Origin: Alphaproteobacteria bacterium
Lineage (GTDB): Bacteria > Pseudomonadota > Alphaproteobacteria > Rs-D84 > CACZYB01
Length of the DNA stretch: 64,000 bases
Assembly (NCBI GenBank): GCA_017938435.1
Contig: JAGBBO010000006.1
Coordinates: 8,945 to 72,944 of the forward strand
Reading direction: 5' to 3'
Shown: positions 1-64,000 of the stretch, piece after piece
Layout: the number at the start of each line of letters is the position of its first letter
How positions within the stretch are numbered: the first letter of the stretch is position 1
Translations under genes and position numbers: made by a program
Notes under the pieces: model-generated
Database searches by the model: none
The model's input: only the letters and a program-made list of their open reading frames with translations
What the model was told of the DNA's origin: nothing

Positions 1-49
1 ATCAGGGCTTTGTGTTTTATCTCAGAATGCAACCGCGAAACTTCCTAAT

Positions 50-1867
50 GTGATTTATGCACAAGATGTAAAAAATTATAAAAAAATTTTTGAACTTCAA
101 GAAAAAGGAAGATTTAAAGAAGCTGATAAGGTTATTAAAGATATAAAAAACGATATATTGATGGGGTATGTATTACACCAAAGGTATATGAGCCCTTATT
201 ATAAAACTCCATTCAAAGAAGTGAAAGAATGGCTTTTAAAATATTACGATATGCCTAGTGCAAATGATATTTATAAACTTGGACTTCAAAAAGGTGCTAA
301 AAAAGAACTTAGAAGACCTAAAAAAGAAGCTAGACGAACTCAATATTTTAATGATGACTATAAAAGTGCTTATCAAATGATTCAATATTCGTATAGACAT
401 CTTCCAAAAAAAGAAAGAAATGAAGTTAATTATATGCTTAAAATTTTTAACAATAGATTGAAGCGTGGATATACAAAAAATGCTAGACAGATTTTGGAAA
501 ACCCAAACAGCAAAAAATATTTTGCAAGAAATGATTATTTAAGAATGGAAGCATATCTTGCCTTTACATACTTTTTAAACAATGAAGATGATATGGCTAT
601 ACTTTGGGCAAGAGAACCTGCTGAACAAATTAATTTTTACCTTGCAAACTGGACACTTGGTCTTGTATATTGGAGGCAAGGCGATTATATAAAGTCTAGG
701 GACTATTTTAAAAATATTGCATTCACAAAACAAGTTCCAGTAGATATGCTTACGGCTAGTGCATATTGGGCATACCGTGCAAATGAAAAAATTGATGATG
801 AAGAATTAAAAGATGATGGCGATATATTCCTTGAAACCGCATCAAGTTATCCAAAAACTTTTTATGGAATATTGGCAACCAAAAAATTAAATAGAAATTG
901 GGAAATTGAATGGGAAGAACCTTTGCTTACCATCCAAAATGCAAGGGAAATCAGTTCGTGGCAAGGTGGAATTCGTGCACTTGCTTTGCTTCAACTTGAT
1001 ATGAAAGAGGAAGCAAGTCAGGAGTTAAAGTTTTTGATAAACACTGCAAATAATGATTATTCTGATGATCTTATCAATGCTGTGTTGGCAGTTGCTGAAA
1101 TTTCAAATATGCCTCATCTTTCTATAAATGTTGCAAATTATATTAAACAATATGCAGATAATACGACTTTTGCAACTTGTACTTATCCAACTATTGATAT
1201 TGAATTAAAAGAGGGATGGAGCGTGGATAAGGCTTTGGTAAATGCTCTTATTAGACAAGAATCAAGATTTAATCCAAAGGCAAAATCCAATGCTGGGGCG
1301 CGTGGATTGATGCAAATTATGCCTGCAACTGCTTCATTTATTATGAGAGATTCATCTCTTAGAAAAAAACAAAAATCTAAACTTTTTGAAGAAGAACTTA
1401 ATCTTAAAATTGGTCAGATGTATATTGAATATTTGCTTTCATCACCTATAATAAATGGAAATCTATTCAAATTCTTGGTTGCATATAATGCTGGACCTGG
1501 AAACCTTAAACGACAAATGGATAGAATAAATAATCCTGATGATGACCCTTTGTTTTTTATTGAATCCATTAACCTTAAAGAAACAAGAATTTATGTTGAA
1601 CGCGTTATGGCGAACTTTTGGATTTACAGAAATAAATTAAATCAAACTTCGGAATCTTTGGATGATGTTATAAACAATATGTGGCCTATTTATATAAGCA
1701 AAGGTGATATTCCTATAAATAAATATACAAATGAAGAAATTGAATATTTAGAGGATTTCCTTGAAGACAAAGAAAAAGAAAATATCGAAGAAGAGGAATC
1801 TGAAAACAATACTGAAAATAATTTAGAAAATGGGAATATGTCCGATATGGAAAATCCTGAAATATAA
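50..1867 (+). CDS. slt: Soluble lytic murein transglycosylase (Slt family). The reading frame is open to position 2, so the gene may start upstream of the window; the first in-window start is GTG at 50
   Basis: Catalytic SLT motif region ...ALIRQESRFNPKAKSNAGARGLMQIMPATA... in the C-terminal third, with a long alpha-helical superhelical N-terminal region typical of Slt70. No in-frame stop between position 2 and 50. Confidence 0.8.
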   Translation: MIYAQDVKNYKKIFELQEKGRFKEADKVIKDIKNDILMGYVLHQRYMSPYYKTPFKEVKEWLLKYYDMPSANDIYKLGLQKGAKKELRRPKKEARRTQYFNDDYKSAYQMIQYSYRHLPKKERNEVNYMLKIFNNRLKRGYTKNARQILENPNSKKYFARNDYLRMEAYLAFTYFLNNEDDMAILWAREPAEQINFYLANWTLGLVYWRQGDYIKSRDYFKNIAFTKQVPVDMLTASAYWAYRANEKIDDEELKDDGDIFLETASSYPKTFYGILATKKLNRNWEIEWEEPLLTIQNAREISSWQGGIRALALLQLDMKEEASQELKFLINTANNDYSDDLINAVLAVAEISNMPHLSINVANYIKQYADNTTFATCTYPTIDIELKEGWSVDKALVNALIRQESRFNPKAKSNAGARGLMQIMPATASFIMRDSSLRKKQKSKLFEEELNLKIGQMYIEYLLSSPIINGNLFKFLVAYNAGPGNLKRQMDRINNPDDDPLFFIESINLKETRIYVERVMANFWIYRNKLNQTSESLDDVINNMWPIYISKGDIPINKYTNEEIEYLEDFLEDKEKENIEEEESENNTENNLENGNMSDMENPEI

Positions 1868-1875
1868 GAGTATCT

Positions 1876-2535
1876 ATGGTTAGAATAAATAAAGTTAAAC
1901 AAATTTCATTTGATATTGAAAAATCATTTATGCAAAGTGATGATGACATCATTCTTGGTGTTGATGAGGCTGGGCGTGGATGTTTGGTTGGACCTGTTGT
2001 TGCTGGGTGTTGTTGGATAAATCAAAATAAATTCCCTTATGAAATACTTTGCAAGATTGATGATTCAAAAAAAATTTCTGAAAAAAACAGGGAAGATATT
2101 TTTCAAAAATTATCTACACTACCTGATGATGTTTTTATGTTTGAATATGATGCTGTATCATCAAATGTAATTGATGAAATAAATATTTTACAAGCATCGT
2201 TGTTGGCAATGAAAAACGCGTATGAAAAACTTTTACCAAGATTTAAAAAATTACCAAAAATAACATTGGTTGATGGGAACAAAGCTCCTCTTATTACCCC
2301 ATGTCATACGGTTATTTCTGGGGATGCAAAATCTTATTCCATTGCTGCAGCATCTATTGTTGCAAAGGTTATGAAAGATAGACTTTTAAACGAAATAGGT
2401 AAAGATTTTCCGGAATACGAATTTGATAAAAATAAAGGATATGGAACGAAATCACATCTTGAAGCATTAGAAAAATATGGCATAACAAAATACCATAGAA
2501 AAACTTATGCTCCTGTAAAAAAATATATTAAATAA
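1876..2535 (+). CDS. rnhB: Ribonuclease HII
   Basis: N-terminal GVDEAGRGCLVGPVVAG motif (the DEAGRG active-site signature of RNase HII). 219 aa is the typical length. Confidence 0.9.
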   Translation: MVRINKVKQISFDIEKSFMQSDDDIILGVDEAGRGCLVGPVVAGCCWINQNKFPYEILCKIDDSKKISEKNREDIFQKLSTLPDDVFMFEYDAVSSNVIDEINILQASLLAMKNAYEKLLPRFKKLPKITLVDGNKAPLITPCHTVISGDAKSYSIAAASIVAKVMKDRLLNEIGKDFPEYEFDKNKGYGTKSHLEALEKYGITKYHRKTYAPVKKYIK

Positions 2536-5500
2536 TTTCATCAAATTTCAAATCATTTATCCATAAAATTGCAGTATGAATTTTTTTATTTGGATAAATT
2601 TGAGTAAGTGCATCCTTGTATTTATAAAGTTGCTTTTTATAAGACAATGGCATTTTATCGGTTGCTTTATCAGTTTTATAATCAATAATCCAAATATCGT
2701 TATTATAAAAAACGACCTTGTCCACACGCAAAATTTTAGAAATATTATTTTCTGATGTGATAATTTCGGTTTCGCTTAGACTATTTCCATTAAAAATAAA
2801 ATTATATTTTGGATTTTGGTAAAGTTCTAAAACATTATTTTTTAACAGATCGACATCTTGAAATTTTGAATTAAATTTTTCATATCTTGAAATTTCAAAA
2901 TCTATAAACTTTTCTATATCATCAATTTTATTTTTTGAAAGATGTTCCAAAATTTTATGAATAAATTTTCCACGAGAAAGTGATGTATCTGTTTCATTAT
3001 TTTGCAATGGAGATTTAGGTTCTATCTCAATATTTTTCTTATTTATATCATCAATTTTCTCGTTAAAAAATTGTGGCAAAATATTATTTTTCTTTGTTGC
3101 AAGAACAGGAGAATTAGATAAAATTCCATTTTCTTTTTCACCTAAAACTAAAGCCTTGTCTTCTGTAAAAATATCATTTGCAAAAATTATTGCATCATCA
3201 TTTTCTGATTTAGTTTTAATGTTTTCAAGCAAACTTTCTTTTATACAAGAATACCAACTTTTTTCATTGCCTTCCTTTTTATTTTCTGCACCAAGGACAT
3301 ATAATCTATCCCTTGCTCGGGTCATTGCAACATATAAAAGTCGATAAAACTCCTCTTGGTTTGCTCTTTTATTTACAGCATAAATATTTTCAAAATAATT
3401 AGATATATTCTGGAAACCACTAACTTTATACATTGGAAAATCTTCGGACCAAATAATTCTATCTTTTGAAGAAGATAATGTTGCATTTGCATTGTATAAA
3501 AATACGATTGGTGCTTCTAATCCTTTTGAACTATGCACTGTCATAATTCTAACGGTATTATTTACTTGCTCCATATTGCGTTTAATTTCGACATCATTTA
3601 ATGAAAACCATTCATAAAAATCTGATAATGATTTTCCAAGTTTTAAATTATCGTATGAAAGACATTGAGATAGAAAACCATTTAAAATATCAATAACTTC
3701 TATACCAAGACGAGAAATAAAATTACTGCGTTTATTTTGAACTTTTAATACATAATCAAAAAATTCAAATGGTAGAGTCTTTTTAGAAAAAGAAACAAGA
3801 TGTTTTAAATCATCAGCAATATCTTTATATTTTTCATTTTCGCAAATAACTTCGAATAATGTTTTATCCTTTCTATCATAACAAAGGGTAAATAAATCAT
3901 CATCGGTTAAATTATAAAGTGGTGATTTTAAAACTTCGGCTAGTGATAAATCGTCATAATTAAATAAAACAAATTTCAAAAGGGAAATTAAATCTTCTAC
4001 TGCAATATTATCACTTAAAGAAAGTTTATCACGACCAGCTAAAGGAATATTGTATGTAAGTAAAGCCTTTGTAATATTATCCGCAAATTTACGGGTTCTT
4101 ACCAAAATCATAATATCTTTTGGCTCAATTTTCCTTATGTATTTTTGACCATCCTTTACACCATCAGAAATATATTCATTATCCAAAAGATAACGAATTT
4201 TTTTAGCCAAGACATTTGCCATTTCAATACTTGAATTAAAGACTGTAATATTTTCAACAGGCGGCTTAAAACAATTTTCTGTTTTATCTTTGATTTGTTT
4301 AATAAGAGGCATTACTTCGACATAGCCATCACTATCATTTCTGTTCGGAATATGTTCAATTTTTTCGTCTGGAAGAAGGACCCCTTCTGAATTTTTAATA
4401 ACATCATCAACTGTATTCAAAATATTTTTGCATGAACGGAATGAAAGATTTAATGGCAAATCATAGAATGGATAATTTTGACTTGTAATTTTTTCTTTAA
4501 AATGTTGTTTGTATTTCTCAAATAATTTGATATTTGCACCCTGGAAACTGAAAATAGATTGTTTTCTATCACCAACAGAAAAAAGACTTTTTACATTCTT
4601 TTCAGTCGAGCCAGTTGTAAAAAATTCCTCTGTTAATTTATCAACAATTTTCCATTGAATAGGTGAAGTATCTTGTGCTTCATCAATTAAAATATGTGAT
4701 ATTCCACCATCAAGTTTATATAAAATCCATGAACTGATATTTTCACGATCAAAAAGTTTTTTTACAGTTGTAATCAAATCGGTGAAATCCATTACACCGC
4801 GTTTCTTTTTTAAATTATCATAGATGTGATTAAGGGTTAATCCAAAATCCAAAACGGCACTTGTTGCTTTGAATACCTTAACTGAATTTATAAAACTTAT
4901 AGATTGAAATAGTCGTTCACTTTCCCTTGAAATATCATCAACAAAACTTGGATTTGCAAGAATTGATTTTTTATTTAATATACAATCTTTTGGAATAGAA
5001 TTATCTGCATTTAACAAAAGAGTTTTGTATATATCAAATTTATTTTCAACATTATCTGATGATAAAAATGCAGAAATGATATCAAGTTTTTTTGCAGATG
5101 TTTTTCCATTATCAAGTAGGAAAAGTCGTTTTAATTCATCAATAAATCCATCGGGAATATGTGAAAGAACATTTGTTTTGAATGCAACTTCATCATCAAT
5201 AAAACTATCTATTGCAAAAGGAAATGTATTAAATATTTTTTTCTTTAATTCTGAAATAATACCGTCCTTTGTTTTATATTTTGATAAAAGTTCAATAAAG
5301 TGTTCACGACCATTTATTATACTTTCAATCATAGAATCAAAATCACTTTCCGGTGTGTTTTTCATCAAATAATCAAAACTTTTAAACACATCAAGATAGT
5401 CAATATTTTTATCACTTTTCAATGTGTGAATAAGTTTTTGATATGCTTCGTTTAATAAAATTTTTACATCAGAATCTTCAATAATTTTAAAATGAGGAGT

Positions 5501-5929
5501 AATGCCCGCCTCTATTGGAAAACGTTTTAAAACAGATTGGCAAAAGGCATGGATTGTATAAATTTTTAATGGAATTGGATTATCAATAAGTTTTGAAAAA
5601 AGTTTTCTTGCCTTTAAAAATAAATTATCAAAATCTATATTTTTATCAGTTTCATCCAATAGTTTTGTTAAATCCGTTTTTAATTCTTCATCTGAAATGA
5701 TAGCCCAATCCCTAGCCTTTTTATAAATACGATTTTGCATTTCAATCGCACCGGCATTTGTGTATGTAAGACATAGCACTTTGCTTGGATCGACATCATT
5801 TAAAAAAAGTCGCAAAAGTCTATTGATAAGAACAGTTGTTTTTCCAGTTCCAGCACTAGCCGACACCCAAACTGATAATTTGGGATTTGATGCTATTTTT
5901 TGATTTTCCAAAGATTGTTCTTTTTCCAT
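2528..5929 (-). CDS. addA: ATP-dependent helicase/nuclease AddA (alphaproteobacterial type: UvrD-like helicase with a C-terminal PD-(D/E)xK nuclease)
   Basis: N-terminal Walker A SASAGTGKTTVL (UvrD/Rep superfamily 1). Length 1133 aa, with a C-terminal ...IIDYKTDK... nuclease motif. No addB is adjacent. Confidence 0.8.
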   Translation of the reverse strand: MEKEQSLENQKIASNPKLSVWVSASAGTGKTTVLINRLLRLFLNDVDPSKVLCLTYTNAGAIEMQNRIYKKARDWAIISDEELKTDLTKLLDETDKNIDFDNLFLKARKLFSKLIDNPIPLKIYTIHAFCQSVLKRFPIEAGITPHFKIIEDSDVKILLNEAYQKLIHTLKSDKNIDYLDVFKSFDYLMKNTPESDFDSMIESIINGREHFIELLSKYKTKDGIISELKKKIFNTFPFAIDSFIDDEVAFKTNVLSHIPDGFIDELKRLFLLDNGKTSAKKLDIISAFLSSDNVENKFDIYKTLLLNADNSIPKDCILNKKSILANPSFVDDISRESERLFQSISFINSVKVFKATSAVLDFGLTLNHIYDNLKKKRGVMDFTDLITTVKKLFDRENISSWILYKLDGGISHILIDEAQDTSPIQWKIVDKLTEEFFTTGSTEKNVKSLFSVGDRKQSIFSFQGANIKLFEKYKQHFKEKITSQNYPFYDLPLNLSFRSCKNILNTVDDVIKNSEGVLLPDEKIEHIPNRNDSDGYVEVMPLIKQIKDKTENCFKPPVENITVFNSSIEMANVLAKKIRYLLDNEYISDGVKDGQKYIRKIEPKDIMILVRTRKFADNITKALLTYNIPLAGRDKLSLSDNIAVEDLISLLKFVLFNYDDLSLAEVLKSPLYNLTDDDLFTLCYDRKDKTLFEVICENEKYKDIADDLKHLVSFSKKTLPFEFFDYVLKVQNKRSNFISRLGIEVIDILNGFLSQCLSYDNLKLGKSLSDFYEWFSLNDVEIKRNMEQVNNTVRIMTVHSSKGLEAPIVFLYNANATLSSSKDRIIWSEDFPMYKVSGFQNISNYFENIYAVNKRANQEEFYRLLYVAMTRARDRLYVLGAENKKEGNEKSWYSCIKESLLENIKTKSENDDAIIFANDIFTEDKALVLGEKENGILSNSPVLATKKNNILPQFFNEKIDDINKKNIEIEPKSPLQNNETDTSLSRGKFIHKILEHLSKNKIDDIEKFIDFEISRYEKFNSKFQDVDLLKNNVLELYQNPKYNFIFNGNSLSETEIITSENNISKILRVDKVVFYNNDIWIIDYKTDKATDKMPLSYKKQLYKYKDALTQIYPNKKIHTAILWINDLKFDEII

Positions 5930-5932
5930 CTA

Positions 5933-6349
5933 TTATCTATCTGGTTCAGAAATTATTTTTGTAATTTTAAGAGGTGTTTTACTATTATGTTTGTCTTTTT
6001 TAACATCTTCATCCATATCTTTAAAAACTTGCTTTATATCTTCAGAAATTTTTTTTCTTTCTTCTTTTTTTATTTCTGCCATCATTTCACGCAAACCATC
6101 AAGTTGCTTTTCTCCAAAATGTTCATTTTTTTTAGGTTTTGGTGAAGACTTTTTAAAATCACGATATTCTTTTTGAAGTTGCAATCCAGCCTCCCAAAAA
6201 GATTTTGCCTCGCCACTTTGAACACGAATATCAGCAAAATCGATATACATATTGAGAATATCCCCCTCTGCATGACGGAAAAGGTTTCTTATAATATTAA
6301 GTTTTTGATCATAAGTTAAATTTTCGTATTCTGTTAAGTTTTCTTTCAT
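5933..6349 (-). CDS. Hypothetical protein, 138 aa, Lys/Glu-rich, 4 bp upstream of addA
   Basis: ORF with coding-like composition and tight spacing to addA. No confident family assignment. Confidence 0.4.
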   Translation of the reverse strand: MKENLTEYENLTYDQKLNIIRNLFRHAEGDILNMYIDFADIRVQSGEAKSFWEAGLQLQKEYRDFKKSSPKPKKNEHFGEKQLDGLREMMAEIKKEERKKISEDIKQVFKDMDEDVKKDKHNSKTPLKITKIISEPDR

Positions 6350-6444
6350 AATAAACTCCTTTGCGTTGGATTATATAAAATAATTATAGCACAAAATAAA
6401 AAAATATGCTATACTATTTTTATAAAGAATGAGAGGGGTAAAAA

Positions 6445-8835
6445 ATGCAAAAACAATTAACAAATCAAAAATATTTAAAAGAAAGACTTAACTTTTTTCT
6501 AACTGAAACAACAAATAAAACTCCACGCAATGCATCTGTAAAAGATTGGTATGTTGCATTCGTTAATATGATTAACGACGAACTTGTCGATATGGCGGAT
6601 ATTACCGAACACAATATTCTTAACGGAAAGAATAAAGTTATGGCATATCTTTCCATGGAATATTTGATTGGAAAACTTTCAAATCAAACTCTTTTGAATA
6701 TGGAAGTTAAAGAAAGTTTTAGAAAAGTTTTTGCATCGTTTGGTGTTGATTTAGAAAAGGTTTTAGCATTGGAACCTTCTACACAACTTGGAAATGGTGG
6801 ATTGGGACGACTTGCTGCATGTTTTTTTGATTCACTTGCAACACTTTCTTATCCTGCTTTTGGTTATGGACTTTTGTATAGATGCGGAATTTATAAACAA
6901 CTTATAAAAGATGGAAAACAAGTAGAAGTTCCTGATTTATGGATTGAAAAACAAAATGTTGCCTTGGATAAAAGAAAAGATATCTCTTATGAAATAGGTT
7001 TTGGTGGAAAATTAAAATCTGCATCAAAATTGGAAGATATGGAATGGATTCCAAATGAAAAAATTAAAACTTTTGCAAATGATATTTTGTTTGCTGGATA
7101 TGGTAATGAAAATGTTTTAAGAATACGACTTTGGGAAGCAGAGAGAAAAGATAAATCATCACCTGATTTGAAAAAAAATATTACAAATATAACAGACTTT
7201 TTATACCCACCTGATGGAACAGAAGATGGAAAAAGACTTAGACTTAGACAAGAATATTTACTTACTTCTGCATCAATCCAAGATTTGTTTGAAAGGTTTA
7301 AGAAAACAAAACTTGATATATCAGAAATTGATAAGTTTTTGGCTGTGCAATTAAATGATACACACCCTACTTTGGCGATACCTGAAATAATAAGAATTTT
7401 AATGAAAGATTATAATTTTTCTTATGATGAAGCGTATAAAAAAATGTATAATATTTGCGCATATACAAATCATACTCTTCTTGCAGAAGCATTGGAAAAA
7501 ATTGGTATTGATTTGTTTAAATCAGAACTTCCTTATCACTTTGCAATAATAGAGAAAATAAATTCTGATTTTATGGAAATAGCAAGACAAACAGTGGCGG
7601 ATTTTAAACTAAATAATCTTGAAATAGTAAATTACAAATATGGATATATTAACTGTGGAAATCTTTGTATCGTCGCTACACACAAAGTAAATGGTGTTGC
7701 CGCACTTCATTCGAAACTTTTGAAAAGAAAAGAATTTCCATTGTTTAATGAACTTTTTCCAAGAAAATTTATAAATGAAACAAATGGTATAACTCAACGA
7801 AAGTGGCTTTTGGAAACAAATCCAAAACTTTCAAATTTAATTACCAAAAATATTGGTGATGAATGGATTACAAATTTGCCTCATCTTAGAAAACTTTTGA
7901 AATATAAAAATGATTCAAATTTTTTGGATAAATGGCAAAAGGTTAAGTATGAAAATAAATTGGATTTAATGAATCTTATAAAAGATGATTTAGGTTTAAA
8001 ACTTTCACCTGATTTTATGGTAGATTCACAAATAAAGCGTATGCATGAATACAAAAGGCAATTCCTTAATATTCTTCAAGTAATTGATAGATATAACAGA
8101 ATTGTTGATGGTGATATAGATGGTCTTCAACCTAAAATATATGTATTTGCAGGAAAGGCTCATCCAAACTATACCGTTGGAAAGGAGATAATTACCCTTA
8201 TCAATGATGTTGCAAAAGTTGTCAATAATGATAAACGCTGTAAAGACTTGCTTAAGGTTGTATTCATACCTAATTATAACATTGATAAAGCACAAATTAT
8301 AATTTCAGCAACCGAACTTAGTGAACAAATTTCAACAGCAGGAAAAGAAGCAAGTGGAACTGGAAATATGAAATTTACACTTAACGGTGCATTGACTATT
8401 GGAACTTTGGATGGTGCAAATGTTGAAATAAAAAATAAAGTTGGTAGAAAAAATATTTTCATATTTGGTCTTACTGCAAGAAAAGTTTACAACATAAAAG
8501 AACGAGGTTATGATGCACAAAATTTGTTTAATAAAAACCCAAGAATTCAAAGAATTATTCAACAAATTTTAACCGGTGCATTTTCAAATGGTGATACCGA
8601 AAGATACAAAAATTTGATGACTGCATTTTTCAATCACAATGATGAATATATGCTTCTTGCTGATTTCAATTCTTATGTAAAAACACAACTTGAAATTGAC
8701 AAGGCATACGAAAATCAAAAACTTTGGTGGAAAAAATCTGTTATAAATACTGCTAATTCTGGATTTTTCTCATCCGATAGGACAATAAAAAGTTATGCCA
8801 AAGATATTTGGAAAATTAAGGAAATAAAAGAGTAA
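6445..8835 (+). CDS. glgP: Glycogen/maltodextrin phosphorylase (GT35, PLP-dependent)
   Basis: Pyridoxal-phosphate lysine motif EASGTGNMKFTLNGALTIGTLDGANVEI. 796 aa. Upstream extended -10 (TGcTATACT) and GAGAGGGG ribosome-binding site. Confidence 0.9.
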   Translation: MQKQLTNQKYLKERLNFFLTETTNKTPRNASVKDWYVAFVNMINDELVDMADITEHNILNGKNKVMAYLSMEYLIGKLSNQTLLNMEVKESFRKVFASFGVDLEKVLALEPSTQLGNGGLGRLAACFFDSLATLSYPAFGYGLLYRCGIYKQLIKDGKQVEVPDLWIEKQNVALDKRKDISYEIGFGGKLKSASKLEDMEWIPNEKIKTFANDILFAGYGNENVLRIRLWEAERKDKSSPDLKKNITNITDFLYPPDGTEDGKRLRLRQEYLLTSASIQDLFERFKKTKLDISEIDKFLAVQLNDTHPTLAIPEIIRILMKDYNFSYDEAYKKMYNICAYTNHTLLAEALEKIGIDLFKSELPYHFAIIEKINSDFMEIARQTVADFKLNNLEIVNYKYGYINCGNLCIVATHKVNGVAALHSKLLKRKEFPLFNELFPRKFINETNGITQRKWLLETNPKLSNLITKNIGDEWITNLPHLRKLLKYKNDSNFLDKWQKVKYENKLDLMNLIKDDLGLKLSPDFMVDSQIKRMHEYKRQFLNILQVIDRYNRIVDGDIDGLQPKIYVFAGKAHPNYTVGKEIITLINDVAKVVNNDKRCKDLLKVVFIPNYNIDKAQIIISATELSEQISTAGKEASGTGNMKFTLNGALTIGTLDGANVEIKNKVGRKNIFIFGLTARKVYNIKERGYDAQNLFNKNPRIQRIIQQILTGAFSNGDTERYKNLMTAFFNHNDEYMLLADFNSYVKTQLEIDKAYENQKLWWKKSVINTANSGFFSSDRTIKSYAKDIWKIKEIKE

Positions 8836-8836
8836 A

Positions 8837-10150
8837 ATGAAAACAATAAATACTATTTTTGCACTTAGTTCAGCGTATGGTAAAGCTGGGGTTTCGGTTT
8901 TTCGAATCTCTGGGGAAAGTTCGTATGAAATACTTTCAACACTTTCAAATGGTAAAAAATTTCAACCTAATGTAATGAAATTTACAAATATTTATCACCC
9001 TAAAACTGGTATTTTACTTGATAGTTGTATGGCTGTATTTTTTAAAGGTCCTGCATCATATACTGGTGAAGATACTGTTGAACTTTACACACATGGAAGT
9101 ATTGCCGTTATTGATAGTATTTATGATGCCCTTTCACAATTTAAAAATGCACGACTTGCGGAAAAAGGAGAATTTACTAAAAAGGCATTTTTAAATAATA
9201 AACTTGATTTAACACAAGTAGAGGCGGTTGCTGATTTGATAGATGCAGAAACAGAATCACAACGAAAACTTGCACTTTCAAATACAAATGGTAATGCGTC
9301 AAAACTTTATAATTCATGGCGTGAAAGATTGGTAAAAATTCTTGCTTGGTGTGAGGCGTCGATTGATTTTTCTGATGATGAAATGCCAAAAGATGTAGTT
9401 CAAAAAAATGATAAAGATTTACAAAATTTAATTACTGAAATTGAAAAACATATAGAAACAGCAAATTCTGCACAGCTTATAAAACAAGGATTAAAGGTTG
9501 CGATTATTGGAAAACCAAATGTTGGAAAATCTTCGATATTTAATAAAATCATCGGTGAAAACAAAGCTATTGTTTCAAATATAGCCGGAACTACACGAGA
9601 TATTGTCGATGCAAGTTTGGATATTGATGGATTTAAGGTAAATATTTCCGATACGGCTGGACTTAATGAAAAAACAAACGACAGAATTGAAAAAAAAGGT
9701 ATAAAAAAAGCGATTGATACTGCAAAGAAAGCTGATATCAAAATTTATATGATTGATGGTATCCGTTCATTTAATGAAAATATGGTTGATGATGACACCA
9801 TTGTTTTATTTAACAAGATTGATAAAAAACAAGTTGCCAATATGCCAAAAAATATAATTCCTATTTCTGTGAAAAGTGGAGAAAATTGGAATAAGTTTTG
9901 GAATATTTTTACAAAAAAAATAAAATCAAAAATGCAAAATTCTGCGGATGTGACATTAACTCAACAAAGATATAAAAATGCCTTAAATAATTGTATTGAG
10001 TTTTTAAGAATGGCTATCAAAGAACAAGAAATAGATTTGAAGGCTGAAAATCTTAGATTGGCAAGTGATGAGATAGGAAGCATTACTGGAAAAATTTATT
10101 TCAATGAACTTTTGGATAAAATATTTTCATCTTTTTGTTTAGGAAAATAA
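8837..10150 (+). CDS. mnmE: tRNA modification GTPase MnmE (TrmE)
   Basis: G domain GKPNVGKSSIFN...DTAG and C-terminal ...CLGK tail (the CxGK motif of MnmE). Start is 2 nt after the glgP stop. Confidence 0.9.
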   Translation: MKTINTIFALSSAYGKAGVSVFRISGESSYEILSTLSNGKKFQPNVMKFTNIYHPKTGILLDSCMAVFFKGPASYTGEDTVELYTHGSIAVIDSIYDALSQFKNARLAEKGEFTKKAFLNNKLDLTQVEAVADLIDAETESQRKLALSNTNGNASKLYNSWRERLVKILAWCEASIDFSDDEMPKDVVQKNDKDLQNLITEIEKHIETANSAQLIKQGLKVAIIGKPNVGKSSIFNKIIGENKAIVSNIAGTTRDIVDASLDIDGFKVNISDTAGLNEKTNDRIEKKGIKKAIDTAKKADIKIYMIDGIRSFNENMVDDDTIVLFNKIDKKQVANMPKNIIPISVKSGENWNKFWNIFTKKIKSKMQNSADVTLTQQRYKNALNNCIEFLRMAIKEQEIDLKAENLRLASDEIGSITGKIYFNELLDKIFSSFCLGK

Positions 10151-10178
10151 AAAAAATTCCATATTACGAAAAATGGGA

Positions 10179-10250
10179 GGGAAAGAATCCACGACTAACT
10201 CTTTCCCATTGGGAGGGAAAAAGCACACGACAAAACTTTTTCCCATTATT
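10179..10250 (+). terminator. Two tandem hairpins (GGGAGGGAAAG-15 nt loop-CTTTCCC twice). The second is followed by ATTATTTTTT and is the likely mnmE terminator
   Basis: Direct reading shows gggagggaaag...ctctttccc and gggagggaaaaag...ctttttccc, then a T-run at 10247-10256. Confidence 0.5.
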
Positions 10251-10256
10251 TTTTCA

Positions 10257-10559
10257 CAGGAAAAGTTATCCGGATCATTGATACGGTCGGGCGAGTTCGC
10301 AAATCATGACTATAGAAAATGACTTCTAAGGCTTTTAGAATTTGCAATAAATTCCTGTTGTATAACCTTAGCTCCCCAACCAAACAGTTGAGGAAATAGC
10401 CGTCGCTATTTTCAAGAACGAAAACAGCAACTAACGATGCTATTACATCGCTATAGTCTTTAGAGCCTGCGAAAGCCCCGCATCATACTGATGCCGATAT
10501 AACCTTTGCTATATCAAGAAAAAGTATAATTGATATTAGGAAAATTGTAAAGTGAAATA
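10257..10559. ncRNA. Candidate structured non-coding RNA of unknown class in a GC-enriched 400-nt intergenic region with no ORF
   Basis: Local GC is about 45% against about 30% genome-wide. Several stable stem-loops are present (gcatca-tac-tgatgc, gcctgcGAAAgc, gatata...tatatc). No ORF of 60 aa or more. Identity not established. Confidence 0.3.
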
Positions 10560-11756
10560 TTACAAATAATCACTTTTTGAACTAATTAACATATCACTAT
10601 GAACATAACAACATTCAATCAAGCCAAATCCTAAAAGTAATGTCATCATAGCAGTTCCACCATAAGATAAAAGTGGAGATGGAACACCAACAACAGGAAG
10701 AAGCCCCATAACCATTGCCGTGTTTATAAAAAAGTAAATAAAAAAGTTTGCAGCCAGTCCCAAAGTCAAAAGTTTTCCAAAATTATTCCTACTTACGAAT
10801 GCGACACGATAACATTGCCATAAAACTGCAATAATAAGTGCAAAAAGACAAAGACAACCAAACATTCCAAATTCTTCGGCAAACATAGTGAAAATAAAAT
10901 CAGTCTGTTTTTCAGGCAAGAAATTTAGATGACTTTGCGATCCATTCAAATATCCTTTTCCCCAAAATCCACCAGAACCTAATGTTATTTTTGATTGTGT
11001 AATATGATAACCGGAACCCATAATATCCTTTTCTGGATTCATAAAAATAATAATCCTTTGTTTTTGATAATCGTGAAGGCCATAACTCCATATAACAGGA
11101 AAAGATAATAAGACAACAAGTAAAACTGCACCAAATTTCCATATTTGGACGCCAGCTATGAAAAATACTATTGCTGATACCAAAACAAGTGTCATTGCAG
11201 TTCCAAGATCAGGTTGTTGAAGCACAAGTCCAACAGGAAGCAATACTAAAAATGCTGGAAATAAAAGGTAATAATTACTCTGAATTTCATTTATACTTAG
11301 TGCTGCAAAATATTTTGCCAATGCAAGGACAAGTGCAATTTTCATAAGTTCAGATGGTTGTATTTTTATAAATCCAATATTAAGCCATCTTTGTGCTCCC
11401 ATACCAACATGGCCAAAAAACATAACACATACCAAAAGGAAAACTGATACACCATAAATCCAATATGCATACTTAACCCAAACTTTTAAATCAATAACTG
11501 CGACAACAAATAAAATACAAAAACCTATTAAAATTTTTGGAATTTGTGAAAGTGCCCATGGTGTCCAACTTCCATAACTTATCAAGCATTTATACGCATC
11601 AGGACATTCCGCTTTTCCTGCACTATATAAAATCATAATACCTACACAACATACACATAGGATAAGAAATACCAATTTCCAATTCAAACATAAAAACTTT
11701 GAAAAGATATTCATTCTATCACTTTTTTTCATAACGGAATAGTCAAGCATTTTCAT
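10560..11756 (-). CDS. rodA: Peptidoglycan glycosyltransferase RodA (SEDS family)
   Basis: FtsW/RodA/SpoVE motifs (...GSGGFWGKGYLNGSQSHLNFLPEKQTDFIF...) in a polytopic membrane protein immediately downstream of mrdA. Confidence 0.85.
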   Translation of the reverse strand: MKMLDYSVMKKSDRMNIFSKFLCLNWKLVFLILCVCCVGIMILYSAGKAECPDAYKCLISYGSWTPWALSQIPKILIGFCILFVVAVIDLKVWVKYAYWIYGVSVFLLVCVMFFGHVGMGAQRWLNIGFIKIQPSELMKIALVLALAKYFAALSINEIQSNYYLLFPAFLVLLPVGLVLQQPDLGTAMTLVLVSAIVFFIAGVQIWKFGAVLLVVLLSFPVIWSYGLHDYQKQRIIIFMNPEKDIMGSGYHITQSKITLGSGGFWGKGYLNGSQSHLNFLPEKQTDFIFTMFAEEFGMFGCLCLFALIIAVLWQCYRVAFVSRNNFGKLLTLGLAANFFIYFFINTAMVMGLLPVVGVPSPLLSYGGTAMMTLLLGFGLIECCYVHSDMLISSKSDYL

Positions 11757-11761
11757 CCTCC

Positions 11762-13591
11762 CTATAAATAAAGTTCCAAAGTTTTCATCATTAAATCACG
11801 AGCAATAGGAGCCGCAGCACCAGAACCAGACATTCCGTGTTCAACCACAACACTTACTGCATATCGTGGATTTTTGTATGGAGCATATCCAACAAACAAA
11901 GCATGGTTTCTATATTTCCATGGCAAATCTTCTTGTCTTATAACACCCCTTGCTCGCTCTTCACGGGTAATTCGTTTAACCTGTGTAGTTCCAGTTTTTC
12001 CAGCCATATGATTCCCCTTAAAATCAAAATATGCAGTTTTTCCAGTTCCATTTGGTTTATTCACAACTGAAAACATACCTTTCTTTATCATATTAAGATG
12101 ATGAGGATCAATATTCATTGATGGAAAAATTATATTTGCATCGTTTTTATTTTTTATAATTCTTGGCTTTACTGCAAAACCACCATTTGCAATTCGTGAA
12201 GTCATTACTGCAAGTTGCAATGGTGTTACCAAAGTATATCCCTGTCCAATAGATGCAGTAATAGTATCACCAGTATACCAAGCCTCACTTTTGTAATTTC
12301 GTTTCCATTCACGACCAGGAACTTGACCTTTTTTTTCATTTGCAAGTTCAATTCCCGTATAATCACCAAGTCCAAATTTGTATGCCATATCTTGGATAAC
12401 ATCCATACTTACCTTTGTTGCCAAAGTATAATAGAAAATATCGCATGAATGAAGAAGTGATTGTTCCAAATTCAAAAATCCATGTCCCGCAGTATTCCAA
12501 CAATGGTATCGGCCATCACCATAATCCATATGTCCAGCACAATTTATTTTCGTATTAGCATTAAGTTTACCATCAGCAAGTGCAGCCAATGCCGTCATCA
12601 TTTTGAATGTTGATCCAGGGGAATAAAGACCTTCAATAGCCTTATTTATAAATGGATGACGCGGATTTGTGAAAAGTTTTTCAAATTCCTTTGATGAAAC
12701 ATCCTCATCCAAAAAAATATTTGGATTATATGATGGAACAGAAATCATCATCAAAATATCACCATTATATATATCCATCACAACGGCACTTGCACTTTCA
12801 TCTTTTATCCTGTTATATGCATATTCCTGTAATCGTTTATCAATAGTAAGATTTATTCTAGTTCCAGGAATCGCCTTTTTCTTTTTATCATCCAAAGTTT
12901 CAATAACACGACCAGTTGCATTTACGACCTGAATACTTTCACCGACTTCACCACGAAGTTCCTTATCCATCAATTTTTCAATACCAGCCTTTCCTGTTTT
13001 AAAGTCAGGTAATTGCAAAATAGGTGATGGATCAGATTTTAATTCTTGTTCGGTCACATCAGAAACATAACCTATAACATGTGCAGCAATTTCATCAAAT
13101 GGATAAAAACGGCGTTTCCCCTCTTCCACATAGACACCTGTAAAATCCAGATTGTTAACCTGAATTTTTGCCATTTCATTCCAACCAAGATTGTTTTTTA
13201 TAAATACTGGGAAAAATGCACGTTTTCTTTTTACATTTTTAAGGACTTTTTCTTTTTCCTTTTCTGTTAATGGAATAAGTTCAGAAATACGATTTAAAAT
13301 TTCATCTACAGTCAAACCTTGTGCTGTGACTTCTTCTGGAATCATTTGAATACCATAACTATTTACATTTACAGCAAGTTCAACACCGAATCTATCAGCG
13401 ATAATGCCACGAGGAGGAGGTAAAAGTTTTATCCTAACACTGTTTTTTTCAGAAAGTTTTTTATATTTTTCACTATCTAAAATTTGAAGTTGGTAAAGAC
13501 GCCCTGCCAAAATAGAAAAAAGGAAAAGTTCGCCTCCTGCAACAAGAAGCGCACGACGATTGAAAACCTTAATCAATTCAGCATCACGCAT
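11762..13591 (-). CDS. mrdA: Penicillin-binding protein 2 (peptidoglycan D,D-transpeptidase MrdA)
   Basis: Transpeptidase motifs (SPGSTFK-like ...YSPGSTFK..., SxN, KTG(T): ...AGKTGTTQ...). Gene order is mreC-mreD-mrdA-rodA. Confidence 0.9.
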   Translation of the reverse strand: MRDAELIKVFNRRALLVAGGELFLFSILAGRLYQLQILDSEKYKKLSEKNSVRIKLLPPPRGIIADRFGVELAVNVNSYGIQMIPEEVTAQGLTVDEILNRISELIPLTEKEKEKVLKNVKRKRAFFPVFIKNNLGWNEMAKIQVNNLDFTGVYVEEGKRRFYPFDEIAAHVIGYVSDVTEQELKSDPSPILQLPDFKTGKAGIEKLMDKELRGEVGESIQVVNATGRVIETLDDKKKKAIPGTRINLTIDKRLQEYAYNRIKDESASAVVMDIYNGDILMMISVPSYNPNIFLDEDVSSKEFEKLFTNPRHPFINKAIEGLYSPGSTFKMMTALAALADGKLNANTKINCAGHMDYGDGRYHCWNTAGHGFLNLEQSLLHSCDIFYYTLATKVSMDVIQDMAYKFGLGDYTGIELANEKKGQVPGREWKRNYKSEAWYTGDTITASIGQGYTLVTPLQLAVMTSRIANGGFAVKPRIIKNKNDANIIFPSMNIDPHHLNMIKKGMFSVVNKPNGTGKTAYFDFKGNHMAGKTGTTQVKRITREERARGVIRQEDLPWKYRNHALFVGYAPYKNPRYAVSVVVEHGMSGSGAAAPIARDLMMKTLELYL

Positions 13592-14111
13592 TGTATTTAC
13601 TTACCACCCTTTCATAAATTTGATTTAATGGCCAATAAAATATTGGATAACAAAGAATTAAAACAGCCCAACTTAACAATATATTAAAGAAATTTATATT
13701 TTCGATAAACATACTGGATATAACAAAATATTTTAATAAAATAAGCACAAGTGTAGAAATGCAAAATGCCAAATATGAAAATGAAAAAGACTCATCAAGT
13801 GGGAAAAATTTTTGGTAAAATACAACAAAATATATGCTTAAGAAAATAAACATATTAAAACCAAATTGAGTCCCATCCAAAAAATCTTGGATAAAACCAA
13901 AAAGCATAACAAAAATAAAATCAAAACATTTTACCTTTTTCATACCCCAAAAAAATATTGGAATAAGGACAAGTGTTGCCTTTACATTATAAACAGGAAT
14001 AAATACAAACGAAAGAACAAGTATAAAAAAACTACTTAACCAAGGAAGTTGCTTGGATAAAAAGGATTTAAGCCATTTATACTTGCTTTTACGAACCAAA
14101 TTGAACCTCAC
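13584..14111 (-). CDS. mreD: Rod shape-determining protein MreD
   Basis: Small polytopic membrane protein between mreC and mrdA, overlapping both. Confidence 0.6.
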   Translation of the reverse strand: MRFNLVRKSKYKWLKSFLSKQLPWLSSFFILVLSFVFIPVYNVKATLVLIPIFFWGMKKVKCFDFIFVMLFGFIQDFLDGTQFGFNMFIFLSIYFVVFYQKFFPLDESFSFSYLAFCISTLVLILLKYFVISSMFIENINFFNILLSWAVLILCYPIFYWPLNQIYERVVSKYNA

Positions 14112-15064
14112 TCTGATATATTAGTTTCTATAAGAAAATTTTTTATCCCATCAGTATGAGATGTTTTGATTACCTTTATATAATCAATGTTTGATTTATG
14201 AACAAAAGGTTGAATAATAATGCCGTTATCTTCACTTATGCTACCAATAATACCAACAGGAATTCCTGCTGGTAAATTACCACCCATTCCAGATGTAACA
14301 ACGACATCACCTATTTGAACAGGTTCCTGATTTTCAAAATGCACAACTTGTGGATAATCAGTATTATCACCAATAAGAAATGCACGCGTTTTTGTTCTTT
14401 CAATTTGAACTGGGATTTTTGAATTTGCATCAGAAATAAGTATCATTCTTGAGTAATTTGTTCCAACAGAATTTATTTGACCAACCAAATATCCATCGAC
14501 AAGAACACCTTGGTATTTTTTAACGCCTTCTTTTGCACCTGCATCAACCAAAAACGAGTGAGTAAAACCAGAACCAGAAGAACCCAAAACTCTTGTAGAA
14601 AGAAGATAATTAACTGCATTTGTTTTAAAGTTATTTAATTTTCGAAGTTCCTGATTTTCGACTTCTATTTGTTTGAAATAGTTAAGTTGTTCCTTTAATT
14701 TTGAAATTTCAGTTCTAAGTTCGTGATTTCTTGCATCTACATCACGAAAATTTTTTACATCAACAATAAACGATCCGACAAGGTATATTGGATAAGAAAT
14801 GACCTTTACAAATGGCGACATAACATCGGCGACAACGCCACTTGTCCTATTTAAAATAACATTGTCCGGTTTTCCAATGAATATAAGGATAAATGAAAAG
14901 ACAATAAACATTATGACAAAAATCTTTCGCACAAGTTTTTTTATCATTTGTATTTTTACTGCTTTTGATGTACTTAACTTATTCAAAATGGCCCCCATAT
15001 TCAATGCCTTATATTTATAGCACTGTAATTTTAAAGAGTCATCATTTTTTTTCACTTTTATCAA
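14108..15064 (-). CDS. mreC: Rod shape-determining protein MreC
   Basis: N-terminal transmembrane segment, coiled-coil segment (ELRTEISKLKEQLNYFKQIEVENQELRKL), and C-terminal beta domain with ...VVTSGMGGNLPAGIPVGII... Confidence 0.8.
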   Translation of the reverse strand: MIKVKKNDDSLKLQCYKYKALNMGAILNKLSTSKAVKIQMIKKLVRKIFVIMFIVFSFILIFIGKPDNVILNRTSGVVADVMSPFVKVISYPIYLVGSFIVDVKNFRDVDARNHELRTEISKLKEQLNYFKQIEVENQELRKLNNFKTNAVNYLLSTRVLGSSGSGFTHSFLVDAGAKEGVKKYQGVLVDGYLVGQINSVGTNYSRMILISDANSKIPVQIERTKTRAFLIGDNTDYPQVVHFENQEPVQIGDVVVTSGMGGNLPAGIPVGIIGSISEDNGIIIQPFVHKSNIDYIKVIKTSHTDGIKNFLIETNISE

Positions 15065-15105
15065 AAATTTAGTTCTTTACAAATAGCAAAAAAATTTATA
15101 ACATT

Positions 15106-16119
15106 TTGGAAAATATGAAAAAAGTAGAACGAAAACATAAAAATATCAAGATTGTGCCAACAAAAAAGCCTAATTTGTTGGCTGGATTTTGGCATTTTCT
15201 TATTCATCAGTTGGATGTAAGGTGGAATTTTTTATCAAGAAAATTTCTTAAATCTGAATTTATCCCTGTTTATATTGCTATACTTATATTCATAATTATT
15301 GCGATTATATCTGGAACTATGGTGTTTTATGATACTAATTCTCACATTACATCATACAGAAAAATGCAACAATTATTCCTTGATTCAGGGTATGATTTGG
15401 AAAAAATAAGAAACAAAGAAATGGATGTTCCTCGAATTTTTATAAAATCTTTGCCTGATGATTTTAATATGATAGAATCGCCAAAGGAAAAAAAGGATTT
15501 ATTTATAAAATTCCTTTTACCTCTTATTTTAAAGAAAAACGAAGAATTAAAAATTAGTCGTGAAAAATTATTGAAAATACAGGAAAAAATTGAACAAAAT
15601 AAAAAATTATCTGATTATGATAAATCTTTTTTAGATTATGTTCAGCAAGAATATAAAACGGAAACTGGTGATATAAAGGATATACTTGTAAAACTTGATG
15701 AAATTTCTGTTTCTATGGCATTGGGGCAAGCTATACAAGAAACAGGATGGGGAGAATCTAGATTTTTAATAAAAGGAAATTCTATATTTGCAGAATGGAC
15801 TTGGGGTGGCGAAGGTATGCTTCCTAGGGCAAGAAAAATTGGACTTATTCATAGAATAAAGACATTCCCTACCCTTTATGATTCAGTAAGTAGTTATGCA
15901 AATAACCTTAATAGAACCAGATATTATGCTGGGTTTAGAAGAATGAGAGCAAGACTTCGTGAACAAGGGAAGCCTTTGTTTGGACGCTGGTTGATGAGCT
16001 CTATGGTTCACTATTCTACGGAAAAAGACAGGTATATTCTTGATGTAAAAAGAATAATTAGGGATAATCATCTTGATGATTTTAATGAGGTGAAATTACA
16101 ACCGGATACTTCACCTTGA
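15106..16119 (+). CDS. Glucosaminidase-domain protein (Bax/FlgJ-like peptidoglycan hydrolase), membrane-anchored
   Basis: ...SVSMALGQAIQETGWGESRFLIKGNSIFAEWTW... matches the mannosyl-glycoprotein endo-beta-N-acetylglucosaminidase (Bax-like) motif. One N-terminal transmembrane segment. Confidence 0.6.
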   Translation: MENMKKVERKHKNIKIVPTKKPNLLAGFWHFLIHQLDVRWNFLSRKFLKSEFIPVYIAILIFIIIAIISGTMVFYDTNSHITSYRKMQQLFLDSGYDLEKIRNKEMDVPRIFIKSLPDDFNMIESPKEKKDLFIKFLLPLILKKNEELKISREKLLKIQEKIEQNKKLSDYDKSFLDYVQQEYKTETGDIKDILVKLDEISVSMALGQAIQETGWGESRFLIKGNSIFAEWTWGGEGMLPRARKIGLIHRIKTFPTLYDSVSSYANNLNRTRYYAGFRRMRARLREQGKPLFGRWLMSSMVHYSTEKDRYILDVKRIIRDNHLDDFNEVKLQPDTSP

Positions 16120-16138
16120 AAAAAAATGGGAGATAAAT

Positions 16139-17860
16139 ATGTTTAAATCACGACAAAATAAAAAGCGAAAATTAGTATCTATTATTGTTCCTGCATACAA
16201 CTGTGCGAAAAGTATATCTAAAACTTTGGACAGTTTGCTTGCACAAACATATAAAAATATTGAAATAGTTTGTATAAATGATGGTTCAAAAGATTCAACA
16301 TTTTCTATCCTTTATGATTACAAAAAAAGTGATAAAAGGGTCAAAATTTATAATAACAAACAAAATATGGGAATTGCATATACAAGAAACCGTGGCGTAG
16401 AACTTGCTCATGGCGACTATATTATGTGGTGTGATGCTGATGATTGGTATGAAAAAAATATGGTCGAAGAAATGGTTATTCCAATGGAAATGGACTATAT
16501 CGACTTTGCGATGTGTGAAACAAATGTCGTGCATGATGAAAATTTAACAGAACGACTTTTGCTTGAAAATTTTAAATTTATTATTCAAATTCCAGACAAT
16601 GAATTACAATATGTATCATACAAAACTTTTTTGGAAATGTCTTGTGTCCTTTGGAACAAAATTTTCAGAAAAAGTATTATTGATAAATATAAAATAAGGT
16701 GTGCCAATACAAAATATGCCGAAGATGAAAATTTCCTTTTTAAATATTTGGCTATGTCGAAACATTATTATTGTGTTCATGAAAAACTTTATAACTATTT
16801 AAGAAATGAAAGCGGAATTACAGGTGGAAGACTTGCTAAAAAAAGTAGCGACACCCTTTCTGCTATTGAAGATGTAGAAGATTTTATACACAAATATAAA
16901 ATAAAAGATTATTACAATATTGCAGAAAATATTTCCAATAATAAAAAGGAATATTATGCAACTTTGTTAGATAAATCTATGAATCTAGAAGTTCTTGGAT
17001 TGAATAGTTTAGTAAAAAATATTGAAACTAGTTTACCAAAAGATTTTCATATATTTTATGCTGTAGATAATAGTTGTATTGAACCTTTTATTGTATCAAT
17101 AACTTCTGTTGTAAATAATGCAAATAATAATGAAGTTTTACATTTTCATATTATATATCGTGAACTTGATAATATAAAAATATTGAAAAATGAACTTTCA
17201 TTTAAAAAACATACTGTGGAATTTATTCAACTTTCGAAAAAACAAATTTCAAGATTAGGCGATTTTAAAAATGATATTTCAACATATAAATATTTCATAC
17301 CTGAAATTGCTAATGAATTGGATAAATGTCTTTATTTGGATTGTGATACAGTGGTTTTATCATCTCTTGATGAGCTATATAAAACAAAACTTTTGAAATC
17401 GTATATGGCAGTGGTTGAATCTGCTATAGATAGTGAGAAAAAATCTGAAAAAGTTAATTTGTTAAATATTCCAAACTATTTTGATTGTGGTGTTATTCTT
17501 ATGAATCTTAAATTGATACGAGAAGACGACCTTGCAAACAAATGGATTGTTGCAAGAAAAAATATTTACAAATATTTAGAAAACCCTGATTGCGATGTAG
17601 TAAATCTTATTGTAAATAACATATTTACTATGTTGAAACCTCAATATAATCTTCAAACTGAAATTTTTGAAAATCCAAAACCATTTTGGTGTTATACAAC
17701 AGAAGAAAAAGAATTTGCAAAAAATAATCCTGTAATTATTCATTATTCCGGAAAAAATAAACCTTGGAATTCTGTTTCATCACATTTATGGAAGGATATT
17801 TATTTTAAATATTTAAAATTGGCACCGAAAAAACACTTATGCTATTGGAAAAATGTATAA
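16139..17860 (+). CDS. Bifunctional glycosyltransferase: N-terminal GT2 (GT-A, SpsA-like) plus C-terminal GT8 (LgtC/RfaJ-like)
   Basis: GT2: SIIVPAYN...CINDGSKD...YIMWCDADD. GT8: LDCDTVV (DxD), YFDCGVILMNL, DCDVVN, IHYSGKNKPW. Paralog of 32315-34162. Confidence 0.8.
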   Translation: MFKSRQNKKRKLVSIIVPAYNCAKSISKTLDSLLAQTYKNIEIVCINDGSKDSTFSILYDYKKSDKRVKIYNNKQNMGIAYTRNRGVELAHGDYIMWCDADDWYEKNMVEEMVIPMEMDYIDFAMCETNVVHDENLTERLLLENFKFIIQIPDNELQYVSYKTFLEMSCVLWNKIFRKSIIDKYKIRCANTKYAEDENFLFKYLAMSKHYYCVHEKLYNYLRNESGITGGRLAKKSSDTLSAIEDVEDFIHKYKIKDYYNIAENISNNKKEYYATLLDKSMNLEVLGLNSLVKNIETSLPKDFHIFYAVDNSCIEPFIVSITSVVNNANNNEVLHFHIIYRELDNIKILKNELSFKKHTVEFIQLSKKQISRLGDFKNDISTYKYFIPEIANELDKCLYLDCDTVVLSSLDELYKTKLLKSYMAVVESAIDSEKKSEKVNLLNIPNYFDCGVILMNLKLIREDDLANKWIVARKNIYKYLENPDCDVVNLIVNNIFTMLKPQYNLQTEIFENPKPFWCYTTEEKEFAKNNPVIIHYSGKNKPWNSVSSHLWKDIYFKYLKLAPKKHLCYWKNV

Positions 17861-17864
17861 AAAA

Positions 17865-17893
17865 AATCCCCACCTAAACGATGGGGAATTTTT
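17865..17893. terminator. Bidirectional rho-independent terminator (aatcccca-cctaaacga-tggggaatt + T-run)
   Basis: Hairpin with A-run upstream and T-run downstream, between convergent genes. Confidence 0.7.
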
Positions 17894-17906
17894 ATACAAA
17901 GAAATT

Positions 17907-18518
17907 TTATTCAATACAACAATTAACTGCTTTTTTAACAGCTTCTTTTAATTTTGAAATTTTAGTTGTTTTCTTTTCTTCTTTTGAAATAGATTTCGAA
18001 GATTTTACATCTTGGTTTGCAATTTTAATATTTGAAAGATGTTCTTCGATTTCCTTAACATCTATACCTGCATCCTTTACCCATTCAACATCCTTTAAAT
18101 TTATTGCATTCGTATTTAAACCCCAGAAAAGGCAATAAAGTTCGTATGCTTTATCAAATAAATCGTATGCCTCTTTTGTATTACCCATAGATTGTTGTTT
18201 GGTTCCAACTTCCATCAAACGATATGCAGCACCAAGCAAGTGTTTTGAAATACACCAAACTTCACCTTCGTATGCTTTTATCATTTTTTGCATCAATGTT
18301 TTACGCATATCGCGAATCTCTTCAATTAAATCATAGAACGAAGTCTTTCCAGTTTTTGCACCTGAAAAAATCAGATGTTCTTCGATAGAAATTAAGTTCA
18401 TAATTGCAATAGATAAATCCTGATCGGATGATAAATCCTTTGGATTAACTTTTTTCATATTATCAATTTTTTCAACAAATGCTTTTAAACTTTTTTCTCT
18501 TTTATTATCCTTTTTCAT
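17907..18518 (-). CDS. Hypothetical protein, 203 aa, with a Lys-rich C-terminal tail ending ...NCCIE
   Basis: ORF 12 nt downstream of an unknown membrane-protein gene, in an apparent operon with the Mur-ligase fusion gene. Confidence 0.4.
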   Translation of the reverse strand: MKKDNKREKSLKAFVEKIDNMKKVNPKDLSSDQDLSIAIMNLISIEEHLIFSGAKTGKTSFYDLIEEIRDMRKTLMQKMIKAYEGEVWCISKHLLGAAYRLMEVGTKQQSMGNTKEAYDLFDKAYELYCLFWGLNTNAINLKDVEWVKDAGIDVKEIEEHLSNIKIANQDVKSSKSISKEEKKTTKISKLKEAVKKAVNCCIE

Positions 18519-18530
18519 TACTCTTTCCTC

Positions 18531-19016
18531 CTATGGTAAATAATTAAAAATTATTGATGTTACAAGTAAAAATACAACAGCCATTACAACCTTTTCAAAT
18601 GGAAAATGTGCATGACCTCCATTTGCGGTTTTCATTTTTTGGTAAATAAACTGAGAAAGCCAAAATGCAAAAGCACCAGAAATCATACTTATCAAAAAGG
18701 CATCAATACCAAAAAATGTATCAAATTTATACTGAACAAAATTATACATAACTGGAACAAGACATAATGTCATCAATCCCCAAAAAAGTTTATAAAACTT
18801 AAAGGTCCATTTTTTATACTCAACAAATTTAATTGTAAAGTAATATGTCATCAAAAGAAGTCCACCAATCCAAACGCCAGTTGCATTATCTGATATTCCC
18901 AAAGCCCTTGAGATACCAAGGAATGCACCCATAGCAACAGTGCAAACTGCACATGCCGGATTTGCCCTTGCAACAGATGGAATTAACATAGATATCAAAA
19001 ATAATAATTTAACCAT
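18531..19016 (-). CDS. Hypothetical integral membrane protein, 161 aa, 4-5 transmembrane segments
   Basis: Hydrophobic segments throughout. Immediately downstream of the Mur-ligase fusion on the same strand. Confidence 0.4.
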   Translation of the reverse strand: MVKLLFLISMLIPSVARANPACAVCTVAMGAFLGISRALGISDNATGVWIGGLLLMTYYFTIKFVEYKKWTFKFYKLFWGLMTLCLVPVMYNFVQYKFDTFFGIDAFLISMISGAFAFWLSQFIYQKMKTANGGHAHFPFEKVVMAVVFLLVTSIIFNYLP

Positions 19017-19082
19017 TTTTACCTTTCCTTATATAAATTCAATATATAACAATTTTATATATGACTGTAAAATTGTCAAGTT

Positions 19083-22034
19083 TTAATACCCTTCCTTTAT
19101 CAAATCAAGAATTGTTTCCTGATCAGTATATGGAATATTTTTTGTGCCAAATGTGACATAGTCTTCATGCCCTTTTCCAGCAACCAAAATAACATCGTCA
19201 GGTTTTGAAATTTCCATTGCCTTTTTAATAGCATCACGACGACCAGTTTTTACCTCTATCGCATTAGGGCAATGTTTCAAAATTTCATCCCTTATTTTTT
19301 GTGGATCTTCACATCTTGGCGAATCATCAGTTAATATAGGAATATCGGCATATTTATTTGCAATAGTGCCAAGTTCAAAACGACGAGTATTTGCTTCGTA
19401 AATATCACCACAAGTGCTAAATACATTTATAATTCGACCATTTTCCTTTAACATAGGGCGTATAGTTTTAAGAGTATTTTCCAAAGCTTCTCCCTTATAC
19501 GCAAAATCGACATAGATACTTGCCCCTGATTTCGTTTTTCCCATATATTCAAGACGACCAAGTGCATTTCTAACATTTCCAAGGAGTGGAATTACCCTTT
19601 CCCAATCAGGTGTTGTTGCCGCAACCATACCCAATGCACACATAAGATTGTTAAGTTGGAATGAACCAAGAATTTTTAAATCCAAATGGTATTTTTTACC
19701 AAACAATTCCACATCTGCAATTTGTCCTTCCAAACTGGTTTGTTGAGATAAAATTTTAAGTTCAGTTCCGTTTCGTCCGTATGAAAATACCCTGACGCCT
19801 CGATTATCACAAATTTGTTTTAAATAATCGTATTCTGGAACATCTGCATTTAAAACAGCAGTCCCTGTAATATCAAGATTTTCACGGAAAAGTTTTGATT
19901 TAGATTTTAAATAAGAATCATAACTTCCATAAAATTCAAGATGATCAGTTCCAAGGTTTGAAAAACCTGCGGCTGAAATTTTTATATTTTCCATACGAAG
20001 TTGATCAAGTCCATGGCTTGATAATTCAATCGCACCATGTTCAACACCTTTTTCCTTAAAATATTTCAAAAATTTGTATGCTTCACCATTACCAGGTGTT
20101 GTATGATCGGCATCACTAAACTTTACAATTTCCTTTTTACTGTAAACATTTTCCACAATCATACCTATTGTGCCGATACTTATTGTTGGGAATGAAAGCA
20201 ATCCCCAAATTTGTCTTGTAAAATCGACAATAGATGATTTTCCACTGGTTCCAGTAATTGCACAAATAACTTCGGGTTGCTTTTTATCATAGAAAGTAAA
20301 TACCAAATCAGCCAAAGCCTTTCTTGGATTTTCGGTTCTAACTATGAAAATATTTTTTTCCTTTATCAAAGACAAAGTTTTTTCATCAAATTCGTATGAT
20401 GGTTCAACGACAATAGCTTTTGCTCCTTTTTGAATAGCATCATATGAATAATTAGCACCATTTTGTGCAAATCCTTTTATACCAACAAAAATACTTCCAT
20501 CGACAATAGTTTTGGAATCACATGAAACAAGATGAATTGGTGTATCGGTCGCACCATTACATTCGTATCCTGCTTCGGAAAGAAGTTTATTTAGCGGTTT
20601 TGAAGGTAAGGCAAGTTTGTTTCTAATAAACTCTTTATCCTTTTCATACATAGTTCCACAAATTATAATTGAATCCCAATCGCGTGATGTATCAATTATT
20701 TCATTGATAGCTTCGTAACGATTTGGAATTACCCTAGCCTTTGGGCAATATTTAAGCAATGTTGAACGAATATTTTCAGGATTTTCAGTTCTTGGATTAT
20801 CATCTACAATTACAACTGTATCTGCATACTCATTTAAAACTTTACCCATTTCAATACGACGAATTTCTGGTCTATCTCCACTGCAACCAGCAATGCAAAT
20901 AAGATTATGTTTTACATGCGGTCTGAACTCGGTCAAAAGTTTTTTAAGCCCGTCACCATTATGTCCGAAATCAACAAATATTTTTGCCCCATTAGGTGTA
21001 GTTGCAACATATTCAATACGACCTTTTTCATTTTTTATATCAGAAACTTTTGAAAGTATTTTTTCCCAATCTTTATAAGATGAAATAAACATTCCAAGTG
21101 CACACATAAAATTAAATACTTGGAACTTGGTAACAAGGTTTAATGTCATATCATAAGTTTTTCCAAATATTGATAATTTTACTTGTTGTTTATCATCGAC
21201 TATTTCATATTTTTCAAGTCTGATATCGGATTGTTGATTTTCACCGTATGTTATAACTTTTATTCCCCGAGATTCACAAACATCAACAACTTTTTGTCCT
21301 TTTGCATCATCTATGTTTATTGTTGCAGTGCCATCGGAATCAAGAAGTTCAGAAAATAGACGAAGTTTTGCATTAAAGTATTCTTCGACCGTTTTATGAT
21401 AATCCAAATGATCGTTTGAAATATTTGTAAAACCAGCTGATTTTATTTTTACACTATCGGCACGATGTTGTTCAATACCATGACTGGAAGTTTCTATGGC
21501 TACATTTGTAACACCAGAAGAAGCAAGATTATCTAAATTTTTATGCAAATCAATAGCATCTGGTGTTGTTAAAGTTTTTCCACCTACACCATCAGGAGTA
21601 TGAATACCAACTGTTCCAATAGATGCAGATTTAAGATCAATAAATTCCCACATCTGACGAATAAAGTTTACAACTGAACTTTTTCCATTTGTTCCTGTTA
21701 CTGCACAAATAAATTCTGGTTGATTAGGGTAAAAATTACTTGCAATAATAGATTCAACTAAACGAATATTATCTACAAATATAAATGGAATATGTTGATA
21801 TTTTTTAATATCTATATAATCTTTGTTTTCTTTATTAGTAAGGATAGCAACAGCACCCAAATTTATTGCATCATCAATGAAATCAGCACCATTAACTTTT
21901 GTTCCTTTTACTGCAATAAAAAGACTACCTTTATTAACTTTTGATGAATTATTTTCAACAGAGGTTATATCTAAATCCAAATTTTTATTTTCTATTTCAT
22001 AAGAAATATTATTTAATAATTCTGAAAGTAACAT
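19083..22034 (-). CDS. murE: Tandem Mur-ligase fusion protein, 983 aa: MurE-like N-half (DNPR motif) and MurE/MurF-like C-half (DSPR motif)
   Basis: Two complete Mur ligase modules, each with a P-loop (TGTNGKSS / TGTSGKSS), an SSHG motif (ETSSHGIEQHR / ELSSHGLDQLR), a DHLD/DHLE motif and a C-terminal DDNPRTENP / DDSPRCEDP motif. Confidence 0.8.
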   Translation of the reverse strand: MLLSELLNNISYEIENKNLDLDITSVENNSSKVNKGSLFIAVKGTKVNGADFIDDAINLGAVAILTNKENKDYIDIKKYQHIPFIFVDNIRLVESIIASNFYPNQPEFICAVTGTNGKSSVVNFIRQMWEFIDLKSASIGTVGIHTPDGVGGKTLTTPDAIDLHKNLDNLASSGVTNVAIETSSHGIEQHRADSVKIKSAGFTNISNDHLDYHKTVEEYFNAKLRLFSELLDSDGTATINIDDAKGQKVVDVCESRGIKVITYGENQQSDIRLEKYEIVDDKQQVKLSIFGKTYDMTLNLVTKFQVFNFMCALGMFISSYKDWEKILSKVSDIKNEKGRIEYVATTPNGAKIFVDFGHNGDGLKKLLTEFRPHVKHNLICIAGCSGDRPEIRRIEMGKVLNEYADTVVIVDDNPRTENPENIRSTLLKYCPKARVIPNRYEAINEIIDTSRDWDSIIICGTMYEKDKEFIRNKLALPSKPLNKLLSEAGYECNGATDTPIHLVSCDSKTIVDGSIFVGIKGFAQNGANYSYDAIQKGAKAIVVEPSYEFDEKTLSLIKEKNIFIVRTENPRKALADLVFTFYDKKQPEVICAITGTSGKSSIVDFTRQIWGLLSFPTISIGTIGMIVENVYSKKEIVKFSDADHTTPGNGEAYKFLKYFKEKGVEHGAIELSSHGLDQLRMENIKISAAGFSNLGTDHLEFYGSYDSYLKSKSKLFRENLDITGTAVLNADVPEYDYLKQICDNRGVRVFSYGRNGTELKILSQQTSLEGQIADVELFGKKYHLDLKILGSFQLNNLMCALGMVAATTPDWERVIPLLGNVRNALGRLEYMGKTKSGASIYVDFAYKGEALENTLKTIRPMLKENGRIINVFSTCGDIYEANTRRFELGTIANKYADIPILTDDSPRCEDPQKIRDEILKHCPNAIEVKTGRRDAIKKAMEISKPDDVILVAGKGHEDYVTFGTKNIPYTDQETILDLIKEGY

Positions 22035-22160
22035 TTTCTTTCCTTTTAAATTTAATATTTAGATATTTTATAAGAAAAAATGTCAGTAATCAATAGAAAC
22101 TTTTACTTGTATATTTACAAGAAAAAAGTTACAATTTACAAAGACTAAGGGGATTGTAAA

Positions 22161-23339
22161 ATGGAAAAATTTGAAAATTATGATGTAATTCGTGTTTTTG
22201 ATGAAAAGGCATTGGCTAAAAATATTGAAAATACTATTAAAAAAAATAAAACAAAACTTGGTGTTGTGGTAAAGGCAAATTCGTATGGAATTGGAATTGA
22301 ACGGACTTTACCTGTTTTTGAAAAACATAAAATTTCTGATTTTTTTACGCAAGATATTATTGAGGCAAAAAAAATCAAACGCTTGCTTGAAAATAAAAAT
22401 GCAAATATTTATGTTTTTGCAGGTGTGCAAGATGGACAAGTCGAAGATTTTATCAAAAATAAAATTATCCCTTTGTGTGTAAATCTTTCCCAGATAAAAT
22501 ATTTTAATGAAAAAGCAAAGGGACAAAAATCAAAACCAAAAATTGGAATACATTTTGATACAGGAATGAACCGAACTGGACTTTCCCTATCCGAAGTAGA
22601 GGAGCTTTCCAAAAATTTTGAAAAAATAACATCAAATCTTGATGTCGTTTTATATGTAAGTCATCTTCACAGTTCGTATGAAAAAAACAACAAAGCAAAT
22701 AATAAACAACTGGAAAAATTTACAAAAATTATATCTAAACTTCCAAAAAGAATATGCAGTCTTTCCGCAACTGGTGGAAGTTTTAGATTGCCTGAAAAAT
22801 ATCATTTTGATTTATTAAGGGTTGGATATGGTATTTATGGAGTCCTTAGGGAAATGGATGCTGTTGTTTCCGTGTATGCAAAAATCTTACAAATACGCGA
22901 TGTTGCAAAAGGCGAAAGTATCGGATATTTTGGTGGTTATAAAGCTGAAAAAAATATGAAAATTGCAATTCTTAATATTGGATACAAAGACGGATATTCA
23001 AGAAGTTTAAGTCATACAAATAAGTGGAAAGATAAACTTCGTGCCAAACTTAAAAGTGGGGCTAATTTTGCGACAAGTTATGCTGTTATTGATGGAAAAT
23101 ACAAATGTTATGTTGTTGGAATTATTTCTATGAATAATATTATGATTGATGTTTCAAATGTTCCAGAAAAAGTTTTAGCAAAGGTTAAATTTGCTGAAAT
23201 AGTTGGTAAAAATGCAAACCTTATGGATTTCAGAGAAGCAAACGGATTTATTCCATGCGATTTGTTAACATCGCTACTTTTACCAAATCCAAATGCTGTG
23301 GATATGAATATGGATGAGTTTAAAAAACTTAAAATATAA
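22161..23339 (+). CDS. alr: Alanine racemase
   Basis: PLP-lysine motif VVVKANSYGIG near the N-terminus. 392 aa. Confidence 0.8.
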   Translation: MEKFENYDVIRVFDEKALAKNIENTIKKNKTKLGVVVKANSYGIGIERTLPVFEKHKISDFFTQDIIEAKKIKRLLENKNANIYVFAGVQDGQVEDFIKNKIIPLCVNLSQIKYFNEKAKGQKSKPKIGIHFDTGMNRTGLSLSEVEELSKNFEKITSNLDVVLYVSHLHSSYEKNNKANNKQLEKFTKIISKLPKRICSLSATGGSFRLPEKYHFDLLRVGYGIYGVLREMDAVVSVYAKILQIRDVAKGESIGYFGGYKAEKNMKIAILNIGYKDGYSRSLSHTNKWKDKLRAKLKSGANFATSYAVIDGKYKCYVVGIISMNNIMIDVSNVPEKVLAKVKFAEIVGKNANLMDFREANGFIPCDLLTSLLLPNPNAVDMNMDEFKKLKI

Positions 23340-23360
23340 AAATTCAAGCAAGTGTTTGAA

Positions 23361-23395
23361 AAAATCCCCGTTTTGAATTTCGGGGATTTTTATTT
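23361..23395. terminator. Bidirectional terminator (aaaatccccg-ttttgaattt-cggggatttt)
   Basis: GC-clamped hairpin flanked by A-run and T-run between convergent alr and ctp. Confidence 0.75.
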
Positions 23396-24826
23396 TATTT
23401 TTTAGAAGGCTGTTTAGTATTTATAGCAGGTTGTTTTGATGGCTTTTTTACTTCTGGTTTTTTAACTGGTTTCACAGAAGAAAATCTTTCACCATAAATT
23501 GCCAAACCCTTTACCATATCAACAGCACGATTAAGTTGATAATCGTTTTTATCGCGTTCTTCTTCAATCTTTTCACGCTCTGCCTTTGCATCTTTTTTAA
23601 TGATTGATTTTGTATCATTTTTAAGAGCATTAGTCAAAGTTTCCTCAGAGAACATTCTATCTTCTTTTACTTCTTCAATTTTTGCACGATTGACTTCGAC
23701 ATCAGGTTCAATACCATCAGCTTGGATTGAACGACCACTTGGAGTATAATATCTTGCAGTAGTAATTTTAAGAGCTGTATCCCCAATAGGAATCAATGTT
23801 TGAACAGAACCTTTACCATAAGATTTTGTTCCAATTAAAACTGCACGGCGATGATCTTGCAATGCTCCAGCAACAATTTCCGCAGCCGATGCAGAAGCTC
23901 CATTTATAATCACAACCAATGGTTTATTATCCAATATATCCCCTTCTGATGCAAAGAAAACACGGCTGGCATTTTCTTGGCGTGACATAATAGAAACAAT
24001 TTCACCCTCAGATAAAAAGGCATCTGAAATCTTAACTGCTTGATCAAGAAGTCCGCCTGTATTATTTCGTAAATCAAGAACGAAACCAATGACCTTTGGA
24101 TTTTCTGATTTTATTTTTTTTATCGCCTTTATCATATCATCATAGGAATTTTCATTAAATGTAGAAAGACGAATATAACCAACAGAATTGTCAGCCTTCA
24201 TCTTTGATTTAACCGGTTCCGTGCGAATAATATCACGGGTCACAACAATATCAAGAGGTTCAGAATTTTCGCGGAAAATTTTAAGTTTTACTTTTGTCCC
24301 TGGTTTACCCTTCATACGCTTAATTGCCTCTTGTAATGATAAACCTTGAACTTGGACATCATCAATATGAGTGATTAAATCCCCTGCTTCGACACCAGCC
24401 TTAAAAGCAGGACTATCATCAAGTGGAGAAATAACTTTTATAACACCTTTATCCATTGTGACCTCAATACCAAGACCGCCAAACGAACCAGATGTTTGTT
24501 CATTCATAGAATTAAAATCTTCTTCATTTAAAAAACTTGAATGAGGGTCAAGTTTGGAAAGCATTCCATCTATGGCTCCTTCTATCAACTTTTTATTATC
24601 GACATCATCAACATAGCGAGTTTTTGTTATTTCAAATGCACGACCAAAAAGCTCAAGCATTTCGTAAACATCTGAATCCTTTTTAGTTGATACTTTTTTT
24701 TCATTTTTCGATGCTGCACCTGTCAATTTTGATGATGAAATTTCATAAGAAACAATAGAGGCTATAAAAAATACAAATGCCAATGTTGTTAATAATTTTG
24801 TAAATGAAGAATGTTTTTTAGCCATA
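23395..24826 (-). CDS. ctpA: Carboxy-terminal processing protease (S41) with PDZ domain. Start chosen at the internal ATG (MAKKHSS...) preceded by AGGAG
   Basis: S41 motifs (...GGLGIEV... PDZ region; ...NNTGGLLDQAVKISD...; ...SASAAEIVAGALQD...). Signal-anchor N-terminus. Ribosome-binding site AGGAG 8 nt upstream of ATG at 24826. Confidence 0.85.
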
Positions 24827-24897
24827 AGTAATCTCCTTTGTTTTATATAATTAAAACATAAAATAAACCAAAATTGCAACAATTATTGATTTATTTC

Positions 24898-26040
24898 TCA
24901 AAATTTAAAATATTTTAAAGGATTTATCGGAGTTTCTTTATCCCTTATTTCAATATAAAGTTCCGAATCTCCCATTTCACCGATTGGTTCACCAGAAAGA
25001 AGATTTTGCCCCTCCTCTGCGAAAATTTCCTTCATACCACCAAGGATGATATAATAATCATCACTAGAATGTAGAATAAGTAGGTTTTTAAACCCATAAA
25101 AACTACCTGAAAAAACGACATCCGAATCAGATGGAGATATAACTTGGGAATTAGCACGAGGTTTAATATAAATACCTTTTGAAGTAATACCTTTTTTGGT
25201 ATGTTCCCCAAAATATGTTGTAATATTACCACTTACAGGAAGAGGTGCAGTTCCACTTGCCTTTCTGACGACTATAGTCGAAGCAATTTTTGTTTGTTTT
25301 GCCTTTTTTTCACGCTCTTTTCTTAACTTTTCTGCCTTTTTAATAAATTCTTCAATAGTTTTCGATTCAGCAACCAAACGCTTAATTTCTCGTTTATTTT
25401 TTTCCTGTTTCGAGGTTAATTTTTTTTGTGTAGATTTTTTGTTTTTTATTAAATTTGCAATTTTATTCTTTTCACCACGCACTTTTTTAGTCAAAGTATG
25501 AATAGAAGTTTTTGCAACCGTGATTTCATCTTTTGTTTTTATTAAATCATTCAAGTCCTGTCTATAAACACGAGTTGAACGGGTAAGTTCATCAGCCAAA
25601 CTTCGAAGTAAAATTGAACTTTGGAATACAGTATCAATTCGTGCCGGTGAAATAAGCAAATACCCCTTTGGGACCTGAGATATATTTTCAAAAACAGCAA
25701 TTATTTTTATAAGTTCAGTATTATTTCCCTCTATTTTTTTATTTAAAAGGAATTCTTTCCATTGTAAATCAGAAAGTTGCTTATCAAAACCAGAAAGTTT
25801 TCGTTCATATTGCTTAACATTATTTGCAATTTCGACCATTTTTTTTTGGGTTTGACGGATTTCCTCGGAAAGCTTTTTTTGTTCCTTTTCCAGCTTTGCC
25901 GTAGCCTTTCTTTTATTTTCTATTTCCTTATTTATTCTAGCTAGACTTTGTTTATCCTTTTTTGCTGAAAAAACTTCTTGCGAAAACAAAAGGTTTACGC
26001 ATAAAATAAAGATTAGTGATTTTAATTTTAACTTTAACAA
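24898..26040 (-). CDS. Peptidoglycan DD-metalloendopeptidase family protein (EnvC/NlpD-like M23) with N-terminal coiled coil
   Basis: Signal peptide, long coiled coil, C-terminal M23/LytM-like domain (...LLILHSSDDYYIILGGMKEI...). Confidence 0.7.
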   Translation of the reverse strand: MLKLKLKSLIFILCVNLLFSQEVFSAKKDKQSLARINKEIENKRKATAKLEKEQKKLSEEIRQTQKKMVEIANNVKQYERKLSGFDKQLSDLQWKEFLLNKKIEGNNTELIKIIAVFENISQVPKGYLLISPARIDTVFQSSILLRSLADELTRSTRVYRQDLNDLIKTKDEITVAKTSIHTLTKKVRGEKNKIANLIKNKKSTQKKLTSKQEKNKREIKRLVAESKTIEEFIKKAEKLRKEREKKAKQTKIASTIVVRKASGTAPLPVSGNITTYFGEHTKKGITSKGIYIKPRANSQVISPSDSDVVFSGSFYGFKNLLILHSSDDYYIILGGMKEIFAEEGQNLLSGEPIGEMGDSELYIEIRDKETPINPLKYFKF

Positions 26041-26105
26041 AAAAATTCCTTATATTTTATTTTTGTATGTTATACTAGAATCAGAAAAGATGCAAGGATT
26101 TAAAA

Positions 26106-26912
26106 ATGAATTTTAGTTTTTTAAAAGATAAATATTTAAGAAAGTTATTTGTATTATTTGAAAAATATGATGAAAAACTTTATGTCGTCGGTGGTGCAGT
26201 AAGGGATTCTTTGATTGATAAGCCCATTACTGATATTGATTTGGCAACAACTATGCTTCCTGAAAAAATGATGGAAATGTTTCAGGTAAATGAACTTAGG
26301 CATGATGGTCCAGGAATTAAATTTGGAACAGTAAGGTCTTTCTTTGGTGGTGATAAATTTGAAATAACTACACTTAGAAAAGATAAATATGAAAAAATTA
26401 TTAAAAAAAGGAAAAAGTCTTATTCACGATATCCAACCGTTACTTATGTAACTGATCCTTTGATTGATGCAAGACGAAGAGATTTTACAATCAATGCGAT
26501 GTATGTTGATAAAAAAGGTCAGTTGATTGATCCTTTTAATGGATTAGAAGACCTTAAAAACGGACTTGTAAAATTTATAGGAAATCCTTTGGATAGTGTT
26601 GAACAAGATCCATTCAGAATTCTTAGATATTTTCGTATTTGTGCAGAAAATTTTCATAAAAATTTTGATGAAGTAGCATTGAATGTTTGTATTGCAAATT
26701 TTGATAGAACATTTAATCTTAATAAAAGAAAATTTCTTACTGAATACAACAGAATGTTAAATTGCCGCGGAAGATTCATTATATTTAATAAATGGCAAGA
26801 ATTTGGTATTTTAAAACAAGTAGAAGAATTTGTTGCCTATTCTTCGGCGATTATAGATGAAGAAGATTTAAGAGAAAGAGAGCGTGAAAATGCAAAAAGA
26901 AATAGAATCTAA
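26106..26912 (+). CDS. Poly(A) polymerase / CCA tRNA nucleotidyltransferase head-domain protein (short, 268 aa)
   Basis: Nucleotidyltransferase motif YVVGGAVRDSLIDKPITDIDLAT and RRDFTINAMY. Lacks the C-terminal body/HD region of full-length CCA enzymes. Confidence 0.6.
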   Translation: MNFSFLKDKYLRKLFVLFEKYDEKLYVVGGAVRDSLIDKPITDIDLATTMLPEKMMEMFQVNELRHDGPGIKFGTVRSFFGGDKFEITTLRKDKYEKIIKKRKKSYSRYPTVTYVTDPLIDARRRDFTINAMYVDKKGQLIDPFNGLEDLKNGLVKFIGNPLDSVEQDPFRILRYFRICAENFHKNFDEVALNVCIANFDRTFNLNKRKFLTEYNRMLNCRGRFIIFNKWQEFGILKQVEEFVAYSSAIIDEEDLRERERENAKRNRI

Positions 26913-27807
26913 AAATACAAAATGTGGTTTTATCGCACTTATTGGTGCAACAAACAGTGGCAAATCCACTTTACTTAATACAATACTTGCGACAAAGGTA
27001 TCTATTACTTCGCATAAGGTTCAAACTACACGAAATCAAATTCGTGGAATTAAAACTGATGACAATACTCAGATGGTTTTTATTGATACACCAGGTATTT
27101 TTAATCCAAAAGGAAAATTTGATAAGGCGATGGTTTCAAGTGCATGGTCAGCTATGAATGATAGCGACTGTGTTATATTTTTACTTGATGCTCATAAGGG
27201 GATTACTGATACTTTTAATAGTATTGTTAAAAAACTTAGGACAATAAATACACCTATTGCACTTTGCCTTAATAAGGTTGATTTACTTAAAAAAGAAGAT
27301 CTTTTGAAACTTACTTCAAAAATAACTGAAATTGCACCAGATTTATTTAAAGAAGTTTTTATGATTTCTGCACTTCGAAATGATGGCATTGATGATTTAG
27401 TTAAATGGATAAAAAATCAGATGCCAGAATCTCCTTTCTTTTTTGATAGTGAAATAAAAAGTGATTTACCATTAGAACTTAGACTTTCTGAAATAACTAG
27501 GGAAAAAGTATATGAACTTTTGCATCAGGAACTTCCTTACTCTATTACTATAAAAACTGATAGAATTGAGGAAGAAAAAAGTGCATTTACAGTAAGACAA
27601 ACTATTTATACAAGTTCGGAAAATCACAAGGCTATTATCATAGGTGAGCATGGTTCCAAAATTAAAAATATTGGAATAAAAGCAAGGGAAGAAATGTCTG
27701 TGATTATGGGTAAAAAAGTTAATCTTTTCCTTTTTGTAAAGGTAAAAGAAAATTGGCGTGAAACACCTGAATTTTTTACAGATATTGGTTTAGAATTTAA
27801 AAAATAA
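26884..27807 (+). CDS. era: GTPase Era
   Basis: G1 GATNSGKSTLLN, G3 DTPG, G4 NKVD, C-terminal KH domain. Overlaps the upstream gene by 29 nt. Confidence 0.9.
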   Translation: MKMQKEIESKNTKCGFIALIGATNSGKSTLLNTILATKVSITSHKVQTTRNQIRGIKTDDNTQMVFIDTPGIFNPKGKFDKAMVSSAWSAMNDSDCVIFLLDAHKGITDTFNSIVKKLRTINTPIALCLNKVDLLKKEDLLKLTSKITEIAPDLFKEVFMISALRNDGIDDLVKWIKNQMPESPFFFDSEIKSDLPLELRLSEITREKVYELLHQELPYSITIKTDRIEEEKSAFTVRQTIYTSSENHKAIIIGEHGSKIKNIGIKAREEMSVIMGKKVNLFLFVKVKENWRETPEFFTDIGLEFKK

Positions 27808-27819
27808 ACGGAGGAAAAT

Positions 27820-30606
27820 ATGCAAAAAAAATACATTCTTGTTGATGGATCTGGTTATATTTTTAGGGCGTTTTATGCTTTACCACCTATTTCCAGAAGT
27901 GACAATTTGCCTGTTGGTGCAGTGTATGGATTTTGCAATATGCTTTTAAAACTTTTGAATGAAAGACATAATCCAAACGAAATTATTGCTGTGATTTTTG
28001 ATAAGGCTAGAAAAAATTTTAGAAATGAAATTTATCCTGAATACAAGGCAAATCGTTCAGAAACTCCGGAAGAACTTATTCCTCAATTTTCATATATAAG
28101 AAAAGCTGTGGAGGCATTCAATATTGCATCTATTGAACAGGCTGGGTTCGAAGCTGATGATTTAATTGCAACTTATGCGACACAAGCCGAAGCAAATGGT
28201 GATAAAGTCGTAATTTATTCATCGGATAAAGATTTAATGCAACTTATGACTCCGAATATTCGTATTCATGATCCACTTAAAAACAAAGATATTGATGAAG
28301 AAACTGTGCTTCAAAAATTCGGTGTTGAACCATCAAAAGTCATTGAAGTTCAAGCCTTAATTGGTGATAGTGTAGATAATATTCCTGGGGTTCGTGGTAT
28401 TGGTCCAAAGACTGCGGCTGAACTTATTCTAAAGTATGGAAGCATTGAAAATTTGATTGAAAATGCAAAAAATATTAAACAGGACAAACGCCGTCAGATG
28501 ATTATTGATGGGGCTGAAAATGCAAAAATTTCGAAACAACTTGCAACACTTAAAAAAGATGTGCCCGTAGAATTTCCATTATCTTCTATTGTAAATTGTC
28601 CCGTTGAAAAAAATAGGATTATGGCATTTTTAGAAGAAATGGAATTTAAATCTTTGGTAACAAAAGCGAATAATTTCATTGATAGTGTAAACAAAATTTT
28701 TGATGAAAATGCTATTATTGTATCAGAAGTTGAACCAGAGAAAAAAGTATTTAAACAAATTGAAAAACATTATGAACTTGTTCGTGATATTCCTACACTT
28801 GAAAAATGGATAAAAGAGTGTGAAAACAAGGGAATATTTGCTGTTGATACAGAAACAACTGGACTTAATAGTTTGGATGCAAAAATTGTAGGTATGAGTA
28901 TTGCAACAGATGAAGGAAAGGCTTGCTATATTCCTATACACCATATAAAAAAAGTATTTGATGGGGCTGATTTATTTAATGATGGTCAGGATGTATTGCA
29001 AGAAAATCAAATTCCAATAGATGAACTTGTTAAACGAATAAAACCTCTGCTTGAAAATCCAAACATAAAAAAAATTGGGCATAATATAAAATATGATATG
29101 CACATTTTTAAACAACTTGGAATAACGGTATATCCAATAGAAGATACTATGGTAATGAGTTATGTATTGGATAGTTCAAAAAATCTTCATAATATGGATG
29201 AACTTGCAAATATACATCTTGGATATACAACAATTCATTATACTGATGTATGTGGAACTGGAAAAGCACAAATTTCATTTTCCGAAGTGCCATTTGATAA
29301 AGCGTTGGATTACGCAGCCGAAGATGCTGATGTAACTTTACGACTTTACAATAATTTTAAGGAAAGAATTGAAAAAGAAAATTGTTCGGAAATTTATTAC
29401 AATATCGATTTACCACTTATTTATAATCTTTTTGAAATGGAAGAATTGGGTGTGTGTGTCGATACAGAAAAACTGATATCGTTAAGTAAAAATTTTGAAG
29501 AAATTTTGACTGGACTTGCAACTGAAATTTACACATTGTCAGGAATGGAATTTAATATACTTTCACCAAAACAACTTGGAGAAGTATTGTTTGAAAAAAT
29601 GGCTATACCCTACCCTGAAAAAAACAAAAAATCTTACTCAACAGATGTGGAAATTTTAAAACAACTTTCGTATCAAGGGTATGAAATTGCAGGTAAAGTT
29701 TTGAAATATCGTGAACTTGCAAAACTTAAAAGCACTTATGCTGATGCCTTAGTAGGACAAGTTTTACCAAGGGATAATCGTGTTCACACAAACTATTTTC
29801 AATGTGGAACATCAACAGGAAGACTTTCATCAAACGATCCAAATCTTCAAAATATTCCTGTGCGTTCCGAACTTGGAAAAGATATTCGCTCAGCATTTGT
29901 GGCAAAGGATGGATATATGCTTTTATCCGCAGATTACTCGCAAATAGAATTGCGACTTATGGCTGCAACTGCACATGTAAAAAATTTGGAAAAAGCTTTC
30001 TTGGATAATGTTGATATTCATACAAGAACTGCATCTCAAATTTTTGGTATTCCTGAAAATGAAATGACTCCGGATATAAGGAGAAAAGCAAAGGCAATAA
30101 ACTTTGGCATCATTTATGGAATATCTGCTTTTGGATTGGCGAAACAACTTGATATTCCTCAAACCGAAGCAAAAGAATATATTGATAATTATTTTAAAAT
30201 ATACCCTGAAATCCTTGATTATATGGAAAAGGCAAAAGCATTCGCTCATGCAAATGGATATGTTGAAACTATTTATGGAAGAAAACTTTTTATTGCAAAT
30301 ATAAATAATCCAAGATTAAAGGCGTATGCTGAACGTGCTGCAATAAATGCTCCGATGCAAGGAACTGGCGCTGAAATATTAAAGAAAGCTATGATTCGAA
30401 TCCGTGAAATTTTAAAGAAACAAAATTTAGAATCAGATGTTCGTATGTTATTACAGGTGCATGATGAACTTGTCTTTGAAGTTAAGGAAGATAAGATTGA
30501 AATCGCAACTAAGATAATAAAAGAAACTATGGAAAACATTGAAAAATTCTCTATTCCTTTGGTTGTAGAAGTTGGTGTTGCCAAAAATTGGACAGATGCA
30601 CATTAA
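27820..30606 (+). CDS. polA: DNA polymerase I (5'-3' exonuclease, 3'-5' exonuclease and polymerase domains)
   Basis: 5'-nuclease N-terminus (ILVDGSGYIFRAFYA), 3'-5' exonuclease (FAVDTETTGLN), polymerase motifs A (LLSADYSQIELR), B (RRKAKAINFGIIYG) and C (QVHDELVFE). Confidence 0.95.
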   Translation: MQKKYILVDGSGYIFRAFYALPPISRSDNLPVGAVYGFCNMLLKLLNERHNPNEIIAVIFDKARKNFRNEIYPEYKANRSETPEELIPQFSYIRKAVEAFNIASIEQAGFEADDLIATYATQAEANGDKVVIYSSDKDLMQLMTPNIRIHDPLKNKDIDEETVLQKFGVEPSKVIEVQALIGDSVDNIPGVRGIGPKTAAELILKYGSIENLIENAKNIKQDKRRQMIIDGAENAKISKQLATLKKDVPVEFPLSSIVNCPVEKNRIMAFLEEMEFKSLVTKANNFIDSVNKIFDENAIIVSEVEPEKKVFKQIEKHYELVRDIPTLEKWIKECENKGIFAVDTETTGLNSLDAKIVGMSIATDEGKACYIPIHHIKKVFDGADLFNDGQDVLQENQIPIDELVKRIKPLLENPNIKKIGHNIKYDMHIFKQLGITVYPIEDTMVMSYVLDSSKNLHNMDELANIHLGYTTIHYTDVCGTGKAQISFSEVPFDKALDYAAEDADVTLRLYNNFKERIEKENCSEIYYNIDLPLIYNLFEMEELGVCVDTEKLISLSKNFEEILTGLATEIYTLSGMEFNILSPKQLGEVLFEKMAIPYPEKNKKSYSTDVEILKQLSYQGYEIAGKVLKYRELAKLKSTYADALVGQVLPRDNRVHTNYFQCGTSTGRLSSNDPNLQNIPVRSELGKDIRSAFVAKDGYMLLSADYSQIELRLMAATAHVKNLEKAFLDNVDIHTRTASQIFGIPENEMTPDIRRKAKAINFGIIYGISAFGLAKQLDIPQTEAKEYIDNYFKIYPEILDYMEKAKAFAHANGYVETIYGRKLFIANINNPRLKAYAERAAINAPMQGTGAEILKKAMIRIREILKKQNLESDVRMLLQVHDELVFEVKEDKIEIATKIIKETMENIEKFSIPLVVEVGVAKNWTDAH

Positions 30607-30680
30607 AAAAATATAAAAAAAACTTTACAAATTTTTTTCTGTTTGATATCATACTGGTGTTGAGAAATTGGGGGGGCGCT

Positions 30681-31085
30681 ATGAATATCTTTCGAAATAT
30701 TTTTATTTTAGTATTCGCTGTTTTGTGGTCTTCTGTTTCTTATTCGGCTGATAGAGCTGCGATTGAATCTGCATTATCTAAATACTGTATAGGTTGTAGA
30801 GTAAATGCCGATGATGAACAGGTTCCAGTCTATACTCCAAGTAAGACAGATAAGCCAACAATGTGTGGTTGTGATACATCTTCTGGATATGTTTATAATA
30901 CAACAAAGAGAATCTGTAAACTTTGTGAAAACGGATCTGTTGCGACTACATTTGCTGTGGATTGCCAACCTATTGTTTGCCCAAGAGGAACTTATAGAGC
31001 GGAGGTTGCAAAATGGAATCAAAATTGCCCAAGAGGTTCATATCAAGGAATTTTAATAAATCAAAATACAACATATATTAAATAG
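30681..31085 (+). CDS. Secreted cysteine-rich protein with GCC2/GCC3 (ephrin-receptor-like) CxxCPxG[ST]Y repeats. Start placed at ATG 30681, after the G7 ribosome-binding site
   Basis: Signal peptide MNIFRNIFILVFAVLWSSVSYSA. Repeats CQPIVCPRGTY and CPRGSY, plus CGCDTSSGYVY. G7 run at 30670-30676, 4 nt before the ATG. Confidence 0.6.
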   Translation: MNIFRNIFILVFAVLWSSVSYSADRAAIESALSKYCIGCRVNADDEQVPVYTPSKTDKPTMCGCDTSSGYVYNTTKRICKLCENGSVATTFAVDCQPIVCPRGTYRAEVAKWNQNCPRGSYQGILINQNTTYIK

Positions 31086-31096
31086 TGGGGTTCATT

Positions 31097-31849
31097 ATGA
31101 AGATAAAATTACTTAAATTGTTAGATAAAATTTTAAAAATGTTTGCATTTATTGGATTGTTTTCTTTTAAAACATCAACTAATGCTCAAACTGCATATCA
31201 ATGTTTACCATGTCCAGAAGGATATACGACTTCGTCTGCTGGTGCGACTTCTAGTTCTAGTTGTGTTCCTGTTAGACAAGCAACTGGCGATTTTGTGAAG
31301 ACTTGCACTAATGCAAATTGCACAGGAACGCTTACAAGGGGTTGGTATAGAATCACTTTGAATACAGCAAATGGTTCTGCTGGTGCTGGTGTTGCTGCTG
31401 TTGGAAATAGTAAAAGTTGTTGTCATACATACAATAATACTTGTATGGCATACAACGAAGTTGCTGGTTGTGTAGCAAGAAATGGTGGTGCTGGTGGTAA
31501 AGGATTAACAAAATCTTATGTGATTTATTTGTCAGAAACTGCTTCTTATTCTTACACATACAATAGTGGTGCGCCAAAGATTGTTATTTCAAATAGCAAG
31601 GATGGAACAAGGACTTTCCAACTTTCTGCTGCGGGAAATGGAACAAACGCATCAAGATCATCGAAATCGGTATCTAACTCTTCAACATATCCTGCTTGCA
31701 CTAAAACTACTTGGACAAGTGCTGCTGGAACAAATGGAGCTGCTTCGACTGTTAGAATCGAAAGTGGTTTGATTGGAAGAGATGCTTCTAGTTCTGCTAT
31801 TGATGGAACAACATCTGGAACTGGTGTAAAAATTACAAAACTTTCTTAA
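31097..31849 (+). CDS. Secreted Ser/Thr/Gly/Ala-rich protein with an N-terminal CxxCPxGY cysteine motif. Start at ATG 31097, after a GGGG ribosome-binding site
   Basis: Signal peptide MKIKLLKLLDKILKMFAFIGLFSF...A. Motif YQCLPCPEGYTTSS...CVP. Low-complexity S/T/G/A/N-rich body. 11 nt after the upstream gene. Confidence 0.55.
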   Translation: MKIKLLKLLDKILKMFAFIGLFSFKTSTNAQTAYQCLPCPEGYTTSSAGATSSSSCVPVRQATGDFVKTCTNANCTGTLTRGWYRITLNTANGSAGAGVAAVGNSKSCCHTYNNTCMAYNEVAGCVARNGGAGGKGLTKSYVIYLSETASYSYTYNSGAPKIVISNSKDGTRTFQLSAAGNGTNASRSSKSVSNSSTYPACTKTTWTSAAGTNGAASTVRIESGLIGRDASSSAIDGTTSGTGVKITKLS

Positions 31850-31958
31850 TATAAAAATTAAACTAAAAAATGAAAAAGAAAGTATTATTTACTTTCTTTT
31901 TTTATTTTGCTATGGTAAAATTTGTAAATAAAATTATGAAGGTTAGGAAAATTTATAA

Positions 31959-32318
31959 ATGGCAAAAGAAAATGAAGAAATGATTATAATTCCAGTTGGC
32001 CTTAATTATGGAAAATGTATTACCTATGATGATTTACAAGAAGCTGGTTTTTATAACACTTTGTCCGATATTGATGAGCATATGCGTGATTGTTTGAAAC
32101 GTGCCGATGAGATAAAGGACGCTATTGAAATGGCTGAAAAGGAACGCTATTTTTCCGTATCTGATAGAAATAAGGATTACACTGGTTTGGAATTAAAGTT
32201 CGAAAAATTAAGAAATGAACTCGCTTCGTTTCATGATTTTATTATGCAATTTGGCGATAATGAAGTATGGAATTCTGTTGTAAGAAATTTTCCTGATGAA
32301 AATAAGGGTGAAAAATGA
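31959..32318 (+). CDS. Hypothetical protein, 119 aa, acidic. Its stop overlaps the start of the downstream glycosyltransferase (ATGA)
   Basis: ORF with a 4-nt overlap to the GT2+GT8 gene. No family recognised. Confidence 0.4.
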   Translation: MAKENEEMIIIPVGLNYGKCITYDDLQEAGFYNTLSDIDEHMRDCLKRADEIKDAIEMAEKERYFSVSDRNKDYTGLELKFEKLRNELASFHDFIMQFGDNEVWNSVVRNFPDENKGEK

Positions 32319-34162
32319 AAGATTTAATTTCTGTTATTGTTTTGGTTTATAACCGTGAAAAAGTTGTTGGACGATGTTTGGAACACCTTATCAATCAGTC
32401 ATACAAAAATCTTGAAATTATTTGTGTAAATGATGGTTCAAAGGATAAATCTTTAGAAATTTTACAAGAGTATGCAAAAAAAGATAGTCGTATAAAAATA
32501 ATAAACAATCCTAAAAATATGGGCATTGCTTATTCTCGAAATGCTGGTCTTGATGCTGCAACTGCGGAATACATTATGTGGTGTGATAGTGATGATTGGT
32601 ATGATAGGCATATGTGCAAAACAATGCTTAAAGCCATTACACAAAATAATGTAGATTATGCTGAATGTCCTGCAAAAATTGTATATGAAAATGAAAATCT
32701 TGGCGTTAGAAAAAATTGGAATCAACAACGTGATTGGGAGTTAAGGTGGACTGGTAAAAAGAAGGTTGATTTGGCTGTTTGCAGACATACTGGCTGTTTT
32801 TTATGGAATAAAATTTTCAAAAAATCATTTATAAATAAGTATGGTTTAAGAATTCCAAATATCAACACTCATGAAGATACTATTTTCGTGTCTATTTATA
32901 TTATGCTTTCAAAAAATGCGTATCTTGTGAAGGAAAAACTTTACTATTATGTAATTCATTCTGGTTCGACTATTGATAAAGTATATGAAGAAAAACGAGG
33001 ATTTACTGAGTTTGAAGAAGTTGAATATTTTTCAAAGTGGGCTGGTGGATTTATTAAGGAACATGGACTTACACAAATATATCCTATGTATAATGAACTG
33101 TTATATACAAAGATATTTAATTTTCTACTGAATGCAAGCATACTTACAAATAATATTCAAATAATCTTAGGTAAAAAACTTGAAGATTTAAAAAAAAAAT
33201 TTGAACAGTTGAACGAAATTGAAGTAAAAGCTCTTTTAAAAAAAGAGGATGAAATCAAGTTACAAAAGATAGCAGAAAGAAATAAAATTATAGAAAAAGA
33301 AAATAAAATTCGAGAAGTTAAATTCGAACCTATGGATATATTTTTTACTGCTGATGATAAGTATGCTGAACATTTGGCAACTACTTTGGTTTCGATACTT
33401 TTGAATGCAAATTATTCTGATGAATTTAATTTTCATATTTTAGATGGTGGCATTTCGTGGCTAAACAAACGAAAAATCCTTAAACTAAAAAATATAAAAT
33501 CATGTAATATTGAATTTTTAAAAGTTGATACAAGTCTTTTTAAAAATTTTCCATTGGAAATTTCTTATATGTCCCTTGCAACATATTATAAATACCTTAT
33601 TCCAAGAATAAAAAGAAAAATCAAACGTGCACTTTATTTGGATTGCGATTTGATTGTAAGGGATTCACTTCATAATTTTTATTATCAAGATTTTAAAAAC
33701 AAGGCGGTTGTTGTTTGCGATGATGCGTATTGGGATTCTGATTTTGCGAAAAAATATAAAATCAAAAATTATTTCAATGCTGGTGTTATGTTGATTGATT
33801 GCGTTAAATGGCGTGCAAAAAAGTATATTGATGAACTTTTTAAACAAACAAAACTTTTGAAAGATGATATAAAACACGAAGATCAAGATGTGTTAAATTA
33901 TGTCCTTAAAAATGACAAGTTATTGGAAAGCCAAAGATATAATCTTCAAGTATATTCATCTATTACTCATAAATTCAAAGGATTGAAAAAAGATACAATA
34001 CTTTCCATTACTGCAAATCCTGCGATTGTGCATTATAATACAAAAGAAAAGCCATGGACTGGACATTCAATACACCCTTACACTATGGAATATTTTATTT
34101 ACAAAAATAAAACCCCGTTTAAAAACAGGGTTAAGAAAGATTTAGAAAAAGTCATTGGATAA
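32315..34162 (+). CDS. Bifunctional glycosyltransferase: N-terminal GT2 plus C-terminal GT8, joined by a coiled-coil linker
   Basis: GT2: SVIVLVYN...CVNDGSKD...YIMWCDSDD. GT8: LDCDLIV (DxD), YFNAGVMLID, DQDVLN, VHYNTKEKPW. Paralog of 16139-17860. Confidence 0.8.
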   Translation: MKDLISVIVLVYNREKVVGRCLEHLINQSYKNLEIICVNDGSKDKSLEILQEYAKKDSRIKIINNPKNMGIAYSRNAGLDAATAEYIMWCDSDDWYDRHMCKTMLKAITQNNVDYAECPAKIVYENENLGVRKNWNQQRDWELRWTGKKKVDLAVCRHTGCFLWNKIFKKSFINKYGLRIPNINTHEDTIFVSIYIMLSKNAYLVKEKLYYYVIHSGSTIDKVYEEKRGFTEFEEVEYFSKWAGGFIKEHGLTQIYPMYNELLYTKIFNFLLNASILTNNIQIILGKKLEDLKKKFEQLNEIEVKALLKKEDEIKLQKIAERNKIIEKENKIREVKFEPMDIFFTADDKYAEHLATTLVSILLNANYSDEFNFHILDGGISWLNKRKILKLKNIKSCNIEFLKVDTSLFKNFPLEISYMSLATYYKYLIPRIKRKIKRALYLDCDLIVRDSLHNFYYQDFKNKAVVVCDDAYWDSDFAKKYKIKNYFNAGVMLIDCVKWRAKKYIDELFKQTKLLKDDIKHEDQDVLNYVLKNDKLLESQRYNLQVYSSITHKFKGLKKDTILSITANPAIVHYNTKEKPWTGHSIHPYTMEYFIYKNKTPFKNRVKKDLEKVIG

Positions 34163-34181
34163 AACTTTTCACTTAAAATTT

Positions 34182-35138
34182 CTATTTTGTAAATTTAATA
34201 TATGAGAAATCAGACACAGGATCCAATTCTATTTCATCCCCATCCGAATCTTTTTTTACTTTTGTATTATTTTCATACCAATTATCAAATTCTTCTTGAA
34301 TCATCTCGTCATCACCATCATATGAGAAAGTTGCATATATACCATTTAATCCACTTGGACAATAAGAAGCTCCATTATCAACATAAAAATAATACTTATC
34401 TAAATCTGATTTTAATATAGATTTATTTCCCAAATAATATTCCTCATTTGCTGATACATCTTTACAGAAATGACCACCATCATTTGGATTATCACCATCA
34501 GGTTCAAAATCATATACATATTTAGGGCTATTTTTAAATTTATTGATAATATCACTTTTAACAGAATTATTGTTACCATTTGCACGAATTTGAGCATTGG
34601 CAATAGCTTTTTGAACATTCATATCATTCATTTGATTTTCTGTTATCAATTTCATTCCACAATCGCTATACCTAAACGAAAAAGAAACATAATCTTTCAT
34701 TTTACTGAGATTTATTAAATCTGATAACTTATAAAAATTTCCTTCTTTTAATATTGTAGTTTTATTTTTAAATATATTTCCAAAAATTATATTATCAGAG
34801 AAACTCATAAAACCATTATCACAAACGGGAATATCTTCTATAAAAATATTCGAGTTAGTATCAGGACAATTACATGAAACACGAGAAGTATTTTCAGAAG
34901 AAATTGAAGTATTAGTTATTGGTTTTCTTGAAACGCTTTTAGCACTTGCCCTTTTACTTGACCTTGTCACAGAAACATTAGCTTTCTGACTTGAACCGGA
35001 CCTTTTACTTGATTTTGTTGAAGACGATGTTGCATTTTTTGAACTTGCAGAACGCAAGCCTTTTTTTGAAGATTTTTGAGTTTTTGCCAGCGAGTTTTCA
35101 CCCAATATAACAACAGATACAACTATCGCTGAAAGCAA
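34182..35138 (-). CDS. Secreted protein with a Ser/Lys/Thr-rich low-complexity N-terminal region and a Cys-containing C-terminal domain. Probable TTG start
   Basis: Signal-peptide-like N-terminus (LLSAIVVSVVILGENSLA). About 70 aa of S/K/T/R low complexity. Ribosome-binding site AGGGA upstream of TTG. In-frame TAG immediately upstream. Confidence 0.5.
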   Translation of the reverse strand: MLSAIVVSVVILGENSLAKTQKSSKKGLRSASSKNATSSSTKSSKRSGSSQKANVSVTRSSKRASAKSVSRKPITNTSISSENTSRVSCNCPDTNSNIFIEDIPVCDNGFMSFSDNIIFGNIFKNKTTILKEGNFYKLSDLINLSKMKDYVSFSFRYSDCGMKLITENQMNDMNVQKAIANAQIRANGNNNSVKSDIINKFKNSPKYVYDFEPDGDNPNDGGHFCKDVSANEEYYLGNKSILKSDLDKYYFYVDNGASYCPSGLNGIYATFSYDGDDEMIQEEFDNWYENNTKVKKDSDGDEIELDPVSDFSYIKFTK

Positions 35139-35275
35139 GATTTTCCCTAGGTTTGAAGGGATTTGCCCCCCTATTCGTCTATTTTATCTAATCATATTTT
35201 CTTCTTTTTTATCGTGTCTAAGATAAACCTATATTTTTTATATTTTAGGAATACATACAAGAAAAATATAATTTT

Positions 35276-35305
35276 TGTTGAAATTTAGATTTTTAGGAGT
35301 ATAAT
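35276..35305 (+). promoter_or_regulatory. Sigma-70-like promoter for the tRNA-Arg gene (-35 TTGAAA, 18-nt spacer, -10 TATAAT)
   Basis: Consensus hexamers read directly, 24 nt upstream of the mature tRNA 5' end. Confidence 0.5.
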
Positions 35306-35329
35306 TCCCTTTGTATTTCATTTCAGATT

Positions 35330-35406
35330 GCGCCGTTAGCTCAATTGGATAGAGTATCTGACTACGGATCAGAAGGTTAGAGGTTCGACTCCCCTACGGC
35401 GCACCA
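35330..35406 (+). tRNA. tRNA-Arg (anticodon ACG), CCA encoded
   Basis: 7-bp acceptor stem GCGCCGT/ACGGCGC, D-arm AGCTCAATTGGATAGAGT, anticodon stem-loop tctga-CTACGGA-tcaga, T-arm AGAGGTTCGACTCCCCT, discriminator A plus CCA. Confidence 0.9.
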
Positions 35407-35751
35407 CTTTACATAATCCTTACTTTTTAGCATAGCATCGAACGGTTTAGTTATTGATAATACTAACTTTTTTGAATCCAATAAAGAGTTCGGAATTAAA
35501 ATTTGTAAAATTTCCTTTTTTAAAGAAAAATCCGAACCAATAAAATATTTACCAATATTGTTTGCAAAATCTACGACTCCATTAACTATTTGATTTATCT
35601 CGCCATTCACAATGTCATAAGATACAAGCTTTTGAGTCTATCGGTAATACAAACCTTGATTTACAATTTTCAACGAAAGATTATTTTCACTTGAAAGTAG
35701 TTTTTATAGAAAGTAAAATATCTGTATATGAAATAAAAAAGAGAGGTAAAA

Positions 35752-36462
35752 ATGAAAAAAATAATATTTACATTGTTCATTTTAATTATATCATTTACTG
35801 CAATAGCAAAGGAATACAATGAAAACGAAACTAAGGATTGTTCCAAAAATTCAGTTCTTATGTTTTGCGATTTAAATGGAAATACCATTACAGGATTTAT
35901 AAAAAAATATTACAAAAATAGCAATTTAAAAGGAGAAATTCCTCTTAAGGATGGTAAAATTGATGGTATAGGTAAATTATATTACGAAAACGGAAATTTA
36001 GAAAAAGAAATGAATTATAAAAATGGTAAACGTGAAGGTTCAACCAAAACATATTATGAAAATGGGAACTTAGAACAAGAAATAAATTATAAAGATGATA
36101 AACCTGAAGGTTTACTTAAGATGTATTCTGAAAATGGAAACTTAGAACAAGAAATAAATTATAAAGATGGTAAAATGAATTTGAACAAAGAATATTTTGA
36201 TAATGGAAATTTAAAGGTAGAAATAAATTATAAAGATGACAAAATTACATCATCCAAAATGTATTTTGAAGGAGGAAGTTTAAGGTTAGAGATGAATCAT
36301 GAAGGTTTAAAAACATATTATTGGAATGGAGATCTAGAACAAGAAGTTTATTTTAAAGATGGTAAAGCTATATCAGGATATATGTATGATGTTTCTGGAA
36401 AAAAGATAGAAATGACCAATGCTCATTTACACAATATGATGAAAAATATAAAAATAAATTAG
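35752..36462 (+). CDS. Secreted MORN-variant (MORN_2 / YwqK-like) repeat protein
   Basis: Signal peptide MKKIIFTLFILIISFTAIA. At least 6 repeats of YYENGNLEqEiNYKDGKxEG. Confidence 0.7.
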   Translation: MKKIIFTLFILIISFTAIAKEYNENETKDCSKNSVLMFCDLNGNTITGFIKKYYKNSNLKGEIPLKDGKIDGIGKLYYENGNLEKEMNYKNGKREGSTKTYYENGNLEQEINYKDDKPEGLLKMYSENGNLEQEINYKDGKMNLNKEYFDNGNLKVEINYKDDKITSSKMYFEGGSLRLEMNHEGLKTYYWNGDLEQEVYFKDGKAISGYMYDVSGKKIEMTNAHLHNMMKNIKIN

Positions 36463-36682
36463 GTTTTTGTAACTAAATCATGCTTAAAATTCTTTTCGTA
36501 TGCTTGGGTAATATTTGTCAGTCGTCTATGGTGCAGTTTGTGTTTCGACATATGGTGGACAGTTAAACTTTTGTTCTTCATACTCATCTTGAAAATGTTT
36601 TATCTTTCTATACAAAGATAGTAATTCTTGCCAATTATTAGCTCGGAAATCACGTAAAATCGTGCACCATTTCATAAAATTG

Positions 36683-38134
36683 TTATTTTTCGCTTGATGG
36701 TGGGATTGTTGGAGGAGTATCATTTCTCCACTTTACATGGTGTTTGCAATAATATATTTCATATTTATTTCTTAATAAGGCAACCAAATTAAATGGTTCT
36801 GTTTTTACTTGTATATCAAGTTGTTGACCTTTTTTAACTTTAATTTTATATAAAAAATTAAAATCTTTTGATACACAAAGTGTGCGCCGTAAAACATCTT
36901 GGCCATTAACTTTTATTTTAGAAAAATAAGAATTATTCCCAAAGGTATTAAACACACATGTCACAAAGCCATCATCTTCAATCTTTAATTTTATTTCTGC
37001 ATTTTTTAAAAAACCTAAAAGTTCGACACCTTCACCATATTCTGTTCTAAGCCAAGATTGGTTTCGTGAAAATTTAACGCCAGAACATTCCTTTATTTCA
37101 ATTTTATTGTGTTTATTAAAAGAATCAGTCAAATCATTTGCACATAAAACAGCAACCTGAGCTTTATCTATTTTTATATCGCCTATACCTATTTTATTTA
37201 ACATATATTTATTATATCTTTTTCCAAAATTTTGGCTTGCGAGAAAATAGTAAATAGCCCTTTGACAATGATATTTTAAATATTCCACCCCATCCTTTGA
37301 AAGGTTATGCTTTTTTGCATAAAATTGTAAAAATTTAAAAATAATAAACAAACAATTTACAATATTTTTAACATTCTTACTTACACTATTTGGGGTATCG
37401 TGATTTTGCAATAATGGTTTGAAAATCATTGAAAATTTAAGACCTTTATGCAAAAGAATTTGGAACAAAAATAATGTATCATCAGGACCATTTAGTTTTG
37501 TAAAAAATCTTAAATGCAAATTATCAATTACTGATTTTTTTATTGCTAAATTCCAAATAACACCTTCGGTTTCATAAAGATCGAAATTTTTTCCATCAGA
37601 AACAAATCTTTCACCATAAGTAGTAGGAAGAGTCACAATCATCAGATTTTCTGTAAAATCACGTCTATATTGAAATACCTCATTTTCAAAAGATAAAAAA
37701 TGGTAATTTGTTTTCTTTATCGCATCTTTTATATATTCAAACATTACGATATCAGAATCATCTTCTATAATACGACCATAAACTGTGCTACAAGTATCAG
37801 GCATATATTCATCATCACTATCAAGAAACATTATATATTTTCCAGTAGCATACTGCATACCAGTATTTCTTGCCTTTGCAACACCACCATTTTCTTGATG
37901 AATAACCTTTATTCTATCATCTTTTCTTGCAAATTCATAAAGAACTTCTAAAGAATTATCCTTGGATCCATCATCAACGCAAATTATTTCTATATCACGA
38001 AATATTTGTGCGCGTAAACTTTGAATACTTCTATCAACAAGTTTACCTCTGTTATAGACTGGCATAATAATGGAAAAAATGGCATCTAAAATCCCCGTGT
38101 TACAATTAAATATAATTCCGATTAAAGATAACAA
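36683..38134 (-). CDS. Glycosyltransferase family 2 protein (GT-A fold) with an extended C-terminal domain
   Basis: IIMPVYNRGKL...CVDDGSKDNS...YIMFLDSDDEY (the GT2 signatures, including DxD). Confidence 0.75.
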   Translation of the reverse strand: MLSLIGIIFNCNTGILDAIFSIIMPVYNRGKLVDRSIQSLRAQIFRDIEIICVDDGSKDNSLEVLYEFARKDDRIKVIHQENGGVAKARNTGMQYATGKYIMFLDSDDEYMPDTCSTVYGRIIEDDSDIVMFEYIKDAIKKTNYHFLSFENEVFQYRRDFTENLMIVTLPTTYGERFVSDGKNFDLYETEGVIWNLAIKKSVIDNLHLRFFTKLNGPDDTLFLFQILLHKGLKFSMIFKPLLQNHDTPNSVSKNVKNIVNCLFIIFKFLQFYAKKHNLSKDGVEYLKYHCQRAIYYFLASQNFGKRYNKYMLNKIGIGDIKIDKAQVAVLCANDLTDSFNKHNKIEIKECSGVKFSRNQSWLRTEYGEGVELLGFLKNAEIKLKIEDDGFVTCVFNTFGNNSYFSKIKVNGQDVLRRTLCVSKDFNFLYKIKVKKGQQLDIQVKTEPFNLVALLRNKYEIYYCKHHVKWRNDTPPTIPPSSEK

Positions 38135-38172
38135 ATAAGCACTATCTTTGCAAGAAAATTTTTAAAAAACAA

Positions 38173-38937
38173 TTAAATGCTATCAGATGTTTCCTTGTCT
38201 GCTAAATTCCAAACAAGTTCATAAGATTCCCCCGTTTTCTTATCCTTGCCAAGTTTAAGAGAATTTACAAATTCAGTATGTTCTGCAATTTCTTCGTCGG
38301 TTGCGGGGAAATGACGCGCAGTATGAAATTCACCATGTTCTATTTTCACAGGAGCATCGGTTAGAGAATTGATATGTTCAGAAGCATCTTGTTGTTTAAA
38401 GAAATCAACCTCTTTTCCACCAAGAAGTTCGATATAAACCTCAGCAAGAAGTCGAGCATCAAGTAAAGCACCATGCAAATCACGGTTAGAATTATCAATT
38501 CCATAACGAACACAAAGTGCATCCAAACTATGTCTTGCAAGATGAGGATTTTTCTTTCGCGAAATGGCAAGGGTATCAACCATTCTGTCCCATGAAACCT
38601 CAGGCATATCAAGACGGCGAAATTCGGCATTTATAAAGTTAATATCAAACACTGCATTGTGGGCAACCAGCTTTGCATCGCCGATAAATTTCACAAAATC
38701 ATCGGCAATTTCAGCAAATGTTGGCTTATCAGATAAAAATTCAGTCGTTAACCCGTGGACCTTTACAACAGCCTCTGGAACTTCGCGTTCAGGATTTATA
38801 TAGCGGTGAAAAGTTTTACCGGTTGGGGTATGATTTATCATTTCAATACATCCAACTTCGACAAGTCGGTCATCGCCAGAGTAATTAAACCCTGTTGTTT
38901 CGGTATCAAATACTATTTCTCTTAAACTTTCTGCCAT
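38173..38937 (-). CDS. dnaQ: DNA polymerase III epsilon subunit (3'-5' proofreading exonuclease)
   Basis: Exo I IVFDTETTG, Exo II VAHNAVFD, Exo III HGALLDA. Confidence 0.85.
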   Translation of the reverse strand: MAESLREIVFDTETTGFNYSGDDRLVEVGCIEMINHTPTGKTFHRYINPEREVPEAVVKVHGLTTEFLSDKPTFAEIADDFVKFIGDAKLVAHNAVFDINFINAEFRRLDMPEVSWDRMVDTLAISRKKNPHLARHSLDALCVRYGIDNSNRDLHGALLDARLLAEVYIELLGGKEVDFFKQQDASEHINSLTDAPVKIEHGEFHTARHFPATDEEIAEHTEFVNSLKLGKDKKTGESYELVWNLADKETSDSI

Positions 38938-39059
38938 AGTAGGATTATATTACAAATAATATAAGATTTTTGCAAGAAACTTTTTTACTTTAAATTGTTG
39001 CCTTTTACTTACCATTACCTTATAATCAAAAATATAGAAAAAACAGAAAGGAGATTACT

Positions 39060-39602
39060 ATGTTAGAAAGAACACTTGTTATTTTAAAACCTGATGCAGT
39101 GAAAAGACAACTTTGCGGAAGAATCATTTCTATGTTCGAAGATGCTGGATTTAAGATTATTGCAACAAAAATGACTATTGCACCAAAAGAACTTTTGGAA
39201 AGACATTATCCAAGCAATAACAAGTGGTACACTTCTGTTGGAAATAAATCTATTGATAATTTCAAAGAAGTTGGTCTTGATATAAAAGATGTTATGGGAA
39301 CAGATGATCCTTTGGAAATTGGAAAAACTGTTAAAAAATGGCTTGTTGATTATATGACTTCCGGTCCTGTGCTTGCAATGGTATTGGAAGGAAACAATGC
39401 AATTAAAAATGTAAGAAAGATGTGTGGAAATACTATTCCATCGAATGCTGATCCATCAACAATTCGTGGAAAATTTTCGATTGATTCATCGGATGTTGCA
39501 AATGCAGAACACAGACCAGTTCATAACCTTATCCATGCAAGTGGTGAACCTGATGAAGCAAAGTATGAAATTTCTCTTTGGTTTGGAAGTGAGAACGCAT
39601 AA
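39060..39602 (+). CDS. ndk: Nucleoside diphosphate kinase, long form with a roughly 45-aa insertion
   Basis: [30 protein letters not shown], and NLIHASG (the active-site His region). Insertion lies between ...LLERHY and MTSGPV. Confidence 0.8.
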
Positions 39603-39850
39603 TGTTTGAAGATATTAAAAATTTAAGTTTCGAAGAAAGTTTGGCTGAACTTGAAACCATAATCAAAAAAATGGAAAGTGGTGATGTAAAACTTTCACAA
39701 TCTGTTGAATTTTATGAACGCGGTATTGCATTAAAAAATCATTGTGAAGATATTTTAAAAGATGCAAAACTGAAGATAGAAAAAATTCAACTTAAACCTA
39801 TGTCAAATGATGGGCAAGAGTTTGAAACGGTTCCGTTTGATGTAAAATAA
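39602..39850 (+). CDS. xseB: Exodeoxyribonuclease VII small subunit
   Basis: 82 aa, [45 protein letters not shown] start/stop overlap with ndk. Confidence 0.8.
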
Positions 39851-39854
39851 AAAT

Positions 39855-39890
39855 AAAAAAAGCACTTTAAATAGTGCTTTTATTTTTTCC
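39855..39890. terminator. Bidirectional terminator (aaagcact-ttaaat-agtgcttt + T-run) between convergent xseB and virD4
   Basis: Perfect 8-bp stem with flanking A- and T-runs. Confidence 0.7.
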
Positions 39891-41985
39891 TTAACCAATC
39901 AGGCACAGCCGGTGCAGGTGGAATTTGTGATTTTGCAAGAAGTTTTGGATCCTTGTAATACCTTGGGCTTTCTGCCTCAATAGGGTATCGAGGATAACCT
40001 TGCATAATAACGATTTGTTTTTCCGGAGAAAGTGACATAATTTTACTTGTGCTATATAATGACTTTTTTCCAACGTTAATATCAAAATCTCGTTTAAATG
40101 CATTAAGATTGGTTCCGTTTTTATATTTTGTTTCAGCAAAATTCATATCACCCATAATCTTTGAAAAACGAGCTGCTGTATTTTCATTATTTTGTGTAAG
40201 CAAAATTTTTGCCGCAGTTGTTGACATCAAGGTTTCAACATGTTCACGACCATATCCTGCCTCTATCTGACCCAAATCCTGGGCAATTAAAAGATATGAA
40301 ACTTTTTGACCACGACCAACCGCAGGTCCATCAATAACGGCATTTAATTTTGGCATTTGAGGAAACTCGTCAAGTACAAAAAGTGTAGGACATGGTCCGG
40401 CTTTAACTCCACCACCTAAATCTTTTCCTGGTGGTGTAGAAATAAGATAATTTGACATCAATTCAACAAAAACACCAGTAATAACATTTAATGCACGGGC
40501 ATCTGTTTGATTTACTGATAAATAAATAGTCACAGGTTTCATTTTACCATCAGTTGGATCAACCATACCACGCAAATCTTTGAAAGAAAAATCACTATGT
40601 GAAGTTCTTTGGCGGACGGCTTGGTTTTTAAAAATACCAATACCAGTTAAACCAGTGGAAAGAATAGATCCTCGTTCCTTATCTGGCGTATTGGCAAGTT
40701 GTGTCATTTCCAAAACAGCACGATGAGAATATCCATAACGACGCGCTTCCATAACTGCATTTTCAAGCATTTCTTTCATAGGATCAGCAAGTGCAGCCAT
40801 TTGATCGCCCTGCTCCTTTCGTTGTCTTATATCCTCAGAAATATGGACCTGAGCTTCACTCATCCAATCAAGAAGCATTGGAATATTTGCTTCGTGTCCG
40901 ACCCATTCCTTTGGAATATCAGCCCATGTTCCAACAGGAACATAATTATCTTTATTTATTTTTCCCTCACGAAGAAGTGTTAATGCACCCATTGCATAAC
41001 TGTCATTCATAGAAAGATAATATTGTTCCAAACTTGCCGCATCACGCGCATTAAATTCTCCATTAGAAAGTCGTGTATAAAAATAATCACTAGCAGTTGC
41101 GCGTTCACATTTGGAAACTATGTAATGCATAAAACCAGAAAGTGCATTTCTACCAGTTTTTGACCAGTGTGGATCAGCCGAAGATCCAGCAGGATCTTGA
41201 ACAAAAACATTAACCATACTATCGATATACATATCCCTATCTGGACCTTGGGGAGGAATGGTGCCTGGTGATAATGGGTTCCATGATGGATAATATTCAC
41301 CCTTTTCAGGATTATCTTCTTTACCCCAATTCATAATAAACACAGGACCAATTTTTGCACGATAACCACTTGTGATATAACAAAGTTCTGGCTTAGGGTC
41401 ATTGACAATCATACTTACCGTATCACATTCAAAAATTGTTGGAATAACTATACCAACAGTTTTACCAGTTCCAGGAGGAGCACACGCAAGAACAGATAAT
41501 GTTTCTCCTAATTTTAAAAAACGCTTTTTAAAACGACCAAGAACTATAATAAATCCATCCCAAACTTTCATTTTTTTCATAATTTTTTCATCAGCATTTT
41601 TTGAATATGCCGCAGGGGTAGATGTGACATCATACGGATTAGAATTATTTATTACCACAAGTGTAGGCGGAATTGCCATAAGTGGAATTGCAGGAATAAT
41701 TGTTGATGTATGCCCACTTACAAAAGCCATAATCCATTCATAATAAGCCCATAAGACATAGAACCCAGCGGTATTAAAAATATTTCTAAAATATCGTTGC
41801 ATTTTTGCAGAATGGAAAACTGCCATATCGAAATCATGATTTACCCAAAAAGAAATTGGAAAAATCATTATCAAAACTCCCCACAAAAGAAGTCCTGATA
41901 TAATATATGCAAACATAAGCCATCGGGCAGCCTTTTGATGTTCGCCTTCATACTTATCTTCAAATACTTTTTTAAGAAATACCAT
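39880..41985 (-). CDS. virD4: Type IV secretion system coupling protein VirD4/TraG family. Start placed at internal ATG MVFLKK...
   Basis: Two N-terminal transmembrane segments, Walker A LACAPPGTGKTVGIVIPTI (compare APTRSGKGVGVVIPT in VirD4), Walker B LFVLDEFPQMPKL. Confidence 0.85.
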   Translation of the reverse strand: MVFLKKVFEDKYEGEHQKAARWLMFAYIISGLLLWGVLIMIFPISFWVNHDFDMAVFHSAKMQRYFRNIFNTAGFYVLWAYYEWIMAFVSGHTSTIIPAIPLMAIPPTLVVINNSNPYDVTSTPAAYSKNADEKIMKKMKVWDGFIIVLGRFKKRFLKLGETLSVLACAPPGTGKTVGIVIPTIFECDTVSMIVNDPKPELCYITSGYRAKIGPVFIMNWGKEDNPEKGEYYPSWNPLSPGTIPPQGPDRDMYIDSMVNVFVQDPAGSSADPHWSKTGRNALSGFMHYIVSKCERATASDYFYTRLSNGEFNARDAASLEQYYLSMNDSYAMGALTLLREGKINKDNYVPVGTWADIPKEWVGHEANIPMLLDWMSEAQVHISEDIRQRKEQGDQMAALADPMKEMLENAVMEARRYGYSHRAVLEMTQLANTPDKERGSILSTGLTGIGIFKNQAVRQRTSHSDFSFKDLRGMVDPTDGKMKPVTIYLSVNQTDARALNVITGVFVELMSNYLISTPPGKDLGGGVKAGPCPTLFVLDEFPQMPKLNAVIDGPAVGRGQKVSYLLIAQDLGQIEAGYGREHVETLMSTTAAKILLTQNNENTAARFSKIMGDMNFAETKYKNGTNLNAFKRDFDINVGKKSLYSTSKIMSLSPEKQIVIMQGYPRYPIEAESPRYYKDPKLLAKSQIPPAPAVPDWLRKK

Positions 41986-42045
41986 TTTCCCTATCCCTAT
42001 AGTAATAGTATAGCACATTTTTTTTATAAGGTAAAGTGGCAAAAT

Positions 42046-43200
42046 CTATTTAATTTGAGAATTTTCTATTTCTATAAATAATGAACTTTTATTTTCAAAA
42101 AACTCAAAATCTGAACGCAAAATTCCAGTCATCCAAACCTGTGTTGGAAGTTTTTCAAGTTCCTTAAACAACTCTAAAGTTTTTATTTCATCAAGATGGG
42201 CCGGAGCTTCGTCAATTAAAATTAACGGATACTTATTAAAATACAAATAAAGCATATTTGCATAAGCAAGAATTATCGAAATAACAGCCAACTTTTGTTC
42301 ACCAGTTGATGTTTGATCAGCAGGCATATTTTTATCCAAATTTATTGCTGAAAAATCGGAACGATGAACTCCTTCTACCGGTGGGGAAAAAGTAAATTTG
42401 AATAATTCCCTATTATCCAACAATGATTTTTTATAGAAATCCTCTACCTCAACGGATTTTAAGGTCTTTAGTTTTTCCTCTATTGCACCATCAATATGGA
42501 TTTGAATTTTTGGGAAGACATTATCCGAAGTCTTTAAAATATTATTAAGTTTTTCTTCGAATTCAATTCTTAATGCCGCAATAGAAACGCCCTTTTCTAC
42601 TATTTCAGACTCAATCGCATCAAGCCATTTTTCATCAACATTGTGTGATTTTAAAACCTTTGCCCTTTGTTTTAAAAGATTTGAATATTGGTTAAGGGAA
42701 ACGCCATAAAATGGATAAAAATTGGATATAAGATTATCAAGAAACTTTCTTCGTTCACCGGTTGCTTCGGAAAAAAGTCTATCCATAAACGGAGTAATCC
42801 AAATAACACGAATATAGTTTTGTAAATCGCCAACGGTTATATTATCATCATTAGCAATAATCTGTCTTTTTTCAACAATATCGTCATCATCAGAAATATT
42901 TTGTTTATCGGTGTAATTATAAGACAAACCAAGATTAAAAACATCATCATCACTTTCTATTTGTGAGGAAATTGTAAAAACAGAAATGTTTGCATTAGTT
43001 TTTCCAAGTTGCGAAAGTTTTGCCTTTCTGAATGGACCAGATTGTGATAGCATGGAAATTGCTTCTAAAATATTTGTCTTTCCAGCACCATTTTCACCAG
43101 TAATAATGATATTTTTTGAAAGATTAGTATCAATTCTTAATTTTTCATAAGAACGATAATTATTCAAAACAAGTCTTTTTATAAAATATGAATTTATCAT
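42046..43200 (-). CDS. recF: DNA replication and repair protein RecF
   Basis: Walker A GENGAGKTNILEAIS, signature region, Walker B LILIDEAPAHLD. 384 aa. Confidence 0.85.
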   Translation of the reverse strand: MINSYFIKRLVLNNYRSYEKLRIDTNLSKNIIITGENGAGKTNILEAISMLSQSGPFRKAKLSQLGKTNANISVFTISSQIESDDDVFNLGLSYNYTDKQNISDDDDIVEKRQIIANDDNITVGDLQNYIRVIWITPFMDRLFSEATGERRKFLDNLISNFYPFYGVSLNQYSNLLKQRAKVLKSHNVDEKWLDAIESEIVEKGVSIAALRIEFEEKLNNILKTSDNVFPKIQIHIDGAIEEKLKTLKSVEVEDFYKKSLLDNRELFKFTFSPPVEGVHRSDFSAINLDKNMPADQTSTGEQKLAVISIILAYANMLYLYFNKYPLILIDEAPAHLDEIKTLELFKELEKLPTQVWMTGILRSDFEFFENKSSLFIEIENSQIK

Positions 43201-44018
43201 TATAGTTTATGTGTCTGTTGTAATATTCCACCAATACGCAAGGGTTCAATAGATTTTGCAAGTCCAGTTTTATCATCTGTTTCTATAATTACACCACAGA
43301 TTGTTGCTTCACCTTCTGCTGGTTCAAGATGATTTTTTATGTTCCTATCAAAAAATCTATCAATGGATGCTTGCTTTTTCATACCAATGGACGAGTCATA
43401 ATCCCCACACATTCCAGCGTCGGATTGAAATGCAGTTCCATTTGGTAAAATATGAGCATCACCAGTTGGAATATGTGTATGAGTTCCAACAACTGCACTT
43501 ACCTTTCCATCGACATAATTTGCAAGTGACATTTTTTCACTTGTTGCTTCGGCGTGCATATCTATAAATATTGCATCCACATGAACACCAAGAGTATATT
43601 TTTCTAAAATATTTGTAATAGTAATAAATGGATTATCAAGATTTTCCCTATCAATAAAAAGATTACCAAGCAAATTTATAACCAAAACTTTTTTACCATT
43701 ATTTGCAGTAAATACCTTTGCCCCTATACCATCATTATATTTATTATAATTAGCAGGACGAAGTATCCTTAATTCCTCCTGTAGATATGGTTTTATAGTC
43801 ATTTGATCCCATATATGATCACCAGTAGTAATTACATCTATTGGATATTTAAAAAATTTTTCAGAAACACTTGGGTTTATACCAAATCCATGTGCGGAAT
43901 TTTCTGCATTTACAATAGTAAAATCAATTTTTAATTTTGATACAATTTTATTGATATAGGCAAAAACTTGTCTTCTTCCACTTCTACCAACTACATCGCC
44001 AAGAAATAAAATTCTCAT
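43200..44018 (-). CDS. ymdB: YmdB-family metallophosphoesterase (2',3'-cyclic-nucleotide phosphodiesterase, TIGR00282)
   Basis: MRILFLGDVVGRSGR, ...NAENSAHGFG..., GDHIWD, GTHTHIPT (calcineurin-like metal-binding motifs in YmdB arrangement). Confidence 0.8.
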   Translation of the reverse strand: MRILFLGDVVGRSGRRQVFAYINKIVSKLKIDFTIVNAENSAHGFGINPSVSEKFFKYPIDVITTGDHIWDQMTIKPYLQEELRILRPANYNKYNDGIGAKVFTANNGKKVLVINLLGNLFIDRENLDNPFITITNILEKYTLGVHVDAIFIDMHAEATSEKMSLANYVDGKVSAVVGTHTHIPTGDAHILPNGTAFQSDAGMCGDYDSSIGMKKQASIDRFFDRNIKNHLEPAEGEATICGVIIETDDKTGLAKSIEPLRIGGILQQTHKL

Positions 44019-44083
44019 AATACTCTTTCAATTTGTTTTTTGTTTATTTTAATCAAAAGGTCAAAGATTTACAATAAAAAAAT

Positions 44084-44115
44084 ATCCCCAAAAAAACCTT
44101 GGGGATAAAATTCTT
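44084..44115 (-). terminator. Rho-independent terminator downstream of fdx (tatcccc-11-nt loop-ggggata + T-run on the minus strand)
   Basis: Hairpin followed by a T7 run, read on the minus strand. Confidence 0.6.
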
Positions 44116-44132
44116 TAAAAATAATAAAGATA

Positions 44133-44309
44133 TTATTCATCTTTTGAAATTGCTTCAACAGGACAATTTTCAGCACATGTTGCACAATCAACACATTTTG
44201 CAGGATCGATTTCGTATCCACCATCTTTGAAAGCAACTGCTGACTGTGGGCAAATAGCCTCACATTGACCACATGTGATACAAATATCTTTATTTATTTT
44301 ATAAGCCAT
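44133..44309 (-). CDS. fdx: 2x[4Fe-4S] ferredoxin, 58 aa (below the 60-aa cutoff of the ORF track)
   Basis: My translation: MAYKINKDICITCGQCEAICPQSAVAFKDGGYEIDPAKCVDCATCAENCPVEAISKDE. Two CxxCxxCxxxCP clusters. Ribosome-binding site AAGGAG 7 nt upstream of the ATG. Confidence 0.75.
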   Translation of the reverse strand: MAYKINKDICITCGQCEAICPQSAVAFKDGGYEIDPAKCVDCATCAENCPVEAISKDE

Positions 44310-44390
44310 TTTTAAACTCCTTTTAAGTTTTATTAAAGTTTGTCTTTTGCAAGTATGCCAAAAATAGGAATATTTTGCAAGTATTTTTTA

Positions 44391-45125
44391 TTATTCCCTA
44401 TTATTACCCATAATATTCAAAAGTGCGGTAAAAATATTAAGGAAAGATAAATACAAATTCAATGCACAAAAGACAGCAAGTTTATCTGATGTTTCGCCAT
44501 ATCCTCCAAAATTAGAATAAATGTATTTTATTTGTTGTGTTTCGTATGCAACTAATGCTGTGAAAATTAAAACTACGGCATAAGAGAACCAAATTCCAAC
44601 TCCACCAAAGAAAATACTAAATATTGATACAAGGAATAATCCCCATACTGCCATCATTAAAAAACTTCCCATTCCAAGTAAATCTTTGTCTGTAATATAA
44701 CCGTAAAGGGACATACTTCCAAATAAAATTGCAGTTAGGAAAAATGCCTGGAATGCGTTATGAACACCAGCATATAAAATCAATAAAGATATTGATGCAC
44801 CTTCAAGTCCAGCAATGGTGAAAAGTCCAATTTTTGAACCTTTTGCACCAATAGTCCTACTGAAACTCATATACAAAATAATAAAAAGTGGGGACCATGC
44901 AACAAGTGTTCCAAGTCCGGTATAACCAACAACGCCGGTTGCTGAAACTTTTAAAAATAGGTTTATAAGACCTGTTCTTAAAATAAGATATGAAATAACG
45001 GCAGTTAACCCTAAACTTGCCATCATATAATTGAAAACCTTTCTTGTGTATGCTTTCAATCCTTCGTTACCAACAACTTTTTCTTTTTTTGTATCGTAAA
45101 CATATTCAAAATCTTTTGCTTGCAT
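44391..45125 (-). CDS. Bax inhibitor-1 / YccA family membrane protein
   Basis: 7-transmembrane protein of 244 aa. Conserved BI-1 family features (...GLFLVSIFSIFFG..., charged C-terminus). Confidence 0.7.
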   Translation of the reverse strand: MQAKDFEYVYDTKKEKVVGNEGLKAYTRKVFNYMMASLGLTAVISYLILRTGLINLFLKVSATGVVGYTGLGTLVAWSPLFIILYMSFSRTIGAKGSKIGLFTIAGLEGASISLLILYAGVHNAFQAFFLTAILFGSMSLYGYITDKDLLGMGSFLMMAVWGLFLVSIFSIFFGGVGIWFSYAVVLIFTALVAYETQQIKYIYSNFGGYGETSDKLAVFCALNLYLSFLNIFTALLNIMGNNRE

Positions 45126-45305
45126 AGTAATTCTCCTTTCGTTGCTATGTATATTTTATATATAGTAAAAAAGAAAAAATAATTCAAGAATAAAACGCTA
45201 ACTTATTGAAAAGAGTCTATTTTTCAAAAATCAAGAAAAATTTTTCCAAAATTTTGCATTTTTGTGCTTTTTTTAATCCAAAAATTATGCTATACTTGGT
45301 TTTGA

Positions 45306-46400
<1,095 letters not shown>

Positions 46401-46408
46401 ATTTTAAA

Positions 46409-47044
46409 TTGAGAATGTTGATAATGAAAAAATCCGTTTTGTTTTTGCTTGCACTTAGTGGATGTGTAAGACTTAATTATGTTGATATTCCTGCACAAGA
46501 AAATTCATATAAATTTAGATATGTTGGCGAAAATGCACTTGTAGAATGTGTGGATGAAAAACTTGCTGATCGTATGTGTGAAAAAGATGGAATAACTCCA
46601 GCAAATGGTATTTGGGCACAAGAAATAAGTGGTAAAAAATATGCTGTTAACTATACTTTCTTTTCTGCAGGACTTAAAATTGCTTCGGAACTTTATGATG
46701 AAAATGCTGGTGCTGGAATAAAGGGATATGTTGAGGTTGATGGAAACAGTTATACATATTGTCGTAATGGAAATTTGTGTAATATTAGTTGTAAAGTTTT
46801 TGATGATAAATTTATTTATATAACTGGTGATGCACTTTCTATTTGGGTGAAAGCTAAGGGTGCAGATGCACTTAAGTGTGCATTTATTGAAGGTTATTTA
46901 GAAGGATATTACGGTAAAGATAAAGCAATAAAACTTATATCAAAAAATTCAATGGTGGCAGATGTTTCTTGGGATTTTATTCGTCAACTAGATAAAACAA
47001 AAGGTAATCCGGATAAAAAAATAATTTTCAAAGACAAAGAATAA
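46409..47044 (+). CDS. Hypothetical lipoprotein, 211 aa, 8 Cys
   Basis: Signal peptide plus lipobox LALSGC. 8 nt downstream of ccrM. Confidence 0.5.
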   Translation: MRMLIMKKSVLFLLALSGCVRLNYVDIPAQENSYKFRYVGENALVECVDEKLADRMCEKDGITPANGIWAQEISGKKYAVNYTFFSAGLKIASELYDENAGAGIKGYVEVDGNSYTYCRNGNLCNISCKVFDDKFIYITGDALSIWVKAKGADALKCAFIEGYLEGYYGKDKAIKLISKNSMVADVSWDFIRQLDKTKGNPDKKIIFKDKE

Positions 47045-47064
47045 TACAAATATATTTCAGTTTA

Positions 47065-47095
47065 ATTCCAGTATAAATTTACTGGAATTTTTTTA
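47065..47095 (+). terminator. Rho-independent terminator (attccagta-taaatt-tactggaat + T8)
   Basis: Hairpin plus T-run after the lipoprotein gene. Confidence 0.65.
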
Positions 47096-47107
47096 TTTAA
47101 AATAAAT

Positions 47108-47150
47108 AAATGAAAACAAAAATCCCCCATGGAAACCGACACGGGGGATT
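47108..47150 (-). terminator. Rho-independent terminator for rlpA (aatccccc-14-nt loop-gggggatt, T-rich tail on the minus strand)
   Basis: C5/G5 clamp hairpin, 20 nt downstream of the rlpA stop. Confidence 0.6.
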
Positions 47151-47169
47151 AAAAAAGAAAAGGAATTTT

Positions 47170-48285
47170 TTATTTAATATTCCATTTAAAAGCACCATCT
47201 TCCTTTAGAATAACGCGTGAACCGTTTATTCCAGAGTCAGTTACTTGCTTTTGAACTTTTTCGGCTTCTTCTTTACTTGTAAATTCGCCAAGACGAACCT
47301 TGTAAAGTGTTTCACCATTTACAACAGATTTGAAAATCTTTACTGTTCCAAATGTTGTAAGTTTATCTTTTAAAGCTTCTGCTTTTTCATATGTTGAATA
47401 TGCAGCAACTTGAACAAAATAATCACTGTTGTGTGCAGAAACAGGTGCAGGTGCTGGTGCTGGCTCTACTGGAGCTGGAGCAGGAGCAGGTGCTGGTGCT
47501 GATTCAGCAACAGGTGCAGGTTCTTGAACCTTTGGTTGTTCAGGTTGAATTTCAGCAGATGAGTAAGTGATATTTGGTTCATAAATATCAGTATTTTGTG
47601 AAGCAATTGCAAGTTCCTTTAAATTCTTACTTTCTTCTGGTAAGATTTCAACACGAACACGAGCTGTGCCTTTTTCTTTAATTCTTAATACTTCAGCAGC
47701 AGCAGATGAAAGGTCAATAATTCTATCCCTTGCATATGGACCACGATCATTTACCTTTAATGTTATACCGATACCATTTTCCAAATTTGTTACACGAACA
47801 AGTGATGGCATAGGAAGTGTTCTGTGTGCAGCAGTAAATTTTGTTTCATCAAAAATTTCACCATTTGCTGTTTTACCACCTGAAAATGATGGACCATACC
47901 ATGATGCCATACCTATTTCACTGTAGTTATAATCTTCGTGTGGGTAATATGAAACACCATCAATTAAATATGGATTTCCAATTTTATATGTTCCCATAGC
48001 AGCAAAATTTGTTTTTGCAACATCACTTGGAGTATTATCAACAACTTGTGGTTGGATTTCAGGAACTGGCTCTGCCATAACAGGAGCCTGTGTTTCCATA
48101 GCACTAACTTCATCAATAATAGATGGTTGATTCATACTTTGAATTTTTGATGGTCCCATTCCACCATTTAAAAGTGCTGTAGAAGTAATAGGTGCAGTTG
48201 TAGAACCTATTGGAACAATATTTTCAGTCATTGCGCAAGATGCCAATAATGCTGATAAAGTTAAAATAGATGTATATTTTCTCAT
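47170..48285 (-). CDS. rlpA: Septal ring lytic transglycosylase RlpA (DPBB domain + Pro/Ala linker + C-terminal SPOR domain), lipoprotein
   Basis: Lipobox LLASCA. DPBB motifs (...GMASWYGPSFSGGKTANGE...TAAHRTLPMPS...). (PA)n linker. SPOR-like C-terminus (YFVQVAAYSTYEKAEALKDKL...). Confidence 0.8.
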   Translation of the reverse strand: MRKYTSILTLSALLASCAMTENIVPIGSTTAPITSTALLNGGMGPSKIQSMNQPSIIDEVSAMETQAPVMAEPVPEIQPQVVDNTPSDVAKTNFAAMGTYKIGNPYLIDGVSYYPHEDYNYSEIGMASWYGPSFSGGKTANGEIFDETKFTAAHRTLPMPSLVRVTNLENGIGITLKVNDRGPYARDRIIDLSSAAAEVLRIKEKGTARVRVEILPEESKNLKELAIASQNTDIYEPNITYSSAEIQPEQPKVQEPAPVAESAPAPAPAPAPVEPAPAPAPVSAHNSDYFVQVAAYSTYEKAEALKDKLTTFGTVKIFKSVVNGETLYKVRLGEFTSKEEAEKVQKQVTDSGINGSRVILKEDGAFKWNIK

Positions 48286-48342
48286 TTTATCTTCTCCTTT
48301 TTACTTTTTCTATAATATCATATTTTTTAGATACTTACAAGT

Positions 48343-49116
48343 TTATTTTAAATATAAATACAAAAATATTCCAAGGATAATACGATAGATAGCAAATGGC
48401 TTGAATGACATCTTTTTAAGCCACAACATCATAAACTTTATAGTTGCAAGTGAAAATATAAATGAAAAAATTGTTATTTCAAAAAGTGGTAATAATTCTA
48501 TTTGCTCTGGGTTTAATGCAAATTTTAATATTCCACCACAACCAACCAAAATCATTGTGGGAATAGAAAGTAAAAATGAAAACTTTATTGCATCATATCT
48601 TTTATATCCAATAGATAAAGCACAAGTCGTGGTTATACCACTACGGCTTACACCTGGAATAATTGATAATACCTGAGCAAGTCCAATATAAAAGGCATCT
48701 TTTATAGAAAGTTTTTTTATGGAATTTTTCTTTTTTCCAAAGGTATCTGATAAATAAAAAAGCAAACCAAAAATTATACTTGTGCATGCAACAATTTTTG
48801 GATTACGAAATTCTATTTTAAAAATAAAAAACAAAAGTCCTATTATAAAAATTGGAAATGTTGCAATTATTAGTGAATAAAACATTGTTTTATCTTTTTT
48901 ACTAAAAATACTTAAAAATATTTCCTTGATATCCTGTCTATAGAAATATATCACAGCAAAAAGAGAACCAAAATGAGCAAAAATATCAGTAATTACTCCC
49001 TGATCCGAAATGTTAAATAAAAAAGGGAAAAGCATAAGATGTGCCGAAGAACTTACTGGTAAAAACTCAGTAATTCCCTGAATTAACGATAATAAAAGTA
49101 TAGTTTTTAAATCCAT
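48343..49116 (-). CDS. uppP: Undecaprenyl-diphosphatase (BacA/UppP)
   Basis: MDLKTILLLSLIQGITEFLPVSSSAHL (N-terminal UppP signature). ...PGVSRSGITT... second signature. 8 transmembrane segments. Confidence 0.85.
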   Translation of the reverse strand: MDLKTILLLSLIQGITEFLPVSSSAHLMLFPFLFNISDQGVITDIFAHFGSLFAVIYFYRQDIKEIFLSIFSKKDKTMFYSLIIATFPIFIIGLLFFIFKIEFRNPKIVACTSIIFGLLFYLSDTFGKKKNSIKKLSIKDAFYIGLAQVLSIIPGVSRSGITTTCALSIGYKRYDAIKFSFLLSIPTMILVGCGGILKFALNPEQIELLPLFEITIFSFIFSLATIKFMMLWLKKMSFKPFAIYRIILGIFLYLYLK

Positions 49117-49238
49117 TTTTACCTCTGTCGAAAAAATACTTGTCTTATTTAAGGTTTTTTGCTATAATACTGTATTATACAGTAATATTTTCTGAGATTC
49201 TATTACTATTTTATATTTTAATATTGCGGAGTTGTTAA

Positions 49239-49805
49239 ATGGCAAAAAATGAATGGGAAATTACAGTTGGCGATTATGTGGTATATCCTACACACGGTGT
49301 TGGTCAGGTAAAGGAAATAACAGAAGAAGTTATAGCTGGTTTTAAAATTGAATTTTTGGTTATTCTGTTTGCTAAAAACAGAATGACTTTGAAAATACCT
49401 GTTGATAAAATTGAAATGTCTGGATTAAGAAAACTTTCTAGCGAGTATGAAATTAAAAAAGCTATTGATATTATGAAAACTGCTCCACAACAAAAAAGAA
49501 TTGTGTGGGCAAAGCGTGCACAAGAATACGAAGAAAAAATCAATTCTGGGGATCCTTTGGTTGTTGCAGAAGTTGTTCGCGATTTATATAAACGCGCAGA
49601 CAGGGTTGAACAATCATTTAGTGAACGACAAATTTACGAACAAGCATTGGGCCGTCTTGCCGATGAATATGCTGCAATTTTCGGACTTCCTTCTGATGAA
49701 GCAGTTGCAAAAATCGAAGGCATTATCGAAAAAGAAGATAAAAAACAACAATCAAATAAAGAAAAGGAAATTTCAAAAGTCGAAGAAGACGAAGACGATG
49801 AATAA
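49239..49805 (+). CDS. cdnL: CarD/CdnL-family transcriptional regulator (RNAP-interacting)
   Basis: N-terminal Tudor-like RID domain VGDYVVYPTHGVGQVKEI. About 160 aa plus an acidic tail. Confidence 0.8.
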   Translation: MAKNEWEITVGDYVVYPTHGVGQVKEITEEVIAGFKIEFLVILFAKNRMTLKIPVDKIEMSGLRKLSSEYEIKKAIDIMKTAPQQKRIVWAKRAQEYEEKINSGDPLVVAEVVRDLYKRADRVEQSFSERQIYEQALGRLADEYAAIFGLPSDEAVAKIEGIIEKEDKKQQSNKEKEISKVEEDEDDE

Positions 49806-49814
49806 TCTTTGTTT

Positions 49815-49852
49815 CAAAAAAAATATTCCCCATCTTTTGATGGGGATTTTTT
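49815..49852. terminator. Bidirectional terminator (attcccca-tcttttga-tggggatttttt) between convergent cdnL and the GNAT gene
   Basis: Hairpin flanked by an A9 run upstream and a T6 run downstream. Confidence 0.7.
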
Positions 49853-50402
49853 AATGTTCATTATTTATATTTGATAATTTTTTAATAAAATCTTTCATAC
49901 AAAAACCTGTTTCATTAAAAGTATATCCATTTTTATTTGCTACGCGAATTGAATTTTCATTTGTTTCGTTTATCTCTAACACAATTTCTTTGAACCCAAG
50001 TTTTGCCATTTCAGGTTCTGCTAGATTTAAAGATTTGGAAATAAATCCCATACCACGAAATTGCTTATCAATATAATAAGTAACGCCAACTGAACCATCA
50101 CCTCTGTTTGTAAAACTTATACAACCAATAGTTTTTCCGGTAAAAAGTTGTATTGCATAATCTACAAGCAAGCCCTGCTTTGCAAGTTGCTCCCTTTTTG
50201 AAATAACCCTTTTGGCACTATCAATATTTGTATAGTGTCTTAAATCTAAATAAGTAGAAAAATCTTTTTGATTTCTATTTACCATATTTACAACTTCGGC
50301 AATATGGTTATCATCTTCGGCATGGTGCATTTGTAAAAACATATCTTGGCCCATAATAAAATCGGGGAATGAATCTACTTCAAAAAAATTTTTCATTGAC
50401 AA
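49851..50402 (-). CDS. GNAT family N-acetyltransferase (RimJ/RimL-like)
   Basis: GNAT acetyl-CoA-binding motif region (...QFRGMGFISKSL...), 183 aa. Confidence 0.65.
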   Translation of the reverse strand: MSMKNFFEVDSFPDFIMGQDMFLQMHHAEDDNHIAEVVNMVNRNQKDFSTYLDLRHYTNIDSAKRVISKREQLAKQGLLVDYAIQLFTGKTIGCISFTNRGDGSVGVTYYIDKQFRGMGFISKSLNLAEPEMAKLGFKEIVLEINETNENSIRVANKNGYTFNETGFCMKDFIKKLSNINNEH

Positions 50403-50523
50403 ATCCTTTCTGTTTTGTATAAAAAGAATATAAACATAAAATTTTTATTTGTCAATAGCATTTTTCAAAAAAAATTAAAAGGGTCGTGTTTTGCACAACC
50501 CTTTGTTTATACCGGATTTATTA

Positions 50524-52911
50524 TTACTTATCGCGAAGTATTCCTCCAAGTTTAACAACTGAATTTATTGCGGAATTGAAGATTACATTGATTTCATCTT
50601 CGGTCAAAGTCTTATCTTTTTGTTCAATAGTTATATGAACAGCAACTGATTTTTTATCAGAATCAAGTTTTTCGCCCTTGTAAATATCAAAAATCACAGC
50701 GTCTTTTATATACTCTTTATTAGAGTTTTTAACTGCATTTAAAATATTTCCAGCAGGCACAGTATCATCAATAATGACTGCAAAATCACGATTGATTGGT
50801 AAGAAATCAGAAATAGTTAATTTCTTTTTGGCTGTTCCTTTTGATTTTGATTCTGGCATTAAATCAAGATTGATTTCAAACGCAACAACATTTGCATTTT
50901 TTATGCCGAACTTTTTAAGTGTAAGTGGGTGAATTTCACCAACATAACCAATAACTTTATTTGCAAAAATTATACTTGCACTTTTATATGGATTAAGCCA
51001 CGATGGCAAGTCCTTTGTTTCAAATTTTACACTAGATGCATTTACTCCGAATACTGAAAGAACTGCAAATACATCATTTTTTACATCATAAAATGATGGA
51101 AGTTTTGCCGAATTTGCCCAATCTTTTACACCAGACAAACCTTGTCTTATACCTGCAACACTGGTATTTTGTTCGGTTGGTTTATTGCCATAAAATACTG
51201 GTCCAATTTCAAACAAGTTTGATGTCATAATTGAGCGAGAAAGATTTGCCTTTACCCCATCAAGAAGATTTGGAATTATACTTTGACGCATAACATTCAA
51301 ATCAGATGCAATAGGGTTAATAATTTTTATACTTTCCTTTACATCAAATTCTTTTTTATCACTCATAAATGACCAAGTATAAACTTCGGTAAGGCCACGA
51401 GAAGCAAGTGTGCGTGGAAGTTTTGTTTTGTGAATGATTTTTGTATCGACAACTTTTTCATCACCTTCTGGTTTTACGGAAACAGCAGGAAGTTTTTCAA
51501 AACCATATACACGAACAAGTTCTTCGGTAATATCTGCTTTACCTTCTAAATCCTGCCTATATGATGGAGGAATGATAGATAAAATTTCACCATTATCACT
51601 AACCTTACAACCAAGGTTTGAAAGAATTGTTATCATATCAGTTTTAGGAATATCAAAACCGACACGCTTTGCAAAATATGATACTGGGAAATCTATTGTA
51701 TATTCCTTGAATTCACATTTTCCAGTTTTACAAATTTCAGATGCTTCTCCACCACAAATTTCAAGAATTTTATTTGTTGCAAATTCCATTCCCCAAACTG
51801 TGCAACATGGATCAATTCCGCGTTCAAATCTTGCTTTTGAATCGGATTCAATTTTTAGTTGTCTTGCAGTTTTTCTGATTACAACTGGATTAAAATATGC
51901 AGATTCAAGAAGCACATTTTTTGTTTCCATTGTGCAAGAGGTTGCAAGTCCACCCATTACACCAGCCAAACTTTGGATACCGTTATCATCTCGAATAACA
52001 ATATCGCCAGCATTTAGGATATAAGTATTACCGTCAAGAGCAATAAATTCTTCGCCACCCTTTGCATAATCGACAACCAATTTTCCCTTTATCTTATCAG
52101 CATCAAAAACATGAAGTGGACGATTTAAACTATGCAAACAATAATTTGTAATATCAACTAATGCAGAGATTGAATTCATTTCAACCGAAGATAAATAGTC
52201 AACAAGCCATTTTGGTGATGGGCCGTTTTTTACATCTTTGATATACCTTGTATTAAATTCGTGTGCATCAGCAGTTGCATTATTTTCAACTGTAATTGGA
52301 CTTTTGAATTTAGCCTTTACTTCATTTATTTCTGGCATTAAAAGTTCACCGAAACCACCAGCGGCTAAATCACGAGCGATACCCAAAACTCCAAGGTAGT
52401 CAGGATGATTTGGCAAAACATTACCATCATAAATAACATCAAGATTGTATATTTTTGAAAGTGCAGAAATGGCACTATCCCCAGCCTTTACATCACTTGG
52501 CAATTCAATAATACCATCGTGATTATCGCCAAGTCCAAGTTCCTTTTCTGAACACATCATACCGTTTGACTCGCGACCACGAACCATTCCTTTTTTAAGT
52601 TTTGTTCCATCAAGAGGAATAATATTTCCTGGGCGTGCAAGAATACCCTTTAAACCCTTTCTTGCATTTGGTGCACCACAAACAACATTCAAAATTTCAG
52701 TTCCAATATTTACTTTTAAAAGATGAAGATGATCGCTGTCTGGATGATTTTCACATTCAACAATTTCACCAACGATAAAGTCAGCAAGCGGAGCCTTCAT
52801 ATCCTTTACATCTTCTATTTCCAAACCAAGCATAGTTAGTTTGTTTGCAATTTCATCAGGAGTAAGTTCTGTTTTTAAATATTTTTTTAATTGATTATAT
52901 GTGAATAACAT
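50524..52911 (-). CDS. pheT: Phenylalanine--tRNA ligase beta subunit
   Basis: 795 aa. tRNA-binding N-terminal domain, B3/B4, and a C-terminal FDX-ACB domain. Immediately downstream of pheS. Confidence 0.9.
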   Translation of the reverse strand: MLFTYNQLKKYLKTELTPDEIANKLTMLGLEIEDVKDMKAPLADFIVGEIVECENHPDSDHLHLLKVNIGTEILNVVCGAPNARKGLKGILARPGNIIPLDGTKLKKGMVRGRESNGMMCSEKELGLGDNHDGIIELPSDVKAGDSAISALSKIYNLDVIYDGNVLPNHPDYLGVLGIARDLAAGGFGELLMPEINEVKAKFKSPITVENNATADAHEFNTRYIKDVKNGPSPKWLVDYLSSVEMNSISALVDITNYCLHSLNRPLHVFDADKIKGKLVVDYAKGGEEFIALDGNTYILNAGDIVIRDDNGIQSLAGVMGGLATSCTMETKNVLLESAYFNPVVIRKTARQLKIESDSKARFERGIDPCCTVWGMEFATNKILEICGGEASEICKTGKCEFKEYTIDFPVSYFAKRVGFDIPKTDMITILSNLGCKVSDNGEILSIIPPSYRQDLEGKADITEELVRVYGFEKLPAVSVKPEGDEKVVDTKIIHKTKLPRTLASRGLTEVYTWSFMSDKKEFDVKESIKIINPIASDLNVMRQSIIPNLLDGVKANLSRSIMTSNLFEIGPVFYGNKPTEQNTSVAGIRQGLSGVKDWANSAKLPSFYDVKNDVFAVLSVFGVNASSVKFETKDLPSWLNPYKSASIIFANKVIGYVGEIHPLTLKKFGIKNANVVAFEINLDLMPESKSKGTAKKKLTISDFLPINRDFAVIIDDTVPAGNILNAVKNSNKEYIKDAVIFDIYKGEKLDSDKKSVAVHITIEQKDKTLTEDEINVIFNSAINSVVKLGGILRDK

Positions 52912-52923
52912 TTTTAATTCTCC

Positions 52924-53985
52924 TTATTTCTTACTTAAATCTGTAATCATATTTGGTATATCATCAGCTTCGAAACCATAATGTGAAAGCCAGCGAGTAT
53001 CAGTTTCAAAACATTTTCTCATATCTGGAATACCGTATTTTAACATAGTCAATCTTTCGATACCCATACCGAATGCGAATCCTTGGTATTCATCAGGATC
53101 AACACCAACAGCCTTTAACACATTTGGATGAACCATACCACAACCCAAAATTTCAAGCCAACGATTACCGTTTGCACCAATCTTTAATTCACCGTTTTGT
53201 AAACTACAACGAATATCCATTTCCGCAGATGGTTCGGTAAATGGGAAATAGCTTGGTCTGAATTGTGTTGGAACATCATCTACTTCGAAAAATGCTTTTA
53301 AAAAGTCAATCAAACAACCTTTAAGATGACTCATATTGATATTTTTATCGACATACAAACCTTCGATTTGGTGGAACATAGGTGTATGAGTTGCATCCCA
53401 ATCACTTCTGTAAACACGACCCATTGTAATAACCTTAACAGGCACACCGGTTCTTTCCATTTCACGAATTTGAACAGATGAAGTTTGTGTTCTTAATAAA
53501 TTTCCGCCTTCGACAAAGAATGTATCTTGCATTGAACGAGCAGGATGAAATGGAGGAACATTAAGTGCAGTAAAATTATGAAAATCATCTTCTATATCAG
53601 GATCATTGGCAGATACCAAACGAAAACCAAGTGAACCAAAAATTTGCAATAATTCTTCACGAACTTGTGTAAGTGGGTGGATATGCCCCTTGCTATCTTC
53701 TGCTTTATTCAAAGAGACATCAATTTTATCACTTTCCAATTTTTTATTTATTTCAGAAAGTTCAAGGATTGATTTTTTTGTATCCATAGCAGAAATTATT
53801 TCTGTTTTAATTTGGTTAAGTTCAGCACCCCTAACCTTTCGTTCATCAGGTGTCATTTTTCCAAGTTCACGAAGGGCAAGCGATAAAGAACCAGATTTTC
53901 CCAAAACCTCGACATTCAAACTTTCCAATTCAGATGTAGAAGTTGCCTTTTCAATTTTTTCTAATATTTCATTTTTATCTATCAT
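52924..53985 (-). CDS. pheS: Phenylalanine--tRNA ligase alpha subunit
   Basis: Class II aaRS motifs (...FHPARSMQDTFF..., ...RSDWDATHTPMFHQIEG..., ...GFAFGMGIERLTMLKYGI...). Confidence 0.9.
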   Translation of the reverse strand: MIDKNEILEKIEKATSTSELESLNVEVLGKSGSLSLALRELGKMTPDERKVRGAELNQIKTEIISAMDTKKSILELSEINKKLESDKIDVSLNKAEDSKGHIHPLTQVREELLQIFGSLGFRLVSANDPDIEDDFHNFTALNVPPFHPARSMQDTFFVEGGNLLRTQTSSVQIREMERTGVPVKVITMGRVYRSDWDATHTPMFHQIEGLYVDKNINMSHLKGCLIDFLKAFFEVDDVPTQFRPSYFPFTEPSAEMDIRCSLQNGELKIGANGNRWLEILGCGMVHPNVLKAVGVDPDEYQGFAFGMGIERLTMLKYGIPDMRKCFETDTRWLSHYGFEADDIPNMITDLSKK

Positions 53986-55117
53986 TTGTATTATCCAATA
54001 TTATATTATTGTTATTATTTTGTTTGTTTAAAATCTTATCAGAAGCATTTTCAAATTCCAATGTTTTTATTATATTTTCAGAATTTATTATACTACATTT
54101 TCTACCACAAATTTCTTTTTCTAATCCTGTTTTTATTGCAATATCAAAGAATTTTTCAGGTGTAATTTCTGGAAACGAGTTTTTTGCAACAGCATAAATA
54201 CCAGCAAGATATGGAACAGCCCAACTCATACCTCCATCACTATAATATGTATAATCTTCATTTCCTATTGGAGATGCCACAGTTACCCTATCTTGTGGAA
54301 CAATAAGTGTATTTTTTGTATCAGAATTTTTATTGTTCGAAGATAAATTTCTTTTTTGAATAAAAAGTGGTTCTTTGTATTCCTGTGGATTATCTAAATT
54401 ATTGTTGATATTTCTATCCCCACCTATAAAGCTAAAGTTATGAGTTTTTTCAAGAGATGTCGTAATAACAAAAATATCCGATTCTTGTGCCTTTTGCATT
54501 ATATCTAACAATCTTTTTTCTTGTTCTTTATTTTCCGTTGGAATAGCATAGGAAATTGAAAGCGTATGAATTTTATTTTCTGGATGTTCTTCATTATATT
54601 TAATAACTCTATCTATCGCATTTATATAATTGTCAGTATTTGTATCAGAAACGCAAAAATATACAAGTTTTGCATCTGGTGCGACACCAATATTTTTACC
54701 ACATAAAATAGAAGAAACAGCAATACCGTGTTGCGATGCCTCATTTGACCAAGATTTATGCTCATCAACCTCTTCATAATGGATAAGTTTGTCTTTTATT
54801 TCATTATGTGTAGTAAGTAATGGTTGATCAATAATTGCAACGGTTGCACCTTTACCAGTATATCCCTTTTTATGCAAAGCATTTATTCCAAGACCTCGAT
54901 TTTTTGCAACTTCTAATCTTTCAGTAAATTTAGAAGCAATAGAAGATAGAAATTTTGTTTTTGAATTAAATAAAAATTGTTCTAAAAATTCGGATGAAAG
55001 TAATTTATCCCAATCATAATTATTTTGCGAAATGTCAAGGCTACGAAAATCATATGCACTACTTCTTTCTGAAAGAGGCTTTACATAATTTAAAGGTTGT
55101 ATTTTTGTATCTATCAT
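53975..55117 (-). CDS. Subtilisin-like (S8) serine peptidase homolog, no signal peptide
   Basis: Catalytic-triad-like motifs in S8 order: Asp (GATVAIIDQP), His (HGIAVSSI), Ser (GGMSWAVPYLAG). Inserted between rplT and pheS, overlapping the pheS start by 11 nt. Confidence 0.55.
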   Translation of the reverse strand: MIDTKIQPLNYVKPLSERSSAYDFRSLDISQNNYDWDKLLSSEFLEQFLFNSKTKFLSSIASKFTERLEVAKNRGLGINALHKKGYTGKGATVAIIDQPLLTTHNEIKDKLIHYEEVDEHKSWSNEASQHGIAVSSILCGKNIGVAPDAKLVYFCVSDTNTDNYINAIDRVIKYNEEHPENKIHTLSISYAIPTENKEQEKRLLDIMQKAQESDIFVITTSLEKTHNFSFIGGDRNINNNLDNPQEYKEPLFIQKRNLSSNNKNSDTKNTLIVPQDRVTVASPIGNEDYTYYSDGGMSWAVPYLAGIYAVAKNSFPEITPEKFFDIAIKTGLEKEICGRKCSIINSENIIKTLEFENASDKILNKQNNNNNIILDNTNDR

Positions 55118-55135
55118 TTGTATTCCTTACATTTC

Positions 55136-55170
55136 TAAAAAAATAAAAGAGCTTGTTTCCAAGCCCTCTT
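55136..55170 (-). terminator. Rho-independent terminator after rplT (aagagggcttg-GAAA-caagctctttt + ttttattttttt on the minus strand)
   Basis: 11-bp stem with a GNRA tetraloop and T-run, about 20 nt upstream of the S8 peptidase start codon. Confidence 0.7.
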
Positions 55171-55213
55171 ATTATAATACTTTTTCAATGAATATGCAAA
55201 CCATATCCGAGGG

Positions 55214-55579
55214 CTATTTAGCTTCTCCGATAAATCGTTTTGCATTTTCAACAACAACCTTGAATGCATCAGCATCACGAACAGCCATATCAGCCAATAC
55301 TTTTCTATCAAGAGTGATGTTTGCCTTTGTCAAAGCATTTATGAATTCTGAATATGTAATTCCGTATGCACGAACAGCAGCATTGATACGAGCAATCCAC
55401 AAAGATCTGAAATTAGATTTGTTTTTCTTTCTATCACGGTATGCATATTGCAAACCTTTTTCAACGCGTTCATGTGCAATACGATAGCAAGAAGAGCTAC
55501 GACCACGGTATCCCTTTGCCATTGATAATATTTTTTTATGTCTTTGTCTTTTTGTAAGACCTCTTTTTACACGTGCCAT
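55214..55579 (-). CDS. rplT: 50S ribosomal protein L20
   Basis: [18 protein letters not shown]...AYRDRK... is the canonical L20 sequence. Confidence 0.9.
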
Positions 55580-55593
55580 TTTTTAAACTCCTA

Positions 55594-55797
55594 TTATTTC
55601 ATACCATAAGGCATTGATCTTGCTACTATTTTTTTGTCGCTTCCTTCAAGGTATTGACCATGAATTGCTTCTGTTAATGATCTTGAAGATTTTCTTCTCA
55701 TAAAGTGATTATGTCCAGCGCGACTTGTTTTAACTTTACCACTAGCGGTCAAGCGAAAACGAAGTTTAAAAGCACTTCTTGTTTTTAATTTTGGCAT
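55594..55797 (-). CDS. rpmI: 50S ribosomal protein L35
   Basis: [14 protein letters not shown]...[10 protein letters not shown]... is canonical L35. Confidence 0.85.
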
Positions 55798-56044
55798 TTT
55801 AACTCCTTTTAATTTAGGTTAAACAAACAGCAGACAGGCAGCCAATTTCAAGCCCGTTCTACCAAAGATAGCAAGATTTATACATCTTTTTCCCGTGTTT
55901 GTCAAGCATTTTTCTGACTTTTATATCATAGGTTCTAAAAGTAATCCAAAAAATTCAAACAAGCGTTTGATTGATTTTTATTTAAGGCAAAAACAGTGAA
56001 AATTTTTCAAACTTTTTATCATTATTAAAAAAATCCCACTACTA

Positions 56045-56075
56045 CTATAAAAAATCCCCAGCCGAAACTGGGGAA
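56045..56075 (-). terminator. Rho-independent terminator for the 457-aa gene (tcccca-gtttcggc-tgggga + T-run on the minus strand)
   Basis: Hairpin immediately after the stop codon. Confidence 0.7.
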
Positions 56076-56080
56076 TTCAT

Positions 56081-57454
56081 TTATCTGACATCTTCATCCT
56101 GTTTTAAACGCCCAATTACCGGAGTCTTTCTCCCCTTAATGGCAAGTTTTTTCGAACCTTCATCAAACATTGACTTTTTATGCATAACTTTGCTGAAAGA
56201 AAGATTTTCTTTTTCTTCAAGTTCTTTAAAGTTAATGTTATTTAAATTGTTATTATAATTAACAGCCTTTTTCTTTAAGTTTAATATTTCATCTTTATAC
56301 ATAGTCAAAATTTTTTCTATAGAATTTCTATTTGATATTATTTTTAACAACATATCTTCAGAAAAAGTTAAAGGAACATATTTATCATATTTCCATTTTA
56401 ATGTCTTAGAATATTCTGAATTATATTTTTTCCAACAATTATCATTAAACTTTTTATCATATTCATCCTTGTAGGATATAAATTTATTTACAGTATCATA
56501 TACATACTCTTCTTTTAAATCAAAGTTTTTCATTATTTCTTTTCTTGCTTCAGGATAATTTTCATAAACATATGTATAAAGCCCAATATTTTCAGGATAT
56601 TCAATTTTTTTGATTTCATACATTTTATCACTTATATTAGAGAAAAGAATATTACTAAGTTCAGTTAAAGTTTGATTATAGTCTTTGTTTAAATATTTAT
56701 TATTATAAACATTTGGAAATTTAATATCTACATAACTAAAACTCTGGTCATAATAACCTTTAATTCTATCTTGATAAGAATCTGCAGATAAGTATCCTTC
56801 TTTAATTAAAGGTCTTTCTTTTAATTTTTCATGCAAATCATAATATGTATTAATAAATTCTTTAGAAACCCCAATATCCATTGTTTTAAATTGAAAATTT
56901 TTAAGGAAAAATTGTTCTGGAGGAACATTCTTAGCTTCATTAAACAAGATAACATTTCTTTTCATATTTTCTAAACTATGTTTATTTATTTTGCTAATTT
57001 GTTTTTCTTCACGTAATTTTTTAAGTGTTTCAGCATCATGTCTTAAATCCACAAAAAGTTCAGAACATTTTTTTATCAAAGGCAAGATAGTATCTTTATA
57101 GTATTTTTTATCTTCAGTTATTGTAGGAGTAAGTTTTTTCTTAATATTTTTATCTACATAATCCAAATGCTTTTTAGCTGTTATATTAAAATCAATCGCA
57201 TTTTTAATTTTAAATCCATATGGAATAGCATCTTTTAGTTTAGAAGATAAATCTGCTAAAGGATAAATAGTATTTGGTACCCGTAGACTATTATATCCAC
57301 TTCTTTCTGCTAATCTATCCATTTCATTTAAATGTCTTCTTAAAGTTTTTTTAACTTCAATACCAAGTTCTTTTCTAACACTGTTAGGCATTGGAGTATT
57401 ATCTGCTTCTCTTATTCTTCTCTCAATTTCTTTTTGAATATCCTTTTTATCCAT
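56081..57454 (-). CDS. Hypothetical Lys/Tyr-rich protein (457 aa from MDKKD...) with a basic C-terminal tail
   Basis: Ribosome-binding site AAGGAG 7 nt upstream of ATG at 57454. Own terminator. No recognisable domain. C-terminus ...KKLAIKGRKTPVIGRLKQDEDVR. Confidence 0.5.
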   Translation of the reverse strand: MDKKDIQKEIERRIREADNTPMPNSVRKELGIEVKKTLRRHLNEMDRLAERSGYNSLRVPNTIYPLADLSSKLKDAIPYGFKIKNAIDFNITAKKHLDYVDKNIKKKLTPTITEDKKYYKDTILPLIKKCSELFVDLRHDAETLKKLREEKQISKINKHSLENMKRNVILFNEAKNVPPEQFFLKNFQFKTMDIGVSKEFINTYYDLHEKLKERPLIKEGYLSADSYQDRIKGYYDQSFSYVDIKFPNVYNNKYLNKDYNQTLTELSNILFSNISDKMYEIKKIEYPENIGLYTYVYENYPEARKEIMKNFDLKEEYVYDTVNKFISYKDEYDKKFNDNCWKKYNSEYSKTLKWKYDKYVPLTFSEDMLLKIISNRNSIEKILTMYKDEILNLKKKAVNYNNNLNNINFKELEEKENLSFSKVMHKKSMFDEGSKKLAIKGRKTPVIGRLKQDEDVR

Positions 57455-57697
57455 TTTTTTCTCCTTTTTATAAAAAATAAACAAAACCACAAAAGTGACT
57501 GGAAGCTAGAAACTATGTAAGATAGTGCGTATTATTTTGCTGAAAGATACTTGCAGCATTATTCTACTGCCTTCCAGCCAAAACGCCAGAAAGCGTGTAA
57601 ATTTTTTGTCCTTACACTATGGACACTTACATAGGCTTCTAGACCCAATATCTATAATATCATATTTTCAAATAAAATAAAAGATTTTTTTCAAACT

Positions 57698-58787
57698 TTA
57701 TTTCTTTATATTATTATAAAGTAGCGTTGCAGAAAGGAACTCATCAATATCACCGTCAAGGGTAGATGTAATATTTGATGTTTCAAAATTTGTTCGTAAA
57801 TCTTTTATCATTTGATATGGTTGAAGGACATAGGAACGAATTTGTGCACCCCAACCTATTTCAGATTTTGATTCGTTGATTTTTGCCTCCTCCTCGGCAC
57901 GCTTTTCAAGTTCAAGATTATATAAGCGAGATTTAAGCATACTCATGGCAACATCTTTGTTTTTAAATTGCGACCTTTCGTTTTGGCATTGAACGACAAT
58001 CCCTGTTGGAATGTGTGTAATACGAACAGCACTATCGGTTTTATTGACATGTTGACCGCCGGCACCACTTGCACGGTAAGTATCAATTCGTAAATCTTTT
58101 TCTTCTATATGAATTTCAATTTTGTCATCAATAACCGGATAGACCCAGACAGAGGCAAAACTTGTGTGACGACGAGCATTACTATCAAATGGTGAAATAC
58201 GAACCAAGCGATGAATACCACTTTCACCCTTAAGCCAACCATAAACATTTATACCAGTAATTTGTAATGTCGCAGATTTTATACCTGCCTCATCCCCAGC
58301 ATGCTCCTCAATCAAATCAACCTTATACCCATGGCGTTCACCCCAGCGGATATACATACGAAGAAGCATTTGTGCCCAATCGCATGCCTCGGTTCCACCA
58401 GCACCACTGTGAATTTCAAGGTAGGCAGGAAGATTATCAGCCTCCCCGTTCAACATAAGATTTAATTTTTCCTTTTCAAGACTTGATACAAAATTTTCAA
58501 GTTGAATTTCAGTATCGGAAACCAAATCCGAATCATTTTCAAGTTTTGCTAAATCCAAAAGTTCATGAAGATTTTCGTATTCTTTTTTCTTTGTTTCATA
58601 AAGATTGATTTTACGCTCCACCTCTGCCTTTTGCGACATAAGTTTTTGGGCAAAATCAGGATTATCCCACAAATTAGGAGATGAAGTTTTTTCCTCTAAT
58701 TCCTTTAATTCATTGGTTAAAGAGGAGATGTCAAAGACACCCCCTAATTTCTGATAATAAACTTTCTATTTTTCCAAAATCAACCAT
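57698..58787 (-). CDS. prfB: Peptide chain release factor 2, expressed via a programmed +1 frameshift: complement(join(57698..58732,58734..58787))
   Basis: Frame 0 is MVDFGKIESLLSEIRGCL, ending at the CUU UGA C shift site (58736-58730, minus strand). An AGGGGG Shine-Dalgarno-like element lies 3 nt upstream. The +1 frame continues DISSLTNELKELEEKTSSPNLWDNPDFAQ... into the RF2 body, including SPF and GGQ (SGAGGQHVNKT). Confidence 0.85.
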
Positions 58788-60259
58788 TATTCAACAACCT
58801 TTAAACAATCAGAAGCATAAGTCATCAATGATTTATTCTTTTTTATTTCTATTTTTGAAAGTTTATCAAACTCTCCATCAGAAGTAAGCATCAAAACCTG
58901 ACAGTTATTTGAATTATCTTTTATAACAAAAGTATCACCTTCTGCAAGATTACTTATTACTTCATAAAGCCCAGCATCAGTTGTGCTTACACGACCGCCA
59001 AGACCAGTTATCACTGCATAATCTATATCATCTTGTGTTTCAGTGGAACCGATATCACCAGTTGAAATAATATTCAAAAGACGAGCACGAGCTTTGTTAA
59101 TACTTGAAACATCTTCTATTACATAGACATTTGAAATATTTTCAAGATTTTTAATTTGTGGTGTTGTATCACCGTATGTTTTTGAATTTCTGATAACAGA
59201 TTTTGCTATTGTTTTACCTAGATTATTAGGATCTGTAGCATCAAGTTGTTTGTAAAATTTGCCTGAAGTTGCAGGAACCAAAACAACGCCATTTTTTGTT
59301 GGAGCAATAGCGACAGAGCCTGTTTTTACAAAGTTACCAGCACGACGACCAAGGTTTGAAGCAACTTCGGAAGCAAAACTATCTTTTGCCTTGGATAAAA
59401 TATTTTCGCGCTTATCTTCGGTAAATTGATTAAGTTCAAGAATATCATAACTTTCTTCACCACAATTTTGTCTTGCATCATAAATATATCCCGCAAGAAC
59501 AGCTTCGATAGCACTTCTCCAATTTCCAGATTTATTTGTGAATTGTAAAGTTGAATAATTTTCAAGAAGTTGTGGAATATTGGAAAGTCCCATATCCCCA
59601 GCATTTGAAAACTTTTTTGCAACCTCTGGAATTTCACCGCATGATGTCATCATTAAATCATCAAATTCAAAGAAATTTCCATCATGAGCGATAGCGGCCG
59701 CATAACATTTTTTAGCAGCGGTAAGTCTTTTTGTTGCAAGGATACATTCACTTGAACCTTTGATTGCTGACTTTTCAATTATACCCTTTGATGAAAGCCA
59801 TTTATCAAGAGCATATCCCTTATAAGTATCACATTTTGATTTATAAGTCACAAAATTATCTACACCAACTATGTATGATAATTGCATATCCATAATATCG
59901 TAGTAATCAGCCATAGTTTTATCACTACAATCCGCATATGCACCACCACTTTGGACACGATTTGTGTTATAACATTCCCTATCAAGTCCAAGCATATACT
60001 TTGTTGCACAATCATCTTGAGAATACTGAGTTTCACTAGTTGTCGTTGTAGAAGTAGAAGTAGAAGTTCTTTTTGAAGATTTACGTCTTGAAGAGGAAGA
60101 AGAGCGACGATCTGTTGATATAGAAGTAGAGGTTCTGGAAGATAAAGCCTTTCTTTCACCTTCTAATTGATCAATTATTTCATCAGCCGAAAACGCCACA
60201 TTTGTAATAAATGTAAGTGGAACTAAAGCAAGTAATAAAGTCTTGTATGATATCTTCAT
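58787..60259 (-). CDS. Secreted protein (490 aa) with a Ser/Arg/Thr-rich low-complexity N-terminal region. Its stop overlaps the prfB start (TAATG)
   Basis: Signal peptide MKISYKTLLLALVPLTFITNVAFSA. About 45 aa of SR/ST low complexity. 12 Cys. Confidence 0.5.
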   Translation of the reverse strand: MKISYKTLLLALVPLTFITNVAFSADEIIDQLEGERKALSSRTSTSISTDRRSSSSSRRKSSKRTSTSTSTTTTSETQYSQDDCATKYMLGLDRECYNTNRVQSGGAYADCSDKTMADYYDIMDMQLSYIVGVDNFVTYKSKCDTYKGYALDKWLSSKGIIEKSAIKGSSECILATKRLTAAKKCYAAAIAHDGNFFEFDDLMMTSCGEIPEVAKKFSNAGDMGLSNIPQLLENYSTLQFTNKSGNWRSAIEAVLAGYIYDARQNCGEESYDILELNQFTEDKRENILSKAKDSFASEVASNLGRRAGNFVKTGSVAIAPTKNGVVLVPATSGKFYKQLDATDPNNLGKTIAKSVIRNSKTYGDTTPQIKNLENISNVYVIEDVSSINKARARLLNIISTGDIGSTETQDDIDYAVITGLGGRVSTTDAGLYEVISNLAEGDTFVIKDNSNNCQVLMLTSDGEFDKLSKIEIKKNKSLMTYASDCLKVVE

Positions 60260-60370
60260 AAAACTCTCCTTTTAAACCTTCGATTACTTTTGATTTTACA
60301 CTTTTTTTAACTTCTTTTCAAGATGTAATTTAAAAATAGCAATATTTTTATTTTTTTAGTGACTTTTTTA

Positions 60371-60400
60371 TTGAAAAAGAGTTAGGAAAAGACTTATAAT
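60371..60400 (+). promoter_or_regulatory. Sigma-70-like promoter upstream of alaS (-35 TTGAAA, 18-nt spacer, -10 TATAAT)
   Basis: Hexamers read directly, 40 nt upstream of the alaS ATG. Confidence 0.45.
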
Positions 60401-60440
60401 ACGCAAATATTGTAAAAAAAATAAAATAAGGCATATAAAA

Positions 60441-63074
60441 ATGAAACTTAATGATATTAGAAAGACTTATACTGAATTTTTCCAACAAAGGGGACATACA
60501 CTTGTAAAGTCAAGTTCTTTGGTTCCACAAAATGATCCGACCTTGCTTTTTACAAATGCAGGTATGAACCAATTTAAAGATGTTTTTACAGGTAAGGAAA
60601 AGCGTGAATATACAAGAGCTACTACTGCACAAAAATGTGTTCGTGCCGGTGGTAAACATAACGATTTGGATAATGTTGGATATACAACAAGACATCATAC
60701 ATTCTTTGAAATGCTTGGAAACTTTTCTTTTGGTGATTATTTTAAAGAACATGCAATTACTTATGCTTGGGAATTTTTATCGAAGGTTTTAAAACTTGAT
60801 AAAGACAGACTTTACTTTACCGTTTATCCAGAGGATACCGAAGCAAGAGAACTTTGGAAAAAAATTGCAAATGTTCCTGATTCAAGAGTTTTAGATATAA
60901 AAGACAATATTTGGGCAATGGGTGATGTTGGTCCATGCGGTTTTGATACAGAAATGTTTTATGATAAAGGTCCAGAAGTTGCTGGTGGACTTCCTGGAAC
61001 TCCGGATGAAGATGGAGATAGATACATTGAAATTTGGAACAATGTTTTTATGCAATATGAAACTTTACCAAGTGGTGAAAAAGTAGAACTTAAAAACAAA
61101 AATATTGATACAGGTATGGGACTAGAAAGAATTGCATCAGTTCTTCAAGGAGTTGATGATAATTTTAAAATTGATTTGTTCCAAAACCTTATGAAATATG
61201 AAGAGGAAGTTTTGGGTGTAAAAAGAACAAATGAAAATATTTCTTCATTCAAAGTTATTGCCGATCATATCCGTGCAACTTCGTTCTTGATTGCTGATGG
61301 TGTATTACCATCAAATGAAGGCCGTGGTTATGTTCTTCGCAGAATTATGCGTCGTGCACTTCGTCATATAAATATGCTTGGGGTAAAGGAACCTGCATTC
61401 TATAAAATGTTTGATAATGTAAAAGAGCAAATGGCTGATACTTATCCTGAACTTATTGAGGCAGAAGCTCTTATTAAACAAACAATAAAAACAGAAGAAG
61501 AAAATTTCGGTCAAACACTTGATGCTGGACTTAAAATTTTGGATAATGAAATTGCAAAAACAAGTGGTAAAGTTTTAAGTGGCGAAAGTGCCTTTAAACT
61601 TTATGATACTTATGGTTTTCCATTAGATTTAACTGCTGATATTTTAAGAAACAGAAATATGACTGTTGATACTGTTGGTTTTGATAAAGCTATGGCTGAA
61701 CAAAGAAGTAAGTCAAAGAAAGCTTCTAACTTTAAAGGAGAAGCTGGAAACCAAAAAATTTGGTATGATGTAAAATCACAAGGTTGCACGACTGAATTTA
61801 TTGGATACACTGATTTAACTTCGAAATCAAAAGTAAAAGCTGTTGTTAAAAATGGGGCTATTGAACAAAATGCAACTATGGCTGATGGTGATGAAATATT
61901 TGTGATTGTTGATAAAACTCCATTCTATGCGGAATGTGGTGGTCAAATTTCTGATAAAGGAACTATTGCAAAAGATGGAAAAATTTACAATGTTTCTGAT
62001 GTGAAAAAGGCTTTGGATAATGTTTATTTTCATAAAATTGACCTAGGTATTGGCGATACAATTTCTGTTGGTGATGAAATTGAAATGAATGTTGATAAAG
62101 ATTCAAGAAAACGCATTATTGCAAATCACTCGGGAACTCATCTTCTTCAAAAAGCATTACAAGAAATTGTTGGAAAAAATGTTGCTCAAAAGGGATCATG
62201 GGTTGGTGAAACAGGATTAAGATTTGATTTCGCGAATCCAAAGGCTTTGACATTTGAACAAATTCAACAAGTTGAAAAATTGGTAAATAAATATATTGCT
62301 GATAAAATGGAAATTTCGAAAAAAGAAATGCCTATTGATGAAGCAAAGAAAACCGGTGCAATGGCTTTGTTTGGAGAAAAGTATGGAGATATAGTTCGTG
62401 TTGTAAATATGGGTGGTATTTCAATAGAACTTTGTGGTGGAACACATTGCGATAATACTTCGGAAATTGGTTTCTTTAAAATTTTAAAAGAAGAATCTGT
62501 TGCATCAGGTGTTCGCCGTATAGAAGCAATTACCCTTAATGATGCGTTTGATATGGCAAAAAAATATGAACTTGATACAACAAAGTCACCAGATATATTG
62601 ATTATTGAACTTCAAGAAAAACTTCGTAAAGAAAAAGAAGCAGAGCAAGATAAACTTGCCCGAGAATTTGAAGAAAAAAGAAAACAAGAAATGGAACTTC
62701 AAAATAAACAAATTGATACTGTTGTAAAAGGTGTTAAATCTGAAGTTGTTAATGGAATAAATTTTGTAAGTGGAATTTTTGAAAATATTTCTGCGAAAAT
62801 TTTAAAACCTGCAACTGATAATTTAAGAAAAGATGCAAAAAATACAGTAATACTTCTTATTGCATCAGATGGTGCAAAAGTATCTGTTTTGACTGCTGTA
62901 AGTTCCGATTTAACAAATAAAATTTCGGCTGTGGATTTGGTTAAAAAATCTGCTGAAATGCTTGGCGGTCACGGCGGTGGCGGAAGGGCTGATTTGGCAC
63001 AAGCTGGTGGAACAGATGCATCAAACGCAAAGGATGTTGCTGATATGATTAAAAAGGAAATTGAAAATATATAG
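60441..63074 (+). CDS. alaS: Alanine--tRNA ligase
   Basis: N-terminal class II motifs (FTNAGMNQFK...), editing-domain HxxxH/CxxxH region (ANHSGTHLL... GGTHC...), C-terminal DHHA1 domain (GGHGGGG). Confidence 0.95.
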   Translation: MKLNDIRKTYTEFFQQRGHTLVKSSSLVPQNDPTLLFTNAGMNQFKDVFTGKEKREYTRATTAQKCVRAGGKHNDLDNVGYTTRHHTFFEMLGNFSFGDYFKEHAITYAWEFLSKVLKLDKDRLYFTVYPEDTEARELWKKIANVPDSRVLDIKDNIWAMGDVGPCGFDTEMFYDKGPEVAGGLPGTPDEDGDRYIEIWNNVFMQYETLPSGEKVELKNKNIDTGMGLERIASVLQGVDDNFKIDLFQNLMKYEEEVLGVKRTNENISSFKVIADHIRATSFLIADGVLPSNEGRGYVLRRIMRRALRHINMLGVKEPAFYKMFDNVKEQMADTYPELIEAEALIKQTIKTEEENFGQTLDAGLKILDNEIAKTSGKVLSGESAFKLYDTYGFPLDLTADILRNRNMTVDTVGFDKAMAEQRSKSKKASNFKGEAGNQKIWYDVKSQGCTTEFIGYTDLTSKSKVKAVVKNGAIEQNATMADGDEIFVIVDKTPFYAECGGQISDKGTIAKDGKIYNVSDVKKALDNVYFHKIDLGIGDTISVGDEIEMNVDKDSRKRIIANHSGTHLLQKALQEIVGKNVAQKGSWVGETGLRFDFANPKALTFEQIQQVEKLVNKYIADKMEISKKEMPIDEAKKTGAMALFGEKYGDIVRVVNMGGISIELCGGTHCDNTSEIGFFKILKEESVASGVRRIEAITLNDAFDMAKKYELDTTKSPDILIIELQEKLRKEKEAEQDKLAREFEEKRKQEMELQNKQIDTVVKGVKSEVVNGINFVSGIFENISAKILKPATDNLRKDAKNTVILLIASDGAKVSVLTAVSSDLTNKISAVDLVKKSAEMLGGHGGGGRADLAQAGGTDASNAKDVADMIKKEIENI

Positions 63075-63081
63075 GTGTAAT

Positions 63082-64000
63082 ATGAAAACAAAAGTTGCAG
63101 TTTTTTTTGGTGGTCCATCATTTGAACATGATGTAAGTATTTTGACTGGACTTCAAGTAATGCAAGTTATTGATATAACTAAATATGAACCAATTCCTGT
63201 GTATGTTGATATAGATGGTAATTGGTGGAATGGTAAAGCATTACTTAATATGAAAAATTATCCTTTGGATGAAAAGGTAAAGGCAACTTTGAATCGTATT
63301 ACTATTCCAGTTGGAATCAAAAATGATAGTCCAAAATTTACAATTATGAATCGTAAACTTTTTGGTAAAAAATTTATCGATTTTGATATTGCATTTTTTG
63401 CATTCCATGGAAGCATGGGTGAAAATGGTCCAATGCAGGGAATAATGGAGGCTTTGAATATTCCTTATACTGGGGCTGATATTTCCTCATCTACTTTGTA
63501 TATGAGTAAATTGGAAACAAAGGCAATATGCCGTAATCTTGGCATTGATGTTTTGGATGAAGTAGTTCTTTTTAAACCAAATATGACTGAAAAATTTAAT
63601 ATTTCTGAAATGACAAAGGAAATAAAAATAAAATATCCTGCATTTGTTAAACCTGCAAATCTTGGTAGTTCAGTTGGTATTGCAAAGGTTAAAAACAAAG
63701 ACGAACTTCAATCGGCAATACTTAATGTTTTTAAACTTGATAATACCGTTATTATAGAGCCATTTGTTGCAAATCTTAAGGAATATAATATTGCTGTGAT
63801 GAAAGATTTGGATGGCAAAATTATAACTTCGGTTATTGAATCTCCTGTTGAAAAACATGAATTTTTGGATTTCAAAGATAAATATCTTGCAAGTAATGGT
63901 GCAAAAAAAGTTGGACCTGTGAAACTTGCTGTGCCAAGTGAGGGACTTCTTTCTATGGGACGTGAATATGCTCCGAAAATGACAAAGAAGGCAAAGGATT
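63082..64000 (+). CDS. ddl: D-alanine--D-alanine ligase, 3'-truncated by the window end
   Basis: MKTKVAVFFGGPSFEHDVSILTG..., FALHGSMGENGPMQGIMEALNIPYTGA (the N-terminal Ddl signature). No stop before position 64000. Confidence 0.85.
   Translation, partial: MKTKVAVFFGGPSFEHDVSILTGLQVMQVIDITKYEPIPVYVDIDGNWWNGKALLNMKNYPLDEKVKATLNRITIPVGIKNDSPKFTIMNRKLFGKKFIDFDIAFFAFHGSMGENGPMQGIMEALNIPYTGADISSSTLYMSKLETKAICRNLGIDVLDEVVLFKPNMTEKFNISEMTKEIKIKYPAFVKPANLGSSVGIAKVKNKDELQSAILNVFKLDNTVIIEPFVANLKEYNIAVMKDLDGKIITSVIESPVEKHEFLDFKDKYLASNGAKKVGPVKLAVPSEGLLSMGREYAPKMTKKAKD

Follow-up and report, generated by a model that had tools for sequence, protein, structure and literature searches.

The murE-murE locus

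The window, by which we mean the whole 64,000-nucleotide stretch of DNA analyzed here, carries on its minus strand a single open reading frame, from ATG to stop, at 19083..22034. Its 983-aa product is deposited as MBP3615373.1, where it is annotated as plain MurE. Pfam finds the Mur_ligase N, M, and C domains in it twice over, which bears out the claim of an earlier note on this DNA that the protein is made of two complete Mur-ligase modules; the motifs listed in that note (P-loop, SSHG, DHLD/DHLE, and DDNPRTENP/DDSPRCEDP) are all found in the frame. The N module (aa 1-492; 20559..22034, minus strand) is a MurE with a canonical pocket, assigned using TIGR01085 and the conserved residues, and the C module (aa 493-983; 19083..20558, minus strand) is a MurE paralogue with a remodelled amino-acid pocket, assigned using TIGR01085 and a residue map. 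Aligned with each other across 466 residues, the halves show 35% identity with an E-value of 1e-101, so this is a true internal duplication, and chance is ruled out.

A frameshift, an assembly artefact, or a join of two genes is also ruled out, because the exact 983-aa protein is carried by 17 independent contigs, and about 25 further sequence clusters have full-length homologues of 960-984 aa. About 28 proteins, from metagenome-assembled genomes (MAGs) of gut, rumen, and termite-gut Alphaproteobacteria, share the fusion, with identities of 54-99%; the window protein is 99% identical to the homologue P0001. We define the MurE-MurE clade by a length of about 960-984 aa, two MurE modules, and an alr gene divergently upstream, with DDSPR, GD-x-YE, and DFAYKG as marks of the C module, and DDNPR and GT[ML]YE as marks of the N module. 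All of these features are found in the window protein, and they are invariant in the clade alignment.

The alr gene of the window (22161..23339, plus strand) encodes an alanine-racemase family protein, with the Pfam Ala_racemase_N and C domains and a TIGR00492 score of 169.6 bits against a cut-off of 168. It adjoins murE-murE divergently in all 14 clade loci examined, and it is the conserved partner of the fusion, one that the earlier note did not name. The 126 bp between the two genes (22035..22160) have promoter-like hexamers on both strands, which are consensus matches only, with no enrichment over shuffled sequence.

Downstream of the fusion there are two genes, both on the minus strand, one for a 161-aa hydrophobic protein with three hydrophobic segments (18531..19016) and one for a lineage-specific 203-aa protein (17907..18518). 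Neither protein has a match in Pfam or NCBIfam. The sole terminator-like hairpin on the minus strand is at 17887-17867, after the 203-aa gene, and a promoter-like site is also found between murE-murE and the 161-aa gene. The earlier note had the two genes following the fusion in an operon. They are indeed adjacent here, but they are not conserved partners: among the clade loci they are present only in the two closest relatives (L003 and L008), which rules out a conserved operon.

Family assignment and origin of the two modules

Both halves of the fusion score above the curated cut-off of the MurE model TIGR01085 (257.3 bits), with 364.9 bits for the N half and 339.6 bits for the C half, and both score under the cut-off of the MurF model TIGR01143 (288.6 bits), with 96.8 and 89.1 bits, respectively. 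Alphaproteobacterial MurE sequences typically score 518-587 bits on TIGR01085, thus both modules are divergent members of the MurE family. In a search of solved structures, the best relatives of both halves are MurE proteins, and the AF2 model of the fusion (pLDDT 89.9, pTM 0.82) has a TM score of 0.82-0.87 to MurE chains versus 0.69-0.73 to MurF chains, an agreement at the level of the overall fold.

On the bifunctional MurE/MurF model NF008896 (PRK11929) the fusion reaches only 706 of the 1023 bits required, and its two halves match the same model positions, ~29-496, which are the MurE part. By contrast, all ten outgroup fusions of similar length that we tested have a genuine MurF half of 450-530 bits, and align to NF008896 end to end. 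The MurF C-domain motifs DDSYNAN and GDMxELG are absent from the C half, which at those sites has DFAYKG and CGD[VIN]YE..RRxELG, with MurE-type spacing. Its likeness to MurF is only partial, a hydrophobic residue after GD. The earlier note took the DDSYNANP of MurF as the counterpart of DNPR; that is the wrong position, as DDSYNANP aligns with the VDYAHTP of MurE, whose equivalents, upstream of the GGDRD loop, are DFGHNG in the N module and DFAYKG in the C module.

As to the origin of the two modules, in a neighbor-joining (NJ) tree the N modules form one clade and the C modules another (100/100 bootstraps for each), and the two clades are sisters (93/100), a support that shared AT-rich composition and long branches could inflate, NJ being the only tree method used. 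The internal topologies of the N and C clades are congruent, and the two modules share the derived changes Y357F, P361G, and K393R at otherwise conserved MurE positions. We read the fusion as a tandem duplication of murE followed by a head-to-tail joining, with the two modules being sisters. This was one of two alternatives given in the earlier note, which found both halves MurE-like, and it is favored by the HMM scores, the identity between the halves, and the tree; the other, a murE-murF fusion with an unusually MurE-like MurF half, fails because the C half, far from scoring clearly as a MurF, has 340 bits as MurE and 89 as MurF. Both modules are under purifying selection: dN/dS is 0.10-0.19 in the N module, and 0.06-0.15 in the C module.

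The two pockets and the possible reaction of the C module

The residues of the meso-DAP pocket of MurE have assigned roles (PMC9434261, PMC3829189): R389 binds the carboxylate of the L-centre; D413, N414, G464, and E468 bind the D-centre; and R416 binds both. All coordinates that follow are on the minus strand. The N module has the P-loop TGTNGKSS (aa 113-120; 21675..21698), the motifs ETSSHG and DHLDYH, an SGDRPE loop with the equivalent of R389 (20865..20882), and the DDNPR that binds the D-centre of meso-DAP (20790..20804, within DDNPRTENP, aa 411-419). Six of the six pocket residues (R389, D413, N414, G464, E468, R416) are present, and all 19 clade members keep them in the N module, together with H359, K119, E182, H210, and K224. 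The C-terminal tail is degenerate, with GKGHE turned into GT[ML]YE (that is, without K465-G466-H467), and the final strand and helix are missing. The N module is predicted from these residues to add meso-DAP.

The C module has its own P-loop, TGTSGKSS (aa 594-601; 20232..20255), as well as ELSSHG, and it keeps K119, E182, H210, K224, D356, D413, R416, G464, and KGHE. The P-loop lysine, E182, H210, the carbamylated K224, and D356 are found in both modules in 19/19 clade members. The pocket is a different matter. Only four of the six meso-DAP residues remain, with R389 replaced by V, I, or N in a CGDIYE loop that has two residues inserted (19395..19412), and N414 replaced by serine in DDSPR (19314..19328; within DDSPRCEDP, aa 903-911), a serine invariant in the clade. 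Two further residues are also replaced: H214 by tyrosine in DHLEFYG (19926..19946), and H359 by tyrosine in DFAYKG (19491..19508), next to T360K. In all 19 members H359Y, H214Y, T360K, and N414S are fixed, and residue 389 is never an arginine. By contrast, in 129 canonical MurE sequences (the standalone-length hits among the 150 best of an exhaustive search) R389, H359, and H214 are conserved at 98-100%, with H214 invariant. The C module also has an 8-residue insertion before the TTP motif.

That exhaustive search covered 1.84 billion representatives. Among its 150 best hits, the ~38-40 best non-clade ones that were checked for motifs include none with the signature of the C module and no standalone C-module-like enzyme; nearly all are canonical GG[DNE]RD / DDNPR / GKGHE. 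We also observe that the change of R389 to a hydrophobic residue (compare the M of the MurF GDMxELG) and of H214 to an aromatic one (compare the F of HLEGFG) go in the direction of MurF.

Where, then, is MurF? Searches by tblastn with E. coli and clade queries find no MurF, MraY, MurD, MurC, MurG, or MurB in the window outside the fusion frame, so the earlier statement that no separate murF, mraY, or murD accompanies the fusion is true within the window. It does not extend to the genome: a search for murF there, as the note had suggested, finds in the same MAG a 529-aa MurF-like protein, MBP3615440.1, below the MurF cut-off, and 67 accession numbers from MBP3615373.1. In the clade this MurF-like protein has 529-530 aa, scores 201-219 bits on TIGR01143 over its central and C-terminal domains, and has the motifs DDAFNSN and GMVELG; membrane segments stand in place of its N-terminal UDP-binding domain. 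The family extends far beyond the MurE-MurE clade. Its gene adjoins ddl, and it is found once inside a dcw cluster, with a single murE and with the canonical murF slot empty. Four clade genomes have ftsI and mraY in the dcw cluster with neither murE nor murF in between. The argument that a genome without murF must use the C half as its MurF is weakened by this MurF-like gene, which was found by going from the murD of a relative to the dcw cluster. Because the protein scores below 289 bits and does not have the UDP-binding N domain, MurF is a role that we propose for it; D-Ala-D-Ala is most likely added by this separate, membrane-anchored protein, and we infer that MurF activity in these organisms does not reside in the C module.

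The explanation that we favor, at about an even chance of being right, is that of a fused murE duplicate in which the N module is the housekeeping MurE, and the C module is an active, neofunctionalized ligase adding a different residue. The head-to-tail fusion of tandem murE copies would go back to the ancestor of a low-GC clade of gut Alphaproteobacteria, and the fused gene would have left the dcw cluster to end up back to back with alr. The C module would still be an ATP-dependent Mur ligase acting on a UDP-MurNAc-peptide, since it has an intact P-loop, Mg ligands, and carbamylated lysine, and an intact UDP-binding domain of the MurE type. What would have been rebuilt is the site that receives the amine: R389 (which binds the carboxylate beside the reacting amine), H214, H359, and N414 are gone, and the Asp/Glu/Arg/Gly set that binds the distal amine and carboxylate remains. 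A pocket so rebuilt suggests a substrate other than meso-DAP in its usual orientation, for instance a diamino acid linked by the amine of its side chain, or a different residue on the stem peptide. The precursor made in this way would be an alternative one, or would bear an additional substituent. From the conserved and replaced residues we infer that both modules are catalytically competent and that the specificity of the C module is altered. The remodelled peptidoglycan synthesis proposed in the earlier note is then a reasonable conjecture.

A more daring proposal, which we hold only tentatively, is that the C module has an undescribed Mur-ligase activity that makes a non-classical stem peptide at the stage of the nucleotide precursor. 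It could attach a diamino acid "upside-down" via its side-chain amine, or else put an extra residue onto a second carboxylate that is free in the UDP-MurNAc-peptide, while acting together with a MurF in which a membrane anchor has taken the place of the UDP-binding domain.

Could both modules carry out the ordinary MurE step, the C module being either a second meso-DAP ligase that differs in kinetics or regulation, or a non-catalytic partner that stabilizes, channels, or regulates? We think this rather unlikely. It is true that D413, R416, G464, and E468 persist in the C module, that serine can replace asparagine as a hydrogen-bond partner, and that the N module, having lost its tail, may depend structurally on the C module. 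Moreover, non-enzymatic MurE-like proteins exist (the plant protein PAP11 is among the PDB matches), and the moss MurE2 has been reported as apparently having no ligase activity (PMC9434261), which also counts in favor of this reading. However, a redundant or inert copy is not expected to hold the P-loop, E182, H210, K224, and D356 invariant, nor to have a dN/dS as low as or lower than that of the canonical module across a clade that goes down to 54% identity. R389, H359, and H214 are uniformly replaced in the C module, which indicates directional change and not drift, and mutating the equivalent of N414 in S. aureus MurE (N407A) inactivates that enzyme (PMC3829189).

It is improbable, too, that the C module has taken over the MurF reaction itself, adding D-Ala-D-Ala (or a single D-Ala) onto UDP-MurNAc-tripeptide. 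In that case two MurE bodies would form a working MurE-MurF, leaving some other role to the membrane-anchored MurF-like protein. The empty place between ftsI and mraY in four clade genomes fits such a takeover, and so does the constant adjacency of alr, a supplier of D-Ala; MurF-Alr fusions are a known family (NF008897). The C module lacks the arginine that binds the alpha-carboxylate of a single amino acid, its residues 389 and 214 are of the MurF kind, its 8-residue insertion is near the acceptor-binding TTP loop, and the MurF-like protein has no UDP-binding domain. Against it, the MurF-like family is older and far wider than the MurE-MurE clade, is linked to ddl, and occurs once in a dcw cluster with a single canonical MurE, so a functioning MurF was most likely present in the ancestor already. 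The C module has a MurE-type N domain, and has retained D413 and E468, whose ligand is a distal amine absent from D-Ala-D-Ala. Finally, downstream of P0254, an independent MurE-MurE fusion, come a third Mur ligase of 452 aa, which is separate from it, and then mraY, and therefore a second MurE module and a separate MurF can coexist.

An ordinary PRK11929-type MurE-MurF fusion with a MurE-like MurF half, or a two-gene artefact, has next to no chance of being the answer: MAGs of related Alphaproteobacteria commonly carry such fusions, 930-970 aa long, which rank next among the matches, but the HMM scores and the contrast with the ten real fusions rule out the first, and the recurrence of the same frame on 17 contigs and in about 28 clusters rules out the second.

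Few steps of bacterial wall synthesis are as conserved or as well understood as those of the Mur ligases, which are also targets of antibiotics. The MurE step decides which residue, of the DAP or the Lys type, takes part in cross-linking and in innate-immune recognition. With a canonical N pocket and a rebuilt C pocket, these bacteria may build an unusual peptidoglycan peptide, and the fusion, taken with the membrane-anchored MurF-like protein, points to a re-engineering of the late cytoplasmic steps. If the non-classical proposal were true, an uncultured clade of gut Alphaproteobacteria would make a peptidoglycan chemotype not yet catalogued. In any case, the fusion can be cloned, and makes a concrete candidate for a new chemistry of the stem peptide in this uncultured lineage from the gut. 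The plain MurE annotation is wrong, and surveys of fusions based on annotation could miss or misfile it.

Comparison with known systems

With canonical MurE, both modules share the three-domain fold, the P-loop, the Mg ligands, and the carbamylated lysine, and the N module also shares the complete meso-DAP pocket. The differences are that the fusion has two modules per chain and lies outside the dcw cluster, beside alr; that the C module is without R389, H359, H214, and N414; and that the N module is without K465-G466-H467 and the C-terminal tail.

With the MurE-MurF chimera (PRK11929/NF008896), the fusion shares a head-to-tail pair of Mur ligases without a linker, of about 950-980 aa, but here the second module is a MurE and not a MurF. 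The best Foldseek match is such a chimera, 8F5D from Bordetella pertussis (E = 5e-49), with a globally poor superposition (RMSD 16.9 Å, TM 0.39-0.48). A published survey of natural Mur chimeras lists MurE-MurF, MurC-Ddl, MurC-MurB, MurG-MurC, MurD-FtsW, and MraY-MurG, and no MurE-MurE (PMC10214165); a canonical MurE fused to a MurE with a rebuilt pocket is thus not in that catalogue. Our literature search found no papers on MurE-MurE, murE duplication, or MurE paralogues.

There are other duplicates of MurE, namely the fusion P0254 (locus L097) and tandem murE-murE genes in MAGs of gut Bacilli (L016, L017, L019). As in the window, murE is duplicated, fused or adjacent, and one copy has the canonical DNPR pocket. 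Their variant copy has the arginine of the fourth motif changed (DNAE, DDPH, DDLH), as in Lys-type MurE, and keeps R389 and H359, whereas the variant copy of the window keeps the fourth-motif arginine and loses R389, H359, H214, and N414. The P0254 and Bacilli duplicates arose separately from the clade fusion.

Mur-ligase paralogues with new functions include MurT of MurT/GatD, Mpl, MurD2, and the C-terminal domain of cyanophycin synthetase. To our knowledge, none of them combines descent from MurE with a full MurE N domain, or is joined to a canonical MurE; in a scan of family models, the fusion has no sequence-level membership in these families. What the C module would share with them is the principle, a Mur-ligase body reused to put a different group onto a peptidoglycan-type carboxylate.

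Two MurE modules in one protein

The murE-murE feature is real: an ATG-to-stop open reading frame of 983 aa at 19083-22034 (reverse strand), which is called as an identical protein on 17 independent contigs and deposited as MBP3615373.1 under the plain label MurE. Pfam finds two consecutive sets of Mur ligase N-terminal, middle and C-terminal domains, and the P-loop, E-x-SSHG, DHL(D/E) and DD(N/S)PR motifs are present in both halves with the expected spacing. This bears out an earlier note on this DNA, which had described a 983-aa protein of two Mur-ligase modules and listed the P-loop, SSHG, DHLD/DHLE and DDNPR/DDSPR. The halves are 35% identical across 466 residues (E = 1e-101).

Is the second half a MurF? 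The earlier note had considered either a murE-murF fusion with a MurE-like MurF half or a tandem MurE, and had proposed scoring each half against TIGR01085 (murE) and TIGR01143 (murF). The N and C halves reach 365 and 340 bits on the murE model (curated cut-off 257), and 97 and 89 bits on the murF model (cut-off 289). The MurE/MurF fusion model NF008896 gives 706 bits vs. the 1023 required, and both halves match its MurE part. The best PDB matches by sequence are MurE chains for each half, and a confident AlphaFold2 model predicted from the clade alignment (pLDDT 89.9, pTM 0.82) aligns in Foldseek with TM 0.82-0.87 to MurE structures vs. 0.69-0.73 to MurF. Ordinary MurE-MurF fusions do exist as the next-best database matches: ten proteins of 916-967 aa and ~30% identity, all ten genuine fusions, in which the MurF model gives the C half 450-530 bits. 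Given the MurE scores of both halves and the contrast with these ten proteins, we reject the murE-murF fusion and uphold the tandem MurE. The contrast that had been drawn between DNPR and the DDSYNANP of MurF fails because the positions are not homologous; DDSYNAN aligns with VDYAHTP of MurE.

The full architecture is common to ~28 sequence clusters (54-99% identity). Among species-representative genomes it occurs in MAGs that bear the names 'Alphaproteobacteria bacterium' or 'Rickettsiales bacterium' and come from termite guts, the rumen, the human gut (Hadza) and the guts of other animals. The N modules form a monophyletic group in a neighbour-joining tree (100/100 bootstraps), as do the C modules (100/100), and the two are sister clades (93/100) with the same internal branching order. 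Both carry the derived states Y357F, P361G and K393R (E. coli MurE numbering, used throughout) at otherwise conserved MurE positions. The simplest history would be one duplication-plus-fusion in the ancestor of the clade. The dN/dS values (N module 0.10-0.19, C module 0.06-0.15) indicate purifying selection on both modules. A survey of natural Mur chimeras describes six fusion types, MurE-MurE not among them (PMC10214165), and a full-text literature search found no paper on MurE-MurE or murE duplication. The murE-murE architecture is real and conserved, and had not been described before.

Genomic neighbourhood and a membrane-anchored MurF candidate

The window (GC ~30%) also holds mreC, mreD, PBP2 and rodA (10560-15064), together with rlpA, an M23 peptidase gene, ctpA, ccrM and polA; the host is a peptidoglycan-making alphaproteobacterium. 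Envelope genes are concentrated at 10.5-26 kb (rodA, PBP2, mreD, mreC, glucosaminidase, glycosyltransferase, murE-murE, alr, ctpA, M23 peptidase); between mreC and the gene for a 203-aa protein, 15106-17860 (forward) encodes a 337-aa Bax/glucosaminidase-domain protein and a 573-aa GT2 + GT8 glycosyltransferase protein. An alr gene lies divergently upstream of murE-murE in 14/14 clade loci. In the window (22161-23339, forward) it scores 169.6 bits on the model for alanine racemase, just over the cut-off of 168, and also resembles VanT serine racemase appreciably (122 bits); alanine is its putative substrate.

On the other side lie the genes for a 161-aa hydrophobic protein (18531-19016, reverse) and the 203-aa protein, neither with a family match, and both confined to the two closest relatives with downstream sequence. 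In the 161-aa protein a signal-like N terminus is followed directly by a CAVC motif, and there are three hydrophobic segments. These genes had been placed in one operon with murE-murE. Co-transcription in the window may occur, as the sole terminator-like hairpin comes behind the 203-aa gene, although the 66-bp gap that follows murE-murE contains a strong promoter-like match. Further away, a ddl gene (63082-64000, forward) runs off the window end; it is 71% identical to Ddl of a relative (L091), slightly under curated Ddl cut-offs, with some VanG-like similarity. The preceding 877-aa reading frame (60441-63074) is a probable alaS by analogy with L091, where an 877-aa tRNA-synt_2c gene precedes ddl. 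Three reverse-strand reading frames of 380, 469 and 490 aa (53975-55117, 56081-57490 and 58787-60259) match nothing in NCBIfam at E <= 1e-10.

The earlier statement that no separate murF, mraY or murD accompanies the fusion is true within the window, where nothing resembles MurF, MraY, MurD, MurC, MurG or MurB. To look beyond it we started from a relative with mraY-murD-ftsW-murG-murC-murB upstream of alr and murE-murE, retrieved clade MurD proteins, and read their surroundings in four genomes (L090, L091, L092 and L096, the window's own species). The order is mraZ-rsmH-ftsL-ftsI-mraY-murD-ftsW-murG in all four, followed by murC-murB wherever the locus reaches far enough. The ftsI-mraY gap is only ~65 bp, so murE and murF are both gone from their usual slot.

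The canonical slot is empty, but the window's own MAG does carry a MurF-like protein. In three of the four genomes, the window's own species included, an alpha/beta-hydrolase gene and then a 529-530-aa protein lie 2.5-5 kb off the dcw cluster (L096:10001-11590; L091:1372-2964 and L090:1419-3008, both reverse); neither was seen within 10 kb of the cluster in the more distant L092. Residues ~176-515 score 201-219 bits on the MurF model, under its cut-off of 289, with the motifs TGSFGKTS, DDAFNSN and GMVELG, and in the first 170 residues three to five hydrophobic segments replace the MurF N domain. The copy in the window's MAG, MBP3615440.1, is 67 accession numbers from the fusion and very likely on the same contig, as both records give 174,705 bp as the longest contig.

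This family of 515-550-aa proteins extends far beyond the MurE-MurE clade, with at least 120 full-length members (36-99% identity), and occurs widely across uncultured Alphaproteobacteria and in other Pseudomonadota; another member is at L095:10001-11548. The alpha/beta-hydrolase gene is always just ahead, and ddl is often adjacent, a linkage that extends to distant genomes. One distant genome has the MurF-like gene inside a dcw cluster with a single canonical murE (C terminus ...GHEQG...) and no murF before mraY. In L094, a distant genome with a single murE and the membrane-anchored gene (10001-11647), a 150-aa reading frame with no family assignment (21072-21524, reverse) fills the murE-mraY slot normal for murF. 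The most economical reading would be that these lineages use the membrane-anchored protein as their MurF and had it before murE duplicated. A membrane-anchored MurF would be unusual in itself.

A canonical and a rebuilt pocket

Of the residues with which MurE binds meso-DAP, R389 contacts the L-centre carboxylate, D413, N414, G464 and E468 contact the D-centre, and R416 contacts both (PMC9434261; PMC3829189). We aligned 19 clade members to E. coli MurE. K119, E182, H210, K224 and D356 are kept in both modules. The N module retains all six DAP-binding residues and H359; T-[M/L]-Y replaces K465-G466-H467 of GKGHE, with G464 and E468 retained, and the last strand and helix are absent. The C module retains D413, R416, G464 and KGHE, and has an eight-residue insertion ahead of the TTP motif. 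Position 389 is never Arg (19/19) but V, I or N, plus a two-residue insertion, and all 19 sequences have Tyr at 214 and 359, Lys at 360 and Ser at 414.

An exhaustive HMMER search with the C module against 1.84 billion representatives, with its 150 best matches listed, provides the reference. R389, H359, H214 and N414 are 98-100% conserved across the 129 canonical MurE sequences of standalone length among these 150. A motif scan finds the C-module signature in none of the 38 best non-clade matches, nearly all with canonical GG[DNE]RD, DDNPR and GKGHE; on those 38, the signature looks specific to the clade.

What the analysis shows is two constrained MurE modules with catalytic residues, one pocket canonical and one rebuilt, and a separate MurF candidate. 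We give roughly even weight to a division of labour in which the N module would add meso-DAP and the C module would be an active ligase accepting a different nucleophile. Its substrate would be a UDP-MurNAc-peptide, given the MurE-type N domain and the retained acceptor contacts TTP, SSHG and R192. The C module might join a diamino acid via its side-chain amine, or put another amine on the stem peptide. Loss of the carboxylate holder beside the reacting amine, with the holders of the distal amine and carboxylate kept, fits both. If the C module adds a new residue, the case becomes considerably more interesting.

A redundant or non-catalytic C module we consider unlikely, as its catalytic residues are invariant and the replacement is directional at sites otherwise nearly fixed. 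A role as a MurF analogue is also rather improbable for the C module. The lack of a canonical murF in the usual slot, the linkage to alr and the resemblance of residues 389 and 214 to those of MurF would suit that role, but the membrane-anchored MurF-like family is older and the amine-binding D413 and E468 are retained.

Independent murE duplications

Outside the clade, murE has been duplicated independently. As an example, P0254, a separate 979-aa MurE-MurE fusion (L097:2369-5308), has pockets SDNPR and SDNAE and lies in a dcw cluster with the order ftsI - murE-murE - 452-aa Mur ligase (presumably MurF) - mraY - murD. Gut Bacilli MAGs have tandem murE-murE gene pairs (L016:4703-7189, L017:9989-12748 and L019:9998-12691), adjacent and directly upstream of mraY, with pockets DDPH or DDLH, and DNPR. 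In the variant copies of P0254 and the Bacilli it is the fourth-motif Arg that is altered (DNAE, DDPH, DDLH), a change also seen in Lys-type MurE, while R389 and H359 are retained. The window's C module loses both, a different kind of change.

Follow-up and report, generated by a model that had tools for sequence, protein, structure and literature searches.

What kind of locus occupies the 7.5 kb around a tRNA-Arg gene in the window (the whole 64-kb stretch of DNA analysed) is the question raised by this sequence, which comes from an uncultured, low-GC alphaproteobacterium of the gut and rumen. The first-pass annotation had described the stretch as an accessory cluster in which all genes were lineage-specific. 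Our results showed that it splits into two parts, a polA–A–B–C–D–tRNA-Arg module of fixed position and the variable genes E, F and G, within a conserved frame of polA, tRNA-Arg(ACG) and dnaQ. The reading that we favor, and hold to be probable, is that the whole stretch, organized on this frame, is a locus of cell-surface diversity subject to diversifying selection, apparently a further case of the variable surface loci with which bacteria counter phages or hosts. The seven open reading frames lay where they had been placed, with the start of A corrected to 30681 (30588 is an upstream in-frame TTG), and both flanking genes and the tRNA gene were located. The alpha-type AddA and CcrM encoded in the window support a Gram-negative-type alphaproteobacterium, as does the ORF adjoining polA in L010, read from its sequence as a putative KdsB gene. 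The features of the module and its flanks are as follows.

27820-30606: polA, the left flank of the stretch
30624-30652, plus strand: site resembling a promoter in the polA-A gap (TTTACA, 17 nt, TG-TATCAT), a consensus match only
30670-30676, plus strand: G7 run 4 nt 5' of the ATG of A, likely the Shine-Dalgarno region
30681-31085, plus strand: A, predicted secreted Cys-rich protein of 134 aa
31097-31849, plus strand: B, predicted secreted protein of 250 aa
31867-31907, plus strand: AT-rich hairpin with U-run after the stop of B (inverted repeat I8)
31959-32318, plus strand: C, predicted acidic cytoplasmic protein of 119 aa, pI 4.6
32315-34162, plus strand: D, predicted cytoplasmic bifunctional glycosyltransferase of 615 aa
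35330-35406, plus strand: tRNA-Arg(ACG), found by ARAGORN and by Rfam (62.3 bits)
38173-38937: dnaQ, the right flank of the stretch

The order polA-A-B-C-D-tRNA-Arg was found in at least ten related gut and rumen MAG loci (L006, L007, L084-L091). Lineage specificity therefore held for E, F and G, which are species- or strain-specific, and failed for A-D, whose order and position are kept. The tRNA gene followed D or polA in L004, L006, L008, L011, L086-L088, L090 and L091, lying within ~75 nt of polA in L004 (PolA identity 89%) and L011 (53%). In relatives of the dnaQ side, the distance from the tRNA gene to dnaQ was 70 nt to 1.1 kb. A variable region with tRNA-Arg as its pivot was borne out. 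One explanation holds that the entire 7.5 kb is a horizontally acquired tRNA-Arg island for a glycoprotein system, in which two cytoplasmic GT-A enzymes, D and G, glycosylate the Cys-repeat or Ser/Thr-rich proteins A, B and E before or during export in the manner of serine-rich repeat (SRR) adhesins or HMW1. Variability at a tRNA gene and the maintained A-B-C-D order in at least ten loci fit this explanation, which we nevertheless consider unlikely, since A-D occupy the same site 5' of the tRNA gene in many relatives. As had been noted from the first, integrase and transposase domains were absent from the stretch in searches of Pfam, NCBIfam, PADLOC and PHROGs, and the GC of the genes (24-37%) was like that of the 64-kb window (31%); the repeat analysis of the locus found no att-length repeat.

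Sequence comparison located the variation. Within one species (L006 and L087-L091), where PolA was 98-100% identical with dS of 0.04-0.21, amino-acid identity was 72-95% in A, 54-87% in B, 32-91% in C and 66-92% in D. Between L006 and L087, polA had a dS of 0.11, while the values for D (0.98) and C (1.66) were high, near saturation and resting partly on alignments of very divergent sequence. The dN/dS ratio was 0.3-0.7 for A, 0.3-0.9 for B, 0.16-0.23 for D and 0.03-0.06 for PolA; because it was below 1 in every gene, positive selection is not demonstrated. Sliding nucleotide identity was 89-100% up to the leader of A and 40-72% in mature A, 89% in the leader of B and 40-65% in mature B and C, 84-97% at the 5' end of the GT2 region and 46-79% in the remainder of D, and returned to 98-99% at the 3' end of D and the tRNA gene. 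This pattern suggests that A-D vary because strongly diverged alleles replace one another between the conserved anchors, not because of insertions; the four genes do not form a recent island. The sampling covered only two allele groups in a single species, and both strains of the window's own species carry one shared A–D allele. Whole or partial A–D cassettes would be swapped via homologous recombination at the conserved anchors, and the divergent alleles would be maintained by diversifying or frequency-dependent selection, with phages or host immunity as the agents. Like O-antigen and capsule clusters with housekeeping genes on their flanks, the module stays at one chromosomal site between conserved genes, its alleles have diverged much further than its flanks (dS ~1.0-1.7 vs ~0.11), and identity drops abruptly at the borders. 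It differs from them in its size (3.5 kb, with one enzyme gene), in that half of the cassette encodes secreted proteins, and in lacking flippase, polymerase and sugar-nucleotide synthesis genes.

Upstream of A, the promoter-like site matched 10 of 12 consensus positions and contained the extended -10 TG, and a 'ctttaca...tatatt'-type element also preceded A in L006, L084 and L086. The G7 run in front of A is replaced by G3-G5 in relatives; within the species its length was invariant, being G7 in all of L001-L003. The signal peptides of the locus were assigned by eye, and that of A ends in SYSA. Protein A contains nine Cys and two CPRG[TS]Y motifs, and the number of CPxGxY units varies among its relatives, 49 of which were found among 5.8e9 proteins. 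Of the two proteins originally said to carry CxxCPxG[ST]Y repeats, B has one motif (CLPCPEGYT, N-terminal) and no repeats. These units recall the Ephrin_rec_like/GCC2_GCC3 family (PF07699), to which A and B had been assigned; the Pfam scores, 17.0 bits for A and 20.1 bits for B, fell under the gathering score of 23.1. Among family members, a match at E <0.01 was obtained for 2 of 11 A-family and 2 of 28 B-family proteins; a 264-aa A paralog in L011 cleared the threshold with 32.3 bits, and P0095, a further relative, bears a precomputed PF07699 match. The label "eukaryotic-like" is weakly founded: searching 1.84 and 5.8 billion proteins with profiles returned only 25-30 relatives, all of them short and bacterial-type, with no sign of a eukaryotic origin of the Cys-motif proteins.

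Protein B has a highly conserved leader of 31 aa, 10 Cys, and a composition of 27% Ser+Thr and 11% Gly. In its alignment the framework strands were conserved, and the Cys-bearing loops were hypervariable and contained indels. The AF2 model (pLDDT 78.8) was an all-beta domain with most segments as beta-strands, and this predicted domain is similar to the glycine-rich/TNF-like domain that binds receptors in phage tail fibres and in ALK, a group including Pam3 gp24, Bxb1 gp33 and gp29, S16 gp38, ALK/LTK and Gly_rich_2 (PF21722). The combination of a conserved scaffold and hypervariable loops is also that of Pam3 gp24 (PMC9608196). Unlike these domains, B is a free, Sec-exported cellular protein of 220 aa rather than part of a virion, low in Gly, rich in Cys and equipped with the N-terminal CxxCPxG motif. 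Its sequence had no significant match in Pfam or PDB and none in the phage collections, and a distant relative in L011 with 20% Gly gave a weak Gly_rich_2 match. The modelled fold points to binding, not to enzymatic or pore-forming activity. A and B would act as exposed binding proteins. The hairpin after B (fold of -15.5 kcal/mol, z-score -3.7 vs shuffles) may serve as a terminator or attenuator that separates A-B from C-D.

The stop codon of C overlaps the start of D as ATGA, and C, acidic as originally described, is predicted to be translationally coupled to D. A gene encoding 118-135 aa likewise overlaps or abuts the next glycosyltransferase gene in L006, L007, L086, L087 and L091. The sole invariant motif of C is IP..LN near the N-terminus, and Pfam and companion family searches gave no family match for it. 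A small, very fast-evolving cytoplasmic gene directly after B, leaders conserved far better than the mature parts, alleles that differ among strains of one species, and defence genes on the adjoining tRNA flank in relatives could together denote a polymorphic secreted toxin or bacteriocin locus, with A and/or B as exported effectors, C as the immunity protein and D as an unrelated neighbour. We regard such a locus as very unlikely: no toxin or immunity family was matched in Pfam, NCBIfam, PADLOC or PHROGs, and the fold of B suggests binding. Moreover, C is joined to the glycosyltransferase gene (by ATGA or a 14-nt overlap across loci) and not to B, from which it is separated by 109 nt containing the hairpin. 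L084 and L085 (PolA 99%) differ chiefly in B (73% identity), whereas C is 97% identical, although a toxin and its immunity protein would be expected to vary together.

In D, Pfam placed a GT2 domain at residues 6-170 (E 2e-39) and a GT8 domain at residues 342-582 (E 8.5e-40), with the motifs DSD and DCD both present; this architecture, like GT2 in G and MORN_2 in F, was as first described. The closest solved structure to the GT2 half was S. parasanguinis GalT1 (5hea, E 1e-27), and the pneumococcal GT8 entry 5gvv was also matched (E 7.5e-12); we take both enzymes to act on serine-rich repeat adhesins. These matches, the Ser+Thr content of B and of the N-terminal region of E (42%), and the presence of genes for Ser-rich secreted proteins close by count in favor of an SRR-like glycoprotein island. 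Against it, the GT8 half was far closer to the lipooligosaccharide (LOS) enzyme LgtC of Neisseria (1ss9, E 3e-29) than to 5gvv, the leaders of A, B and F are ordinary Sec-type, and the locus and the annotated part of the window contain no accessory Sec system, GtfA/B pair or oligosaccharyltransferase. SRR systems differ further in having SecA2/Y2 and a long SxSx repeat protein, and the organism here is Gram-negative-type. Nor does E belong to the serine-rich-repeat proteins, for its low-complexity part spans ~75 residues and it has no long repeats. The proposed link between glycosyltransferases and secreted proteins has conserved gene order as its basis and is weakened by the separate occurrence of the two halves: L011 carries A'-B' without C-D or any glycosyltransferase, and GT2-GT8 genes with no A-B beside them occur in L005 and in the window at 16139-17860, the latter paralog being 31% identical to D. 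Hence the two halves may be functionally independent.

Within the surface diversity locus that we favor, D would transfer two sugars onto a glycan of the cell surface, with lipooligosaccharide as the most likely acceptor. The LOS loci of Neisseria (lgt, including LgtC), Haemophilus and Campylobacter are comparable in the relationship of the GT8 half to LgtC and in glycosyltransferase content and sequence that differ among strains. In contrast to them, D is a GT2-GT8 fusion that is paired with the coupled C and shares its module with two secreted proteins, it has neither a heptosyltransferase gene nor any other core-LOS gene beside it, and its acceptor is putative; it contains no homopolymer tract of its own and varies by divergent alleles, not by on/off switching.

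The second part of the stretch contains the following features.

34182-35138, leader to 35195, minus strand: E, 318-aa ORF from TTG 35138
35377-35610, minus strand: 77-aa ORF that adjoins and overlaps the tRNA 3' end
35417-36663, no strand assigned: strain-variable segment of 1,247 bp, holding F and two gene remnants
35752-36462, plus strand: F, predicted secreted MORN_2-repeat protein of 236 aa
within 36463-36700 (borders approximate), plus strand: phosphatase-like gene remnant of 27 codons
36683-38134, minus strand: G, 483-aa ORF from TTG 38134

E, F and G are truly accessory genes, F being strain-variable and G absent in related species with dnaQ close to the tRNA gene (in L093, ~70 nt away). 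Gene order past the tRNA gene is disrupted in most relatives, and the cargo found 3' of it in other genomes is unrelated: type I R-M, a resolvase, or unannotated ORFs beside a low-molecular-weight phosphatase-like gene. The same-species sequence L092, 98.4-98.9% identical to the window in DNA, lacks 35417-36663 and joins window position 35416 to 36664 (blastn); this junction is at the 3' end of the tRNA gene, with GCGCACCA (35399-35406) against GTGCACCA at 36664-36671. Gene F, absent there and present in the window and in L001-L003, has a signal peptide ending in AIA and six 72-nt (24-aa) repeat units (DNA repeat family D1), and its MORN_2 match was strong (E 5.7e-27, 91 bits vs a cut-off of 29.6). 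The 77-aa ORF, which had no match in family searches, is likely a remnant of a longer gene, since it matches part of a 152-aa gene adjoining the tRNA gene in L088 (71% identity) and the corresponding site in L008 (79-84%). The 27-codon remnant, 74% identical to the N-terminus of an intact 156-aa gene (L008 15824-16294), looks like a low-molecular-weight protein-tyrosine phosphatase from its CxxxxxRS motif.

E consists of a Ser/Lys-rich N-terminal region, as originally reported (42% Ser+Thr and 22% Lys+Arg at residues 19-95), and a ~220-aa domain without a family match; it had no homologs in Pfam, PDB or the phage collections. In its 5' leader, ATG 35195 is followed by a stop (TAA) at codon 4, and the leader also has a run of G6 (C6 on the plus strand, 35166-35171); the ATG was likely the original start, disabled in the window strain. 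The run is G9 and out of frame in L092, and G8 and in frame in L094, where E acquires a full signal peptide. G comprises an N-terminal GT2 domain (Pfam E 1e-40) and a ~320-aa C-terminal part without a family match. In the window, its canonical ATG (38085) is shifted out of frame by a T6 run near 38074-38079; in L092, which has T7, the ATG gives MPFFSIIMPVYN in frame. The lengths of these homopolymers were taken from metagenome assemblies, and sequencing error could account for them.

E and G would either be switched by slipped-strand phase variation or be in the course of loss. The lgt genes are phase-variable, and frame-shifting 5' tracts, found here in E and in the separate GT2 gene G, are a further likeness to LOS loci. 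Tract variation, seen in only three sequences, could equally fit gene decay. On that account, E, F and G would be decaying leftovers at a rearrangement junction rather than contingency genes, and the tracts inactivating mutations or assembly errors; the two remnants within the same 1.3 kb, the lost synteny past the tRNA gene, the out-of-frame ATG of G and the ATG-initiated frame of E, broken in both window-species strains by a nonsense codon (window) or a frameshift (L092), argue for it. We find this doubtful, though the least improbable of the three alternatives, because E and G stay open over 318 and 483 codons in 28% GC sequence and the in-frame TTG of E follows a Shine-Dalgarno-like sequence, AGGGAAAA, by 5 nt. 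Between the window and L092, dN/dS was 0.25 for E (5 synonymous and 5 non-synonymous changes) and 0.33 for G, under the neutral 1.0 on small counts. Only two G/C runs of at least 6 occur in the 64-kb window, at the starts of A and E, and the frame-changing indels within genes in the 16.4-kb same-species alignment all fall at the 5' tracts of E and G.

All seven open reading frames reported by the first-pass annotation between polA and dnaQ were found in the sequence, and the tRNA gene among them was the only element detected in the Rfam search. Their arrangement is as follows.

Features of the polA-dnaQ interval (window positions)
27820-30606, polA, flanking gene
30681-31085, + strand, A, small predicted secreted protein of 134 aa with 9 Cys, a leader ending in SYSA and two CPRG[TS]Y motifs
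31097-31849, + strand, B, small predicted secreted protein of 250 aa with a single CLPCPEGYT motif
31959-32318, + strand, C, small acidic protein of 119 aa, pI 4.6, with an ATGA overlap with D
32315-34162, + strand, D, GT2 + GT8 glycosyltransferase of 615 aa
34182-35138, - strand, E, Ser/Lys-rich protein of 318 aa (42% Ser+Thr and 22% Lys+Arg in residues 19-95)
35330-35406, + strand, tRNA-Arg(ACG)
35752-36462, + strand, F, secreted MORN_2-repeat protein of 236 aa
36683-38134, - strand, G, GT2 protein of 483 aa
38173-38937, dnaQ, flanking gene

The Pfam searches confirmed both glycosyltransferase domains of D (E-values of 2e-39 for GT2 and 8.5e-40 for GT8), the GT2 domain of G (1e-40) and the MORN repeats of F (MORN_2, 91 bits against a cut-off of 29.6). 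The GT2 domain (PF00535, cut-off 23.3) scored 135.6 bits at residues 6-170 of D and 139.6 bits at residues 21-164 of G, with DSD motifs at residue 91 of D (WCDSDDWY) and residue 105 of G (FLDSDDEY) that are of the DxD type and predicted to be metal/nucleotide-binding. The GT8 domain (PF01501, cut-off 24.3) scored 137.4 bits at residues 342-582 of D and contained a DCD motif at residue 443. F contained four scored MORN_2 (PF07661) stretches and, in its DNA, six 72-nt repeats. Against the cysteine-repeat domain proposed for both secreted proteins (Ephrin_rec_like/GCC2_GCC3, PF07699), A reached 17.0 bits and B 20.1, both below the cut-off of 23.1. No NCBIfam equivalog and no PADLOC match was obtained for any of the seven proteins, and in PHROGs A, B, C and F had no match, while G matched generic glycosyltransferases alone. 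Among the genes, GC content was lowest in F (24%) and highest in B (37%); the whole window has 31%.

The nearest PolA relatives were all metagenome-assembled genomes of uncultured Alphaproteobacteria from ruminant guts, and relatives of B came additionally from human (Hadza) gut samples. The window sequence was recovered identically over this region in independent assemblies, so it is not chimeric, and the remainder of the window encodes housekeeping functions, including an alpha-type AddA and CcrM. To our knowledge, metagenomes are the sole source of these gut and rumen Alphaproteobacteria, and we know of nothing reported about their surfaces.

Searching the window proteins against the loci of related genomes with tblastn, together with look-ups of the B homologs, showed the order polA-A-B-C-D in L006, L007 and L084-L091, with tRNA-Arg(ACG) about 65 nt past D in every contig that reached that far. 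L007 carried an additional GT8 gene between C and a GT2 gene. The module was wholly missing at the polA site in L004, L005 and L008-L010; in L004 (PolA 89% identical) the tRNA came immediately after polA, and the distant L011 (PolA 53% identical) had the order polA-tRNA-A'-B', where A' and B' are distant counterparts of A and B, without C and D. The adjoining of polA and the tRNA in L004 and L011 represents the empty site on the 5' side. A putative promoter-like element is conserved 3' of polA. An AT-rich hairpin lies 3' of B, so that A-B and C-D may be two transcription units. The polA side is therefore a fixed-position module across relatives and not the acquired island that had been proposed. 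Neither the seven proteins nor the small ORFs included an integrase or recombinase, in agreement with the first-pass annotation, and a repeat search found neither repeats of at least 14 nt involving the tRNA nor an att-length tRNA duplicate.

Divergence of the module was examined in a set of one species (L006 and L087-L091, PolA 98-100% identical). The amino-acid identity within this species was 72-95% for A, 54-87% for B, 32-91% for C and 66-92% for D.

Substitution rates within species: dS for L006 vs L087 and the range of dN/dS over same-species pairs. The large dS values are near saturation and depend on difficult alignments; the dN/dS range of A excludes the near-identical pair L084-L085 (0.10).
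polA: dS 0.11; dN/dS 0.03-0.06
A: dS 0.38; dN/dS 0.3-0.7
B: dS 0.73; dN/dS 0.3-0.9
C: dS 1.66; dN/dS 0.17-0.95
D: dS 0.98; dN/dS 0.16-0.23

Nucleotide identity between L006 and L087 in a 150-nt sliding comparison
CCA-adding enzyme gene, era and polA, up to the A leader: 89-100%
mature A: 40-72%
B leader: 89%
mature B and C: 40-65%
D, 5' end of the GT2 domain: 84-97%
D, remainder: 46-79%
D 3' end and tRNA: 98-99%
past the tRNA: no similarity

This nucleotide profile is that of old divergent alleles swapped between conserved anchors, the same profile as that of O-antigen and capsule loci. The difference between L084 and L085 (PolA 99% identical) was almost confined to B, which was 73% identical. 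No gene reached a dN/dS above 1, and positive selection is thus inferred rather than demonstrated. The contigs of the assemblies L084, L085 and L089 ended inside or just past B or D, an effect that would be expected from strain heterogeneity at a hypervariable locus in metagenome assembly.

The B family was tiny: a search of 5.8 billion proteins gave 30 clusters, and one of 1.84 billion gave 25 representatives. Its leader was the best-conserved part, and the mature protein consisted of conserved strands (L.PGWYRVT, GGAGG.G...YVIYL, YTYNSGAP.LVI and ITRL), between which lay loops that carried indels and differed in their number of Cys. The AF2 model of B, built from 28 sequences, had a pLDDT of 78.8, with ten-residue blocks of 85-95 across residues 71-190. 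In the literature, the glycine-rich domains of ALK (GRD) and of phage fibres are grouped into one receptor-binding class, in which the stem is conserved and the tip hypervariable (PMC9608196; PMC13243192). A glycine-rich phage-fibre/ALK-type receptor-binding fold of this class is proposed for B with moderate confidence. The match was not confirmed by Foldseek, in which the B model gave no hit at E <= 0.001 against PDB and BFVD, or by sequence profiles: Gly_rich_2 (PF21722) did not match B of the window, its matches in one of 28 close and one of 18 distant relatives were all sub-threshold (18.5 bits in the distant relative, cut-off 24.3), and the B-family profile found nothing in PDB. A tblastn search of B against 50,697 phage records also gave no match.

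For A, 49 relatives were found, in which the number of CPxGxY units varied; its AF2 model (46 sequences, pLDDT 54.6) was too poor for fold comparison. Matches to Ephrin_rec_like occurred in two of 11 A-family and two of 28 B-family members and were sub-threshold except in one paralog, the second A paralog of L011 (20223-21050, 264-275 aa), which reached 32.3 bits. This paralog has a long Ser-rich, Cys-rich tail, and some 7 kb separate it from the A'-B' pair. The idea that A and B are of eukaryotic origin was rejected: exhaustive profile searches gave only about 25-50 short relatives, and each genomic context examined was the same bacterial neighbourhood. The label "eukaryotic-like" could not be demonstrated. 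Upstream of A, a G7 run (30670-30676) in the Shine-Dalgarno region, 4 nt 5' of the ATG, corresponded to G3-G5 in relatives; its length did not vary among four contigs of the window species, and it could tune the translation of A via Shine-Dalgarno strength or spacing.

In C, the N-terminal IP..LN was the only motif common across relatives, and the gene always abutted or overlapped the following glycosyltransferase gene. The closest relative of the GT8 half of D was the Neisseria LOS enzyme LgtC (1ss9, E-value 3.4e-29, D residues 340-582), and that of the GT2 half was GalT1 of S. parasanguinis, so homology alone is consistent with an acceptor that is either lipid-linked or a protein. The best NCBIfam score, 89.6 bits for the LPS 3-alpha-galactosyltransferase model, fell short of that model's cut-off of 461. 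A second GT2-GT8 protein (16139-17860, + strand, 573 aa, 31% identical to D) directly follows a glucosaminidase-domain protein (15106-16119, + strand) near mreC/mreD/PBP2/rodA, and this gene pair and its cell-wall neighbourhood are shared with L005 (2993-5758). The L005 orthologs of the pair were just 53% identical, although PolA was 88% identical. The suggestion that the secreted proteins and the glycosyltransferases form a glycoprotein system could not be demonstrated. A'-B' and the GT2-GT8 paralogs occur separately, which argues that the A-B and C-D halves can each work alone. Conservation of their linkage favours a connection, and D may act on A, B or E.

The other side of the tRNA differed in gene content between close relatives. 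L092, a conspecific JGI contig with 98.4-98.9% identical DNA and the order dnaQ-G-tRNA-E-D-C-B, was without window positions 35417-36663, comprising F and two gene remnants. Its junction was the tRNA 3' end (GCGCACCA) and the far border in the window was GTGCACCA, so that the 1,247-bp segment was bounded only by an imperfect 8-nt repeat, a pattern that also fits a microhomology deletion in L092. The sequence of this segment next to the tRNA was also found beside the tRNA in L088 and L008, and the segment was therefore probably lost in L092. In L093 (DnaQ 81% identical) dnaQ lay about 70 nt from the tRNA, without G and without F; in L094 the distance was about 1.1 kb and an E-like gene followed the tRNA. 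Presence or absence among close relatives was thus seen for F (absent from L092) and G (absent from L093). With dnaQ beside the tRNA in L093 and polA beside it in L004 and L011, the view of a variable, tRNA-centred stretch was borne out; the polA-tRNA and tRNA-dnaQ halves of a polA-dnaQ adjacency were each seen separately, and no single contig joined both. The original observation was largely right, and its interpretation half right.

In other relatives the tRNA 3' flank held type I restriction-modification genes, a resolvase, or unannotated ORFs by a low-molecular-weight phosphatase-like gene, and throughout the lineage this flank acts like a hotspot for defence genes and mobile genes. The cargo occupied 16945-22543 in L006, 12915-16759 in L087, 11178-16735 in L090, 12035-12621 in L088 and 14144-22670 in L008, and also included bPH_2 and PLDc_2 genes; the L008 flank was a run of unannotated ORFs, of which by eye one was lysozyme-like and one nucleotidyltransferase-like. 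E had no match in the PDB sequence search and none in the 50,697 phage records searched with tblastn.

The 5' ends of E and G carried homopolymer tracts whose length switched the reading frame. E has an in-frame ATG and a G tract 5' of its TTG start. All five window-type contigs, the window and four others, had G6 (at codons 9-10 of the ATG frame in the window) with a 1-nt deletion, which left the tract in frame, and TAA at codon 4. The tract was G8 in L094, in frame and giving a full signal peptide (MIGQNRRIGGGKSLVNLGKLLLSAV...), and G9 in L092, out of frame. Linking of an upstream ATG in another frame by the poly-G of E was rejected for the window, in which all three frames are stopped between the ATG and the tract, and only the comparison with L092 and L094 is therefore informative on E. 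In G, the window had T6 just past the ATG at 38085, which puts this ATG out of frame and leaves only the frame of the TTG at 38134 open; L092 had T7, and its ATG gives MPFFSIIMPVYN. These comparisons covered two or three sequences per site from metagenome assemblies, and the differences may possibly reflect assembly error or simple decay. In a 16.4-kb same-species alignment there were eight small indels, and all in-gene frame-changing ones were at the 5' tracts of E and G. Only two G/C runs of at least 6 nt occurred in the window, the one in the E leader and the G7 run of A. The dN/dS values, 0.25 for E and 0.33 for G from small counts, look like those of genes still under constraint, and this constraint together with the tract pattern fits contingency genes subject to phase variation as a possible explanation.

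Variable surface loci and contingency genes are well established as a general principle. The locus described here is best read as a hypervariable surface locus beside genes of the contingency type, made of uncharacterised families in an uncultured gut lineage: its module is fixed in position and extremely divergent within a species between conserved anchors. A and B would be exported and exposed, B would bind a ligand via its variable loops, D would extend a surface glycan, most likely LOS, and phages or host immunity may drive the diversity. A more specific reading, which as a whole we consider improbable, is that A, B and D are one co-diversifying "lock and key" surface system, in which D builds a strain-specific outer-membrane glycan, B is the cellular descendant of a phage-fibre/ALK-type receptor-binding domain, and B with its Cys-rich partner A docks onto the glycan of D or onto a ligand of a host or protist. 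On this reading, exchange would have to involve the entire cassette, and gut Alphaproteobacteria would possess, at one set place in the chromosome, a compact and previously undescribed serotype cassette that combines protein and glycan.

The new elements are two lineage-restricted orphan secreted families, one of which probably has a receptor-binding fold that has until now been described mostly from phage fibres and ALK-type receptors. They offer a compact system for studying how binders with a scaffold and hypervariable loops evolve in cells. The locus marks the greatest divergence between strains of one species, making it a natural strain-typing marker, and it may help to determine phage susceptibility or host recognition. 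Its practical value is moderate.

Other features of the window were also noted. Just past the CcrM gene (45312-46400), 473 bp (46413-46885) within the ORF 46409-47044 (+ strand) were absent from L092, and in L094 synteny is lost near 46409 and resumes with window 62877-63980; the site looks like another indel or rearrangement junction. The RlpA-family gene (47170-48285, - strand), encoding a lytic transglycosylase lipoprotein, had two in-frame 6-nt length differences from L092 (positions 47450 and 47499) in a GGTGCT-type repeat, a small variation in repeat number. At 39880-42042 and 42046-43200 (both - strand), a VirD4/TraG-type T4SS coupling protein (E-value 9e-53) has as immediate neighbours a YmdB-like phosphoesterase and an SMC_N/AAA protein, and no further T4SS genes lie nearby; the coupling protein was 97% identical in L092, with a dN/dS of 0.22.

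Follow-up and report, generated by a model that had tools for sequence, protein, structure and literature searches.

A homopolymeric guanine tract placed just before the start codon of a gene for a secreted protein raises the question of whether it serves as an ordinary ribosome-binding site or as a repeat whose changes in length switch the expression of that gene. We addressed this question for a locus located in a 64,000-nt stretch of DNA (hereafter the window) from an uncultured member of the Alphaproteobacteria. GGGGGGG occupies positions 30670-30676 on the + strand and is followed by CGCT at 30677-30680 and by the ATG at 30681, the order of sequence at the locus being TTGAGAAATT, GGGGGGG, CGCT, ATG. 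Both the tract and a predicted promoter are held in the gap of 74 nt that separates the polA stop codon (30606) from the ORF of a 134-aa protein. For comparison among strains, 34 further distinct contigs were retrieved, each encoding a close variant of this protein, which gives 35 sequences with the window; 17 further contigs carrying the window's exact protein were left out of the tract comparison. The locus comprises the following features.

30624..30652, + strand: putative sigma-70-like promoter, TTTACA-17 nt-TATCAT with an extended -10 TG (10/12 matches to the consensus)
30653..30669, + strand: short 5' leader ahead of the tract, SNP-dense among strains (30655, 30659, 30661)
30670..30676, + strand: G7 homopolymer, predicted Shine-Dalgarno element; G6, G8 or TGGGAGG in other strains
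30677..30680, + strand: 4-nt spacer CGCT from the tract to the start codon, invariant in 35/35 sequences
30681..31085, + strand: gene for the 134-aa secreted Cys-rich protein, with a signal peptide, an LxKYC motif, nine invariant Cys and CPxG[YF] repeats
31097..31849, + strand: gene for a secreted protein of 250 aa, mostly beta, with CxxCPEGY as N-terminal motif and its own GGGG Shine-Dalgarno sequence
31959..32318, + strand: gene for a 119-aa conserved cytoplasmic-looking protein, whose stop overlaps the start of the glycosyltransferase gene
32315..34162, + strand: gene for a 615-aa two-domain GT2 + GT8 glycosyltransferase, last gene of the syntenic cluster

A preliminary description of this DNA had reported a G7 at 30670-30676, 4 nt upstream of an ATG in a genome of about 30% GC, and this is what we see, the GC content of the window being 30.9%. 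The G7 is the sole G or C homopolymer of at least 7 nt in the 64 kb; the runners-up are one C6 (35166-35171) and eight runs of 5. Counting both strands of 64 kb, the expected number of G/C runs of at least 7 is 0.23 (0.11+0.12) under an iid model and 0.77 (0.35+0.43) under a first-order Markov model, and the probability of at least one such run per window is ~0.2 to 0.54. These expectations make the G7 uncommon yet within chance. The earlier statement that 'well under one' run should occur per 64 kb therefore holds with the iid model and fails with the Markov model. No enrichment of long G/C runs was detected in the 64-kb window, where 10 runs of at least 5 were observed versus 9.5 (iid) to 21 (Markov-1) expected, and several runs of at least 7 would be expected by chance in a genome of ~1 Mb. 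Rather than its rarity, it is the position of the G7 and the conservation of a G-run in orthologous leaders that set it apart from chance.

Two of these ten runs are supplied by a CCCCC...GGGGG inverted repeat at 47124-47147, which lies between convergent genes, has A/T runs on both sides and is probably a bidirectional intrinsic terminator.

An expectation of 0.23-0.77 runs per window lends itself to a reading in which the tract would be a G-rich string that arose by chance and has no role in itself, initiation occurring by other means or at an upstream start that would place the tract inside the ORF as a frameshift switch. In the G7 allele of the window, the upstream frame is indeed open back to a TTG at 30588. 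However, the frame upstream of 30681 contains stop codons in the G6 and G8 alleles and in both sister species that carry the orthologous genes, and an in-ORF switch starting at TTG 30588 was rejected because this frame is open in the G7 allele only. The ATG at 30681 is the true start, since the signal peptide and the family alignment begin there, and an upstream extension would have to cross the promoter and the polA stop codon. Moreover, G-runs are conserved ahead of the orthologous ATGs, and no second SD-like motif is present between the promoter and the ATG at 30681. We regard a chance string, with or without an upstream start, as extremely improbable.

Four independent lines of sequence evidence indicate that the tract is the Shine-Dalgarno (SD) element of the 134-aa gene, in agreement with the preliminary description, which had assigned the G7 to the SD region. 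First, the duplex formed by G7 and the anti-SD has a predicted energy of -10.5 kcal/mol, the second strongest among 48 genes, when the canonical anti-SD CCUCC is assumed; the window has no 16S gene, and the assumption is backed by GGAG/GGAGG motifs and by the AGGGGG of the prfB site. The genes of the window carry GGAG, GGAGG or AGGAG as SD. Second, TGGGAGG, which contains the canonical GGAGG, is found at the same position in two assemblies from different studies. Third, the orthologous leaders of two sister species read ACGGGGG-10 nt-ATG and ACGGGG-9 nt-ATG after a conserved promoter, so that a G5 and a G4 precede the ATG in species whose polA is 79% and 73% identical, respectively. Finally, the +1 frameshift site of prfB in the same genome has AGGGGG as internal SD, which indicates that the ribosome of this organism uses G-runs as SD.

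Judged by its complementarity to the 16S anti-SD, its position just before the start codon and its conservation among orthologues, the tract is functionally a Shine-Dalgarno site, and it shares with canonical sites the character of a G-rich element complementary to the anti-SD. It differs from them in being a pure homopolymer of 6-8 G, which offers several pairing registers, in being polymorphic in length among strains, and in having a spacer of 4 nt versus 5-8 nt at 16/17 SDs of the window. Among the 17 genes with a canonical SD, the aligned spacing is 5 in eight genes, 6 in three, 7 in three, 8 in two and 0 in one, and in none of them is it 4; the gene with a spacing of 0 probably has a mis-called start. 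With the CGCT spacer, the 3'-most register of the tract has a spacing of 4, to which G6 adds 5, G7 adds 5-6 and G8 adds 5-7, so the registers of G7 span 4-6 nt. The predicted energies of the anti-SD duplex are -9.3 kcal/mol for G6, -10.5 for G7, -11.0 for G8 and -10.2 for TGGGAGG. Because all four alleles are strong predicted SDs with registers of 4-7 nt, no OFF state would be expected.

Upstream of the tract, the promoter core ACTTTAC...TTTGnTATAnT is kept in two sister species, and the -10 hexamer reads TATCAT or TATTAT among strains. From the position of this hexamer, transcription probably starts within 30653..30669. With the promoter at 30624-30652, the tract would sit in a leader of ~25 nt. 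A scan of JGI metagenomes with the conserved 27-mer of the promoter returned one contig, which was already in our set. In the 35 sequences, the -35 hexamer, the promoter spacer and the upstream A/T runs are invariant. Substitutions affect six positions in the 74 nt of intergenic DNA, and four of these fall within 12 nt (30650-30661), namely at 30650 in the -10 hexamer (C/T) and then at 30655, 30659 and 30661, near the predicted transcription start.

Three other ways in which a G-run might act in such a leader were considered and rejected. Reiterative transcription of the pyrG type would call for a tract at the transcription start, and this one begins 17 nt past the -10 hexamer, which is too far. 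By inspection, the leader of ~25 nt has one long G-run only, which rules against an intramolecular G-quadruplex. A leader structure that depends on tract length was also discarded, as the minimum-free-energy folds of the G4-G8 variants are near-identical (-9.1 to -9.5 kcal/mol); the accessibility of the tract in these predicted folds is 0.42-0.52.

Tract length does vary among strains. In the 35 rumen metagenome sequences we found G6 in 23, G7 in eight (window included), G8 in two and TGGGAGG in two, these lengths being those of consensus assemblies, where minority length variants within a population are invisible, and many contigs being of low coverage (2-3x where the contig name gives a value). 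The preliminary description had pointed to heterogeneity of the type G6/G7/G8 among strains as the thing to look for, and to an invariant G7 across isolates as the outcome that would speak against a switch; the heterogeneity is present, and G7 is thus not invariant. An assembly or sequencing artefact was rejected as its source, since the same alleles come out of MEGAHIT, SPAdes, Logan and MAG assemblies made in different studies, and they co-segregate with flanking SNPs. A general proneness of the region to indels was likewise rejected: among seven homopolymers in a 2.7-kb alignment, the G tract is the only one that varies in length, the A6, A7, A8, T7, A6 and T7 runs (six A/T runs of 6-8 nt) never varying. 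The other indel of this alignment is a singleton 10-bp insertion in polA.

This insertion is carried by one contig, and in several metagenome contigs polA is split into two called genes (polA region of L005, L006 and L014, at an alignment position that corresponds to ~29760 of the window); both probably represent assembly errors or strain-specific frameshifts in an essential-looking gene.

By Fitch parsimony on a neighbour-joining tree, the tract requires 5 state changes, while ordinary sites average 0.063 steps. At six SNP sites, 4 steps are likewise needed, which indicates recombination, so that the robust minimum is three length alleles plus the interrupted allele. G6, G7 and G8 are all found on one 17-nt flank haplotype. 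Together with the 5 parsimony changes, this shows that the tract is a genuine hot spot of mutation, whose length could be under selection. On the tree, G6 is the state throughout one major clade; the other has G7, apart from one G8 branch and one G6 clade nested within it.

To relate tract state to the divergence of the flanks, we compared pairs of contigs sharing at least 1 kb. The tract state was the same in 64/64 pairs with flanks diverged by 0.3% or less (35 identical, 21 at <=0.1% and 8 at <=0.3%), although these pairs are not all independent, as several contigs may represent the same samples processed with different assembly pipelines. The closest pair of contigs that differs at the tract is 0.5% diverged. 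Accordingly, the tract is roughly 30-80 times as mutable as nucleotide sites are on average. For classic contingency loci, the mutability expected exceeds this figure by several orders of magnitude.

The preliminary description had gone further and proposed a possible translational phase-variation switch, with slipped-strand mispairing that changes the length and spacing of the SD. In a contingency locus of this kind, such mispairing would be fast and reversible, and would switch or strongly modulate the translation of the secreted protein within clonal populations. Such a locus would be consistent with the length polymorphism G6/G7/G8, with the tract being the sole variable homopolymer of the region with up to 5 parsimony changes, with secreted products of elevated piN/piS, as is typical of contingency-gene products, and with a glycosyltransferase gene downstream. 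Nevertheless, none of the 64 pairs with flanks diverged by up to 0.3% differs at the tract. The lengths are specific to clades, whereas fast switching would leave them decoupled from phylogeny or gathered at one equilibrium mode. No allele is predicted to lack an SD, the majority allele G6 lies under the recognised thresholds, and none of the contigs compared breaks off at the tract, as could happen with an assembly bubble within a sample. Fast phase variation is thus not supported by the consensus assemblies compared, and we consider a contingency locus unlikely. The locus offers a worked example, drawn from public metagenome assemblies, of the distinction between homopolymer length polymorphism, which is present, and phase variation, which is not evidenced. 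Strain polymorphism alone is insufficient for the latter, for which a tract must vary faster than its flanks.

The comparison with established phase-variable repeats leads in the same direction. In Campylobacter, the in-silico cut-off for poly-G tracts is at least 7, which the G7 of the window reaches, and variability between longitudinal isolates is documented for tracts of at least 8 (PMC6321876); these thresholds may not transfer to the present organism, where G6 accounts for 23/35 sequences and G8 for 2/35. A genome with poly-G contingency loci has numerous such tracts, and their length differs between longitudinal isolates of the same strain (PMC6321876). Neither property was seen here: the 64 pairs of consensus contigs gave no length variation within strains, and the 64-kb window holds one G/C run of at least 7 and one of 6, with no other long G/C tract. 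Like the poly-G/C loci of Campylobacter, Neisseria, Haemophilus and Helicobacter, the tract is a G homopolymer next to a gene of the secreted or surface type and has length alleles that differ by single G's. Those loci differ from it in being mostly in-ORF or promoter repeats, usually of at least 8 G, whereas the present one lies in an SD and is mostly G6. The preliminary description had also called poly-G at an SD a 'classic' switch. The classes recognised in the literature are in-ORF (translational) and promoter (transcriptional) repeats (PMC6321876), and no described example of a repeat switch located in an SD was found among the open-access full texts searched, which leaves the word 'classic' unjustified and further weakens the case for a contingency locus.

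The reading that we favour, and consider probable, is that of a slippage-prone homopolymeric SD which shows a slow, lineage-level length polymorphism with at most a fine-tuning effect. The G-run would be an ordinary but strong SD, homopolymeric by happenstance, in which GGGGG could pair with the CCUCC core of the anti-SD through one G-U wobble. It would drive translation of the 134-aa gene, the first in a cluster that codes for two fast-evolving secreted proteins and perhaps takes in the glycosyltransferase. Replication slippage at the homopolymer would add or remove single G's over strain-level time, giving G6, G7 and G8, and in one lineage the tract would have been interrupted to give the canonical GGGAGG. 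These changes would be slow, on the timescale of ~0.5% nucleotide divergence, so that each lineage would have a fixed length. As every allele would be a competent SD, the efficiency of initiation would at most shift mildly and by degrees, longer tracts providing more pairing registers within the 5-8 nt spacing that this genome prefers. A modest, graded rise in initiation with tract length is plausible, the size of the effect being deduced from pairing energies and registers that are themselves predicted.

A stronger version would see in the tract a selected translational rheostat, where single-G slippage in the homopolymeric SD heritably tunes two diversifying secreted proteins and perhaps the glycosyltransferase, and which might act together with an sRNA. 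The number of registers within the optimal spacing would then be one for G6, two for G7 and three for G8, and an sRNA that binds G-runs might also act on the G6 leader of the neighbouring secreted-protein gene. We hold such a rheostat to be rather unlikely. If it were true, repeat-mediated variation of expression would gain a separate class located in the SD, besides the in-ORF and promoter ones. More generally, if tract length tunes translation, a natural ribosome-binding site would double as a mutable repeat, and this in a never-cultured lineage of gut/rumen Alphaproteobacteria.

The neighbouring G6 is the second-longest G run of the window. It is located at 35171-35166 on the minus strand (C6 on the + strand), in the leader of a gene (35138-34182) that encodes a 318-aa secreted Ser/Lys-rich protein with no Pfam match and that is adjacent and convergent to the cluster. 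A promoter-like TAGACA-18-TATGAT lies upstream of this run, which is 27 nt before a TTG start. Neighbouring genes for secreted proteins thus have the two longest G runs of the 64 kb in their leaders, an arrangement that would suit a shared regulator binding G-runs.

Such a regulator has a precedent in Helicobacter pylori. In the tlpB-hp0102 leader, the length of a G-repeat sets a graded control, dependent on the RepG sRNA, of a chemoreceptor and of a co-transcribed GT2 glycosyltransferase; the repeat has 7-14 G in the natural strains named and was engineered to 6-16 G, and its length varies even between isolates from one host (Pernitzsch et al. 2014; 2021, PMC8295292). This is the closest documented analogue of the present tract, with a G-repeat in a leader (the UTR position of ours being deduced from the predicted promoter), a length that varies between strains and a GT2 glycosyltransferase downstream. 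By analogy, the G-repeat might be the target of a trans-acting, RepG-like sRNA with a C/U-rich loop, tract length setting the strength or sign of the control exerted on the secreted proteins and the co-transcribed glycosyltransferase, and the G6 in the adjacent leader would agree with this. The two systems differ in two respects. In H. pylori, the repeat precedes an RBS distinct from it and acts solely by base-pairing with RepG, whereas our tract serves as the SD, 4 nt ahead of the ATG; and the H. pylori repeat varies within hosts, whereas the present tract is stable within strains (64 pairs). No candidate sRNA and no relevant Rfam match were found within the 64-kb window, and its intergenic C-runs of at least 5 are limited to the complement of the G6 and one arm of a terminator stem. 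An sRNA target is thus very unlikely in our view.

Another poly-G located between a transcription start and a start codon is that of uspA1 in Moraxella catarrhalis. In work attributed to Lafontaine et al. in 2001, 9 versus 10 G in the 5' UTR reportedly modulate the expression of this surface protein. That tract, which is longer than the one described here, is said to be separated from the start codon by ~30 nt, to affect the level of transcript and to switch within cultures.

The slow polymorphism of the SD concerns a cluster of genes that is itself of interest. The first product had been announced as a Cys-repeat secreted protein, and this description stands: the protein, of 134 aa, begins with a signal peptide and contains CPxG[YF] repeats and nine Cys that are invariant in the family. 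The exact protein of the window corresponds to MBP3615380.1, from the MAG of an uncultured 'Alphaproteobacteria bacterium', and all its other occurrences are in ruminant gut metagenomes. The family is rare, with 20 representatives among 1.84 billion proteins. The Pfam domain Ephrin_rec_like matches 4/18 members at sub-threshold to weak levels (best E 1.6e-5). The gene for the 250-aa protein begins 11 nt past the end of the 134-aa gene, and no similarity that would make the two proteins paralogues was detected. Their AF2 models are of moderate quality, with mean pLDDT values of 76 for the 134-aa protein and 69 for the 250-aa protein, and a Foldseek search with both gave no PDB fold match with E < 0.09; a TNFR/Eph cysteine-rich domain and an aerolysin-like fold, which appeared only among non-significant top matches, were rejected. 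The 119-aa gene is preceded by a promoter-like site at 31907-31934, and it may thus be transcribed either together with the first two genes or separately from them. In the 615-aa protein, Glycos_transf_2 and Glyco_transf_8 were recognised at 2e-39 and 8.5e-40, respectively.

Within the species, the 134-aa and 250-aa proteins have piN/piS values of 0.46 and 0.70, respectively, compared with 0.07 in polA and 0.06 in the 119-aa protein. Between sister species, identity is 34-40% for these two secreted proteins and 73-79% for polA. Taken together, these values indicate that the two secreted proteins are fast-evolving. The same gene order is found after polA in sister species L035 and L039, where the pair of secreted-protein genes spans 7814-9027 and 7821-9032, respectively, against 30681-31849 in the window. 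In the two closest sister species (L033 and L034, polA 86-88% identical), the cluster is missing after polA and is replaced by a tRNA gene or by cold-shock and methyltransferase genes. The cluster behaves as an accessory, diversifying cassette, and a role of the secreted proteins in host interaction would be a guess. A rare Cys-rich family with high piN/piS, in a cluster present or absent after polA, is probably a more interesting object than the tract itself.

Some other features of the window were noted. A second two-domain GT2 + GT8 glycosyltransferase, paralogous to that of the cluster, is encoded at 16139-17860 (+), and a further GT2 enzyme at 36683-38065 (-), which suggests a sizeable repertoire of surface glycans. 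A MORN-repeat protein is encoded at 35752-36462. At 39880-42018 on the minus strand, a type IV secretion coupling protein of the VirD4/TraG family (T4SS-DNA_transf, TraG-D_C and TrwB_AAD_bind) is found in an otherwise housekeeping neighbourhood. The 983-aa ORF at 19083-22034 (minus strand) contains two full sets of Mur-ligase domains and is an apparent fusion of the MurE-MurF type. A match to Rickettsia sRNA47 (Rp_sR47) in Rfam, with 64.7 bits for a gathering score of 60, covers 23769-24072 on the + strand. It is antisense within the coding region of a CtpA-like gene (Peptidase_S41/PDZ; minus strand, 23395-24825), and conserved coding sequence, instead of an sRNA gene, may account for the match.

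Finally, the prfB gene for release factor 2 extends from 58786 to 57698 on the minus strand, with the frameshift site at 58747-58730 and its G5 at 58744-58740. The +1 site is of the textbook type, ATT AGG GGG TGT CTT TGA C. The ATG of ORF0 overlaps the stop codon of the upstream gene (TAATGG), and the downstream ORF carries the PCRF and RF-1 domains, an arrangement whose start would be mis-called by a simple ORF caller.

Follow-up and report, generated by a model that had tools for sequence, protein, structure and literature searches.

Do two small adjoining genes, here called ORF1 and ORF2, encode secreted proteins that imitate receptor domains of eukaryotes, as an earlier note on this DNA had suggested, or do they form a device of the bacterial lineage itself? 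The locus lies in a window of 64,000 nucleotides, i.e., the whole stretch of DNA that was analysed, and both products are annotated at NCBI only as hypothetical proteins. According to the copies of Pfam and NCBIfam used here, neither ORF1 nor ORF2 is assigned to any family, and the NCBIfam search reports 0 matches for both.

The gene pair and its surroundings

Coordinates and translation confirm the two adjoining genes of 134 and 250 aa, the motifs quoted for them in the earlier note, and their spacing of exactly 11 nt (31086-31096). The positions of all features are listed in Table 1. The ATG of ORF1 is preceded by a Shine-Dalgarno sequence (a G-run), and longer TTG/GTG starts are ruled out for both genes by the N-termini of the orthologues, since all of these start with MN.../MK... 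and MKIKLL, respectively. The two genes have the same orientation and are flanked by one promoter-like site (5') and one hairpin terminator (3'), which, together with the short gap, suggests that ORF1 and ORF2 are probably co-transcribed as a two-gene unit, in line with the single operon proposed earlier. As for the promoter-like site, TTTACA-17-TATCAT does no more than match the consensus, and such sites are not more numerous in this region than shuffling would lead one to expect. The terminator hairpin has a folding energy of −13.9 kcal/mol (z = −4.1), and none of 200 shuffled sequences folds as well; a consensus terminator scan missed it because its stem has too few G-C pairs.

Table 1. Positions of the two genes, their parts and the neighbouring signals in the window
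Feature	Position	Strand	Remarks
Promoter-like site TTTACA-17-TATCAT	30624..30652	+	TG extension; 10/12 consensus matches; 5' of ORF1
ORF1	30681..31085	+	134 aa; NCBI MBP3615380.1, "hypothetical protein"
ORF1 signal-peptide-like N-terminus, residues 1-23	30681..30749	+	MNIFRNIFILVFAVLWSSVSYSA; read from sequence; kept in orthologues
ORF1 cysteine-rich region, residues 36-121	30786..31043	+	CxxC, CxC and CxxC pairs, then C-x4-CPxGxY and CPxGxY units
ORF2	31097..31849	+	250 aa; NCBI MBP3615381.1, "hypothetical protein"
ORF2 long signal-peptide-like N-terminus, residues 1-31	31097..31189	+	unusually conserved
ORF2 single Ephrin_rec_like-type half-unit, residues 32-56	31190..31264	+	TAYQCLPCPEGYTTSSAGATSSSSC; Pfam 20.1 bits
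ORF2 all-beta core domain, residues 64-250	31286..31846	+	13 strands in the AlphaFold model
ORF2 hypervariable, indel-prone segment 1, residues 101-125	31397..31471	+	lowest conservation; relatives have up to 24 additional residues here
ORF2 second hypervariable segment (residues 191-210), also prone to indels	31667..31726	+	up to 16 residues inserted
Likely intrinsic terminator: AT-rich hairpin with a T-run behind it	31867..31908	+	3' of ORF2
ORF3	31959..32318	+	small acidic protein without signal peptide; a neighbour of the pair rather than a demonstrated member of the module

ORF3 comes next after the pair both in the narrower clade and at locus L097, and is absent from this position in L098 and L100. 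In this lineage the locus is situated among cell-wall genes (murE/F, alr, ctpA and an M23 peptidase). An adjacent GT2/GT8 glycosyltransferase was considered as a modifier of the Ser/Thr/Asn-rich ORF2 and dropped, because its gene is unlinked to the pair in distant relatives.

Signal-like N-termini and ephrin-receptor-like units

Both products begin with a basic stretch, which leads into a hydrophobic core and then into small residues ahead of a likely cut (VSYS followed by A in ORF1, TNA followed by Q in ORF2), and in the AlphaFold models residues 3-17 of ORF1 and 3-20 of ORF2 form a helix. Judged by these features both products look exported. No anchor or surface-sorting signal is recognised in either ORF1 or ORF2, and the pair could equally reside in the periplasm instead of at the cell surface. 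Within a set of nine ORF2 sequences, which have 42-50% overall identity to the ORF2 of the window save for one 97% near-copy, the N-terminus retains M1, K2, K4, L9, K11, K14, F16, A17, F18, G20, S27, A30 and Q31 without exception. A constraint at the RNA or DNA level as the cause of this conservation was rejected, because synonymous differences occur there.

The mature region of ORF2 begins YQCLPCPEGYTTSSAGATSSSSCVP, and that of ORF1 carries the motifs CIGC, CGCDTSSGYVY, CKLC, CQPIVCPRGTY and NCPRGSY. ORF1 and ORF2 have the two highest cysteine contents (6.7% and 4.0%, respectively) among the ORFs of at least 120 aa in the window, and cysteines C36, C62, C64, C79, C82, C95, C100 and C116 of ORF1 are invariant in nine orthologues. 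Mature ORF1 (about 110 aa) would form a chain of small cysteine knots resembling the ephrin-receptor-like (GCC2/GCC3) repeat. Its AlphaFold model, with a pLDDT of 45, is too poor for use, and no fold search was run with it.

According to Pfam, the sole match of ORF2 is Ephrin_rec_like (PF07699, GCC2_GCC3), at 20.1 bits over profile positions 24-48, compared with a gathering score of 23.1 bits. For ORF1 the same family ranks second with 17.0 bits (positions 9-23, or 1-37 in orthologues), after a match to KH_KRR1_1st (18.2 bits) that lies over the signal peptide and is presumably spurious. Ephrin_rec_like is also the commonest family match of the ORF1 family, found in 6 of its 9 members with a best E of 0.0013, and no orthologue or distant relative of either family reaches its Pfam threshold. 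Against 1.84 billion proteins, the ORF2-family profile retrieves multi-repeat proteins via residues 33-66 only, including P0028 (E 8.4e-7) and P0035 (E 8.1e-4), which themselves exceed the threshold for Ephrin_rec_like (48.8 and 61.1 bits, respectively). Aligned by hhalign with units from these bona fide proteins, ORF2 reaches a probability of 95.8% and ORF1 one of 71%. A marginal match of ORF2 is reported for Mst1 of Chlamydomonas (PDB 8tx1, E 0.049).

The spacings C-x2-C-P-x-G-x-[YF] and C-x2-C-P-x-G-x2-S-x2-G-A-x5-C of the Eph receptor cysteine-rich region, of the mastigoneme protein Mst1 and of P0035, a giant surface protein of bacterial type, are present here as well, and orthologues keep the spacing motif (C-x2-C-P-x-G-x-[YF] / CP-x-G-x2-S-x2-G) with little or no change. 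In the "CPEGY" of ORF2, however, the Y is not a conserved residue of the motif: members of the species cluster have either Y or Q there, and orthologues lack it. Known members of Ephrin_rec_like are long, multi-repeat, extracellular and mostly eukaryotic, whereas ORF1 and ORF2 are short and bacterial. Of the unit of about 48 residues, which consists of two linked hairpins, ORF2 has the second half only and ORF1 has irregular partial units; neither contains a full unit or a tandem array. In the AlphaFold model, residues 31-60 of ORF2 have a pLDDT of 45-65, and according to this model ORF2 is not a repeat protein: one half-unit is followed by a beta domain of another kind with about 190 residues.

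The proposal of ephrin-receptor-like cysteine repeats therefore holds in part. The family is the best match of ORF2 and is linked to it by a significant profile comparison, and motif and cysteine spacing are conserved; the hmmscan scores, however, stay below the gathering score, and ORF2, with its one half-unit, is not a repeat protein. Lack of a significant HMM hit together with an unrelated structure had been named as grounds for abandoning the proposal, and these grounds apply by half: the HMM matches are sub-threshold, and most of ORF2 folds otherwise. As for the TNFR signature claimed in addition, it finds no support, since neither ORF1 and ORF2 nor their relatives have a Pfam match to TNFR_c6 at E ≤10. 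Weak matches of TNFR type include TNFRSF6B (E 1.7), TNFRSF5 (E 0.43), TNFR_ELAPOR1_6th and NCD3G. Such domains (TNFR_c6, the TNFR-like domain of ELAPOR1, and NCD3G) are small disulfide-rich modules with a CxxC...C spacing similar to that of ORF1 and ORF2, but none of the matches comes near its threshold, and Ephrin_rec_like is matched better than any of them. Units of the Ephrin_rec_like type are short and simple, so they may also have arisen by convergence.

Distribution, pairing and divergence

The family comprises about 25 representatives among the 1.84 billion proteins searched, and all members found come from relatives of uncultured gut/rumen Alphaproteobacteria. Loci examined for pairing are that of the window, L001-L005, L011, L012, L090, L091 and L097-L100. 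Both genes are complete in 12 loci, and the small and the large gene stand together in all 12; in a thirteenth, the ORF1-like gene 5' of the ORF2-like gene is incomplete. Every ORF2-like gene examined has an ORF1-like gene directly 5' of it, at a distance of 11-27 nt in 11 of the 12 complete loci and 87 nt in the remaining one. The pairing extends over three different genomic neighbourhoods, most distant relatives included, such as those of DHH phosphoesterase/ddl/alaS in L098 and of rplM in L100. This small-plus-large pairing is a new result; the alignments compiled for ORF1 and ORF2 define two new small families, and they show both genes to be a set. The pair is patchy among close relatives and is absent at this site from the two genomes with the closest PolA. 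An initial search of GTDB genomes, made with the alignment of ORF2, yields nothing, which means little, since the single search pattern also misses the ORF2 genes of L011 and L012 from the same collection. A metagenome scan adds five short loci and no more.

These results bear on the earlier suggestion that ORF1 and ORF2 are eukaryote-mimicking effectors, i.e., genes acquired from a eukaryotic host or protist whose products imitate ephrin-receptor/TNFR-type domains and interfere with host receptors. Such an origin would agree with the best Pfam matches, which belong to a domain whose origin is placed in early eukaryotes, its rare bacterial cases being read as gene transfer (PMC6993872), as well as with the protist-rich gut or rumen material from which, by the MAG names, the organism comes, and with the fast evolution of both genes. 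However, no close eukaryotic homologue is found, significant links are confined to the half-unit of 25 residues, and most of ORF2 is another domain. Every full-length relative found is on a related bacterial contig, and in P0035 bona fide units stand beside bacterial Listeria-Bacteroides (Flg_new) surface repeats. Moreover, the pair is old in the lineage, having diverged to about 25% identity while remaining linked. With the family found in one bacterial lineage only, mimicry is unsupported and appears improbable.

According to sequence identity, the pair evolves fast: orthologues share 33-51% for ORF1 and 43-50% for ORF2, compared with 75-86% for PolA, 77-81% for Era, and 80% for CtpA. The dN/dS values are 0.56 (ORF1, compared against a 98.6%-identical contig) and 0.63 (ORF2) versus 0.07 for ORF3; those of ORF1 and ORF2 rest on only 9-12 substitutions and do not demonstrate positive selection. 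Weak constraint, as opposed to selection at a binding surface, on structural proteins of the periplasm or envelope that play no part in recognition, e.g., a disulfide-rich scaffold on the cell wall or outer membrane, might produce such divergence. The intermediate dN/dS fits relaxed constraint, and Sec-type signals on both proteins, without a recognisable surface-sorting signal, as well as the cell-wall genes around the locus in this lineage, point in the same direction. A structural role is nevertheless somewhat unlikely: the link to cell-wall genes is lost in distant relatives, the variation is clustered in two loops between conserved motifs instead of being even, and the absence of the pair from its site in the two closest-PolA genomes would be unusual for a core envelope component.

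Regarding motif counts, in six-frame translations of 200 simulated windows 10% of runs contain two or more copies of CPxGx[YFW] and 6% contain one or more of CxxCPxG, so the counts by themselves are only marginally above chance. Together with dN/dS values that, on few substitutions, are not far below 1, this might suggest chance motifs in spurious or decaying ORFs. The conservation data refute such an explanation, which is barely credible: loci that are only 25-50% identical agree in gene order and in the length, signal peptides and cysteine positions of the proteins, 13-15 intact allelic variants have all cysteines invariant, and the core of ORF2 is modelled confidently. The motifs themselves are real, because the two ORFs lead the window in cysteine content and because cysteines and CPxGxY/CxxCPxG motifs are kept in orthologues that are only 26-51% identical.

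The ORF2 core and a putative binding module

The core of ORF2 is modelled for the most part with a pLDDT of about 90 and contains the Gly-rich motifs GSAGAG, GGAGGKG, AGNGT, AGTNG and SGTG, as well as a conserved C-terminal strand G-x-KITKL. The two hypervariable segments, in which the pLDDT falls to 59-72 and 66, respectively, sit between these conserved Gly-rich motifs. Invariant residues of the pair are Cys, Gly, Pro, aromatic or aliphatic, or the Gln/Ser of the ORF2 half-unit, the exceptions being R85 of ORF2 and K34 of ORF1. No invariant polar residue of catalytic type is thus present, and the pair is therefore read as non-enzymatic.

The explanation that we favour, with moderate confidence, is that ORF1 and ORF2 are a Sec-exported, disulfide-stabilised, non-enzymatic pair that probably works jointly, beyond the cytoplasm, in binding or adhesion. 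The hypervariable loops of ORF2, framed by the conserved Gly-rich motifs, would provide the recognition surface, and ORF1 would be the obligate partner, presumably in physical contact with ORF2. A secreted antagonistic system, with ORF1 as a bacteriocin-like peptide and ORF2 as its carrier, receptor-binding partner or toxic component, might account for some of the same data, as a small exported cysteine-rich protein, a tight gene pair, fast evolution and patchy presence would fit bacteriocin-like loci. It seems very improbable, given that no immunity, processing or export gene adjoins the pair, that no bacteriocin or toxin family is matched in Pfam or NCBIfam, and that both proteins have ordinary signal peptides instead of leader peptides.

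As for the fold of the proposed recognition protein, among the best 50 Foldseek matches of ORF2 in the viral library 10 are labelled "Glycine-rich domain-containing protein" or "receptor protein-tyrosine kinase", one is a tail-fibre protein, two are minor tail proteins, and one is a C1q-domain protein; the best match has a probability of 0.99 and an E of 3e-3. These matches, although weak, show an enrichment of phage proteins with glycine-rich domains and of tail-fibre proteins. We read the kinase label as an automatic annotation derived from the glycine-rich domain of ALK/LTK. Foldseek against PDB reports no significant match for ORF2, with ALK and LTK not among the best 50. The window's ORF2 has GGAGGKG and shorter G-x-G motifs only, with no true poly-Gly run, whereas the distant relatives P0027, P0030 and P0032, which have the same signal peptide, YQCxPCPxG unit and LxPGxYRV strand, carry long Gly runs, e.g., GGGGGG and GGGGGIGGGGSA. 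In Pfam at E ≤10, ALK_LTK_GRD (PF12810) is matched by P0032 only (7.1 bits, E 6.7). For ORF2 and the poly-Gly relatives, PDB profile searches find linker-like Gly runs only (no ALK, LTK, gp24 or gp38), while PHROGs, tblastn against 50,697 phage records, and scans of IMG/VR viral contigs return nothing.

In the published structures of Pam3 gp24 and of gp38 from Salmonella phage S16, TNF-like or beta-helix domains are combined with Gly-rich motifs, and receptors are recognised by hypervariable tips (PMC9608196). Like these phage proteins and the ALK/LTK type, ORF2 is beta-rich, with conserved Gly-rich motifs alternating with hypervariable segments, and the GGGGxGG-type runs of the glycine-rich fold, which are capable of polyglycine-II structure, are found in its distant relatives and lost in the window's ORF2. 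Unlike phage tips, ORF2 has a signal peptide, is chromosomal and lacks a trimerising helix, and its partner differs from the chaperones of phage fibres in being exported and rich in cysteine. From these likenesses we infer that the ORF2 core, a putative beta-sandwich-like domain, may be related, in degenerate form, to the receptor-binding domains (TNF-like plus glycine-rich) found in phage tail-fibre tips and in ALK/LTK. A more specific version, in which the ORF2 family is a cellular, non-phage branch of the TNF-like/glycine-rich fold, its lattice decayed to Gly-x-Gly and ORF1 its dedicated co-inherited partner, is unlikely. ALK has small secreted ligands, and by analogy ORF2, likewise paired with a small secreted protein, would under this version belong to a bacterial pair of a receptor-like domain and a small secreted ligand or co-factor.

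If the binding module is what it seems, these little-known gut/rumen Alphaproteobacteria would own a private, fast-changing two-protein recognition module, with parts otherwise known from eukaryotic surface receptors and the receptor-binding tips of phages. It would give a clue to the attachment targets of these uncultured bacteria, which might be host mucus, protists, other bacteria or plant fibre, and a cellular bacterial example would join the short list of glycine-rich binding folds. No established idea is changed by the finding, and the function is one that we infer.

Regarding the relation between the two partners, they are not paralogues (hhalign probability 1%). The mature proteins often have an odd number of cysteines, but these numbers do not co-vary between ORF1 and ORF2, which leaves a single intermolecular disulfide unsupported. 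On the unlikely version with a cellular branch of the TNF-like/glycine-rich fold, the two proteins might even complete one split ephrin-receptor-like unit between them, because the Pfam model is matched in its first half by ORF1 and in its second by ORF2.

Layout and co-occurrence of the ORF1-ORF2 pair

The cysteine-rich genes ORF1 and ORF2 are co-oriented, and both products carry the NCBI name 'hypothetical protein [Alphaproteobacteria bacterium]', with a MAG as source. Their ATG starts are taken as correct because all orthologues start at the matching residue. The earlier note had placed the genes in one operon, 11 nt apart. The gap is exactly 11 nt. With a promoter-like site upstream and a hairpin downstream, the pair has the appearance of a single bicistronic unit. 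In the promoter scan, shuffled sequence gave at least as many such sites as this region. Among the 12 loci where neither gene is truncated, 11 have gaps of 11-27 nt and the other has one of 87 nt. Signal peptides, also claimed for both proteins, agree with the Sec-type layout of the N-termini and with their modelled helices (AlphaFold), and export by Sec is a well-supported prediction.

Features of the window (positions in the 64,000-nt stretch)
Feature	Position	Strand	Remarks
MurE-MurF fusion, apparent	19083-22034	-	one 983-aa ORF
S41 protease (ctpA-like) gene	23395-24882	-	
RF02800 match	23769-24072	+	antisense within S41 protease gene
polA	27820-30606		upstream flank of pair
Promoter-like site TTTACA-17-TATCAT, with TG extension	30624-30652		upstream of ORF1; consensus scan
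ORF1	30681-31085	+	134 aa; MBP3615380.1
ORF2	31097-31849	+	250 aa; MBP3615381.1
ORF2 N-terminus, residues 1-31	31097-31189		signal-peptide-like
Tyr of 'CPEGY', ORF2 residue 43	31223-31225		
AT-rich hairpin and T-run	31867-31908		3' of ORF2; -13.9 kcal/mol, z = -4.1, 0/200 shuffles as stable
ORF3	31959-32318		119 aa; acidic, no signal peptide
GT2/GT8 glycosyltransferase gene	32315-34162		downstream flank of pair
318-aa ORF	34182-35138	-	adjoins glycosyltransferase gene
MORN_2 repeat protein	35752-36462	+	
VirD4/TraG-type coupling protein	39880-42042	-	type IV secretion
RecF/SMC-like ATPase	42046-43200	-	adjoins coupling protein
CcrM-like N6/N4 DNA methylase	45312-46400	+	C-terminal RAMA domain

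The order ORF1-ORF2-ORF3-glycosyltransferase 3' of polA is repeated at loci L001, L002, L003, L005, L011, L012, L090, and L091, and parts of it are seen on shorter contigs. In the four most distant ORF2 relatives (P0021, P0030, P0032, and P0027; 23-36% identity to the window ORF2), a small signal-bearing cysteine-rich ORF1-like gene lies directly 5' of the ORF2-like gene in all four cases. Two of these four have other surroundings: at locus L098 the pair is flanked by a DHH phosphoesterase gene and ddl/alaS, and at L100 it lies upstream of rplM. Neither locus retains ORF3 or the glycosyltransferase gene beside it, so the conserved core is ORF1 plus ORF2. It is shown or well supported that the two are produced together and have stayed linked through evolution. 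ORF3, which has no Pfam match, follows the pair in a narrower clade and at L097.

According to a PolA scan with one genome per GTDB species, the nearest relatives are uncultured Alphaproteobacteria MAGs, whose isolate names suggest rumen and gut samples. PolA identity to the window is 89% for RUI239 and 87% for RUG13061, followed by 80%, 75%, and 69-73%, and is at most 55% outside the group. The cassette (window 30607-34162) is absent from the polA site in L009 and L010, which have the two most similar PolA (89% and 87%), and in L013-L016; the corresponding interval 3' of polA has a tRNA gene in L009 (interval 6790-7395) and cspA with a rumA-like gene in L010 (interval 6820-10817). It is, however, present 3' of polA in more distant genomes (PolA identity 75-81%), which marks the site as a point of rearrangement or gain and loss.

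Word-indexed search of 5.8 billion proteins yields 9 relatives of ORF2 and 1 of ORF1 (5 with a profile). A full HMMER search of 1.84 billion cluster representatives with the ORF2 profile finds only 25 proteins at E <= 1e-3, about 18 of which share the ORF2 architecture. No member of either family was found in viral contig scans and phage records. Obligate pairing, narrow lineage distribution, and fast divergence are added to the earlier note.

Cysteine motifs and the ephrin-receptor-like match

All cysteine motifs quoted for ORF1 and ORF2 are found in the sequence. Their counts by themselves make a marginal case against chance, with 10% and 6% of simulated windows reaching them. Cysteine content (6.7% for ORF1 and 4.0% for ORF2) is the highest among window ORFs of at least 120 aa, cysteines and motifs are retained in distant orthologues, and every cysteine is invariant among the 13 to 15 intact alleles in 90% clusters. 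The observation of a cysteine-motif gene pair is confirmed. The Tyr of 'CPEGY', on which the earlier note leaned, is not conserved: it is Y or Q among 13 alleles of one 90% cluster and an insertion relative to orthologues.

The sole Pfam match of ORF2 is Ephrin_rec_like (PF07699; 20.1 bits, profile positions 24-48). On ORF1 the same profile scores 17.0 bits (positions 9-23), second to KH_KRR1_1st (18.2 bits), which lies over the signal peptide and is taken as spurious. Ephrin_rec_like is the commonest Pfam match in the ORF1 family (6 of 9 members, best E 0.0013). None of the ORF1 and ORF2 family members scanned reaches its gathering score of 23.1 bits, and by this curated threshold both proteins fall outside the family. 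The ORF2 family profile finds multi-repeat proteins via residues 33-66 alone (library-wide E 1e-7 to 8e-4), and the link appears stronger for ORF2 than for ORF1. Two retrieved proteins pass the threshold, P0028 (48.8 bits) and P0035 (61.1 bits); the latter also has five repeats of the Listeria-Bacteroides (Flg_new) type, which is a domain of bacterial surface proteins. Against units cut from retrieved multi-repeat proteins, hhalign reports probabilities of 95.8% for ORF2, a partly circular value since these units came from the ORF2 profile search, and 71% for ORF1; it detects no relatedness between ORF1 and ORF2. Among solved structures the best match, a marginal one, is Chlamydomonas Mst1 ('ephrin type A/B receptor-like domain-containing protein', E 0.049), followed by TNFR chains (E 0.4-1.7).

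Judged from these profile matches, ORF2 has one half-unit of the ephrin-receptor-like repeat type (residues 32-56), and ORF1 irregular, partial units of similar type. The interpretation in the earlier note is partly supported. Its description of such repeats as rare in bacteria is fair, since the literature gives the domain a eukaryotic origin with rare bacterial cases (PMC6993872). Imitation of a eukaryotic protein is not supported; the pair is an uncharacterised variant composed of known module types.

Divergence and the beta domain of ORF2

Amino-acid identity to window proteins (Era and CtpA not compared for L003)
Protein	L001	L090	L003
PolA	81%	75%	86%
Era	81%	77%	
CtpA	80%	80%	
ORF1	33%	38%	51%
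ORF2	50%	43%	49%
ORF3	24%	27%	29%

With a 98.6%-identical contig as reference, ORF1 shows 6 non-synonymous and 3 synonymous changes (dN/dS 0.56), and ORF2 shows 8 and 4 (dN/dS 0.63). With so few substitutions, relaxed constraint and local positive selection fit equally well. As for ORF3, identity between loci is only 19-28% despite a dN/dS of 0.07 between these near-identical strains.

Conservation within ORF2 is highest in the signal peptide and in YQCLPCP, GWYR, and GGAGGxG...SYVIY...YNSGAP. Its long N-terminus, MKIKLLNLLNKILKKFAFLG.FSF.TS.SAQT, is the most conserved of all among orthologues only 36-50% identical overall, and synonymous changes in its codons indicate constraint on the peptide, not the DNA. 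Conservation is low at residues 101-125 and 191-210, where insertions reach 24 and 16 residues, respectively. Except for R85 (ORF2) and K34 (ORF1), the residues that never vary within either family are Cys, Gly, Pro, aromatic, and aliphatic; the ORF2 set also takes in Gln and Ser of the half-unit. Such a make-up argues against an enzyme.

The AlphaFold2 model of ORF2 (nine-sequence alignment; mean pLDDT 77, pTM 0.65) has 13 strands and pLDDT of about 90 across most of residues 64-250, with confidence dropping exactly at the two variable segments. Foldseek finds nothing significant in the PDB, the best matches being galectin-like and lectin-type sandwiches (E >= 0.09). Among predicted viral structures the best match has E 3e-3, probability 0.99, and TM 0.38. 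The top 50 viral matches include 10 annotated 'Glycine-rich domain-containing protein' or 'receptor protein-tyrosine kinase', the latter label being, as we read it, automatic annotation via the ALK/LTK glycine-rich domain, as well as one tail-fibre protein, two minor tail proteins, and one C1q-domain protein. P0027, P0030, and P0032 retain the signal peptide, YQCxPCPxG unit, LxPGxYRVxL strand, and C-terminal strand, and they also contain long stretches, GGGGGG and GGGGGIGGGGSA among them, of a kind that the window ORF2 lacks.

In the structures of Pam3 gp24, S16 gp38, and ALK, a domain of TNF-like or beta-helix type bears a lattice made of glycine-rich motifs, and the receptor is bound by hypervariable tips on this lattice (PMC9608196). 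Similarly, conserved Gly-rich motifs of ORF2 frame hypervariable loops. No sequence method used, however, confirms homology to glycine-rich domains, and a core of this receptor-binding type is therefore the leading hypothesis, with a likelihood somewhat short of even. A second ORF2 domain, possibly of this kind, is a further addition to the earlier note.

Once exported, both proteins would acquire several disulfides as they fold in the oxidising periplasm and may work as a complex, the two variable loops displayed by the ORF2 beta domain serving as a putative recognition surface. The module might then bind an external or envelope ligand, with periplasm, cell surface, or medium as candidate final sites.

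Neighbouring genes

The window has a G+C of 31%. Its genes include those for MreC, PBP2, RodA, a MurE-MurF fusion, glycogen phosphorylase, a CcrM-like methylase, and a VirD4-type coupling protein, as is ordinary for the chromosome of a walled, rod-type bacterium. The fusion has two complete Mur ligase domain sets and is also present on related contigs L001 and L090. The match to RF02800 (Rfam Rickettsia sRNA47; 64.7 bits against a gathering score of 60) may mirror conserved coding sequence rather than an sRNA. In the 318-aa ORF the N-terminal half is rich in Ser and Lys and the C-terminal half contains cysteine; the ORF has no Pfam match and may encode another exported protein. No type IV secretion genes beyond the coupling protein were recognised among the window ORFs scanned. 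The CcrM-like methylase fits an alphaproteobacterial origin.
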